Shown piece after piece: positions 1-64,000 of a stretch of 64,000 nt of DNA. The notes beneath the pieces are model-generated. The model was not told the origin of the DNA. It made no database searches and saw nothing but the letters and a program-made list of their open reading frames with translations. The DNA lies in assembly GCF_046119375.1 (NCBI RefSeq), contig NW_027362769.1, positions 360,902,001-360,966,000 of the forward strand, in the 5' to 3' direction. The translations under genes and the position numbers were made by a program. The DNA is from Phyllobates terribilis. Its lineage: Eukaryota. Position 1 is the first letter of the stretch; every line of letters starts with the position of its first letter.

Positions 1-426
1 CCTCTGGTTGTTGGGAACAGCTGTAGAACCTCATCCGGAGGTCCGCCTCAGTAAGGTCCTCAAAGACAGTCTGTAGTTTTTGGAATATTGCGGACACTGA
101 CTCCTGGTCTGCGGCCGACCACGTATCCACTTCCCGTTCCGCAGCACCGGTCAGTTGTCCCAATACAACGGCGCTATTTGTTTGCCGGTCATAGAGTACA
201 TGTCTAAGATACCACATATCTTCCGTTTGAATCCAGACAGGGTATCTGGTTTGCCATTGTACTGGGGGAGCCACTTTGCTCCAGGAATGTACGGTAAATT
301 CATAGGGATAATGAGTGTTACAGGCGCTGCTGGTGAAGCGGCGGCTTCGGCCTGCTCATCATCGGGCGCGGGTTGAACCTCAGGGACGTTGACCGGCATG
401 TCGGCGTTCTGTTGCTCGTCAGACAT
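1..426 (-). pseudogene. gag: gag N-terminal part, frameshifted near 165
   Basis: ORF 151-426 (LPYIPGAKWLPQYNGKPDTLSGFKRKI) is homologous to gag at 56232. Homology (WSAAD..SVSAIFQKLQTVFED) continues in another frame to base 1. Confidence 0.85.
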
Positions 427-792
427 CTTAGCGCCCCCCTAGTTAACCTTGGCCTACCTTCTAGTTCTTTCTTCCGGTAGGCCGCAGCTCCGCAGGTGAT
501 GGGCATCTTCAGGACTTTGCGTCGCTTGCGTCCTACGTCAGAGAGTTCAGCGACGTTCCTCACAGGACCTGGCGCTTCTTGGTCTGACGTTGAAGCGTGG
601 GGCGTGTCCAAGGCTTCGCGCTCTTTTGCAGGTACGCCCCTAATTTTCCCGCGGTTACGCCCTTCTTCTCGCTCGGTGGCCCAACAATGGCGGCAACCTT
701 CACCACAACTTTACGTACACAGTTCAGAATAAAGGCGCACAGTGCCCGGTGGCAACGGGCATAACACGGCGTTGTTGCAGCGGGCACGGGCA

Positions 793-810
793 ATCCTGTT
801 AGTGACGCCA
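793..810 (-). promoter_or_regulatory. Primer-binding site, tRNA-Ser(CGA)-like
   Basis: TGGCGTCACTAACAGGAT, 8 nt inside the LTR. One mismatch to the PBS at 55854 (TGGCGTCACGAACAGGAT), which complements the vertebrate tRNA-Ser(CGA) 3' end as recalled. Confidence 0.75.
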
Positions 811-818
811 GAAGGAGA

Positions 819-1951
819 TGACTAGCCCAGGGGATGGGGATAACTTGGATACCCGGGCCTTTAGCCTTGGGGATGTCGCGGCGGTCGGCACCCGGGCCCG
901 TACCCTGGGGTCTCTCCTTTAAAGAAGGCGTTGATAGATGTTAAGTTTTATTAAAGAGTTTGTGACGCCACCTGTGGCTTCTGGTGAGGATCACCAGTGC
1001 TGCGCAGTCCACTGAAGCCGATGATAAGGCAGCTGGGTGGTATAGCTCCCCACAGGTGGAGCTAGGCCTTAGGGCAGTGTATGACGGGGGATGAAGAACA
1101 GGTGAGACCGAGCCGGGTCAGAGCAAGAATGGGGACAGACACGATAGTCACTTCAGTACCTTTTACTGATGGCAATTCAGGCACGTCCCGGAGCACTGTA
1201 GGGTGAAGGGTGCATGTCAGAATCCTCCCCAATGAGCGGGTTTTGGGCCTCCTGTTTCTTGCCTCTGCGTAGTAAGTTTCTGACCTGCCTGGAGCTAGGC
1301 CTAACTTTGTCTCTGTCCTGCGCTGACTGACTTTGTGGTAGGGCCTTCTCTTGGAGTGCACGCTCCAGACTTACGGGGCCTATGTGTCTCCTGGCATTGT
1401 TACGTATAAGCACTGTAGCGATCCTGGGACTTGTAGTTCTCCAGGGATTCCGGTTTATCTTACTGGGTCGTGGCGATCCCGGTAAGCTTCGGATCCGGTG
1501 TCCGGTAACTGCTTCGGGGTGAGCCAGTTAAGCTCCTCTGCCCCCTATGCACTAACTCTTCTTTTTGCCTTCGGCCTACTCGGGCCCTCACTAGGCTAAT
1601 CACACTAACGGCAGCTTGACGTGCTTCACCGATCTTATGGCGCCGGCACACCTAAGCTAAGCTCACCTCTCTGAGCTTCAACCAAGTCTGGACTGCGCTC
1701 CACTGCAGACTGACCTCTTTCAGGCTTCTATACTGCAGGAACTCTCTCAACAGGTTTGCTCTCTGTCGTGTCCAGTCTAGACTAACTGCTGCCTGGCTCC
1801 ACATTCCCTATTTATCTATCCCTAACGGGCTCCCTCTGGTGGTTTGAGGTGGAAGGTGGAGATGTGTGAATTGTTATGGGGGCCTCTTGTGGAGGAATCC
1901 TTCAATACACCCTTCTAGGATCTGTGATACCAAGCACAGCTGGGCGTCACA
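819..1951 (-). repeat. 5' LTR of Gypsy family B
   Basis: About 1.13 kb, colinear with LTRs 54715-55846 and 61948-63087. AGTAAA signal at 1162-1167. Confidence 0.92.
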
Positions 1952-1952
1952 C

Positions 1953-2261
1953 CGGGAAGGCGTTAATATGTGCTTCCACCAGGTAGCAGGATGGGGCTTC
2001 ATCCGCAGCTCACAGTTCAATCGGGACGTGTTCGTCAACCGGCGGGACGTCGAGCCGCGGCTGGAGCAGGGCCACCCTGGCCGGAACCTCTACCCGGGCA
2101 ATTTGATATACTACTCCCGCCACCACGGGGAGCGTGGGTGGTATGCCCTGGACGTCCACAAGGTAATCAGGGAGGACGCCCCCACGCACCTAGCTGTAGA
2201 GGACCGGTCAGGCTCCGTTGGTAAGAAAGAGCCATTCCCCCGGAGGGGATCCCACTTTTAA
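1953..2261 (+). CDS. Cold-shock-domain (OB-fold)-like ORF, 5' end cut by the family B insertion
   Basis: REGVNMCFHQVAGWGFIR..RDVFVNRRDV..NLYPGNLIYY..GERGWYALDV. RNP1-like GWGFI and RNP2-like DVFV at CSD spacing, plus the terminal A-x-x-V strand. Confidence 0.7.
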   Translation, partial: REGVNMCFHQVAGWGFIRSSQFNRDVFVNRRDVEPRLEQGHPGRNLYPGNLIYYSRHHGERGWYALDVHKVIREDAPTHLAVEDRSGSVGKKEPFPRRGSHF

Positions 2262-2794
2262 GCAGCCCCGGGAGATGGATCTCCCTATTGTGTGAACTGT
2301 TATTTGTTTTTCAAGTTTTTCACCCGGATTTAGTTGAAAGAGACATTTGTCCCTGCGGACGCTCCGCATGTGAAAGACTAACTTTGTAAATAGTTTGCAC
2401 CTATTTAGGTGCTCCCTATTGGTTTTATGTAAAACCACTTCTACCTCAGACCTCAGAAGCAAAACCTGTCTGGTGTGGCTCTACTGAAGTTCCAACTTGG
2501 GATTTCCATACCCTGCAGCCACCCCAGGGCCTACGCTGATGGTTTGGGGCAGGTCCCTCATGCTGCTGAACTGACTTTTTCTACCGTATTTTCTACAGTA
2601 CTGTCTACATGCATAATGTCTCTTTGATGTTTTCTATATTTATACTATATATATCATGCAACGTTAAAGTAACTGAGCCTCCCATAAAGGGAAGATTGTT
2701 TCATGTTTACAAAAACTTTTAAAATTTTGAATGTATGTACCAATTCTTTACTCTATTGCAGCCCGCGGACGTGCTGAGTTTCACCGGGGGGGAA

Positions 2795-4042
2795 TGTGGC
2801 GCCCCTGAGGGTTCAATCGCCACAGGGGTACTGCACCTCAGATGAGGTGTGGTATCTCCTCCTCTAGGTAAGGATGGAGCATCACACGAGACCCCACTCC
2901 ACACTCAACACTACATCACTCCTGTCCTGTAGGGGGCCTAAATGCACCAGGGTGCTGCCCCGGCACATGATAGAGGAGATAGGGGGGAACTAAAGATAGG
3001 GGGAACCTAGTAATGGGTGAGGGTGGAGGACACACTTTAAGGAAGCACTTATTGATTGATATATAATCCACGGCCATCTTAAGTTCGAGGTCTTTGATTG
3101 AGGGTCTTCTGTCAGGGTACAGCAAGAGTCTGTAGCTGGCTGAAGATTCGCGGTCCTCGTACTCTGGCCTTGAGACGAGGAGCGAGTCAGAGTTAACCAC
3201 TGTCTCTAACCGGTCAGGGTCCTGTCCTAAGAAGGCCTAGGAGGGGAGCAGAGGAGATAGGCTCCACAGGCAAAAGGATCCCAGGGGGATACAGACGGAG
3301 CGGAGTCGCCACCTGTATTCTTTACTCTGGCCTAGTCAGAGGGATTCCTGCTGCAAAAGGGGTAACCTGCCCCCGATATCTGACTTTGTCACTTCACGTC
3401 TCAGTCAGAGAAGCCTGGAGGCTTAGTGGATCCCAGGGTGATACGGACGGAGCGGAGTCGCCACCTGTATCTCTTAAACTGCGTTTACCCAGTGGGACCC
3501 GGCCTTACACCACGTTCATTCCACGCACAGTCAGGAGAAGTTTCAGTAGGAGAGCTTACCAAGGAGAGGAACACACACCAGCGGGGTCTGTACAGGTGCT
3601 ACTGATCTACCTGGGAAGTGCTGGATCCCCTTCCCGGTGGCCGCAGTACGCCGTGAGTAGCAGAGAGAAGCATTGCGGCTGTAAGTTCATCTAAAGTGAG
3701 TAAAGACCCGGATGACTTCATTCACCGCCTCCGCTTGTTTATTCCTGCGCGGCATTGCACCCACCATTCCTTCGCACACTGCCCTGAGGCCTGCTCCGCC
3801 TGTGGGGAGCCGTCCCATCCTAGCTGCCCCTAACACCAGCCTCAGTGGACTGTTGCAGCGCTGGTGGCCTTCACCAGAAACCACAGGTGGCATAGCCGAA
3901 CAACCACTCATCCCAAAGCACATTATTTTAATGTGACAGCCCTGGGCACGGAACGGGTCCAGGCCACGACTGCATCACCGCAACATGTACACTGACCCGG
4001 CTCCGAGTAACCCCACCGCCAGGGAGGGCGAGGCGAGTCACA
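2795..4042 (+). repeat. 3' LTR of Gypsy family A
   Basis: Follows the PPT. TGTGGC...GTCACA termini, AGTAAA at 3699. Start is similar to the solo LTR at 40553-41765. Confidence 0.85.
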
Positions 4043-7000
4043 GGCAGCTCTATATACTGTGCAAACTGCTCTATATACTGTACAGGCAGCTCTATATACT
4101 GTACAGGGTGCTCTATATACTGTGCAAACTGCTCTATATACTGTACACACTGCCCTATATACTGTACAGGCAGCTCTATATACTGTACACACTGCTCTAT
4201 ATACTGTACACACTACTCTATATACTGTACAGGCAGCTCTATATACTGTACACACTGCTCTATATACTGCACACACTACTCTATATACTGTACAGGCAGC
4301 TCTATATACTGTACAGGCTGCTCTATATACTGTGCAAACTGCTCTATATACTGTACACACTGCCCTATATACTGTACAGGCAGCTCTATATACTGTACAC
4401 ACTGCTCTATATACTGCACACACTACTCTATATACTGTACAGGCAGCTCTATATACTGTACACACTGCTCTATATACTGTACAGGCAGCTCTATATACTG
4501 CACACACTACTCTATATACTGTACAGGCAGCTCTATATACTGTACACACTGCTCTATATACTGTACACACTACTCTATATACTGTACAGGCAGCTCTTTA
4601 TACTGTGCACATTGCTCTATATACTGTACAGGCAGCTCTATATACTGTACACACTGCTCTATATACTGTACAGGCAGCTCTATATACTGCACACACTACT
4701 CTATATACTGTACAGGCAGCTCTATATACTGTACACACTGCTCTATATACTGTACACACTACTCTATATACTGTACAGACAGCTCTATATACTGTGCAAA
4801 CTGCTCTATAAACTGTACACACTGCTCTATATACTGTACACACTGCTCTATATACTGTACATACTGCTCTATACACTGTATATACTGCTCTATATACAGT
4901 ACACATTGCTCTATATACTGTACAAGCAGCTCTATATACTGTACATACTGCTCTATATACTGTACACACTACTCTATATACTGTACAGACAGCTCTATAT
5001 ACTGTGCAAACTGCTCTATATACTGTACATACTGCTCTATACACTGTATATACTGCTCTATATACAGTACACATTGCTCTATATACTGTACAAGCTGCTC
5101 TATATACTGTACACACTGCTCTATATACTGTACACACTACTCTATATACTGTACAGGCAGCTCTTTATACTGTGCACACTGCTCTATATACTGTACAGGC
5201 AGCTCTATATACTGTGTAAACTGCTCTATATACTGTACACACTGCTCTATATACTGTACAGGCAGCTCTATATACTGTACAGGCAGCTCTATATAATGTA
5301 CACAATGCTCTATTTACTGTACACACTGATCTATATAATGTACACACTGCTCTATTTACTATACACATTGCTCTATATACTGTACAGGCAGCTCTATATA
5401 CTGTACACACTGCTCTATATACTGTACAGGCTGCTCTATATACTGTACACACTGCTCTATATACTGTACAGGCAGCTCTATATACTGTACAGGCAGCTCT
5501 ATTTACTGTACACACTGCTCTATATACTGTACAGGCAGCTCTATATAATGTACACACTGCTCTATTTACTATACACATTGCTCTATATACTGTACAGGCA
5601 GCTCTATATACTATACAGGCTGCTCTATATACTGTACACACTACTCTATATACTGTACAGGCAGCTCTTTATACTGTGCACACTGTTCTATATACTGTAC
5701 ACACTGCTCTATATACTGTACACACTGCTCTATATACTGTACAGGCAGCTCTATATACTGTACACACTGCTCTATATACTGTACAGGCAGCTCGATATAC
5801 TGTACACGCGGCTCTATATACTGTACACGCTGCTCTATATACTGTACACACCGCTCTATATACTGTACAGGCAGCTCTATATACTGTACACACTGGTCTA
5901 TATACTGTACACATTTCTCTATATACTCTACACACTGCTCTATAAATTGTACAGGCAGCTCTATATACTGTACACACTGCTCTATATACTGTACAGGCTG
6001 CTTTATATACTGTACACACTGATCTATATACTGTACAGGCTGCTCTATATACAGTACAGGCAGCTCTATATACTGTACACACTACTCTATATACTGTACA
6101 CACTGCTCTATATACTGTACACTCTTCTCTATATACTGTACATGCTGCTCTATATACTGTACACACTACTCTATATACAGTATATGCTGCTCTATATACT
6201 GTACACACTGCTCTATATACTGTAGAGGCGGCTCTATATATTATACACATTGCTCTATATACTGTACACACTAATCTATATACTGTACAGGCTGCTCTAT
6301 ATACTGTATACACTGCTCTATATACAGTACACATTGCTCTATATACTGTACAGGCACTCTATATACTGTACACACTGCTCTATATACTGTACAGCCTGCT
6401 CTATATACTGTACAGGCTGCTCTATATACTGAACACACTGCTCTATATACTGTACAGGCTGCTCTATATACTGAACACACTGCTCTATATACTGTACACA
6501 TTGCTCTATATACTGTACATACTGCTCTATATACTGTACAGGCTGCTCTATATACTGTATAGGCTGCTCTATATACTGTACACTCTGCTCTATATACTGT
6601 ACAGGCTGCTCTATATACTGTACACACTGCTCTATATACTGTACACACAGAACTATATACTGTACACACTGCTCTATATACTGTACATACTGCTCTATAT
6701 ACTGTACAGGCTGCTCTATATATTGTACACACTGCTGTATATACTGTACACACTGCTGTATATACTGTACACACTGCTCTATATGCTGTACATACTGCTC
6801 TATATACTGTACAAACTGCTCTATATACTGCACACACTGCTCTATATACTGTACAGGCTGCTCTATATACTGTACACGCTGCTCTATATACTGTACAGGC
6901 TGCTCTATATACTGTACAGGCAGCTCTATATACTGTACACACTATCTATACACTGTATATGCTGCTCTATATACTGTACACACTGCTCTATATACTGTAC

Positions 7001-8150
7001 AGGCTGCTCTATATACTATAAACGCTGCTCTATATACTGTACACACTGCTCTATATACTGTACAGGCTGCTCTATATACTGAACACACTGCTCTATATAC
7101 TGTACACATTGCTCTATATACTGTACATACTGCTCTATATACTGTACAGGCTGCTCTATATACTGTATAGGCTGCTCTATATACTGTACACTCTGCTGTA
7201 TATACTGTACAGGCTGCTCTATATACTGCACACACTGCTCTATATACTGTACACACAGAACTATATACTGTACACGCTGCTCTATATACTGTACACATTG
7301 CTCTATATACTGTACATACTGCTCTATATACTGTACAGGCTGCTCTATATATTGTACACACTGCTGTATATACTGTACACACTGCTCAATATACTGTACA
7401 CACTGCTCTATATACTGTACAGGCTGCTCTATATATTGTACACACTGCTGTATATACTGTACACACTGCTCAATATACTGTACACACTGCTCTATATACT
7501 GTACACACTGCTCTATATACTGTACAGACAGCTCTATATACTGTACACACTGCTCTATATAATGTACAGGCTGCTCTATATACTGTACACACTGCTCTAT
7601 ATACTGTACAGGCTGCTCTATATACTGTACATACTGCTCTATATACTGTACACACTGCTCTATATACTGTACAGGCTGCTCTATATACTGTACACACTGC
7701 TCTATATACTGTACAGGCTGCTCTATATATTGTACACACTGCTGTATATACTGTACACACTGCTGTATATACTGTACACACTGCTCTATATACTGTACAA
7801 ACTGCTCTATATACTGCACACACTGCTCTATATACTGTACAGGCTGCTCTATATACTGTACACGCTGCTCTATATACTGTACACACTGCTCTATATACTG
7901 TACACGCTGCTCTATATACTGTACAGGCTGCTCTATATACTGTACAGGCTGCTCTATATACTGTACACACTGCTCTATATACTGTACACACTGCTCTATA
8001 TACTGTACACACTGCTCTATATACTGTACACACTGCTCTATACACTGTATATACTGCTCTATATACTGTACACACTGCTCTATATACTGAACACACTGCT
8101 CTATATACTGTACAGGCAGCTCTATATACTATACACACTGCTGTATATAA
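4043..8150. repeat. 21-bp minisatellite (CTATATACTGTACACACTGCT), about 195 copies
   Basis: Direct inspection. The long LYILYT/VYRAVC ORFs are its translations. Confidence 0.98.
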
Positions 8151-8450
8151 TTGTTGTGCAGTCTGTGCACTATATACAGCTGTGCTCTGTGTGTAGACGC
8201 TGCATTTTGTGTCTTCTCTCAGTAGTTCACCTTTTGCACAATAGTGGGGTGTACTTATATTACAGGTCAGGGAGGTGGCAGTCAGCGGAGGCCATCGCCT
8301 GTGTTACCCTTCTGGGGTCTCAGCAGCTCCAGATCGTCTCCACATCGTGCAATCCGCTTTCTGTACGACAGACATTATCCGGCAGGGAAGCACAACTGGA
8401 GTGCGGAGCTTCTCTCTGTTGGGAGGAGACGGGGCCCATGTTCAGTGTCA
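8140..8450 (+). other. Decayed inverted copy of the H1 upstream region, with internal deletions; no H1 gene follows
   Basis: Matches the reverse complement of 21110-21200, 21440-21580 and 21825-21920. Confidence 0.8.
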
Positions 8451-8548
8451 GTGGATGAAGAGGGAGAGGACAAGAGGAAGAGCAGAAGAGCGATCAGTAC
8501 CTGAGCAGGAAAGAATCTCCTGAGGAGGATGTGATGACTGAGGATCTA

Positions 8549-8634
8549 ACTGCATGCCTGACCTATACTGCATGCCTGACCTATACTGCATGCCTGACCT
8601 ATACTGCATGCCCGACCTATACTGCATGCCTGAC
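8549..8634. repeat. 18-bp tandem repeat ACTGCATGCCTGACCTAT, about 5 copies
   Basis: Direct inspection. Confidence 0.95.
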
Positions 8635-9459
8635 AGCAGAGTGTAATGTTCTGAGCAATGAACTCTCAGCAATCTGCAATCCACAATCGTACGTGTCCTG
8701 TCACAAACCTCCTGCCTTTAGCTGTAGAATTGATCTGTAAATGGATTACTGGAAAACTGCTGAGGAGATGATCGGGGAGACATAATGAGATCTGCATGGG
8801 AAAGTAGAATTGATCTTTCTAGAAATGTCTCTTGTAGGATAAATCCCCGATCAGTATATAGTCCTCCACAATAGTGATTGTGATGCAATGTACTGAAGAG
8901 AAAGATCTGCTGCCCTAATCCCGAAACTCTACAGACTCCTGTATGATGTAAACGAGGAATAATCGCTGCACACATGCAGGTGTTCCCGATATCGGCCCGA
9001 CATAGGACCACGTGTTATATGAAGACAAAGAACAGAAAATCCATCAAGCACTGAGCGGGAATTCACCCATTGGTAACATTAGCTCCTCCTCTTCCTCTGC
9101 GGATTATGAATTTCCCGCTCATTGTAGTTTCCACAACTTCTAAATGTAATGATGTAATTTCTTCCGCTGTGAAAAGAAGTGTCCGGAATTATAGATAAAA
9201 TCTACACAAATGTCTCATGTTATTCGGAGAAACATGAACTAACCGAATCATGTTATACCGGATGAAGGAGACCCCGGAATATCAGATCTGGGGAGCAAGG
9301 GGTGGAGTAAAAAGCCACTGAACACAGGACAACTCGCTCATAAGATTACTGAAAGGATCAGAGCTGTGAAGGACTCATTCATAGGTTTCACTATCAGTCT
9401 AGGAAAGAGTTAATCAGCTCTACTAGCGCCACCTGCCATTTACCCTGTGAATAGACAGA

Positions 9460-10382
9460 ACACAGGAGCAGCCACAGCTCTGATGTAGACGGGAGAGGAC
9501 ACAGGAGCAGCCACAGCTCTGATGTAGACGGCAGAGGACACAGGAGCAGCCACAGCTCTGATGTAGACGGCAGAGGACACAGGAGCAGCCACAGCTCTGA
9601 TGTAGACGGCAGAGGACACAGGAGCAGCCACAGCTCTGATGTAGACGGCAGAGGACACAGGAGCAGCCACAGCTCTGATGTAGACGGCAGAGGACACAGG
9701 AGCAGCCACAGCTCTGATGTAGACGGGAGAGGACACAGGAGCAGCCACAGCTCTGATGTAGACGGGAGAGGACACAGGAGCAGCCACAGCTCTGATGTAG
9801 ACGGCAGAGGACACAGGAGCAGCCACAGCTCTGGGCAGAGGACACAGGAGCAGCCACAGCTCTGATGTAGACGGCAGAGGACACAGGAGCAGCCACAGCT
9901 CTGATGGAGACGAGAGAGGACACAGGAGCAGCCACAGCTCTGATGGAGACGAGAGAGGACACAGGAGCAGCCACAGCTCTGATGGAGACGAGAGAGGACA
10001 CAGGAGCAGCCACAGCTCTGATGTAGACGGGAGAGGACACAGGAGCAGCCACAGCTCTGATGTAGACGGGAGAGGACACAGGAGCAGCCACAGCTCTGAT
10101 GGAGACGAGAGAGGACACAGGAGCAGCCACCGCTCTGATGTAGACGGGAAAGGACACAGGAGCAGCCACCGCTCCGATGTAGACGGGAGAGGACACAGGA
10201 GCAGCCACCGCTCCGATGTAGACGGGAGAGGACACAGGAGCAGCCACCGCTCTGATGTAGACGGGAGAGGACACAGGAGCAGCCACCGCTCTGATGTAGA
10301 CGGGAGAGGACACAGGAGCAGCCACAGCTCCGATGTAGACGGGAGAGGACACAGGAGCAGCCACAGCTCTGATGGAGACGGG
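9460..10382 (-). repeat. 39-bp tandem array downstream of H2B, each unit containing the HDE core
   Basis: Sense unit CTCTCCCGTCTACATCAGAGCTGTGGCTGCTCCTGTGTC, about 24 copies, starting right after the stem-loop. Confidence 0.95.
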
Positions 10383-10387
10383 GTGGT

Positions 10388-10403
10388 GGCTCTTAGAAGA
10401 GCC
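10388..10403 (-). terminator. Histone 3' stem-loop (H2B)
   Basis: AAA-GGCTCTTCTAAGAGCC-ACCAC. Confidence 0.95.
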
Positions 10404-10437
10404 TTTGGGGTGATGGCGGAGCAGCAGACGGANNNNN

Positions 10438-10907
<470 letters not shown>

Positions 10908-10997
10908 GAGCACTGCCGCCTGCTCCTCTCCTACTGGGTAAGAAAGTCATGTGACCTGTGTAAGCTGCGCCCTCTGCGTCTTATTGGTGTTTCCACA

Positions 10998-12033
<1,036 letters not shown>

Positions 12034-12067
12034 GCGCCGCTCCTCCACATCTGTCCGAACAACCAAA

Positions 12068-12083
12068 GGCTCTTCTAAGAGCC
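12068..12083 (+). terminator. Histone 3' stem-loop (H2A)
   Basis: GGCTCTTCTAAGAGCC-ACCAC, with HDE-like TCAGAGCC about 15 nt downstream. Confidence 0.95.
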
Positions 12084-12749
12084 ACCACATCCTCCTCATC
12101 AGAGCCGGCACCGCTGGTGGATAAGAGAACCATCGCCTGCAGCGTCAGATAGAACTACACGATACATTGTTTACTATAGAGTAGAAGCATTAAATGCACA
12201 GGTAGATCCTGCTACTTGTTACTGGTGTGGTGATGGTGCAGTGATCTAGTATATTCAGCAGTGTACAAGGGATGACTGGTAAATATTTGCGTAGGGGACG
12301 GTTAAGCATGGAGTCCAGTCAATTTTTTTTTTTATTTCATTTAACCTATAAATTGGACGATTACTTTGCTTGGGTTTTCTGAGCTCCACACAATTCTCAT
12401 GTAGGGGGAGAGGGGGTTAATTCCAATCAGTGCCGTTATCTGTATATTCAGCAGTGATCTGATGCTTCTCCGCTCCATCTACACGTGCAGGAGGCTCCTC
12501 ACTCACCCGTGTATTATTCTTTGCGGATTCCCTGTGGTGTCAGTTCCGATCCCACCACAGACTAAGACAAGTCTCTCATGTTCTACCAGGAGCCTGATGT
12601 GAGCGCTGCGGGTCTGTAGTGGGGGAAGGAGCCGCTTGTGTAAAGCATGTGTGTGATCAGCAGTCACACGGCCACTAAGGAGTTAAACGGAGGAGGAAAC
12701 CCCTATATCTGGTTACTACTCATTGCCTAAACAGATCCGCGGTCATCAC

Positions 12750-14220
12750 ATAGCAGTCTACATACCGGGTACACAGGGCGGCCATCCATCCAGCTGCCTC
12801 ATGCAGTGAATATTTGCTGCATCCTACACTGATCTGAAAAAATATCATGTAGCAGAATCAACACATTCATCTCATGGCAAGACTTGGATTTCTGTTCTGT
12901 AATAACCGCATCACAACACTGTATGAACAGAGCTATATGTATCACCACTTCCCCGCATCCACTGTGTGTAATAGTTATGTTATAGATCCATAAGAAGACA
13001 CATCACATCACCCAAAGTCAGCGGTGTCAGCTCTAGAAGTGAAAGACTGCGGAGGAGACACACCAGCACATGTCAGGAGTGTATAACAGACACGTCCCAG
13101 GCCGTAACAGCTACCAATATTACAGGCAGCCGCACAAAGGATCTCGTACCCTGCACATACACTGAGCCTGGTACTAATCAGGGCCCAATAACTGCAGAAT
13201 CTTAGGTTTTTATACAGAGAAAAAAAAAACGAACTCCCCATTGGAGGTGGGGGCGTAATTGAAGAAAGGGATCCAATTGGAAAGGCAGGTTAGTCTTCCC
13301 TGGTCAGGATCTTTGTCCCCAAAACTGAATGTGCTGCAATCTGCCGAAAAGGTTACCAGTCTCCAGATCACATCCCAGCATCTGGATAGAGCGATTACAC
13401 TATATGCATCAACCAGCGACCAGAGCGTCGCTGAACCCCGAGTCTTCTATCAGTGAATACTGCTCCCCTAGTCCGAGAAACCTAGAGAATGTGGAGTTAC
13501 TGGAGATAGAGATCGTTATAATCAACACAAAGATCGTCCTATACAACTGTTTACATTAACACTAATGGGTTAACTCTGATCCGGGATTCCGGTTAATGTC
13601 ATGTGATGTGTATGGCGGTTGGTTCTGTGACTTGATGATTGGTTGGTTGAAAGATTTGAAATTTCCGCTTTGTGGCTGATTTTTTCATGCAGTATGTGGT
13701 CAGTACTGGCGACTGTAGGACGATCTGTGTTGTGTAACGATCGCTTGCTCTAGACTGCCTCTGGATACTAGGTCTCTAGGTTTTCCGGATTAGGGGAGCA
13801 GTATTCTGATAGAAGACCCGGGGTTCAGCGAAGGTTAATGGGTATAAAGACTGAAGCCGCATCAACCAGATGAGATGGTGTCTTGTCTGCTCCCCCAGTC
13901 TTTCACCTCTGGAGCTGACACCGCTGACTTCGGGTGATGTTTCTTCTCATTGATCTATAACATAAATATTACACACGGGTGTATGGGGAGGGGGTGGTCG
14001 TACATATATACCTCTGTGCACACAGTCCATACCCGTTGTGATGCGTTTACCACAGAGCATTAGATCCAGGTCCTGCCTGAGATGAATGAGTTGATGCTAG
14101 TTGCTACATATTTCCGGATCAGATCCGTGTGGGTTACAGGTGGCAGCGAATATTCACAGTGAATATCGATGTATGAGTCAGCTGGATGGATGGACGCCCT
14201 GTGTACCTTGTATGTAGACT
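12750..14220. repeat. Degenerate large inverted duplication in the spacer
   Basis: Inverted pairs 12755-12860/14130-14220, 12970-13060/13880-13970 and 13428-13490/13760-13835. Confidence 0.75.
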
Positions 14221-14239
14221 CCTATTTGATGACCGCTCC

Positions 14240-14288
14240 GCCATCACCCCGTCTACACCAGAGCTGTGGCTGCTGCTGTGTCCTCTCC
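14240..14288 (+). pseudogene. Relic of an H2B 3' downstream region (single HDE unit)
   Basis: GCCATCACCCCGTCTACACCAGAGCTGTGGCTGCTGCTGTGTCCTCTCC is one copy of the 39-bp unit, with its leader. Confidence 0.7.
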
Positions 14289-14500
14289 AGTCTTTTGGCT
14301 CTCTAGTAGTAATCAGCCATTAAGGAATCTTAGCCATATGCCACATATTCATCCATATGAGCATACTGTACCCCTATAGGCAGGTACACACTGTATGGGG
14401 GCACTGCGGCTTCTATAAGGGTCCAAGATCCAGCAAATTGATCACTGTCCATTGGCGCACACAGATCTATGTGTATCTGGGGTTCATTTTTGGTTTGGTA

Positions 14501-14553
14501 CAACCAAAGGCTCTTTTAAGCGTCACCACATGCTCATAAGAGCCGGCACCACT
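14501..14553 (+). pseudogene. Relic of an H2A 3' end with a broken stem-loop
   Basis: CAACCAAAGGCTCTTTTAAGCGTCACCACAT..AGAGCCGGCACC, compared with 12060-12115. Confidence 0.75.
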
Positions 14554-14808
14554 GATATCGGCCGATGGTCCACACTAGTGTCTACTAACACCTGCTCCAG
14601 ACCGTATATAGATATAATTATGTACACACGATCCATACTATACTGCGATCACCATGGAGCAGAGGTTCATGGCGTGAAAAGAATATTTGATCCTGCTACA
14701 TGTTACTGAGCGATATATACGGGGGATCTTGCTCATGAGCGGAGAAGCAAGATGTTCATATAATATTTAGTGCGGCTACTTCTAAGCCATTCCATAAAAT
14801 TCACAGCC

Positions 14809-14890
14809 TTCCACGCTACACGGTTGACAATCATGCCCAAAGACGTGCAGCTGGCTTTCCGGATCTGTGCAGAGAGATTAGATCTGTCCC
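14809..14890 (+). pseudogene. H3: Histone H3 C-terminal fragment
   Basis: FHATRLTIMPKDVQLAFRICAER versus [23 protein letters not shown], followed by sequence like the H3 stop and 3' UTR. Confidence 0.8.
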
Positions 14891-15957
14891 GATCACTGCA
14901 CAGTCCTACTTCAATAAGATCATTCTATCTGCCGGTTATTTTGGCGCTGGGTTCTGAGAGCTGAACTCAATCTGCGGTTACAGGATGGCGGGAGAGGGGG
15001 CTCATCCCTGTCAGTGCTTCTATTTCGCTCCATCCACACAGGCAGGAGGCTCCTCATTCAGCCACGTAATGTTCTATCCGGATTCCCTGTGGTGTCAGCG
15101 CCGATCCTACCAAAGACCAACTAAAACAACAAGCCTTATATGTTCTTCCAGGAGCCTGATGTGAGCGCTCTGGATCCGGGGTGGGGGCAGTCGCCGCATC
15201 TGTAAAGCATGAATAAGCGGGGATCAGCAGACATACAGCCACTAAGGAGTTAAATGGAGAAAACCCCCCTGTATCGGGTGTTGGTCTGAGGTCTCGGCCA
15301 TTGGCTGATCGCAGATCCGTTGGTGGCTTTGAATCACCCGCTCAGTCTTTTGTTCTAGGTCTGCCGGATTATTACCGGCCCCTCTGCTTGTAGTGGAGAT
15401 TGCAATCCGAACAATCAGATCTGGGTGCAGCTCTACCCCACTGACAATACAGGGTCCTGCTCTCCGGAGCAATCTGTCCCCGCAAACACGGTGACCGTTC
15501 TCCTGATCGGCCGGTGAAGGATAAGCCGCCATTATTGTTCTGGTGAGAATATTCAGAGGCCGCCATCCATCCCAGAACGCGGTCATCACATAGGAATCTA
15601 CATACCGGGTACACAGGGCGTCCATCTACCCATCCAGCTGCCTCATACATCAATATTTAGTGAATATTTGCTGCTCACTGGAACCCACACGGATCTGGCG
15701 TGGAAATATGTAGCAGAATCACATTCTGCAGGACCTGGATCCAATGTTCTGTAGTAACCGCGGATCAGTGTTATCTCACTAGTGTTAGAATTACTGTCCG
15801 CCGTTCTCCCCAATATGGGAAGAACAAAACTTACACTGATGAGAACCGGACACCTGAGCGATCTACCAGCCAGAATACAGAGATCACCAGTGCACAGTAG
15901 AGATCAGCTCCCGGCACAGCAACAGGAGATTGTAGCCTCTCACTTAGAAGATGTGGT

Positions 15958-15973
15958 GGCTCTGAAAAGAGCC
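15958..15973 (-). terminator. Histone 3' stem-loop (H4)
   Basis: GGCTCTTTTCAGAGCC. Confidence 0.95.
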
Positions 15974-16005
15974 TTTGGGTTGTCAGGATGGAGCAGAGAA
16001 TACAA

Positions 16006-16465
<460 letters not shown>

Positions 16466-18347
16466 GAACACTGAACTGTTGGGGAGTTTGAATTTCCCGC
16501 TCATTGTGCAGTTTCCGCAGCGTCTAATATATATTTTTCCCTGTGATGAGAAATGTGTCAGATACAGTCTATAAATAAAAGGGCAGACACGACACCAACC
16601 TCCTGCAAGTGAGATGCAGCTGAGTAGAAGCATCAGATCACTGCTGAAAATACAGATAGCGGCACTGACAGTGATTAACCCCCACTTCCATCATACCAGC
16701 ATATTCCTAACATGCTATTCACATCTCCATGGTCATTTCCGCATCTTACTACTCCCCTCATCATCCCTTGCCATGGCTTCATTCTGTACAATCTACATGT
16801 ATTAATACATGTGACATTCTGGCTGCTCCCGGTGACTAATCTATAGGATCCTGACTGAGCTCTGTGACGTTTCCAAAACGGGCTTGTCACTTCTGATAGA
16901 ATTGCTCTTGGGGTGCGGTGATTTGCCAGGAGCAGCAGCATGTGACCATGCCTGGACACGATCAGAGGAGGATTGTGGCAGCCAGGATTATTGCCTCTTC
17001 TAAGGACAGTGCAGGGAGGAAGCCGCGGTCAGCAGCACTGCTCCGATACTAAATATTTTGCCACCACTGGGATTTTCCGCTCATCAGAAATGACAATATT
17101 TACTTTCTCCTAATAACACTTGTATTGTAATTGACAGAGATCATAAAACTCAGATATCACTTGTTTCTTCATTTGAGGATTTGCACTTAGAGAACATTTG
17201 TTATCTTCCTATAGAAGATAATGACAACAGCTCAGATTGGGCAAATAAAAAAGGAACCGTATAAATAACATAATCACTGAGCAGCTGATTGATTCTCATT
17301 CCAGTGGTCCCATATCCAATGGAGAATACACTGTGATCTGGAAGATGATTACATGAATGTGCTCAGTGGAGTTTATCTATAGACCGGACACTTCTCTTCA
17401 CAGCAGAAGTAGTAACACAATTACATGTAGAAGCTGCGGAAACTACAAGGAGCGGGAAATTCAAACTCCCTAACGTCCTGTGTTCAGCCAATCAGCAGAG
17501 GAAGGGGAGGAGCTAATGTTAATAGTTACCGAATAGGAAGTTCCCGCTCAGGGGCTGATGGCTTTTTCTGTTCTTTGTCCTTCTGGATCACGTGGTTTCA
17601 GGACGGTCGGATATCAGGAAATTTGCTTGTGTTGAGCGATCAATGGTCTCTTGGTTCCATACAGGAATTTCTATCATTTCCAGGATCGAGGGAACAGTAT
17701 CCGCTTTCTATAATACAAAGTGCAGAACTGATTCTAACAATGGTGACTCCATCACACCAGCAATATTCCGAGTGCCGGGAATATAAAGAAACGAGATACT
17801 GCAGTTTACAGAGAACTTTGAAAGAAGGAGGCGGGGATTTTATAAAATGTAGGTTAATATTATCTAGATAAACCTACTAGAGAGCTGCAGAGGATATTAG
17901 TCTCTTAATCCTGATGCGTTTCCAGGATCAGACCCGTGCGGCTGATAGGAGTCAGCGAGTGTTCACAGGAGATAGCGCTGGATAATGGACGTCCTATAAT
18001 GATCGCATCATATACACCAAGAAATCTGCGCATTTATTCCTTCAAAACACAGTCCAGACTCCTAATACATTATATAAAGCTGATATTATTGGATGTGCGG
18101 CAGGATCGGTGCGAAAACTAGTGGGGATACGAATATTAAGTGGTTGAATGAGTAGAATGTACTTCGTGTAGTCATCAGATCATTTCTACACACCCATATA
18201 ACGGCATTGGAGGGAATAATCTCCCCAGATACCAACTGCAGACTGAGAAGAGAACTGAGCGCCCCTGATGTTACTGAGCACAAGTGAACACTCAGCAGAA
18301 TATGAAGCAGATGTGAGGGATCAGCTCGTTATTATGGAGGATTTGGT

Positions 18348-18363
18348 GGCCCTGAAAAGAGCC
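18348..18363 (-). terminator. Histone 3' stem-loop (H3)
   Basis: GGCTCTTTTCAGGGCC. Confidence 0.93.
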
Positions 18364-18394
18364 TTTGTGTTATAGTCAGACGTGTAGGACGGAT

Positions 18395-18859
<465 letters not shown>

Positions 18860-19460
18860 TTATACTCCTCTGCTCCTGTTACCGCGTCATGTGAACACAC
18901 CCCCTACAACTCTATTGGCTAGTTCAAAAATTAAACTAAGGCCCCAAAATAGTGTGATATCCGCGACCAATCATTATTCACAAAATCATCCCAACGCCCA
19001 TTAATCCCGCCCTCAAAAAGAGGGGCAGGGTCTCTGTTCTCTCTTTTCTGGCTGCGGATACTGGCACAGGGTCACACCATGTCTACATGCGGCTTCTACA
19101 GCAGGAGCCGCCGTCGTCACTGTTCTTCTATGTCACCAGTACACGGAGCTGTACAGGGTCTACTCTATCATCAGTCAAATCACTGGTTCTCCAATTCTCA
19201 CATCGAAGTAATAACCGCACACTAATCCTTTCACTAATAAAGACGCAGGTTACAAGTGGTGATTGATTAGGATGATGTAAGAATTAGATTTCTGTAGGAC
19301 ATCGGCCCCTTCCCTCCATTGATTACACTGATCGGTCACCTGCACTGGTGTGATCGGGACACAGCGCAGCTCTATGCGGAGATGTGGGGAAAAGCTTATT
19401 CATTATAACACTGGAGCCGCTCCCTGTACACACTATAATCTAGAAGCGGCAGGATATACG

Positions 19461-20280
19461 GGCACTGATCATACAGATCTGCCGGGGACAAAGTGGTGGC
19501 ACTGATCATACAGCTCTGCCGGGGACAAGGTGGTGGCACTGATAATACAGCTGTGCCGGGGACAAGGTGGTGGCACTGATCATACAGCTCTGCCGGGGAC
19601 AAGGTGGTGGCACTGATAATACAGCTGTGCCGGGGACAAGGTGGTGGCACTGATCATACAGCTCTGCCGGGGACAAGGTGGTGGCACTGATCATACAGCT
19701 ATGCAGGGGACAAGGTGGTGGCACTGATCATACAGCTATGCAGGGGACAAGGTGGTGGCACTGATCATACAGCTATGCAGGGGACAAGGTGGTGGCACTG
19801 ATCATACAGCTCTGCCGGGGACAAGGTGGTGGCACTGATCATGCAGCTATGCAGGGGACAAGGAGGTGGCACTGACCATACAGCTCTGCAGCGGACAAGA
19901 TGGTGGCACTGATTATACAGCTATGCAGGGGACAAGGTGGTGGCACTGATCATACAGCTATGCAGGGGACAAGGTGGTGGCACTGATCATACAGCTCTGC
20001 CGGGGACAAGGTGGTGGCACTGATCATACAGCTATGCAGGGGACAAGGTGGTGGCACTGATCATACAGCTATGCAGGGGACAAGGTGGTGGCACTGATCA
20101 TGCAGCTATGCAGGGGACAAGGAGGTGGCACTGACCATACAGCTCTGCAGCGGACAAGATGGTGGCACTGATTATACAGCTCTGCAGCGGACGAGGTGGT
20201 GGCACTGATCATACAGCTCTACAGGGGACAAGGTGGTGGCTCTGATCATACAGCTCTGCAGGGGACAAGGTGGTGGCTCT
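19461..20280 (-). repeat. 37-bp tandem array downstream of H1, unit = stem 3' arm + cleavage region + HDE
   Basis: Sense unit CAG(T/A)GCCACCACCTTGTCCCC(T/G)GCAGAGCTGTATGAT, about 22 copies, overlapping the stem-loop. Confidence 0.95.
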
Positions 20281-20290
20281 GAAAAGAGCC
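20275..20290 (-). terminator. Histone 3' stem-loop (H1)
   Basis: GGCTCTTTTCAGAGCC. Confidence 0.95.
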
Positions 20291-20320
20291 TTTGTGGTGT
20301 AATAACAGGGCAGCTTTGGA

Positions 20321-20977
20321 TTATTTCTTAGCTGCGGGCTTCTTTGCTTTAGCTGCCTTCTTAGCAGGACTCTTGGCAGCTTTGGGTTTAGCAGCTTTCT
20401 TAGCCGGACTCTTCGTCACCTTCTTGGGCTTCGGAGCGGCCTTTGGCTTCTTGGGGCTCTTGGCCGCCTTCTTGGCAGCTGCTGCGGGCTTCTTGGCCTT
20501 TTTCGGGCTCTTCTTGGCCGCGGTCGGAGCCTTCTTGGGTTTCCTCGGAGACTTGGCGGCTTTCTTGGCTGCAGCGGGTTTCTTGGGCTTGGTCGCAGCT
20601 GCTGACTTCCTCTTGGCCGCTTTGTCCTTAGTCTCCTGCTGCTTCTTGTTCAGCTTGAAGGACCCGGAGGCGCCGCTGCCCTTCACCTGGAGGAGGGCGC
20701 CCTTGGTGACCAGAGACTTGACGGCCAGCTTCAGGCGGCTGTTGTTCTTCTCTACATCGTATCCTCCGGCAGACAGAGCCTTCTTCAGGGCGGCCAGAGA
20801 CACCCCACTGCGCTCCTTAGAGGCGGACACGGCTTTCACGATCAGATCGGAGACGCCGAGACCGGAGGATTTCTTGCTTTTCTTGGCGCCCCCGGCGGCG
20901 GATTTCTTCGGCTGCTTCTTGGATTTGGCGGCCGGTTCTGCGGGAGGGGGAGCGGCGGCTGGTGCGGTCTCGGCCAT
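20321..20977 (-). CDS. H1: Linker histone H1 (somatic type), 218 aa
   Basis: [12 protein letters not shown].., globular domain [31 protein letters not shown]-like, K/A/P-rich tail. TATA at about 21050, CCAAT at 21076 and 21108, GC box at 21130. Confidence 0.97.
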
Positions 20978-21964
20978 CGTGTGCTGCGGAACTAGAACAC
21001 AAATATCTCCTGATAGGAAAACACTGAGGCCGGAGCTGGAGGCGCCTGTTATATGTACAGGCTTACTGCGCACTGATTGGCTGCTGAGCAGCATCGTCCT
21101 GAGCATCTATTGGCTGACACTGACACAGGCCCCGCCTCCTCCCAGCTGAGCCCGAGTGAAGCTCCGCTCTCCCCTTGTGCTTCCCTGCCCGGGATAAAAG
21201 CCCTTTACCGGCTAACACCGGACAGCAGAGCGCGCTTTCTCCGTCGCTTCCTCTTCTCCATCATCTCCACTGACCGTTTGTAGCCGTCACCAGCAGAGAT
21301 GCCGGGAAAGAGCCGAGAGGAGGTCCCGGGATCATCGCCGCCGTCCTCCCGATCTGCGCATCACTGTGTATCCGGGGAGATAAAACTGCTGCGGGAGCTC
21401 GTTCCTCCTATTCCCGGCTCTTGTCACCATCACAGGGATCTTTACTACAATATCCATCGTACAGGAAGCGGATTGTACGATGTGGGGACGACCTGGAGCT
21501 GCTGAGAGCCCAGAAGGGTAACACAGGCGATGGCCTCCGCTGACTGCCACCTCCCTGACCTGTAATATAAGTACACCCCGAATGTGCAGAGTATTGGGGG
21601 GTGAACACGTATCCACATCAGTAGATGATCCACATAGGGGGCTGATTGCAATCACCTGTGTAATATCGTGTCTGACCCTGTGTGAAGCTGTGACGCTGCG
21701 GCTGGTAAAGGAGGGAAGAGCTCTGATAAGGCGCCAGCTTCACAATGCAACTCATCCCCCAACCAAACACATAAACATCTCCGGTGAGATAACTGTGAGA
21801 TATTAATGTATTTATGTGACCCCACTATTGTGTAAAATTTGAAATACTGAGAGAAGACACAAAATGCAGCGTCTACACACAGAGCACAGCTGTATATAGT
21901 GCACAGACTGCACAACTCCACATCTGTACAGCCCAGATCAGCAGCCTTATAAGTGTCACTGATA

Positions 21965-22230
21965 ATAGAGCAGTGTGTACAGTATATAGAGCAGTGTGTA
22001 CAGTATATAGAGCAGCCTGTACAGTATGTAGAGCAATGTGTACAGTATATAGAGCAGTGTGTACAGTATATAGAGCAGCCTGTACAGTATGTAGAGCAAT
22101 GTGTACAGTATATAGAGCAGTCTGTATAGTATATAGAGTAACTCAAAGTATTTAGAGTAGCTTGTAAAGTATATAAAGCAGTGAGTACAGTATATAAAGC
22201 AGTGTGTGCAGTATATAAAGCAGTGTGTGC
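21965..22230. repeat. Short (about 12-copy) inverted version of the 21-bp minisatellite
   Basis: AGAGCAGTGTGTACAGTATAT units. Confidence 0.9.
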
Positions 22231-23089
22231 CGTACATAGAACAGCCTGCACTGTATTTAATTTGCGTGGGGGTATGAATCTCACACGCTGAAGGAGCCAC
22301 GTTCATTATACTGTATGTATTATCTCCCACATAAGACCAGTAAGAGCGAACAACATCTCCAGAAATCTGTGGGGGCTGCACAAAGAGAACAGACAAGGTA
22401 CCAGTATATTTCAGGAGTTTACAAGCAGACACATGGTCACTAAGGAGTTAAATGGAGGAACCCCTCTGTATCGGGTAGTGGTCGGCGTCTGCCTATGTCT
22501 TTTGGTCATTGGATGATCACAGATCCGTTAGCGGTTTTGCGTTTCCCGCTCAGTAGCTGTATTTTGTCCGTCTGATTATTTCCGGCTCCTTTTTTGTAGC
22601 GGAGATCGCAATCTGGTCTGGGGGCAGCTCTCCCCCACTGAGGATACAGAGACCAGGGGGCATCGTACTCTGCATATAAACCGAGCCGGATACAAGCCCA
22701 GTCCTAAATCACAGGATCTTAGGTCTCCATAGAGAATAAACTTCACTCCGTCATTCAAGGTTTTCTCCAAGCAGCACTCGGAACATCGCTACTGATGGGA
22801 GCAGGAATGTACCTTGTATTACAGAAAGCGGATACTGCTTCCATAACTCGGGAGATCTACAGATTCCTGTATAGGACGCAGTGAACCGCTCATAGACTTT
22901 AGATCATTCCAAAAACACACTATTAATGGTAATAACTCTTCAGTGCCAGAATTCTGAAACGTCTTTCTCAATAATGAGTCATCAAATTAATTCCTATTGA
23001 ACAGCGTATAAAGCTTGTACTGTTATTCACACACGCACAGGGATTATTCCACAACAGGAGATTGTAGCCTCTCATCTAGAAGATGTGGT

Positions 23090-23105
23090 GGCTCTGAAAA
23101 GAGCC
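23090..23105 (-). terminator. Histone 3' stem-loop (second H4)
   Basis: GGCTCTTTTCAGAGCC. Confidence 0.95.
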
Positions 23106-23137
23106 TTTGGGTTGTCAGGATGGAGCAGAGAATACAA

Positions 23138-23455
<318 letters not shown>

Positions 23456-24369
23456 TTAGAGATCAGAAATCAATGCTGAAACGTCACTGATTCCTTTTTT
23501 ATATAGCGTATAGGTGGACCAGAGAGAGGACTGCAGAGAGGAGGAGGTTCCCGGGCGGGTCTTACAGAATCTACATTAGCTCCTCCTTCCTCTGCTGATT
23601 GGCTGAACACAGAACTGTTGGGGAGTTTGAATTTCCCGCTCATTGTGCAGTTTCTGCAGTTCTTTCCAGCTTCTGCTCTATGTAACTTATTTCCCTGTGA
23701 AGAGAAATATCACAAATATTGTCATCACCTTTCCAGATCATGGTGGAGAAATCTAATCAATGAAATTCATAGTTGGAGAAATAACCTGACAATCATAAAG
23801 GGAAATTAATATATTTTTATAGCATGAATACAAAATCACTGAGGATCACAGTTCACAGATCACAGATGTGAAGAGCAAGAAAATCAACAACAACAAAAAA
23901 TTACAGAATGTAGTGCCAAATATAATTAACCAGATCTTTGTTGAAATTTCCACTGAGCCCTAAAAAAAAACACTTTTACAGATTTAGTGATACCACATAT
24001 GTGTATTTTTTATTTTTTAAGTTACTCTGATTTAAATGAGGGTAAAGTAGAAGTGATTCTACCCTGTGATCATCTGTTTGCTTGTACTATGCACAGCGCT
24101 GTATAAAGCTATAGTATATAGCTTAATAAACAACACTCACCAGGTGCTAGATGTTACCTGCCGAATATGAGAAGTGACACACATAATGATTATAAAATAT
24201 ACATATTATTGCCAATTTTTTTAAAACACATAAAATAGGAAAGGATGCTAAAAAAAAAAAATACACTGGTGCTCAACCTTATATATTGTCTATACAAATC
24301 TGCAACAGATACAATTAATTTATAGCCTAGGGACGTCAAATCACTAATAATAATAATAATAATAATGAA

Positions 24370-26240
24370 CCCAATATAATGCTCCATACAGAATAATGGA
24401 CCCCATGTAATGCTTCAAACAGAAAAATGGACCCCATATAATGCTCCATACAGAATAATGGGCTTCATATAATGCTCCATACAGAATAATTGACCCCATA
24501 TAATGCTCCATACAGAACAATGGGCCTCATACAATGATCCATACAGAATAATGGACAACATATAATGCTCCATACTATATAATGGACCATATACAGTATA
24601 GTACTCCATACAGAATAATGGACCCCATATAATGCTTCATACAGAATAATGGGCCTCATATAATGCTCCATACAGAATAATGGACCTCATATTATGCTCC
24701 ATACAGAATAAAGGGCCTCATATAATGATACATACAGAATAATGGACCCCATATAATAATCCATACAGAATAATGGACCCCATATATTGCTCCATACAGA
24801 ACAATGGGCCTCATATAATGTTCCATACAGAATAAAGGACCTCATATAATGCTCCATACAGAATAATTGGCCTCATATGATGATCCATACAGAATAGAGG
24901 GCCTCACATAATGCTACATACAGAATAATGGACCCAATATATTGCTCCATACAGAATAATGGGCCTCATATAATGCTCCATACAGAATAATGGACCCCAT
25001 ATAATGCTCCATACAGAATAATGGGCCTCATATAATGCTCTATGCGGAATAATAGACCCCATATAATGCTTCATACTGTGTAATGGACACCATATTGTAC
25101 TCCATACAGATTATTAGACCCCAAATAATGCTTCTTACAGAATAATGGGCCTCATATAATGCTCCATACAGAATAATGGACCCCATATAATTCCTCATAC
25201 AGAATAATGAACCCCCATAAAATGCTCCATACGGTATAATGGACCCCATATAGTGCTCCATCCAGAATAATGGACCCCATATAATGCTTCATACAGAAAA
25301 ATTGACCCCATATAATAATCCATACTGTATAATGGACCCCATATAATGCTTCATACAGAGTAATGGACCTCATATAATGCTCCATACAGATAATGGACCC
25401 AATATAATGCCCCATAAAGAATAATAGACCCCATATAATGCTTCATACAGAATAATTGACCCCATATAATGCTCCATACAGAATAATGGGCCTCATATAT
25501 TGCTCCATACAGAACAATGGGCCTCATATAATGCTTCATACAAAATAATGGACCCCATATATTGCTCCATACAGAACAATTGGCCTCATGTGATGTGCCA
25601 TACAGAATAATGGACCTCATATAATGCTCCATACAGAATAATGGGCCTAATATGATGCTCCATACAGAATAATGGGACTCATATAATGCTACATGCAGAA
25701 TAATGGACCCCATATAATGCTCCATACAGAATAATGGGCCTCATATAATGCTCCATACAGAATAATGGACCCCATATCATTATATGGGGTCCATACTATA
25801 TAGTGGACCCCATATAGTACTCCGTACAGAATAATTGAACCCATATAATGCTTCATACAGAATAAAGAACCCCATATAATGCTTCATACAGAAAAATGGT
25901 CCCCATATAGTGCTCCATACAAAATAGTGGAGCCCATATAGTACTCCATACAGAATAATGGACCCCATATAATGCCTCATACAGAATAATTTATCCCATA
26001 TAGTGCCCATACAAAATAATGGACCCCATATAATGCTTCATACAGAAAAATGGACCCATATTATAATCCATACAGAATAATGGACCGCATATAATGCTTC
26101 ATACAGAAAAATGGACCCCATATTATAATCCATACAGAATAATGGACTCCATATATTGCTCCATACAGAATAATGGGCCTCATATATTGCTCCATACAGA
26201 ACAAAGGACCTCATATAATGTTACATACAGAATAATTGGT
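24370..26240. repeat. 31-bp minisatellite (CCCCATATAATGCTCCATACAGAATAATGGA), left part
   Basis: About 60 copies. The same unit resumes at 48468. Confidence 0.97.
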
Positions 26241-26561
26241 ATATAAGGAAAAAAAGGGAATTTTCTGCCTACCATGCATATGCCATAAGGGTCCATTGGT
26301 GCACGGAAATACTTGATAGCAAATCCAGGGATGAGAACGCATAAGGTCTGCGTGACATATCGCGCTTTTTTAATGGAACTAATAAAATGGACGTTTTAAC
26401 TTTACATTTCTTGTGATGGATACAGAGAAGGTGCTTGAGTTTTCTAAACTACTTCCTACTGCTTCTCATCCCTGGATTTGCTACCAAGGATTTCCGTGCA
26501 CCAGTGGACCCTTATGGCATATGCATGGTAGGCTGAAGTTTCCCTTTTTTTCCTTATATAC
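26239..26561. repeat. Inverted repeat, about 100-bp arms with about 120-bp spacer, at the 5' end of the Penelope-like element
   Basis: 26239-26338 is the near reverse complement of 26462-26561. Confidence 0.9.
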
Positions 26562-27233
26562 CTGTGATCATAGCAATTTTCGTGCCACCATCTTTGCCAG
26601 GGCCACTTTTATTTTACTCCATTTTTCATCACATTTATTGGTGGAGTCTTTTTGGTGTTCTCCTTCTTGTGGCTATTTAAGATGGACACTCCATAATGTT
26701 TTCTTCCCGTGGCTAATGAAGTTAGAATGGGAAAGGTTAATGATGTTTTCAGCAGCAATAAACCACAGTCTTATGATCCCAATGTGAATACTGTGTTTAA
26801 AGAGCTTGAACAAGCCATGACACAAAGATTAAACACATGGTGGGACTCCATAACTTTGCAGCGGTACTTAGACAATGATATGATCCCTATGTCGCAGCGT
26901 GCATCTTCTTACAGTCACCACTGTACTTACGAGAGCTTCAATCAGCAAGATATCTTGAGTAAACAGTATTTACTTCATACTGGTTAAACATGAGACACAA
27001 TTCAGTGTCACGCAGTCCATGTGCTGCTGACATAACACATTCAGGAAAAAAAGAAAAAAAACACAGGAAGTAAAAACAACCAACATTTGAGAGCTTTCCT
27101 CCCCTCATTACAGCAAGCATATAATTTTACACACTATCGCCATCTACTGTCTGGTTAGTTTAAAGTCCTCCTTTCACTTATAATAAATCCTAATCTGTTG
27201 CATATGCCAACACCCTTTCTCAACAGTAAGGAC

Positions 27234-30200
27234 TTATTCAATCAAACCCAACTTTTTTATTAGTCTCTCGTGTTTATCAGCATTCAACGCCTTCGTGAAG
27301 ATGTCTGCTGTCATTTCTTCAGTAGGACAATACTCTAACTTCAAGACTCCTTGTTCCTGATGATCTCTCAAGAAATGATATTTCACATCAATATGCTTGG
27401 TTCTTGGATTGACTCTTTCCATCTGAGCAAGAACAAGACATCCTTGATTGTCCTCTTTCAGTTTTGTTGGTTCCAACTGTGGTTGTCCTAATTCTGTCAA
27501 CAATTGTCTTAACCACAGTACTTTTTGACTCGCATGTGCTGCGGCAACATATTCTGCTTCTGTTGAAGACAGTGTCACAATTGACTGTTTCTTACTTGTC
27601 CAACTTATTGGTCCACCTGAGAGAAAAAAAATAAGTCCACTGATAGATTTTCTGTCAGTTGAATCTCCAGTCCAATCTGCATCAACATATCCTGTTAAAA
27701 TGCAATTACCACTTGTAGGTAATTTCAGCTTAACATTGCTAGTTCCTTTCAAATAACGCATTACTCTCTTCACGGCATTCCAATCAGCTTTATTTGGTTT
27801 TGATACCTTTCTACTCAGGATTCCTACTGCTGCTGCGATGTCTGGTCTTGTAACGGTCGCTAGATACAGTAGTTTTCCTATTGCTGTTCTATATTCTTCA
27901 TTATTTGGTAGAATATTTTTTTCACTGTTCATCCCTTTGAGATAATTAGTTTCCATTGGAGACTTTACTGTTTTTGCATCCTTTAATCCAAATTTTTCTG
28001 TTATGTCTTGAATCATGTGATTTTGATTCAGTAGGAAACTTCCGTCTTCTTCTCTTTCTACCTGTATTCCTAGGTACTGTTTCACATTTCCCAAGTCTTT
28101 GATTTCGAAATGTTGCATCAGGATTTTTAGAATGATTTCTTTATCCCTTTCTTGTTTAAAACAAATCAAAATGTCGTCTACATATATGAGTATATAAATC
28201 CATCTATTAATCAGCCTTTTTGTGTACAAGCATGGATCAGCTTTGCTTCTTTGAAATTTTTCATTTGTAAGTACTTTCGTGATTTTGTCATTCCACGCTT
28301 AAGCAGCTTGCTTTAAACCATATATGCTTTTCTGTAGTTTGCAAACTTTGTTTGGATTTCTTTCATCTTTGAATCCTGGAGGTTGTTCCATGTAATTGTC
28401 TTCTGTTAAATCTCCATTCAAAAAAGCTGTCTTTACATCCAGATGTCTCAGTTCCATCTGTTTCAATGCTGCAACTGTAAGTAAAGTTCTTATTGTAGTG
28501 TGTTTGACAACTGGAGCAAATGTCTCATCATAGTCTTCTCCATATTTTTGAGAATACCAATAGCTACGAGTCTTGCTCGGTCTCTTTCAGCTGTGCCATC
28601 TGTTTGGTATTTTACTTTAAAAATCCATTTACATCCTATGGCTTTTCTTCCTTCTGGCAAATCTGTTAGTGTCCATGTATTTGAATCATGCATGGATTTA
28701 ATTTCTGTTTCTGTTGCTTCTATCCATTTATTAGCTTCTTCTTCAGGAAGTTTAGATATGTCTTCCCAAGAGGTAGGCTCATAGATTTTTCTTATGCTTG
28801 TCTTGTATGAGAGACGTTTTGGTGGTTTTCCTTTGTTCTCTCTCATTGAACATCTTGGTTCTGTGTCTGTTTGTAGTTGTGATTCTTCACTTTTAGTATT
28901 TTGTTCTTCATTGATTTCTACTTCTTTCTCATCAGATATTTCTTCAGTTATGTCAATATTGTTTATCTCATTTTTTGTTTCAGCTGAAATCATAATGTCT
29001 TCATTTAAATCTTCAATGAATGTCACACTGTTACTCACCGTAACTCTGTCTGTTTTGGGATCTAGGATTCTATATACTTTGCAATTTTCACTATATCCAA
29101 CGAATATTCCTTCCATGGATCTGTTTTGAAGTTTGGAACCGTTTTTCTGTTGGAATGAAAATAAAAACTTTACATCCAAAAACTTTTAAATGATTGACAC
29201 TTGGTTTCATACCTTGCCACAGTTCATATGGAGTTTTCGTCAGTTTTCTGGAAAAAAGTCGGTTCTGTAGATATGTAGCTGTCATTGCTGAATCACCCCA
29301 ATATTCCTCTGGTAGTTTGGAATCCGTCAGCATACATCTTATCATTTCTGTTAGAGTTCTGTTTTTCCGTTCTGCTACTCCATTTTGTTCAGGTGTGTAT
29401 GTAACAGTTTTCTGGTGTTTTATTTCATTTTGTCTTAAGTAGTCTTCTATTCTGTGACCTGTAAATTCACCTCCATTATCACTTCTGATGACAATTGGCT
29501 TCCTTTGAAATTTGTTACTTGATCTTGTTACATAGTCTACAAGTTTATCAAAAACTTCACTTTTGTTTTTAATTAAGTATGTGACTGTGTATCTTGAGTA
29601 GTCGTCTATAAAAGTCAACATGTATCTATTGCCTCCTGATGTAGTCACTTTCATGGGTCCACATACGTCAGTATGCACCAAATCAAGTGGTCTTTCGCTT
29701 TTCATCTCACTTTCTTTTGGAATAGATATCCTTGTGGCTTTGGATTTTATACAACATTCACATCTTACGGTAATTGAGCAATCTGATATCTTTAAATCTT
29801 TTGTCAATTCTTTTCTCTGTAGTTCCCTTATACTGTCAGGGTGTCTATGTCCTGTACGTCTGTTCCACATGTGAATACAGTTTTTGTGATCATGTGTACA
29901 TACCTTCATCTGTTCCTTTGGTGTGTCAAAATGATATAATTGTTCATCTGCCTTGACTTTGGTGATCACCTTGTTTCCTGCAATAATTGCACACTAATTG
30001 TCTTTGAATTTTACTGTAAGTCCTTTTGCTGTTTAACCCTTTCACAGATAATCTGCCTTCCAATTTTGGAACATACAACACATCCTGTACAAGTCTCTTT
30101 GAATCTTGTCCGAACTTGTTTGAACAATTTAGCATACCTTCTCCGATACCTTCTGCGGTTATTTTGCTTCCATCTGCAAAATAAATGGCTTCTTTCTTAT

Positions 30201-31092
30201 CTAAATCAAGATCAGTAAAGAAATTCTTGTCACTTGTCATATGACTCGTTGCTCCTGAATCAATAAACCAACCAAGTGATGATTTGTTGTCTGTTACTTT
30301 AAATGTGCCATTCCAATTATTCTCACATGAATCGGAAATTGAGTTTTTAACTTTCTGTGTATGCTTTTTATGTTGTTATTTTTGTTGTTCTGCTTTCCAT
30401 ATAGTACAGTCTTTCTTTAAATGACTTTTTTTCTTGGATCTGAAGCATTCTCTTGTCTCTTTATTATAGTGATTTTTAAATTCTGTAGCTTTAAGAGCAT
30501 TTTCACTGTCCTTTCAGTAGAAGAATCATTTCTTTGTTCTTTTCTTCTCTGATATTCATCTATTTGTCTTGTTTTCACAAAATCTAATGTAATGTCAGTT
30601 TCTGGTCTCGTCTCGAGGGCATTTATCAAGGCTGTATACAAATCTGGTAAACTGCACAATAATATAGCTGCCACATGACTTTCTCTAATATCTTCACCAA
30701 TAGATCTTAGCTGTGATATCACTTCCATCATTGAGAATATGTGTTTCTGCATGTCGTCATTTGCACTCAATCTCATACTGTAAAGCTTTCTTAATAAAAA
30801 TAAGTTGTGATTCAAGCTAGGTCTTTCATACAGTTTTCTTAATACTTCCTTTTGCTGTTTCTTCATTTCTTATATGTATTAATTGAGCATCATCCACTAA
30901 TAAGCTAATGGTGGCTCTCGCTTGTCTATTCTTCTTATCCCATGTCTAATTATCTTGATCTGGTCTTTCTGTAACAATTATTTCCCATAAATCATCCTTA
31001 GATAACAACATCTCTACTTTGAATTTTCATAACTGATCATTTTCACTATTCAGTTTAGCTACTGTGAATTTCAGTTCTGTGTTACTCATCAT
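27234..31092 (-). pseudogene. pol: Copia gag-PR-INT-RT-RH polyprotein with stops and frameshifts
   Basis: gag KLNSEN.QL*KFK; PR WFIDSGATSHMT; INT HTDVCGP/SDNGGEF/QNGVAER; RT YVDD; RH YVDADW. Integrase precedes RT, the Copia order. Confidence 0.93.
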
Positions 31093-31335
31093 CTTTATAT
31101 AGTCTTACTTGTTTAGAGAGTTGTACTGAAGAAATTCTCCTGTTTTTTCTTGCTGATAGTTCCTGTATGTCCTGCCTGTGTTGAATTCTCTGTAATTATA
31201 TCCAGCTCCTGGGATCATGAATTTCTCTGTCACTCTGTATCTGGATTTATTTTCTTCTGTTTACAGAGCTTATCTGTGTGCTCCGCTATCTGGGGTTATA
31301 AACCAGGATCCTCTTGTAGTGCGGGCCTGTAGTGT

Positions 31336-31349
31336 CTGGGCCCATAACC
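31336..31349 (-). promoter_or_regulatory. Copia PBS complementary to the tRNA-iMet anticodon arm
   Basis: GGTTATGGGCCCAG directly after the 5' LTR. It complements the internal tRNA-iMet segment CTGGGCCCATAACC. Confidence 0.85.
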
Positions 31350-31371
31350 TGTCGCTGAGTGCATCTTCTTA

Positions 31372-31996
31372 AGGCCCCGTCACACTTAGCGACGCTGCAA
31401 CGATTCCGACAACGATACGACCTGTCAGGGATCGTTGCTGCGTCGTTATGTGGTCGCTGGTGAGCTGTCAAACAGGCAGGCTCACCAACAATCAGGGGAG
31501 CAGCGACATCGTGGAAAGGATCTTTCCACGATGTCCTGCTCCTGGTTACCAGCCTGCTGAAGCAGGAGCAGGCTGGTAACTATGGTAAACATCGGGTTAC
31601 TAGGGGCACACGCGCTCCTAGTAACCCATTGTTTATCATGGTTAAGAGTCTGCTAAAGTGAGCGGTAACCTCCCGCTCACTGTAGCAGAGTGGAAACCAT
31701 GATAAACAACGGGTTACTAGGTGCGCATGTGCCCCTAGTAACCCGATGTTTACCATAGTTACCAGCCTGATCGCTGCTCCTGCTGGTCACACACAGCGAT
31801 GTGTGCTGACCAGCGGGAGAGCAACGACCAAAAAATGGTCCAGGACACTTTGCAGCGATCAGCGACCTCACAGCAGGAGCCTAATCGCTGCAAAGTGTCA
31901 CACATAGCGACATCACTGGTGAGGTCGCTGTTGCGTCACCAAAACTGTGACACAGCAGGGATCTCGCTAGCGATCTCGCTATGTGAGACGGGGGCT
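31372..31996. mobile_element. PIF/Harbinger-type MITE in the Copia 5' LTR
   Basis: TTA duplicated (31369-71, 31997-99). TIRs AGGCCCCGTCACAC / GTGAGACGGGGGCT. Palindromic interior. The empty site is visible in the 3' LTR. Confidence 0.85.
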
Positions 31997-33148
31997 TTAC
32001 AGTCACCACTGTACTTGCGAGAGCTTCAATCAGCAAGATATCTTGAGTAAACAGTATTTACTTCATACTGGTTAAACATGAGATACAATTCAGTGTCACT
32101 CAGTCCGTTTGCTGCTGACATAACACATTCAGAAAAAAAGAAAAAAAACACAGGAAGTAAAAACAACCAACAATTGAGAACTTTCCTCCACTCTTTACAG
32201 CAAGCATATAACTTTACACACTATCACCATTAGAGATGAGCGTTGTTCTACTCGAACTGTTCGCCAATCTCAAATTCGAGCTGTTTTGGGCGGTGTTCGA
32301 GCCGGTCGGCGAACACGAACAATTTGAGAAAAATTCGGCTGTTCGAGGTTATGTTTGATAACTGTTCGTGCACCAAAATCATAACTGGATTTTTTCTCAG
32401 TAATGATGAAAATTAATGTTAATACGCAGTTTGAGTGTACAGCGGGGCGGGGGGAGGGGCAGGGGATGGATCTCTGCAGGAACAATGAAGATCTCCATTT
32501 TTTTTTCTCTTTCCCGCATTTGCAGTGGGGAGGTGCAATCTGTCAGCCTATCAGCAGCGCACACACGGAGCGAAGTGCTTTTTTTCACACAAGCAAGGGC
32601 ATGTGTCATTGGCAGTGTATGTCACATGTCCTTGCCCTATAAGACCAAGCCATTTTCCCCGTCGCCACCATTTTCTCACTGCTGCAGCTGCGAGTTAGAC
32701 GGCACCGCTGTTGCTGTGTGTGCTATACCTTGTTAATTTCAAGCCAATTTTCGCACAAATATACAGATAGCTTGGGAGTAGGGAATAGTTGTGATTGCAG
32801 TCCTTTTAAGGACTAGGTTACAGCATTTCCTACGACTTTTATCAGGGAGGTCTGTGCTCTTAAATAGATAGGTTGTGGGAGTAAAGACTAATTGTAATTG
32901 GAGTCCTTTTCAGGACTAGGTTACATGAGTTCCTATCAGTTTTTGCCAGGCAGGTCTGTGCCAGTGCTGTGCAAGTTTTTTTCACAGCATTTGGCTGAAT
33001 CTAGCAAAGCTAATCCTTTTTGGCCTATTGCAGAGTGTGTTAGTCAGTGGAGTAGCCTATCTGTGTTGCAAGATATAACACCTGTGTATAGAATACCAAT
33101 TTTTTTACTGCACCTAGTGAAGTAAAATCTTTTGGGCATAGCATCATT

Positions 33149-34532
33149 CTATTAGTCCATCTATACTGACCTCCATCAGGTTGCAAACTGAATATAATTT
33201 TTTTCTGCATCTAGCTCTGAAAAAATATTTGGGCTTCTAGCGGTGTGTGGGACTTGGTCTATTAGTCCATCTATACTGACCTCCATCAGGTTGCAAATTA
33301 AAAATAATTTTTTTCTGCATCTACCTCTGAAAAAATATTTGGGCTTCTAGCAGTGTGTGGGACTTGGTCTATTAGTCCATCTATACTGACCTCCATCAGG
33401 TTGCAAATTAAAAATAATTTTTTTCTGCATCTAGCTCTGAAAAAATATTTGGGCTTCTAGTGGTGTGTGGGACTTGGTCTATTAGTCCATCTATACTGAC
33501 CTCCATCAGGTTGCAAATTAAAAATAATTTTTTTCTGCATCTAGCTCTGAAAAAATATTTGGGCTTCTAGCAGTGTGTGGGACTTGGTCTATTAGTCCAT
33601 CTATACTGACCTCCATCAGGTTGCAAATTAAAAATAATTTTTTTCTGCATCTAGCTCTGAAAAAATATTTGGGCTTCTAGCAGTGTGTGGGACTTGGTCT
33701 ATTAGTCCATCTATACTGACCTCCATCAGGTTGCAAATTAAAAATAATTTTTTTCTGCATCTAGCTCTGAAAAAATATTTGGGCTTCTAGCAGTGTGTGG
33801 GACTTGGTCTATTAGTCCATCTATACTGACCTCCATCAGGTTGCAAATTAAAAATAATTTTTTTCTGCATCTAGCTCTGAAAAAATATTTGGGCTTCTAG
33901 CAGTGTGTGGGACTTGGTCTATTAGTCCATCTATACTGACCTCCATCAGGTTGCAAATTAAAAATAATTTTTTTCTGCATCTAGCTCTGAAAAAATATTT
34001 GGGCTTCTAGCGGTGTGTGGGACTTGGTCTATTAGTCCATCTATACTGACCTCCATCAGGTTGCAAATTAAAAATAATTTTTTTCTGCATCTAGCTCTGA
34101 AAAAATATTTGGGCTTCTAGCAGTGTGTGGGACTTGGTCTATTAGTCCATCTATACTGACCTACATCAGGTTGCAAATTAAAAATAATTTTTTTCTGCAT
34201 CTAGCTCTGAAAAAATATTTGGGCTTCTAGCGGTGTGTGGGACTTGGTCTATTAGTCCATCTATACTGACCTCCATCAGGTTGCAAATTAAAAATAATTT
34301 TTTTCTGCATCTAGCTCTGAAAAAATATTTGGGCTTCTAGCAGTGTGTGGGACTTGGTCTATTAGTCCATCTATACTGACCTACATCAGGTTGCAAATTA
34401 AAAATAATTTTTTTCTGCATCTAGCTCTGAAAAAATATTTGGGCTTCTAGCGGTGTGTGGGACTTGGTCTATTAGTCCATCTATACTGACCTCCATCAGG
34501 TTGCAAATTAAAAATAATTTTTTTCTGCATCT
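33149..34532. repeat. 110-bp tandem array, about 12.6 near-identical copies, inside the hAT
   Basis: CTATTAGTCCAT recurs every 110 bp from 33149 to 34469. Confidence 0.97.
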
Positions 34533-34649
34533 AACCCAGCCAATAGTTTTGGCCTAATACCACAGTTTGGCCACTCAGCTCTGCTCGGTTACCATCCATT
34601 GTTTTTTTGTGCAAACAACTCCAGAGTTGTGAATTAGTTAACCACCAAA

Positions 34650-37600
34650 ATGAGTGGAAAAAGGCCTGCTGCTGGTGGAAAGGGGAATAGGCGTGTTGGG
34701 AAGGGGAAAAAAGGTTGTGTCCGTGGGGTAGGTGCAGAAGAAAGACCATCTTCCAGCCAAACTAAAATGTCTACTTCTTTTTGCGGACAATGTGATAAGA
34801 TCCCTTTCTTACGGCCACGCCAATCGCTACAAATTCCAGATGAGGCACAAAAACAGCAGGTGCTTCAACGGATATCAAGTGCTCCTTTAAGTGGGCTCTC
34901 CTCCACATCAACTTCAACATCACAAATACTCCAGTCCTCAAAGGTGTCACCCAAATCGCACTTGCTTCCTCACAGCTCCCAAATCTCCAGCTGCCCGTCT
35001 GAGTGTGAGGTAGAACAGATGGTTGAGTCTGCAGAGCTGTTTACTCATACTATAGCCTGGGAATCAGAGGTCGACTCCAGCGCTTCTGTGAATCCAGACG
35101 AGGAAATGATCTGCACTGATGCCCAGAATCTTTATGAGTCGGATCCAGGACCAGACGCAGAAGGTTCTGACCATAATGTAGACCCTCATTCCCAAACTGT
35201 AACTCCTGTTGGTGGAGACAATGAGGAAGACGATGATAAGACTCAAATACCTGATTGGAGCGACAACTTTAGTTTTTTGTCAGGGCAGGAACAGGTTGGC
35301 TCTGAGGACGACGGGTGTGATAACGCACAGGGTGATGATGATGAGGTCGGAGATCCCACTTACTGTCAACCCACAGTCAGCCAAGAGATGAGGTCAGCAG
35401 AGGAGGTGGAGGAAGATGCTAGTGACGACGAGGTCAGGTTGCGCCTTCCTGGACAGAGACGTAGTACTGGAAGCACGTCAACAACTGCATCCTCAAACAC
35501 AACTCTGCCTCTCACCACAAGTCGTGGTGGCTCTTCAGGTCGCATGGGTGCTAAGCCTTGCATAGCCTGGGCATTTTTTCAGATCGATAAAGATGACCCA
35601 ACTCGTGTTATCTGTAACATTTGTCAGCAAAAGCTAAGTAGAGGCCAAAAAATACATAGTTTGAGTACTTCATGCATGAACCGGCACATGGACATGAAGC
35701 ATAAGTTGCAGTGGGAAGCTCAGTGTGCTACAATGCGGCCTAGCCGGCCGGGCCAATCACCGTCTGCCATATCTTGTGCATCCGTGGCCTCTTCATCCTC
35801 TGTGACTGGGGGGACAGCAGTCACACCTGTTTTGGGGCGCAGACCTGCCACCTCTTTACCCGCAACAGCCAGCGTGATTGGCAGGTCATCATTTTCTTTG
35901 GAGGTGGTAACACCAGCTGGTGTTGAGCGCTGTCCGACATCGATAGCACCACCTTTGGATCAAGGCAACCTAACATGTCCGCCTGCATCTGCCTCACAGA
36001 CCGGCAGTTTGCCGGGGACACCCTTATCAACCCCGTCTAAGCACAATAGCCAGCCCTCGGTCCCTCAGATGTGGACAAGTAAAAGACCATTTCCTCCTAG
36101 CCATGAGAAAGCTAAGAGGTTGAATTTCACCATCTGCAAGCTCTTGGCTACAGAAATGCTGCCTTTCCGCCTGGTGGACACAGAGGATTTTCGAGACCTT
36201 ATGTCCGTCGCAGTGCCCCAGTACCAGATGCCCAGTCGGCACTACTTCTCAAAGAAAGGTGTGCCTGCGCTCCACCAGCATGTCGCACACAACATCACCG
36301 CTTCTTTGAGAAACTCTGTGTGTGACAGGGTGCATTTCACCACAGACACTTGGACGAGTAGGCATGGACAGGGGCGTTACATGTCGCTGACTGGGCACTG
36401 GGTAACTATGGTGACAGCAGGACAAGGGGCTGCTGTCCAAGTCTTGCCGTCCCCACTAGTTGTGCGTCAATCCTCTTTATGTCAAAGTTCCTCCACTGCT
36501 TCTGCCTCCTCAACCTCCTCTCGGTCTTCCACCTGCACCCAAAGCCTGTCTGGTCATGCCACAAGCTTTCTAACTGCGCAGAAGGGATCCTGCACACCTC
36601 CTTACTATGCTGGCAGTAGGGCTCAACGTCATCAGGCGGTTTTTACATTGAAATGTCTGGGAAATGTGAGTCACACAGCTGAGGAGTTGTGGTCAGCTCT
36701 GGAGAACCAATTTCATGAATGGTTGTCTCCACTGGACCTGAAACCAGGGAAGGCCGTGTGCGACAATGCTGCAAACCTGGGTGCGGCCCTTCGCCGGGGC
36801 AATGTCACACACGTGCCTTGTATGGCTCACGTCTTGAACCTGGTTGTCCAGCAATTTTTAGCCCACTATCCCAGACTAGATGGCCTTCTGCAGAGGGCAC
36901 GGTCGCTGTGTGCTCACTTCCGCCGTTCGCATCCCGCAGCTCAGCGACTTACATCTCTACAGAAGTCGTTGGGCCTGCCACTTCACCGGCTAAAATGCGA
37001 TGTGCCTACCCGGTGGAATTCAACTCTGCACATGTTGCAGCGACTGTGGCAGCACCGACAAGCCCTGGTGCAATACGTTCTGACGTATAGCCTGGGCCAA
37101 CGAGATTCAGAGGTGGGGCAAATCACGCTGGAGGAGTGGTCTCAGATCAGGGACCTATGCACCCTTCTGCACAGTTTTGAAATGGCGACGAAGATGTTTA
37201 GTGCTGACGATGCCATTATCAGCATGACTATTCCGGTGATTTACATGCTGGAGCACATGTTAAACAGAATTCGGAGTCAGGTGGTGGCACAAGAGGAGGT
37301 GGAGGAAGTAGAGGAGGAGGAGTTGTATGCGGAAGGGCTAACATCTGCAAGGTCCAGACGGTCGGCAGCACCAAGGCGGCAGGCATGTGAGGGTGGGGGA
37401 GATGGTTTTACCAGGGCGCATGGTAGCAGCCAAACTAGTGAGGAAGGTGCAGGAGCCCAGGAAGAAGTGGAGGACGAACTGATGGAAGACTCATCAGATG
37501 AGGGAGACCTTGATCACATTTCTGTTGTGCGAGGTTGGGGGGAGAGGACAGAGGAAGGAAGCATGATTGTTACCTCGCCACCAACACAACAGGGACTTGG

Positions 37601-38330
37601 TGCTCCTGGATGCGCAACACACATGAGTGCCTTCTTGCTGCACTACCTGCAACATGACCCTCGAATTGTGAGAATTAGAAATAATCCTGACTACTGGGTT
37701 GCCACACTGTTAGATCCCCGGTACAAAAGTAAATTTGCAGAAATTATTCCTGCCATAGAAAGGGATGCACGCATGCAGGAGTATCAGCAGAGACTGTTGC
37801 AGAATCTTACATGTGCTTTTCCACAAAATACCAGTGGTGCACGTAGTGAATCTCACAGTTCCAACTTGCCAACCGTGGGACCGTCAAGTGTTCAGCACTC
37901 AAACCGTAACAGAACCACAGTATCTGCTGGTAACATCAATTTTGCGGAATCATTTCACCACTTTTTTAGCCCATCCTTTGCAAGGCCACAGGAGACAAGA
38001 AGTCTGACACATAGTCAACGCCTAGAGACGATGGTACAGGAGTATCTCCAAGTAAACATTGAAGCCACGACTGTGTCACTGGACCCTTGCTCTTTTTGGG
38101 CTTCCAATCTGGATAAATGGCCGGAGCTAGCCACTTACGCCTTGGAGATCTTGTCATGCCCCGCAGCCAGCGTTCTGTCTGAACGTGTGTTCAGCGCTGC
38201 TGGTGGTGTGCTGACAGATAAGCGCACGCGGCTCTCCACTGATAATGTAGACAGACTCACGTTCATAAAGATGAACAAATCATGGATCCGAAACGACTTT
38301 TCTACCCCTGTGTCATCCTGGGGAGAGTAA
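34650..38330 (+). CDS. hAT transposase, intact single ORF of 1226 aa (BED finger, DDE, hATC dimerisation domain)
   Basis: AW.FF..C.IC...H.DMKH BED finger; FTTDTWTS; VCDNAAN; CMAHVLNL; CDVPTRWNST; LSCPAASVLSERVFS. Confidence 0.96.
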   Translation: MSGKRPAAGGKGNRRVGKGKKGCVRGVGAEERPSSSQTKMSTSFCGQCDKIPFLRPRQSLQIPDEAQKQQVLQRISSAPLSGLSSTSTSTSQILQSSKVSPKSHLLPHSSQISSCPSECEVEQMVESAELFTHTIAWESEVDSSASVNPDEEMICTDAQNLYESDPGPDAEGSDHNVDPHSQTVTPVGGDNEEDDDKTQIPDWSDNFSFLSGQEQVGSEDDGCDNAQGDDDEVGDPTYCQPTVSQEMRSAEEVEEDASDDEVRLRLPGQRRSTGSTSTTASSNTTLPLTTSRGGSSGRMGAKPCIAWAFFQIDKDDPTRVICNICQQKLSRGQKIHSLSTSCMNRHMDMKHKLQWEAQCATMRPSRPGQSPSAISCASVASSSSVTGGTAVTPVLGRRPATSLPATASVIGRSSFSLEVVTPAGVERCPTSIAPPLDQGNLTCPPASASQTGSLPGTPLSTPSKHNSQPSVPQMWTSKRPFPPSHEKAKRLNFTICKLLATEMLPFRLVDTEDFRDLMSVAVPQYQMPSRHYFSKKGVPALHQHVAHNITASLRNSVCDRVHFTTDTWTSRHGQGRYMSLTGHWVTMVTAGQGAAVQVLPSPLVVRQSSLCQSSSTASASSTSSRSSTCTQSLSGHATSFLTAQKGSCTPPYYAGSRAQRHQAVFTLKCLGNVSHTAEELWSALENQFHEWLSPLDLKPGKAVCDNAANLGAALRRGNVTHVPCMAHVLNLVVQQFLAHYPRLDGLLQRARSLCAHFRRSHPAAQRLTSLQKSLGLPLHRLKCDVPTRWNSTLHMLQRLWQHRQALVQYVLTYSLGQRDSEVGQITLEEWSQIRDLCTLLHSFEMATKMFSADDAIISMTIPVIYMLEHMLNRIRSQVVAQEEVEEVEEEELYAEGLTSARSRRSAAPRRQACEGGGDGFTRAHGSSQTSEEGAGAQEEVEDELMEDSSDEGDLDHISVVRGWGERTEEGSMIVTSPPTQQGLGAPGCATHMSAFLLHYLQHDPRIVRIRNNPDYWVATLLDPRYKSKFAEIIPAIERDARMQEYQQRLLQNLTCAFPQNTSGARSESHSSNLPTVGPSSVQHSNRNRTTVSAGNINFAESFHHFFSPSFARPQETRSLTHSQRLETMVQEYLQVNIEATTVSLDPCSFWASNLDKWPELATYALEILSCPAASVLSERVFSAAGGVLTDKRTRLSTDNVDRLTFIKMNKSWIRNDFSTPVSSWGE

Positions 38331-38655
38331 AAGCTTGATGATTGGTTAAAATCACCCTACCAACCGTTTTAAGCTTTCAAATTACTAATCATGTTTATCT
38401 GTATCTTGACTGGAAAATAATTTGGGCTTTGTAGCAGTGTGCAGCACTGATCCTATTAGGCCATCTATACTAAAGCTTCACCAGATTTAAAATTAAAAAT
38501 AATTTTTAGCTGCATCTAGCCCGGAAAATAATTTTGGGGCTCCGAGATGCGCAAGGCACATAAGTGCCTTCTTGCTGCACTACCTGCAGCATGACCCTCA
38601 TATTGTCAGAATTCGAAGTAATCATGACTACTGGGTTGCCACACTCTTAGATCCC

Positions 38656-40030
38656 CCAAACTTTTCGATCAACCTTTTCATTTTAATAAAGACCAAAAAA
38701 ATGGTCATTTTTGAAATTATAAGCATTAGCAGGTTGTTAGAAACTGAAATCAAACAGTTTTCAACTCAAAACTTTATTCTAGGTGATGTTACATTTTCAC
38801 ATAGGACCCCTTGTTCGAAAGGAGCTTCTGAACTCTCTCGTCCATTGAATTTGTCAGGTTTTGGATGGTTTCTGCTTCAATTGTTTTGCATGAGGACAGA
38901 ATACCCTCCCAGAGCTGTTGCTTAGATGTGAACTGCCTCCCGCCATCATAGACACTCCTTTTAATGATGCTCCAAAGGTTCTGAATGGGGTAGAGGTCAG
39001 GGGAGCATGGGGGTCACACCATAAGTTTGTCCCCTTTTATGCCCATATCAGCCAGAGATGCAGATGTTTTATGTGCAGCATGAGATGGTGCATTATCATG
39101 CAGAAAAATGATCTTGCTGTGAAATACACGGTTCTTCTTCTTCGACCATGGCAGGAAGTGCTGTTTGAGAAAATCCACATACATTATGGAGTTCATCTTT
39201 AGCGCCTTCAGGGATCCTAAAGGGGCCGACAATCTCTCTCCCCATGATTCCAGCCCAAAACATTACTCCACCTCCTCCTTGTTGGCGCTGTAGCCGTGTT
39301 TGCGTGGGGTGTCCATCAACCAGCCATCCTCCACTCCATCCATCTGGACCATCGAGCGCTGCACGGCACTCATCCGTGAACAAAACAGTTTTGAAATCAG
39401 TCTTCATGTAATGTTTGGCCCACTGGAGCCGTTTCTGCTTGTGTGAAGTGGATAGAGGAGGTCGACAGGATGGCGCATGCACAGCTGCAAACCTCTGAAG
39501 GACCCTGCATCTTGTTGTTCGGGGGACGTTGGAGGCACAAGCAGCTTCAAAAACTTGTCTGCTGCTATGACAAGGCTTTTTTGCCGCTGCTCTTTCAACC
39601 TGACGTAATTGCCTGTAGGAAAGAGTCCTCAATTTGCCATTATCAGCACGCACACGTGTGTACTGTGAATCAGCTACATACTTCTTGATTGCCAGGACAC
39701 TTCATCCTGATCATCGCACAATGTTGATTGTAGTCATGCCTTGACCTAAACACTCCACAATTTGTTGCTTCTCAGCAGCCGACACATCCTTTTTCTTTCC
39801 CATTTTGGCAGAAAATGTAGGCTGCTTAATAATGTGAGAGAGCCTTCTTAAGTAGTCTTGCCTTTCATTGGACACACCTGCCAAACTAATTAGCACAGGT
39901 GTCTGCAATTGCTTACAGTGATATAAAGAGCCCTGACACACATCACCATCAATGAGTTTAACTGACAAACAAACAAATTCTTCCCTTATCACTCCTAAAC
40001 ACTTTTTGTATAATAATTTGGAACGCAGTG
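38656..40030 (-). mobile_element. Tc1-like transposon relic inside the hAT; one TIR lost, transposase frameshifted
   Basis: MGKKKDVS..; VLFTDEC; GGGVMFWAG; FLHDNAPSH; PDLYPIQNLW (catalytic E->Q). The right end is ..GGAACGCAGTG followed by TA. Confidence 0.88.
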
Positions 40031-40552
40031 TACATGTGCTTTTCCACAAAACACCAGTGGTTCACGTAGTGAATCTTACAGTTCTAACTTGCCAACCGTG
40101 GTCTGTATGGAGTTGTTCAATAAAGGGCCCAAAATTAAGATAACATAGATGGGAGAGGTCTCTATGAATAGGAATTCCTAAGTATTTGATACTCTGTGAG
40201 GGCCAGGCAAAGGGAAAGTTGGACTGGATGGAATCCTATATGGATTTGGGGAGGGAGACATCGAGGGCCTCAGACTTCGCTGCATTGATTTTAAAATTTT
40301 ACCATGTAACAAAGTGATCTATTTCAGCCATAACAGCATGGATGGATATATGTGATTGAGTGATATATACTAGGACATCATCAGCAAATAGAGAGCACTT
40401 GTACTCGGTGCCTCCCACCTCAATCCACCTAATATTGGGGTTATGGCGAATTGATGAGAGCAGGTGCTCCGTCACTAGGATGTATAAGAGAGGGGACAGA
40501 GGACATCACTGCCTTGTCCCATTGGTGATTGTGAAAGGTGATGAAAATGTTC

Positions 40553-41765
40553 TGACGCACCCCCTGGGCCTTGGGACACCCGGAGCCGGACCCTTTTTGG
40601 TGGATGCTGGTGGTTGTAGTCTTCGTGGCGGCGACCCAGTTCCGTGGCTCAGGGCGGTCAAACCAGTGGCGGAACTATTTATGTGGTTTTCATGTTTAAA
40701 TGTCCGACTACGCCACCCGTGGATTGCGGTCAGAGTGAACCGCCGCTACAGGGCAGACCACTGAGGCTGGTGTTGTGGGTGCAGCAGAGCGTAGCATAAC
40801 TCCCCACGGGAGGAGTATAGCCTCAGGGCAGTGTATGCGGAGGATGGGGGTGATGGTGCAGGGCAGCAGCAGTAACGACACGGAGTCAGTGATGCAGTTC
40901 AGGGCCTTTACTCACAGTTCTTATTATCCAGACCACGTCTGCAGGTAACGGCTGCCCACGTCATACTGTGCTCACCAGGTGAGGGGCTCAGACAACTCCC
41001 AGATAACTTTGGAGCACTTCACAGGACCCCCTTTGTGTGTCCTTTGTCTGGCCTTTCTTACCAACACTTCTGTCCGGCTGCCTCGGGCCTCCTCTTGGTA
41101 AACTTGGCGCCAGTTTCCCTGACCCTATGTGGTGCCTTCCTAGCGGGTGTAGCGAGGGGCTGCGCCACATAAAATGTCAGAGCCTCCGGTTTCTAGCTGA
41201 GGGTCGTTTCCTGCCTCCACTAGTTCGGGGACCGGTCTCCCCCTTTGGCCTGACCCCTCCACGCAGGTGGATTCGGGCGTGCGGTGGCGACTCGCCCGTC
41301 CGCACCCCTGGGATCCCTTCGTTCCTCGTTCCTGGAGCCTTCTCCGCTCCTCTTCCTTCCTTCTCCCTCTTCCAGGCCTGGGCCTCTGTTACTAGGCCCG
41401 CCTCCGGAGCAGAGCTCATGCAGAGCCCCTGCTCCCTGCCACTTCTGCTCAGACTTCTCTGCACTGAACTAAGATGGTGCCCACCTTTTATACTCCCTTC
41501 TCAATGCACCCAGGAACTGATTCCTCCCTGCTCCTGCACTACAGGGTTCCCCTTCCTCAGTGTTCCCTCCCCCCACTCCAGCCAGGGACAGGGACTGTCG
41601 TGCCCATCTCAGGGGCATATTGGTCGCCCTGCCCCACGGCAATGTGGTGTAATGCATGCAGGTGTCGGGTCCTGATCCACACTCCATCCTTACCTGAGAG
41701 TGAGATATCACACCTCTGGGTGAGGTGCAATACGTCTTTAGCAACCGAGCCCTCAGGGTGCTACA
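40553..41765 (-). mobile_element. Gypsy solo LTR (related to family A)
   Basis: TG..CA termini, perfect 4-bp TSD GTTC, TATAAAA at about 41486, AGTAAA at 40907. Start is similar to the LTR at 2795. Confidence 0.9.
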
Positions 41766-43095
41766 GTTCCATTTATCTTCAGCCTAGGTGACGTATTGCG
41801 ATACAGGGCCGTGATTTTGGCTATAAAAGGGTCCCCTAGACCCCTACCCCAAGCTTTTTAAGAGAATCATATATGGCGTGCCAGGAGACTCTATGGAATG
41901 CTTTCTCAGCATCCAACGAGAGTATCTAATTACAAATTTTTAACTGCATCTAGCCCAGGAAATACTTTGTGCCTAGTAGCAGTGTCTGCTAGTAAGCGGA
42001 TTATCCCGGCTGTTAAGCAAGCTGCACCACCTGTAGTTTAGACACTTAATTTTTTCAAAGGAAATGCTTCGGGACCATGGGATACTTAGTGAAGAGCATC
42101 AGGAGGCACCCCAAGGCATAGGGGCTGGGACTGGCAGTAGGATGCCTTGCGGTGGACAGCCGAGCTCGATCCTTATAAAAGCTTTTTAACTGCAGCAGCT
42201 TTAGTGGACGCTACTGGAGCTGGAATTACCGCGGCTGCTGGCATGAGACTTGCCCTCCAATAGATCCTTGTAAATGGATTTAAAGTGTATTCATTCAAAT
42301 TAGAGAGACAATTTAAATTAAAAAGCTTAGAGCTGCCTCCACCACAGGGGGGCTCGCTCGACCCACCAGCGGACAGGCACCAGTATTGGGAGAGGGGGGC
42401 TGGCCGTCAGGGTTCACCGCGGCTCTGGCACAAACCCGGCGACACGGAGGTGGCACGGGCAGGAGCGGACTGGCCGTGTCGGCTTCTCACTTTTTGGATT
42501 TTAGAAGGGCATGACATGCCTATATCTGTGTCTCCCCCTCCTTTTACTCCTCCACCTCTTTTATTTTCGCATGACTATATGTACTTGTCACTTTTCCATG
42601 TGTTAGTTATGTCTTCTGAGCAGTTTGTCAGCTTTTGGACACCTTTGAAGGTGTTTTCTATGTGTCTCTATGTGTTTTTGTTTGCCTGCCATTGGTTTTA
42701 ACGGTGTTCGAAGGTGTTCGACGAACAGTTCGACGAACAGTTCGGCGAACACACGGGTGTTCGACGAACCGAACCGAACTCGAACACTATGGGGGTGGCT
42801 CAACACTAATCACCATCTGCTGTCTGGTTAGTATAAAGTCCTCCTTTCACTTATAATAAGTCCTAATCTGTTGCATATGCCAACACCCTAGAGGGTTACA
42901 CCTAAAGAAAATTGCAAATTTTAATTATGGAGAGGAATTCACTGCTGAATGGAACAGCATTCTGTCCCAATCTTTATTCAAACTAATGCAACTTATTATC
43001 AAGGAAGAAAACAAAAAGCTGAGTAAATTGGATGAACAAATCACCACATTATAGGAGTCATTCAAAGAACATGTGAATTCAACAAATGTTAAAAA

Positions 43096-43375
43096 ATAAT
43101 AATAATAATATAATAATCTTTATTTTTATATAGCGCTAACTTATTCCGCAGCGCTTTACATACATTATCGTCGCTGTCCCCATGGGGGCTCACAATCTAG
43201 ATTCCCTATCAGTATGTCTTTGGAGTGTGGGAGGAAACCGGAGAACCCGGAGGAAACCCACGCAAACACGGGGAGAACATACAAACTCCTTGCAGATGTT
43301 GTCCTTGGTGGGATTTGAACCCAGGACCCCAGCGCTGCAAGGCTGCAGTGCTAACCACTGCACCACCGTGCCGCC
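43096..43375 (-). mobile_element. tRNA-derived V-SINE-like element
   Basis: A box GGTGCAGTGG, B box GGTTCAAATCC, central GGGTTTCCTCCGGGTTCTCCGGTTTCCTCCCAC, (ATT)n tail. Confidence 0.88.
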
Positions 43376-44803
43376 CGGTGGTGCAGTGGTTAGCAATGGA
43401 ATGAAAAACTTTCCAAACATATTAATTCTGTGGAGGAAACTATTACTGATGTGAAGAGGAAGAAATTTGCTCTTGATTGTGCAGATTATGAGTCTAACCA
43501 GGTTTATACCTGGAAATTGCACAAACTGAAGTCAATCCTTAAAAAAACTCAAGCACCAAAATTGAAAACTCCAAATAAGATAAAACAGGTTGGATTTCCA
43601 CAGGTTGATTTGGATACAACAGGAGAATTCACAGATTACTCCTTATCACCTGAACAGTCTCCTGCTGAAAATCATGATATTTCCAATAGAAACCTGTCAA
43701 AAAACGGGGACTTCATAGAGAGGGAAGGAAATACAAATCCGCAAAAAAGTCGGAGGTATTCAACCAGAAAATTGAAATGAAAATCAACAATGAGGAGGTT
43801 GCTGTAGTTAATCTCTCTGCGAGTATTATTTCTCTGTCTCAATTATGGTTATTAAGCATAGGAAGTAAATGTATTCCTACAACTAGAGCAAATCTATTTG
43901 AAACTATCAAGGATGTCAACAGATTTGTAAGATCGTTGACAGTCAAGAGGCACTTCTTTGCAGAGAACAGGGGTAAAGAACAACATATTGTGGATCAATC
44001 TTTCTCCACAGCACCTCCCATTGACCTTTCTAGGAATTTACTTGAACAAATATCAGTAAAAACCTTGGAATCTTTGGATGCTGATTTTGCAATAGATATA
44101 CCAAAAGACTCATTCACAACATTGTTTCCAAATCCACTATTCTATCCATTAGCCTCTAGAACACCTGGGATGGACAGTTTTCAAAATATTATTGAAAGAG
44201 AACTCATAAAGATACTGGATAGTGAATCAGTCATACCGGATAATCTGACCACCAAAGAACGACAAGCACTGAAATTGTTAAAAAACAATGACAATATTAT
44301 CATTAGAGTGTCCGACAAAGGTGGCTCTCTTGTAATCCTTGATAAGGCATTATACATCAGAGAAATTAACTCCATGCTATCGGATGTAAAATACTATAGT
44401 AAACTAGCTGAAGATCCAACCAGTTATGTAAAAGGAAAATTGGATTTTATCCTAAGAGGAGGCTTGCAAAAGGGACTCATTAATCAAAAATTGTATTAAT
44501 ATCTATTAACTGAGTCACCAGTGTGCCCAATACTGCACGCCCTTCCTAAACTGCACAAAGAAACATTTCCACCCCCATTCCGCCCCATTGTGGCTGGAAT
44601 TCGTTCACTTACTGAAAGAACTGCAGCATGGATTGATCAGCTACTACAGCCTATAGTTTTGGCCACTACAGGATATATCAGGGATAGCAAGCCTTTATTA
44701 TCTGCTTTGAAATCTTTTGAGTGGGAATGTAATGATAGATGGGTTACCACAGATATTGTGTCATTATACACTAGCATCCCGCACCATCTCTCATTACAAT
44801 CTA

Positions 44804-46439
<1,636 letters not shown>

Positions 46440-47099
46440 TATCTCCTATCATCTTAACAACACCAATCTCTATACAAAAGAATTAAATGAGTTTATACTA
46501 AATTTGATACAATTCTTACTTGAAAATATTTTTTTTTACTTCACTGGAGATTTTTTTCTGCAAATCTGGGGTTGTCCCATGGGTCCGTCTTTTTCCCCAT
46601 CATTAGCTAATTTATATGTAGCTTCGAGGGAAGTATTTCATATTCACACTCTCGACAATCCTTTTTTGCCTTACATCAGGGGGTACGCCAGATACATAGA
46701 TGATGTCATCATGAACTTGCGTACCCCTGATGATGAGGCACTTTACATGCTATCCACGTTTCTACAGTTTTTAAATGACAATACATTTAATTTACAATTT
46801 ACCATTAACATCTGTCAAAATGAGACCGCCTTTTTGGATGCATATTTAAATGGAGACAGCAGCAATAACTGCATCCACACATATCTGTACAGAAAACCAA
46901 CCAGTGGCAATGCGACGTTGATGGCAAACAGCTGTCATCCAGCACATACTATTAAAAACCTACCACTAGGTGAACACATTAGAGCCAGACGTCTATGCTC
47001 TACGGATGAGAGCTATATTCATGAATGTGACATACTGAAGCGCAGGTTTAAACATAGAGGTTATTCAAATGCACATATTTGCAGAGCCCGTAATATAGC

Positions 47100-47743
47100 T
47101 GTCACAAACCGATCGGAGCCACGTGCCCCTGATCCTTCCTCACAACTTCCGTGAGTTCCGGGTTTAGGATAATGTGAAGCGAGCTTATAAATTTTATATA
47201 TTTATTTACTCAAAAGAGCGATGCTAGGTACAATAAATACAAGCGGTTACAAGATATATATATATACAGTAGTCAGACAAATACAGTAAAGAAGCAGTAA
47301 TACGATACAGTAAAATTAAAAGGAATAAAAGTGAATATACCACACTTTCATCAAAGGTCTCTGGACACGGCAGGAAGGGTGCTGTCATGGGTCCAGGGCG
47401 GTTCCTTGTGTCTTTCTGCACATCTGTAGCGACAGGTGACCCTCAACAGAAGACCCCTCCTCTCTCACAGAGGGACACATTTATACGTAACTTGAGCAGG
47501 GCAGAAAATAGGCGATTATAGGCGTTATAAACATTTGTCCCTGTGAACGCCATCCTGGGCAATAGCATCCTTTTGGCAATTGCCTTTTAGAGCCAGCATA
47601 GTAACGTAATGGTAATTAAGTCATATCATGACTGTGGGGAATACACCATTTCCCCTGGGGTCCTTTGAAGTCAGACGGACTAGCATTCCTGCTGAGACCT
47701 TCATACCTGGGAATATGAATTTCCAGTCCCTGGCCCCACCACA
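47100..47743 (-). mobile_element. 644-bp solo LTR (superfamily not determined)
   Basis: TG..CA termini, 5-bp TSD ATAGC, TATAAAT at about 47480 and AATAAA at about 47201 on the minus strand. Its removal restores the Penelope frame (RARNIA-FHKT). Confidence 0.82.
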
Positions 47744-48467
47744 ATAGCCTTTCACAAAACACAAACATCTTTACTGGAGAATAACACAGTATGTAAGAGA
47801 AATAAACAACAAGTTACTTTCTCCACAGCTTATAGTACAGACTACCAGGCTATTACAGATTTAATTCGGAAATATGCTTGTATATTACATCAGGACAAAG
47901 CACTTCAGAGCATCCTTAAAGAAGGAATTAATGTTGTTGCTAAAAAATCCCCCAATATAGGAAATATATTATCTCCAAGTTTTCTGTCCACCAAAAGCCC
48001 AAGGTCTGACACATGGCTTCATATTAATGGATCCTATAAATGTGGAGGCACCAAGTGTAATATTTGCAAATTTATATTTAAAACCCAGACATTTACAGAC
48101 AGTGCAGGCAAAATATATAATATTAAGCACTTTATTAATTGTTCTAGTACATATGTCATTTATCAAGCACTGTGCACATCTTGCAAAAAATTGTATGTGG
48201 GTTGCACTAGCCGCATGCTCAAAAGACACATCGCAGAGCATGTTGCTGGAGCAACTCCGAATCCTAATGCAGTGAGTCCTCCATGTCAGGGCTCAGCGAA
48301 CATTTTGCTGATTTTCACTGTGGCGATCTTTCCACACTTAAGGTTATTGGTATAGACAAGGTGCAAAGACAAATACTTGGAGGAGATAGAGGCAAGCTTC
48401 TCCTAGCCAGATAAGCCTCATGGATACTTAAACTTAACTCTCGCATTCCCAATGGTCTCAATGTTCG

Positions 48468-48829
48468 CCCCATACAAAATAATGGACCCCAAATAATGAT
48501 CCATACAGAATAATTGGCCCTATATAATGCTCCATACAGAATAATATACCCTATATAATGCTTCATACAGAATAATGGGCCACATATAATGCCCCATACA
48601 AAATAAGGGACCCCATATAATGCTCCATGCAGAATAATTGGCCCCATATAATGCTTCATACAGAATAATGGGCCCCATATGATGCTCCATACAGAATAAT
48701 GGGCCTCATATAATTATAATACTCCATACAGAATAATGGACCCCATATAATGCTCCATATGTAACAATGGGCCAAGGGCTCATTGCTCCGACACTTGCCC
48801 AGGTGTACTGGGTGCTGACGCCGGCCCTG
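48468..48829 (-). mobile_element. End of a non-autonomous element (CAGGGCCGGCGTCAGCAC terminus) containing the right part of the 31-bp array
   Basis: Terminus at 48829, array 48468-48760. The partner end could not be found. Confidence 0.6.
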
Positions 48830-51800
48830 CCCCACATGGTCCTACATAAAATATAATACACTTGCCATGGTCCTCCATACAACATAATGAACCCCCCATG
48901 GTCCTCCATACAATATAATGCACCCCTATGGTCCTCCATACAGTATAATGCATCCCATGGTCCTCCAAACAGTATAATGCACCCCTAAAGTCCTCCATGC
49001 AATATAATGCACCCCCATGGTCCTCCATATAATATAATGTACCCCTAATGGTCCTCCATACAATATAATGCATCCCACATGGCCCTCCATACGTTATAAT
49101 GCTTCCCCCATGGTTCTCTATAAATATAATGCACTCCCCATGGTCCTCTATACAATATATTGCACCCCCATGGTCATCCAAACAATATAATGCACCAATT
49201 ATGGTCCTCCATACAAAAATAATGCACCCCTAATGGTCCTAATCGTCCTCCATACAATATAATGCACTCCCAATGGTCCTCCATACAGTATAATGCAACC
49301 CCCATGGTCATCCATAAAGTATAATGCACCCCCATGGTCCTCCATAAAATATATTGTACCCCCCCATGGTCCTCCATACACTATAATTCACTCCCAAGGT
49401 CCTCCATACATTATAATGCACTCCCATGGTCCTCCATACAATATAATGCACCCCCATGGTCCTCAATACAATATAATCTACCCCCATGGTCCTCCATACA
49501 CTTTAATGCACTCCCCATAGTCCTCCATACAATATATTGCATCTCTAATGGTCCTCCATGCAATATAATGCACTCCCCATGATTCTTCATACAGTATAAT
49601 GCACCCCCATAGTCATCAATAAAGTATAATGCACCCCCCATGGTCCTCCATAAAATATAATGCACCCCCCATGGTCCTCTATACACTATAATTCACTCCC
49701 CATCGTCCTCCATACACTATAATTCACTCCCCATGGTCCTCCATACAATAAAATGCATCCCGCATGGTTCTCTACACAATATTATGCACCCCTAATAGTC
49801 CTCCATACAATATAATGCATCCCCATGGTTCTCTATACAATATAATTCACCCCTAATGGTCCTCCATACAATATATTGCATCCCGCATGGTCCTCCATAC
49901 AATATATTGCACCCCCACATTTTCATCCATACAAAATTATGCACCCCTAATGGTACTCCATACAATATAATGCACCCCTAATGGTCCTAATGGTCCTCCA
50001 TAAAGTATAATGCACCTCCCATGGTCCTCCATGAAATATAATGAACCCCCTATGGTGCTCAATACACTATAATTCACTTCCCATGGTCCTGCATACAATA
50101 TAATTAACCTCCATGGTCCTCCATACATTATAATGCACCCCCATGGTCCTTCATACAATATAATGCACCCCCATGGTCCTCCATACAATATAATGCACCC
50201 CCATGGTCCTCAATACAATATAATCCACCCCCATGGTCCTCCATACACTTTAATGCACTCCCCATGGTCCTCTATACTATATAATGCATCTCTAATGGTC
50301 CTTCATGCAATATAATGCACTCCCCATGATTATTCATACAGTATAATGCACAACCCATAGTCATCAATAAAGTATAATGCACCCCGCATGGTCCTCCATA
50401 AAATATAATGCACCTCCCATGGTCCTCCATACACTATAATTCACTCCCCATGGTCCTCCATACAATAAAATGCATCCTGCATGGTTCTCTACACATTATA
50501 ATGCACCCCTAATAGTCCTCCATACAATATAATGCACCCCCATGGTTCTCTATACAATATAATGCACCCCTAATGGTCCTCCATACAATATATTGCATCC
50601 CGCATGGTCCTCCATACAAAATAATGCACCCCTAATGGTACTCCATAAAATATAATGCACCCTAATGGTCCTAATGGTCCTCCAAACAATAAAATGCACT
50701 CCCCATGGTCCTCCATACAGTATAATGCACCCCCATGGTCATCCATAAAGTATAATGCACCTCCCATGGTCCTCCATGAAATATATTGAACCCCCTATGG
50801 TCCTCAATACACTATATTTCACTTCCCATGGTCCTGCATACAATATAATTCACCCCAATGGTCCTCCATACAATATAATGCACCCCCATGGTCATCACTA
50901 AAGTATAATGCACCCCCCATGGTCCTTCATAAAATATATTGTACCCCCCATGGTCGTCCATACACTATAATTCACTCCCATGGTCCTCCATACAATATAA
51001 TGCACCCCCATGGTCCTCCATACAATATAATGCACCCCCATGGTCCTCAATACAATATAATCTACCCCCATGGTCCTCCATACACTTTAATGCACTCCCC
51101 ATAGTCCTCCATACAATATATTGCATCTCTAATGGTCCTCCATGCAATATAATGCACTCCCCATGGTTCTTCATACAGTATAATGCACCCCCCATAGTCA
51201 TCAATAAAGTATAGTGCACCCCCCATGGTCCTCCATAAAATATAATGCAGCGCCCATGGTCCTCCATACACTATAATTCACTCCCCATCGTCCTCCATAC
51301 ACTATAATTCACTCCCCATGGTCCTCCATACAATAAAATGCATCCCGCATTTTTCTCTACACAATACAATGCACCCCTAATAGTCCTCCATACAATATAA
51401 TGCATCCCCATGGTTCTCTATACAATATAATGCACCCCTAATGGTCCTCCATACAATATATTGCATCCAGCATGGTCCTCCATACAATATATTGCACCCC
51501 ACATGGTCATCCATACAATATAATGCACCCCTAATGGTACTCCATACAATATAATGCACCCTAATGGTCCTAATGGTCCTCCAAACAATAAAATGCACTC
51601 CCCATGGTCCTCCATACAGTATAATGCACCTCCCATGGTCATCCATAAAATATAATGCACCTCCCATGGTCCTCCATGAAATATATTGAACCCCCTATGG
51701 TCCTCAATACACGATAATTCACTTCCCATGGTCCTGCATACAATATAATTCACCCCAATGGTCCTCCATACAATATAATGCACCCCCATGGTCATCCATA

Positions 51801-52900
51801 AAGTATAATGCACCCCCCATGGTCCTTCATAAAATATATTGTACCCCCCATGGTCCTCCATACACTATAATTCACTCCCATGGTCCTCCATACAATATAA
51901 TGCACCCCCATGGTCCTCCATACAATATAATGCACCCAATGGTCCTCAATACAATATAATCTACCCCCATGGTCCTCCATACACTTTAATGCACTCCCCA
52001 TAGTCCTCCATACAATATATTGCATCTCTAATGGTCCTCCATGCAATATAATACACTCCCCATGGTTCTTCATACAGTATAATGCACCCCCCATAGTCAT
52101 CAATAAAGTATAGTGCACCCCCCATGGTCCTCCATAAAATATAATGCACCCCCCATGGTCCTCCATACACTATAATTCACTCCCCATCGTCCTCCATACA
52201 CTATAATTCACTCCCCATGGTCCTCCATACAATAAAATGCATCCCGCATGGTTCTCTACACAATATAATGCACCCCTAATAGTCCTGCAAACAATATAAT
52301 GCATCCCCATGGTTCTCTATACAATATAATGCACCCCTAATGGTCCTCCATACAATATATTGCATCCCGCATGGTCCTCCATACAATATATTGCACCCCC
52401 ACATGGTCATCCATACAAAATAATGCACCCCTATTCGTACTCCATACAATATAATGCACCCCTAATGGTCCTAATGGTCCTCCATACAGTATAATGCACC
52501 ACCCATGGTCATCGATAAAGTATAATGCACCTCCCATGGTCCTCCATGAAATATAATGAACCCCCTATGGTCCTCAATACACTATAATTCACTTTCCATG
52601 GTCCTGCATACAATATAATTAACCCCCAAGGTCCTCCATACATTATAATGCACCCCCATGGTCCTTCATACAATATAATGCACCCCCATGGTCCTTCGTA
52701 CAATATAATGCACCCCTAATGGTCCTCCATACAATACAATGCATCTCCCATGGTCCTTCATACCCATCCTCATCGTCCTCTATACAATATAATGAACCAC
52801 CATGGTCCTCCATACACTATATTGCACCCCCCATGGTCCTCCATACAATATAATGCCCCCCTATGGTCCTCCATACAATATAATGCACCCCCATTGTCTT
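48830..52900. repeat. About 29-33-bp minisatellite (CCCCATGGTCCTCCATACAATATAATGCA) with 0.7-0.9-kb higher-order repeats
   Basis: Variant markers recur at about 49463, 50208, 51046 and 51944. Confidence 0.95.
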
Positions 52901-53325
52901 TCATACTCTATTATGGCCACCAGTTACTGATTTAAAAAAATAAATACAATAATCATCTCTCCTTGTTCCACCCGATGCTTCGGTCTGCTGAGCCTTTGGT
53001 GGAAAGAACCGCACATCTCAGAACAGTGGGCGCCCTATAATAACGTCATCGCGCCTGCGCTCTGACACGTCAGACGTCGAGGAAGAATGATGGGAGTGGA
53101 ACCTTCTGCTGACGCTCCCTCCTCTATCATCATTGCTCGCGCTGACAGCTGGAGCCCCCCTCCAGCTGTCAGCGAGAGCAATGATGATGGAGGAGGGAGC
53201 ATCAGCAGGCATTGCGGGTGCTGACATGCGGAGGGGGGCCCAGTTTAGGCGCTGACACCTGGCCCCACTGGCTCATGGGCACCATAGCATTTGCGTGGCC
53301 TGCCACCATTGGCGTTAAGCCACTG
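52900..53325 (-). mobile_element. Terminal part of a non-autonomous element (CAGTGGCTTAAC terminus) that hosts the array
   Basis: Minus-strand start CAGTGGCTTAACGCC at 53325, an internal long hairpin, then a transition into the array. Confidence 0.55.
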
Positions 53326-54350
53326 TCTGCAGTATATGAGCAGTGGCCAGTCTGTTAGGCATAAGTAAAGCTTCAGTGCCTCAGGATCAGGCCAGCTTTT
53401 TTTCCCCCTCGCACTTCTCCACTGCTGCAGAGGTAAAGCTGCCTGATATAGTAGTATTGGAGAGCGCATAGTTCTGGTCAGTGGCTTCACCATGCCACCT
53501 ACCAAAAATGTCTTCAGAATCGCACTGCCCACTGAAAATAATAGAGCTGCTATGTAGAGGAGTGGTGTGGTCCTAAAGATTGATCTAGAAAAAAACCCTA
53601 TAATTGGCTCTAAACTCCTTTCCAAAAATGATCTAATAGTTTAATCTAATAATCACATTCCAAAGAACATAGAACAGGTGATGGATCCCCTCTGCCGGAT
53701 CCAACCTTGTAGATCGCTTGCCTTATGTGAGAGCAGATCTCCATCTATGCACTTATATGTGAAGGTACTAGTTTATAATGAACAAACAATGGTGTCAGTA
53801 ATGTACACCATAAGTATAAGTGAAAAGTAATGGTTGGCAGAGGACGGGGTACAGGTTTTATCATAAGGGATATAAATCTTTGGACTCTGCTGGAAATCTT
53901 GGGTTATGTTGAGTAGATGAAGAATAAAATGTGAACTGTGATTTGCCAGGTGCTGATCTTTTGTATTTAGTTTCATTTTGGTGTAGCTTTGACACAATTT
54001 ACAACAGAAGAAGTGTAACAGTCTCACTGCAATACAAATCAAAGCAGCCAAGCTAGACTGGCATGATGCCACCCCAGCATTGTACGGCTGCAGTTGTCAC
54101 AATACTTCCGATGGTCCATGTGGTTCCATGTGATGTCATGCTGCTCTGTGATGTCACGTTGGTCCATGGCTCCAGCTTTCACGCTTCTAGGTGTTCCATG
54201 AAGTTACTTTCTGATGTCATGCTGCCTTGTGACATCACATAACCAGTGCACTCAGCCATCTCGATTCCTTCTGTGGACCTTTGCCGTCTGACGTGTGAAG
54301 GTGCACTTTTCTTGAGCTCAGTGAACATTTGATTGTGATAGTAGCACAAC

Positions 54351-54714
54351 ATGAGTGATAGAGTCGGAAAAAAACGGAAAAAGATCTCCAACAGAGAAGA
54401 GACCACTAATTCTACCAAGATGGATGGTCTCTTATGTCAGAATAGAGATATCCCTCATAACACAAGAGAGGACGTCAATGGGGAGAGGCATTCTCCCAAC
54501 TCACATTCTCTCCGAAGACCAAGAGAGAAGTCTGGGTTTCGGGACTCGAGGACCAGAGATGAGGCTCCTTATAAAAAAAGGAGATGCCTTGATGCTGGAG
54601 AGCATCAGGCCCTAAACAGCCCTCAAAAAACTCAGGTGGACACCGGAGTTTTAAAGAGAAAGAGAGAGAAGAAGACCATGTGGAAGTGAAACAATCCATC
54701 AATGGAGGTGACGG
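54351..54714 (+). pseudogene. 5' part of a putative host first exon (K/R/E-rich), frameshifted at an AG run and interrupted by Gypsy
   Basis: ATG with A at -3, CRE-like TGA(T/C)(G/A)TCA motifs at 54130-54240, and a frame that rejoins 63092-63159 ending at CAG|GTAAG. Confidence 0.45.
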
Positions 54715-56231
54715 TGTGGCGCCCAGCTGTGCTTGGAGCCACAGGTCCTACAAGGGTGTATTACTGGAAACCTCCACAAGAGGCCCCCATAAACATTCAT
54801 ACATCTCCACCTTCCACCTCAGACCAGCAGAGGGAGCCCGTTAGGGATATAAATAGGGAAGGTGGAGCCAGGCAGCTGAGTCTAGTTTCAGTTGGCAGTC
54901 TAGCCAGAACAGAGTACCTGCTCACAGCCAGAGAGGAACAGAGTTCTCAGTTCGGTTCCTGCAGAAGTCTGTATGCAGAGGTGGCCAAGCTAGATTCAGG
55001 GAGCTCAGTTAGAGCTTAAGGTGTGTTGGCGCCATAAGATCGGTGAAGCGCGGCAAGCTGCCATTAGTGTGAGTAGCCTAGTGAGGGCCCGAGTAGGCCG
55101 AAGGTGAGAGGAAAGTGAGTAGCAATGGGGGCAGAGGATCTTACCCAGCTCACCCCGAAACATATACCGGACACCGGGCCCGAGCTTACCGGGATCTCTA
55201 TGACCCAGTAAGGCATAACCGGAATCCCTGGAGTACTACAGGTCCCAGGTTCGCCAGAGAGCTGATACGTAACAGAGCCAGGAGACACATAGGCCCCGTA
55301 AACTGGGAGCGTGCACTCCAAGAGAAAGGTCCAACCACAACGTCAGCTGGTGCAGGACAGAGATAAAGTTAGGCCTAGCTCCAGGCAGGTCAGAAACTTA
55401 CTACGCAGAGGCAAGGAACAGGAGGCCCTACACCCGCTCATTGGGGAGGATCCTGATATGCACCCTTCACCCTCCGGGACGTGCCTGAATTTCCATCAGT
55501 AAAAGGTACTGAAGTGACTACCGTGTCAGTCCCCGTTCTTGCTCTGACCCGGCTTGGTCTCGCCTGTCCTGCATCCCCCTCTCCGTACGCTGCCCTGAGG
55601 CCTAGCTCCACCTGTGGGGAGCTATACCATCGAGCTGCCTTATCACCGGCCTCAGTGGACTGCCGCAGCGCTGGTGATTCTCAACAGAAACCACAGGTGG
55701 TGTCACGAACTTTCATAGAGTTAACAAACAATCCCCTTTTAAAAGCTGACCCCAGGGTACGGGCCTGGGAGCCGACCACCGCAACATTCCAAAAGGCCAG
55801 GCAAAGGCCAGGGTACCGAGTCGTCCCCATCCCCCTGGGCTAGTCATCTTTCTTGGCGTCACGAACAGGATCGCGTGCCCGCTGCAACGACTGAGTGTTA
55901 TGCCCGTTGCCACCAGGTACTGTGCGCCTTTAATTAAAAACTGTGTACGTTAAACTGTGGTGAAGACTGCCGCCATTGTTGGGCCGTCGAGTGAGAAGAA
56001 GGGCGTAACCGTGGGAAACTGAGGGGCGAACCTGCAAAAGCGCGCGAATCCCCGGACACGTCCCACGCTTCGACATCAAACCAGGAAGCGCCAGGTCCTG
56101 GAAGAAGCGTCGCTGAATGCTCTGACGCAGGACGCAAGCGACGCAAGATCCTGAAGACGACCGTCACCTGCGAAGCTGCGGCCTACTGGAAGAAAAGAAG
56201 GTAGGCCACGGTCCGCTAGGGGGGTGCCAGA

Positions 56232-57290
56232 ATGTCCGAGGAACAGCACGACGCCGGAATACCGGTTAACAGCCCTGATGTTCAACCCGCGCCCGACGCC
56301 GAGAAGGCCGAAGCGGCCGCTCCACCAGCAGCGCCTGTAACTCCTGTCATCCCCATAACTCTACCATACATTCCTGGAGCAAAGTGGCTCCCCCAGAACA
56401 ATGGCAAACCTGATACCCTGTCTGGATTCAAACGGAAGATATGCGTTATCTTGGACATGTACTCTATGACTGGCAAGCAGAGGGCCGCTGTTGTATTAGG
56501 ACAACTGACTGGTGTTGCAGAACGGGAAGTGGAAACATGGTCGGCCGCAGACCTGGAGTCAGTGTCCGCAATCTTTAAAAAGCTACAGACTGTTTTTGAG
56601 GACCATACTGAGGCGGACCTCCGTTTGAGGTTCTACAACCGTTCTCAACAGCCGGAGGACAATGTTCGGGACTATGCCTGGCGTCTACAAGGGGCCCTGC
56701 GGGCTCTGAAACAGGTTAGTCCGACCAGCATCGAAAATGAAAACAAAATGCTGAAGGAACAGTTTGTCCGGGGACTGAGGTCTCCAGAGGAGAGCAGGAC
56801 TGTGCGTTGTTGGTCCTTAGATTATCCAAATGCCACCTTTGACAATCTTAAGGACATGGCTATAAAAGGACTGCAGCCCCTGTAAACAAATGCCATCCAA
56901 TGTTACAAGGGTGGGGCTACCCCAGTGCCTGCTACACCCACCTTTTACCCAGCGGCTGCTGAAGCCAAGGTTCCAGCAATGTCCTCTAGAGAGCTGGACA
57001 GTCTGCGCTCTGAAGTGCGCCGGTTGAGCAAAACCCTTACCACTGTGCTGAGTGCTCTCCAGCTGCGGACAGAGCCCGAGGAAGGAGGGAAATGCCTGTT
57101 AGCCGATAGCCCTGAGGATGTCCCCTGGATGCGACGGAGGAGGAGGACACCACCCTCTACAAGGATCAGTGACCAGCGCCGTCCACAGAAGGACCCTACG
57201 TGCTACCACTGCCGCAAGACAGGACACACCGCCCAGAATTGTCCTTTAAACGAGAAAACCCTGGGTCCGTGGGCCGACACCCAGGAGTAA
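56232..57290 (+). pseudogene. gag: gag with CCHC knuckle, broken near 56885
   Basis: ORFs 56232-56885 and 56925-57290; CYHCRKTGHTAQNC. Confidence 0.9.
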
Positions 57291-57352
57291 ACTCCCCAGG
57301 CCCATCAGACTGGTAAAACAGGATCGTCGGAGGAAGACCTTTCCTGTCCATT

Positions 57353-60300
57353 GTGCTGGACGGCATCCCGATGCACGCTCTGCTGGACACAGGATCTCAG
57401 GTAACCATAATGACTGACGTCCTCTACAAGAGGTTCTGGTCCATGGACGACCTACGTCCTCCAGCTCCAAATCTTTCTGTTTATGCCTCAAATGGACTCC
57501 CCCTTAAGAATGTGACAGTAAAAGTGGGGAGAGTGGAGCTGAAGGATCAGGGACTAATTGTAGTAGAGACTAATCCTGATGATACCGATCCGTATATGGT
57601 ACTAGGCACTAACATTGTTGGTAACTGTTTGGGAGAAGTTGTGTTCTTGCTCCAACAGATAGCTGACACTGCCAGACCAGGACAGAGGAGGGCACTGCAG
57701 AAGGAGATCCGAGTTCTGATGTACCAACAGCAAGTAAGGTTAACAGACGGTGAAATCGGTAATGTGCGGGTGACGGACCCCATACCCATTGTGATCCCCC
57801 CAATGAGTGAAATGCTTATCTGGTGTAGAGCTGCCATAGGTCTTAGAGGACAGAGCTACCAGGCGGTAGTAGAACCCCTTTGCTCCGAGCACAGACCCAC
57901 GCTCCTTAACCGCCAGAGGAGTGGTAGATGTACGTAATGGGAGGGTGCCCGTCCGTCTTCTCAACTGTGGGGAAGATGAGGTCAGATTGCCACGTTATGC
58001 CACTGTTGCCAAATTACATGCTGTAAATAACAACTGCATTCACAAGGCGGAGTCCTTAACTACACCAGACGAAGTGGAGGACAATGACCCTGCAACCTAG
58101 GTGGAGGATTGGTGTCAACAGCTCCATGTTGGGACAGACACCACTCCTGCCCATCAGAAACAGGGTGTACACCGGGTGGTTCAAGAATACGCGAAGGTGT
58201 TCAGTAAACATCCACTTGGCTTCGGGAGGATTAAGGGGATTCAACACCATATCCCCACAGGTGACCATCCACCCATCAAAGAACGCTACAGGCCTATACC
58301 ACCAGCACACTACCAGAAGGCTAAAGAAATGTTGCACGAAATGAGAAAGGTGGGGGTAGTAAGGGATAGTTGTAGTCCCTGGGAAGCTCCCCTAGTGCTA
58401 GTTAGGAAAAAGGATGGGAGCATGAGAATGTGTGTAGATTACCGACAAGTAAATCGCATTACACATAAAGATGCATACCCTTTACCACGCATAGAGGAGT
58501 CCCTAGCTGCCTTAAAGTCTGCAAATTACTTTTCCACCCTTGACCTCACTAGTGGGTACTGGCAAGTAACTGTGGCTGAGGAGGATCGGGAGAAGACGGC
58601 CTTCACTACCCCGATGGGACTCTGCGAGTTCAACAGTATGCCATTTGGACTCTGCAATGCCCCTGGAACGTTCCAGAGATTGATGGAGTGCTGCCTGGGA
58701 CACCGCAACTTTGAGACTGTATTACTATACCTGGATGACGTGATAATGTACTCCAAAACGTATGAGGACCACTTGAAGCAACTGGCAGAGGTATTTGAGT
58801 CACTGTCCCGGTACGGGATGAAGTTGAAGCCCTCAAAGTGCCACCTGCTCAAGAGAAAGGTACAATACCTGGGGCACATTGTCAGTCCGGAAGGGGTAGC
58901 ACCAGACCCGGAGAAGATCACTGCCATCCAGAAGTGGCTGGAGCCAAAGAACCTCAAAGAGGTGCGTCAGTTCTTGGGACTAGTAGGATACTACCGGAGG
59001 TTTGTAAAAGACTACACCAAGAAAGCAGCTCCTCTACAAGACCTCCTGGTAGGGCAGTCCCCCAAAGGCAGAAATCCCCCATTCAACTGGGGTAAGGAGC
59101 AAGCCGAGTCGTTTCAGGAGATGAAGGAGATCCTGACCGGCGACGAGATCCTGGCCTACCCGGACTACAGCCAACCGTTCCTGCTGTATACTGATGCCAG
59201 CAACGAAGGGCTGGGCGCTGTCCTAAGTCAGAAGCAGAATGGCCAAGAGAAGGTAATCGCATATGCAAGCAGGAAGCTCCGCCCGACCGAGAGGAACCCA
59301 GAGAACTATAGCAGCTTCAAGTTGGAGTTCCTGGCCCTGGTCTGGGCCTTCACTGAAAGGTTCAAGCACTATCTAGCCTCCAGCAAGTTCACTGCCTTCA
59401 CTGATAACAACCCCTTGACCCATCTTGAAACAGCTAAGCTAGGAGCATTGGAACAACGATGGATGGCTCGGCTGTCAAATTATCAATTCACAATTAAATA
59501 CCGGGCGGGCCGCAAGAACGCCAACGCCGATGCCCTGTCCAGGATGCCTCACCAGTCAGACACAGAAGAAGAAGTGGATGACCTGGAAGCCTTTCACCGG
59601 AATGGGATGATCCACGAGCAACAAGCCTCCAGGAGGCAGCGTGGAAAGACGTTAAACCCCCCACCTCACCACAGCTGGAAAGAGACCCAGGACAGTGACC
59701 CGATTGTCAGCCGTATCAAGGAGCTGATAACCCAAGAAGGTTCCTCCCTGGAGAAGGAAGCGTCTCTGCAAGCAAAGCAGCTGTGGAACGAGAGAAGCCG
59801 GCTGTTTATCTACCATGAGAAGCTGTGCCAGAGGTACGTCAATCCAAAAACCCATGAGATGGTATGGCAGATAGTGGTCCCCAAGACAGACATCCAAATG
59901 GTGTTGGGGGCAAACCACGATCAGGCGGGGCACTTTGGCTGGAAAAAGCTAGAGACCCTGCTGAAGTGTCGATCTACTGTGTAGGAATGTGCAGCTCCAT
60001 TGAGCGGTGGTGCCGGGACTGTGGACCCTGTGGCCTTAGAAGAAAAGACTACAGCAGCCAGAAAGCACCCCTGCAACCCATCAAGACGACTCGACCCCTG
60101 GAGAGTGTGGCCCTGGACCATGTCAAGCTGTCCCCCAGCAGGTCAGGGTACCATCATGCTCTGACCATGGTGGATCACTACTCACCTTTCCTGGTGATCG
60201 CCCCCGTCAATGACCTGACGGCAGAGACAGTAGCAAAGACGTTCCAAGCGTATTTCTGTAGACCTCCATGGCTATCCTGAGCAGGTGCTGACGGACCAAG

Positions 60301-61367
60301 GCCCGGCCTTTGAGGCTGAGTTGTTCAAGGAGTTCTGCCATCTATACGGGTGTAAGAAGATAAGAACTACACCGTACCACCCGCAAACCAATGGTCTCTG
60401 TGAGAAGATGAATAACATCATCATCGACCTGCTAAAGACCATGCAACTTGAGGAGAGAAATCAGTGGCCAGACCTACTACCTGACCTAGTAGATCTGTAC
60501 AATCACATACCAGTAAGTTCCACCAACTGTACTCCGGCATATCTCATGCGAGCAAGGCCAGGAAAGCTGCCCATGGATCTGGAGCTTGGTGTTGTTGAGC
60601 CTGAAGCTGATATGACCACTGAGGACTGGGACACGACCAGACAGGAGCAGTACAGGAGGGTACATGCCTGTGTCGAGGACAGTCTCACTCGAGTGAGAAA
60701 TAAGCAGGAGGCGCACTACAACAAAAACGCACCCGCCGAACCCTTCACACCTGGTGAAGTAGTATTGAAAAGGAAAAGAAGGAACCACAAACTTGACGAC
60801 CAGTGGGAGAGAGAACCCTACACTTTGTTGAATTCAAGATTCGACAATAAGAAGACCTAGACCTACTTAATTAGTCGAGATAGAGGAAGGACGACTGTGA
60901 CAGTGTCCAGGGATCACCTAAAGTTGTGTCCAGACCTGCTAAAGCCTCAAGAAGAAGTGCCTCTCGTTATCCCAGAGGAGCCTAAAGAAGCACTGATACA
61001 CACTGACTTAGGAGATTTCCCAGCAGATTGGCCCCAACTAGGAGGAGCAGTAATCATCCTCGTACTCCAATTCTTCGAACAGCCAGAAGACCCTCCACAG
61101 CAAGATGAACCTGTAAGTGCTGCAGAAGAGCCTAGTGCTGCAGAAGAGCCAGCTCAAGAAGGATCCCCAGCAGGAGAAGAGCCAGAGGGCCCAGGTAATG
61201 GTACACTTGCCAGTCCCAGAGAGAGGTTAAGGCAGTTTTACAACTTAGTCACACGTAGAACCGGTAGGGTACCTGACAATGCAGACTCTGATATCACACA
61301 GACCACCGAACTACGCAGATCAACACGTAGTACTAGAGGTAAACCCCTTGTCAGATACACTGAGTAA
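57353..61367 (+). pseudogene. pol: pol (PR-RT-RH-INT) with stops and frameshifts
   Basis: ALLDTGSQV; CVDYRQVN, LDLTSGYWQ, MPFGLCNAP, YLDD; YTDAS, FTDNNPL; HDQAGH..CGPC, LTDQG, GLCEKMN; RRSTRSTRG tail. Confidence 0.95.
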
Positions 61368-63091
61368 AATATCTAAACTCTGACAAGTGTAGATAGTTAC
61401 CCCTTGGGTATTGTGTATTATTATACTGTATTATTGGGATTTTCATGCATATGTATATTATTTTGTGTTTTGCCTTATTATTGAACAATCTAAGTGATAT
61501 GGACACTTTGCCTATTTACTTCTTTATTTACCTAAGAACTCAGTGGCTGAGGACTGTGTGCAGCCAAAAACTATTTATTGCATATAATTGCGCTCCCTGG
61601 AGTGTCTCTTTTAGGTGACCTCAGAAGTAAAACCTGTCTGGAGTGGCTCTACTAGAGGTCCAACTCGGGATTTCCATGCCCTGCAGCCACCCCAAGGCCT
61701 ACGTTGAGGGTTTGGGACAGGTCCCTCAAACCACCAAGTACTCTACTCTGTGAGATGGACATCCTGTCTGGGAACCTCACCACAAGAGACTTGAATTCTG
61801 AGGACGCTTTGTATTCGTTTATGTTATTATGCAACGTTTAAGAAATGTGCCTCCCATAAAGGGAAGAGTTATTGCATTGTTAATGTTCACTATTGTTGTT
61901 TTAAAATGTACTTCAGCCCGGGCGTGCTGAGCTTTGCTAGGGGGGAATGTGGCACCCAGCTGCGCTTGGAGCCACAGGTCCTAGAATGGTGTATTACTGG
62001 AATCCTCCACAAGAGGCCCCCATAAACATTCATACATCTCCACCTTCCACCTCAGACCAGGAAAGGGAGCCCGTTAGGGATATAAATAGGGAAGGTGGAG
62101 CCAGGCAGCTGAGTCTAGTTTCAGTTGGCAGTCTAGCCAGAACAGAGTTCCTGCTCACAGCCAGAGAGGAACAGAGTTCTCAGTTCGGTTCCTGCAGAAG
62201 TCTGTCTGCAGAGGTAGGCCAAGCTAGATTCAGGGAGCTCAGTTAGAGATTAAGGTGTGCCGGCGCCATAAGATTGGTGAAGCGCGGCAAGCTGCCGTTA
62301 GTGTGAGTAGCCTAGTGAGGGCCCGAGTAGGCCGAAGGCTAGAAGAAAGTGAGTAGCAGTGGGGGCAGAGGAGCTTACCCAGCTCACCCCGAAACATATA
62401 CCGGACACCGGGTCCGAGCTTACAGGGATCTCTATGACCCAGTAAGGCATAACCGGAATCCCTGGAGAACTACATGTCCCAGGTTCGCCAGAGAGCTGAT
62501 ACGTAACAGAACCAGGAGACACATAGGCACTGTAAACTGGGAGCGTGCACTCCAAGAGAAAGGCCCTACCACAACGTCAGCCGGTGCAGGACAGAGATAA
62601 ATTTAGGCCTAGCTCGAGGCAGGTCAGAAACTTACTACGCAGAGGCAAGAAACAGGAGGCACTACACCCGCTCATTGGGGAGGATCCTGATATGCACCCT
62701 TCACCCTAGAGTGCTCCGGGACGTGCCTGAATTTCCATTAGTAAAAGGTACTGAAGTGACTACCGTGTCAGTCCCCGTTCTTGCTCTGACCTGACTGGGT
62801 CTCGCCTGTCCTGCATCCCCCCTCCGTACGCTGCCCTGAGGCCTAGCTCCACCTGTGGGGAGCTATACCATCGAGCTGCCTTATCACCGGCCTCAGTGGA
62901 CTGCCGCAGCGCTGGTGATTCTCACCAGAAACTACAGGTGGTGTCACAAACTTTCATAGAGTTAACAAACAATCCCCTTTTAAAAGCTGACCCCAGGGTA
63001 CGGGCCCGGGAGCCGACCACCGCGACATCCCAAAAGGCCAGGCAAAGGCCCGGGTACCGAGTCGTCCTCATCCCCCTGGGCTAGTCAAAGG

Positions 63092-63159
63092 AACGAGCCG
63101 ATCCTGTATTAATGAGGCCAAAAGACCAAAACCAGACACCAACTTTTGCCCAATAGCAG
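63092..63159 (+). other. Putative remainder of the interrupted exon, ending at a splice donor
   Basis: GTSRSCINEAKRPKPDTNFCPIA, then GCAG|GTAAGA at 63159/63160. Confidence 0.4.
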
Positions 63160-63469
63160 GTAAGATGGGAAATTAATCATTAATGTCCTAAATGTACAAA
63201 TTAGGTGCTAAACACTACTGTTACCAAGATACCTATATTCAAACCCTAGCAGTATGTCTTCTGCTGCAGGATAAAAAAAATTCTGGTTCAGTTAAAACAA
63301 TGATCTTTATTGATACATTTTAAAAAACAAAAAACAAAGAAACAGGGTGGGACAAAAAAACCTCCAATGGAGAGAGACAATGGAGTAGCTTGGTTACATC
63401 AGATCCATTCTAATAATCAAATTAAAAATACAACTAGATCAATATAGGAGTATGGCACGACAGATAGTA

Positions 63470-64000
63470 TGCGAGAGTCAGTCAATAAGTAATGCCTCCT
63501 ATTTTTTTTCTCCTTAAATAAGGTAGTTATGTTAAATATTCGAATTTGGCACAATTCCTCAAACCGTCTTCTCCAATCCACAGCAATTGCAACTTCCTGC
63601 ACCAACAGGTGGCAGGACTGTATCCGTTTGCAAAATGGCTGACATCGATGTTCGTATTAGACAACGTTCTGTGATTGAATTCTTGCATGCGGAAGGTGAA
63701 ATTCCCATTCGAATTCATGAGAGACTGAAAAATGTGTACGGTGATGCAACAGTGGATGTCAGTACTGTTAGACGATGGGTTCGTCGCTGTAACACAGCTG
63801 AAGGGCCATCACCGTTGGATGACAAAATGCGGAGTAGCAGGCCAGTAACCGCAGTGACTCCAAGCAACATTCTGCGAGTCGATGACCTCATTCGTGGTGA
63901 CCGCCGGGTGACTGCAGATGAATTGTGTGGCATTATCTGCCTCAGTAAAGGCAGTGTGATGAAAATTATTGGACAACTGGGATACAGAAAAGTTTGTGCA
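63470..64000 (+). mobile_element. mariner-family transposon, 5' end
   Basis: TIR-like CGAGAGTCAGTCAATAAGTAATGCC after TA, then the transposase ORF. Confidence 0.85.
63635..64000 (+). CDS. mariner transposase N-terminal HTH region, open to the window end (missing from the supplied track)
   Basis: MADIDVRIRQRSVIEFLHAEG..VYGDATVDVSTVRRWV..SRP..DRRVT..GYRKVCA (start of the mariner RWVP region), 122 codons with no stop. Confidence 0.85.
   Translation, partial: MADIDVRIRQRSVIEFLHAEGEIPIRIHERLKNVYGDATVDVSTVRRWVRRCNTAEGPSPLDDKMRSSRPVTAVTPSNILRVDDLIRGDRRVTADELCGIICLSKGSVMKIIGQLGYRKVCA

What the first reader, a model, noticed from the sequence alone, without database searches (positions are those of the whole stretch)
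1953..2261. Cold-shock domain carried by a Gypsy retrotransposon, just upstream of its 3' UTR and LTR
Seen: the reading frame gives GWGFI..DVFV..LYPG.LI.Y..GERGWYALDV at cold-shock-domain spacing, about 530 bp before a PPT and LTR, within sequence sharing a 3' UTR block with the family B Gypsy, which shows no such domain at that position. Known: CSDs (CspA, YBX1, LIN28) are ssRNA/ssDNA chaperones, and the usual Ty3/Gypsy accessory modules are chromodomains or env. Inference: family A has captured an RNA-chaperone domain, either as an extra ORF or as an integrase C-terminal module, possibly acting in packaging, strand transfer or evasion of translational/piRNA control. I have a vague recollection of similar unannotated frog proteins, so it may be a lineage-wide TE ORF rather than unique.
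Basis: partly seen in the sequence, partly recalled or inferred. Interest (0 to 1): 0.75.

Follow-up and report, generated by a model that had tools for sequence, protein, structure and literature searches.

The report
Enzyme-free frog retrotransposon's cold-shock gene
This is the broken tail of the only gene of a very abundant frog jumping element that has no copying enzymes of its own and instead encodes a conserved cold-shock-type protein, which likely binds the element's RNA to help it hitch a ride with related enzyme-bearing elements.

Summary
The cold-shock domain (CSD) is real. Pfam gives CSD, the AlphaFold model has pLDDT 95, and its top structure matches are Csp/YB-1 proteins. It is not an integrase module or extra ORF of a gag-pol Gypsy. 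It ends the single ORF of a 4.3-5 kb LTR element with a tRNA-Ser primer site, PPT and 4-bp target duplications but no gag/pol (0 of 60 loci). The window copy is dead: an 8.4 kb Gypsy inserted at 1952. The first look gave about 35,000 candidate places. Subfamilies range down to 32% CSD identity, and young ones have 99-100% identical LTRs. The CSD is under purifying selection (pairwise dN/dS 0.09-0.3). An autonomous PNMA-gag Gypsy family shares the primer site and has recombined with these elements, which points to co-packaging. CSD-less derivatives also amplify, so the protein is not strictly required in cis. Named homologues occur only in poison-frog annotations. Function is inferred: an RNA escort for its own genome. 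The scan noted this element twice before on other DNA of this genome. My searches found no paper on it; CSDs in bird ERVs are the nearest precedent.

The parts
1959..2162 (+). Cold-shock domain, C-terminal part of the element's single ORF
   Evidence: Pfam residues 3-70; model and fold search
1952..2261 (+). 3' remnant of the single ORF (435-475 aa in open-frame relatives). Its 5' part lies at L031:2448-3586, left of the window, and carries frameshifts
1952..1955 (+). CCGG target-site duplication of the nested Gypsy that splits the ORF (other copy at L031:3583-3586)
2262..2785 (+). 3' UTR of the CSD element
   Evidence: found behind the CSD in 45 of 60 loci
2449..2560 (+). 112-bp block shared with autonomous family B (90% identical), candidate cis signal (inferred)
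   Evidence: 88-96% in other copies
2786..2794 (+). Polypurine tract
   Evidence: same G-run + AA + TG as families B and C
2795..4040 (+). 3' LTR. The 5' LTR is L031:1295-2447, about 94.5% identical, followed by the tRNA-Ser primer site; flanks aagg/cagg (3 of 4 match)
3770..3890 (+). Block near the LTR end shared with the family B LTR (83%)
819..1951 (-). 5' LTR of the nested 8.4 kb family-B-like Gypsy (LTRs 95.9% identical)
1..810 (-). Primer site (793-810), leader and start of gag of the nested Gypsy
54715..63087 (+). Family B Gypsy (PNMA-like gag, PR-RT-RH-IN, broken, no CSD): relative of the nested element and possible helper lineage

Best explanation
The window holds the 3' end of a dead copy of a non-autonomous LTR retrotransposon whose only gene encodes a conserved cold-shock-domain protein, which likely binds the element's own RNA and would help it be stabilised, exported or packaged into particles made by related autonomous Gypsy families. 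Shown: the LTR-PBS-single ORF-3'UTR-PPT-LTR layout without gag/pol; recent transposition as that unit; purifying selection; the CSD fold; shared primer site and cis blocks with PNMA-gag Gypsy families; recombinants with one of them. Inferred: mobilisation in trans by those families (about 0.9); translation from the genomic RNA; RNA binding; and a benefit mostly in cis (about 0.45). The cis argument is that a purely trans-acting gene would decay in a passenger element.
For: No gag/pol within 1.5 kb in 0 of 60 CSD loci (3 are the window copy and its duplicates). 23 of 27 loci chosen by 3'UTR/LTR DNA carry the CSD upstream; the one integrase hit is antisense and beyond the LTR. 6 of 6 young copies examined: 4.9 kb, LTRs 99.7-100%, 4-bp TSD, one 676-692-codon frame. 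A second lineage with a 32%-identical CSD and unrelated LTR has the same layout. Selection: dN/dS 0.09-0.22 in protein-chosen copies; alleles in >=4 copies by codon position 39/24/111 against singletons 23/26/13; 0.31 in DNA-chosen copies; transversion-only ratio 0.21 between subfamilies. The primer site is complementary to a genomic tRNA-Ser(TGA) and identical in autonomous family C. A high-copy chimera joins family C gag to the CSD-ORF tail on a 3-nt microhomology. CSD-ORF remnants lie inside family-C-type LTRs at 94%. Protein anatomy: basic patch, two long predicted helices, disordered linkers, CSD. Analogy only: YB-1 supports HIV RNA metabolism (PMC6040738, abstract) and CERV exports Cer1 RNA (PMC10309623, abstract).
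Against: No binding or expression test on the protein. The CSD lacks the beta-1 Trp and the RNP2 His seen in YB-1 in the alignment, so its ligand may differ. CSD-less derivatives amplify well: 150 of 150 scored gag hits are 99-100% alike and 30 of 30 examined are chimeras; a CSD-deleted form has 31 pattern matches. The protein is therefore dispensable in cis or supplied in trans. Within the window's own older subfamily the CpG-free signal is weak (ratio 0.59, 95% range 0.36-1.07). Protein-chosen samples are biased to low dN, and young copies were picked for long frames. No helper is matched specifically to the window's subfamily: family B has another primer site, and family C's LTR is only about 72% like the young CSD family over 370 bp.
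Confidence: 0.5

Rival explanations
1. The protein acts in trans as a general helper of the whole LTR clan, for example shielding element RNAs from small-RNA or translational silencing, so helpers and CSD-less passengers profit too.
For: CSD-less chimeras and deletion forms amplify. The CSD lineages and family C share one primer site.
Against: A purely public good should be lost from passengers, yet the domain is conserved across lineages 32% alike. No silencing data were obtained.
Confidence: 0.25
2. The protein is a competitive factor: it diverts helper Gag or primer tRNA to the passenger RNA, or represses helper RNA, as satellites and defective-interfering genomes do.
For: About 35,000 first-look candidates, while my one junction pattern found only 2 complete family C elements among 9 matches. 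Long helices could contact Gag.
Against: That pattern is not a census of helpers. No interaction was tested.
Confidence: 0.12
3. One reading: the CSD is an extra ORF or integrase-tail module of an autonomous Gypsy, and the short elements are deletion products.
For: The ORF sits just before the 3' UTR, and a chimera has gag fused to the ORF tail.
Against: 0 of 60 loci have gag/pol. The ORF begins right after the primer site. Short elements have fresh TSDs and identical LTRs. Families B and C have no CSD. The chimera is better explained as a two-parent recombinant.
Confidence: 0.05
4. The frame is kept open only to protect the RNA from decay, or is a domesticated host gene spread by duplication.
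For: Much of the protein is low-complexity and variable in length. Some copies lie in segmental arrays.
Against: Amino-acid conservation concentrates in the CSD and helices. Dispersed copies have their own TSDs.
Confidence: 0.04

Closest known systems
CSD-carrying endogenous retroviruses of birds (PMC12287698; passages seen; supplements not opened)
   Same: LTR retroelements carrying PF00313; the paper reports 46 ERVs and suggests a benefit to the virus.
   Different: Those are retroviruses with RT, CSD at varying positions, captured several times. Here the CSD protein is the sole gene of a high-copy Gypsy-dependent element, with selection measured.
TRIM / LARD-type non-autonomous LTR elements (TRIM definition from PMC10886601 passages; LARD recalled)
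   Same: LTRs, PBS, PPT, no mobilisation enzymes, moved in trans.
   Different: TRIMs are under 1 kb and LARDs are, as recalled, non-coding. This element is 4.3-5 kb with one selected ORF unrelated to gag/pol.
Additional ORFs of plant LTR retrotransposons (PMC7264820 passages) and C. elegans Cer1 CERV (PMC10309623 abstract)
   Same: Element-encoded accessory protein; CERV acts on the element's genomic RNA.
   Different: Those sit within autonomous gag-pol elements. No sequence relation to them was tested.
Y-box / CspA cold-shock proteins
   Same: Same fold, RNP1-like GWGFI and RNP2-like VFV; loop length close to YB-1.
   Different: About 25-30% identity; beta-1 Trp and RNP2 His replaced; new conserved GWYA strand; donor unresolved.
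Soybean SNARE autonomous/non-autonomous pair with LTR swapping
   Same: Helper-passenger recombination and LTR exchange.
   Different: No CSD gene is known to me there (recalled, untested).

Membership tests
Cold-shock domain (PF00313) | Profile match at the curated cut-off (27 bits) | tested here: inconclusive
   Window copy 22.7-24.2 bits, below cut-off; other subfamilies 37-46 bits, above
Cold-shock domain (PF00313) | Five-stranded OB barrel of Csp type | tested here: met
Cold-shock domain (PF00313) | RNP1/RNP2 aromatic platform | tested here: inconclusive
   F8, W14, F16, F27 (nearly) invariant; Trp and His positions of YB-1 replaced
Cold-shock domain (PF00313) | Binds ssRNA/ssDNA | not testable with these tools
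   needs a binding assay
Autonomous Ty3/Gypsy | gag and PR-RT-RH-IN between the LTRs | tested here: not met
   0 of 60 loci; none inside the complete elements; Pfam finds only CSD
Non-autonomous LTR retrotransposon | Paired TG..CA LTRs with target-site duplication | tested here: met
   6 of 6 young copies; 4 clean pairs among 8 second-lineage loci; window copy 3 of 4 letters
Non-autonomous LTR retrotransposon | PBS matching a host tRNA, and PPT | tested here: met
Non-autonomous LTR retrotransposon | Identified autonomous partner sharing cis signals | tested here: inconclusive
   Family C shares PBS, PPT and leader and has recombined with CSD elements; not matched to the window's own subfamily
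TRIM | Shorter than 1 kb | tested here: not met
   4.3-5 kb
LARD | Large non-coding internal region (recalled definition) | tested here: not met
   internal region is one ORF under selection
Y-box (YBX)-derived capture | Groups with host YBX CSD | tested here: inconclusive
   Profile best hit YB-1 36 bits vs Csp 32; Foldseek ranks bacterial Csp first; the tree had only a degenerate YBX-like row and 73 columns

The most novel reading that the evidence does not exclude
Poison-frog genomes harbour an old, still-spreading class of 'satellite' LTR retrotransposons: no gag or pol, one self-encoded cold-shock RNA-binding protein of single origin, carried on at least two unrelated LTR backbones, which wins their RNA a place in helper Gypsy particles, much as hepatitis delta virus uses one RNA-binding antigen, and helps drive genome expansion.
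Probability: 0.4. Interest if true: 0.85.

Novelty: new variant of a known kind. Interest (0 to 1): 0.68.

Why it matters
Non-autonomous LTR elements are usually treated as non-coding hitchhikers or decayed gag-pol copies. A passenger that keeps its own non-gag RNA-binding gene under selection through deep divergence implies a step of the LTR life cycle (RNA stability, export, packaging choice or escape from silencing) where a passenger can help itself. With tens of thousands of candidate places it is also a sizeable part of a 10 Gb genome, invisible to RT-based classification, and it contaminates gene annotation (P0002, P0003, P0054, P0055 look like gene models fused to it).

Tried and rejected
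1) A single-sequence 'longer' homologue search with the window fragment found nothing; the profile search did. 2) ESM Atlas gave only hits of 0.85 or less, leads to generic CSD clusters. 3) RNA: no run is on record as RNA. Contigs of 3 guessed-RNA runs of one study cover all 30 bins of an older and of a young copy, including the ORF. No silent control stretch was laid, so this is not counted as evidence of expression. 4) The most abundant young RT family (1,680-aa frame, integrase before RT) shows no cis similarity to the CSD elements in the stretches held (10 loci) and was rejected as helper. 5) A search for a clean host YBX retrocopy returned only the query, so the donor test is weak. 6) In the tree the 26 element rows form one side of a branch at 94/88, not starred; outside rows were chosen by similarity; no donor is claimed. 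7) The PBS pattern includes the CSD element's own LTR end, so 30 of 30 (24 from one array) and 20 of 20 loci leading into the CSD ORF do not show that the PBS is exclusive; family C has it too. 8) The PBS count also catches a look-alike inside the LTR and is not used. 9) The full-length fold is low-confidence outside the two helices and the CSD (pLDDT 54) and was not used for a fold search. 10) Literature searches and a text search of PMC11152451 (0 hits for cold shock) found no description; Repbase/Dfam and most subscription papers are not covered. No complex prediction was run.

Full report
Observation. Pfam CSD matches residues 3-70 at E 9e-5, under the curated cut-off. All 38 of 38 aligned relatives match CSD, and other subfamilies pass the cut-off. 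An alignment-based model has pLDDT 94.9 and five strands; its best PDB matches are Csp, YB-1/YBX2, CRHSP-24 and Unr domains. The family profile finds 35 distinct PDB sequences at E<=0.01, led by YB-1 (3.8e-8) and then bacterial Csp. The domain is real.

What it sits in. The finding begins at an insertion junction. Left of 1952 is the 5' LTR (819-1951, minus strand) of an 8,365-bp Gypsy, 87% like the family B element at 54715-63087 over its internal region, flanked by CCGG on both sides. Beyond it, in the neighbouring genome stretch L031, lie the rest of the ORF (with frameshifts), a primer site and a 5' LTR about 94.5% identical to window 2795-4040. Without the insertion the element is about 4.2 kb: LTR, PBS, one ORF, 3' UTR, PPT, LTR. 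The nested LTRs are 95.9% alike, consistent with a later insertion. The whole arrangement is present three times within 270 kb at 99.6-99.9%, by segmental duplication.

The family. The CSD query drew 35,877 first-look candidates, 150 scored; this is not a copy number. None of 60 loci has gag or pol within 1.5 kb; 44 show the 3' LTR and 35 a 5' LTR end. Of 27 loci chosen by 3' UTR/LTR DNA alone, 23 carry the CSD upstream. Open-frame copies give 435-475 aa proteins. They have a basic patch, a helix at 135-178, Pro-rich linkers, a 49-residue helix and then the CSD; Pfam finds only the CSD. A Pfam search of the genome exposed a young subfamily: 6 of 6 copies fetched are about 4.9 kb with 99.7-100% identical LTRs, 4-bp TSDs and a single frame, no gag/pol (chosen for long frames). 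A second lineage has an unrelated LTR, the same PBS, a CSD 32% identical, 4.67 kb length and LTRs about 99% alike (4 clean pairs among 8 loci). So the unit that transposes, recently and repeatedly, is the enzyme-free one.

Selection. Pairwise comparison of 58 natural copies (2 duplicates of the window copy dropped from 60) gives CSD dN/dS 0.22 for close pairs and 0.09-0.14 for distant pairs. Alleles shared by four or more copies fall 39/24/111 on codon positions 1/2/3, singletons 23/26/13. These copies were picked by protein similarity, which lowers dN. DNA-picked copies give 0.31. With transversions only, to avoid CpG effects, the ratio is 0.21 between subfamilies and about 0.15 in the young one, but 0.59 (0.36-1.07) within the window's older subfamily, where post-insertion decay dominates. 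Indels among six young copies are 5 of 5 in-frame in the ORF against 6 of 25 in the 3' UTR (biased by choice). The window copy has several private changes in the CSD, as expected of a dead copy.

Who moves it. The PBS is complementary to the 3' end of a genomic tRNA-Ser(TGA). Family B shares a 112-bp 3' UTR block (90%), a 120-bp LTR block (83%), part of the leader and the PPT, but has a different PBS. A further family, C (L234, L235; PNMA-like gag with zinc knuckle, PR-RT-RH-IN, LTRs 98.3-98.7%), has the identical PBS and no CSD. A high-copy chimera consists of family C LTR, leader and gag start, joined on GCT to the tail of a CSD ORF and part of its 3' UTR, then family C 3' end. CSD-ORF remnants also occur inside family-C-type LTRs. 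Such junctions are what reverse-transcriptase template switching between co-packaged RNAs gives (established knowledge), so I infer that CSD elements travel in particles of these PNMA-gag Gypsy families. The helper of the window's own subfamily is not pinned down.

Distribution and origin. Named homologues are uncharacterised proteins of Phyllobates, Ranitomeya and Anomaloglossus only; several look like gene models fused to the element. This rests on annotated proteins; other frog genomes could not be searched, and whether those homologues are LTR-flanked was not tested. In a 43-row tree the 26 element-type CSDs form one side of a branch (94/88, not starred). YB-1 is favoured by profile score and loop length, bacterial Csp by Foldseek rank; the donor is open.

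How it likely works. The genomic RNA has one 5'-proximal ORF, so it can be translated directly (inferred). A CSD on a helical, partly disordered scaffold with a basic patch suits an RNA escort. A gene in a passenger is kept only if it favours its own carrier, so I favour a mostly cis-acting role in stabilising, exporting or delivering the RNA to helper Gag (0.5 overall). CSD-less derivatives that still amplify show the protein is not indispensable in cis, and support a trans-acting rival (0.25). Changed RNP residues leave the ligand uncertain. RNA-run contigs cover the elements, but the runs are only guessed to be RNA and no control was laid.

Known and new. Bird ERVs carry CSDs (PMC12287698, passages); TRIMs lack enzymes but are small (PMC10886601, passages); accessory ORFs occur in autonomous elements (PMC7264820, passages; PMC10309623, abstract). 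Eight searches found no report of a gag/pol-free LTR element with a CSD gene; repeat libraries were not available. The hepatitis delta comparison is an analogy (PMC8256844 seen only as a search listing; the rest recalled). Two earlier notes of this scan describe the same kind of element elsewhere in this genome; they are not independent support. Verdict: observation confirmed, interpretation partly right; new variant of a known kind; interest 0.68.

Noticed in passing
L195-L224 (e.g. L201:240-2420): Very young, high-copy non-autonomous chimera: family C LTR, leader and truncated gag fused in frame to the acidic tail of a CSD ORF; 150 of 150 scored hits 99-100% alike.
   Followed up: yes
L278/L279 (C4:791.48-791.52 Mb) and L285: Further distant CSD lineages; L278/L279 keep the RNP2 His and score 46.5 bits; LTR context not established, so they could be old elements or retained genes.
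   Followed up: partly
L131-L136 (C1:734.44 Mb): Intronless, partly duplicated multi-CSD sequence resembling CSDE1/Unr (name recalled), probably a processed retrocopy; L137/L138 look like exons of the parent.
   Followed up: no
L107-L130 (C1:438.9-440.6 Mb): About 37 near-identical CSD elements spaced 25-100 kb apart, a large tandem segmental array, many with the full open frame.
   Followed up: no
L236-L245, L318: Very young, abundant Gypsy with integrase upstream of RT (Gmr1-like, name recalled), 1,680-aa frame, 486-bp identical LTRs.
   Followed up: partly
L258-L267, L270, L271: Places holding the 3' 20-45 nt of tRNA-Ser plus CCA next to LTR-end-like sequence: primer sites extended by read-through into the tRNA.
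   Followed up: no
window 4040-8180, 9453-10382, 19461-20285, 24361-26239, 33148-34552, 48830-52915: Long tandem arrays; the CSD element's 3' LTR abuts the array at 4040-8180, whose unit is about 21 bp.
   Followed up: no
window 63536-64000: Open frame resembling the start of a Tc1/mariner transposase (recalled likeness).
   Followed up: no
L035:5857-6890: A solo LTR of the second CSD lineage is inserted in the ORF of a first-lineage copy; other copies carry family B solo LTRs.
   Followed up: partly
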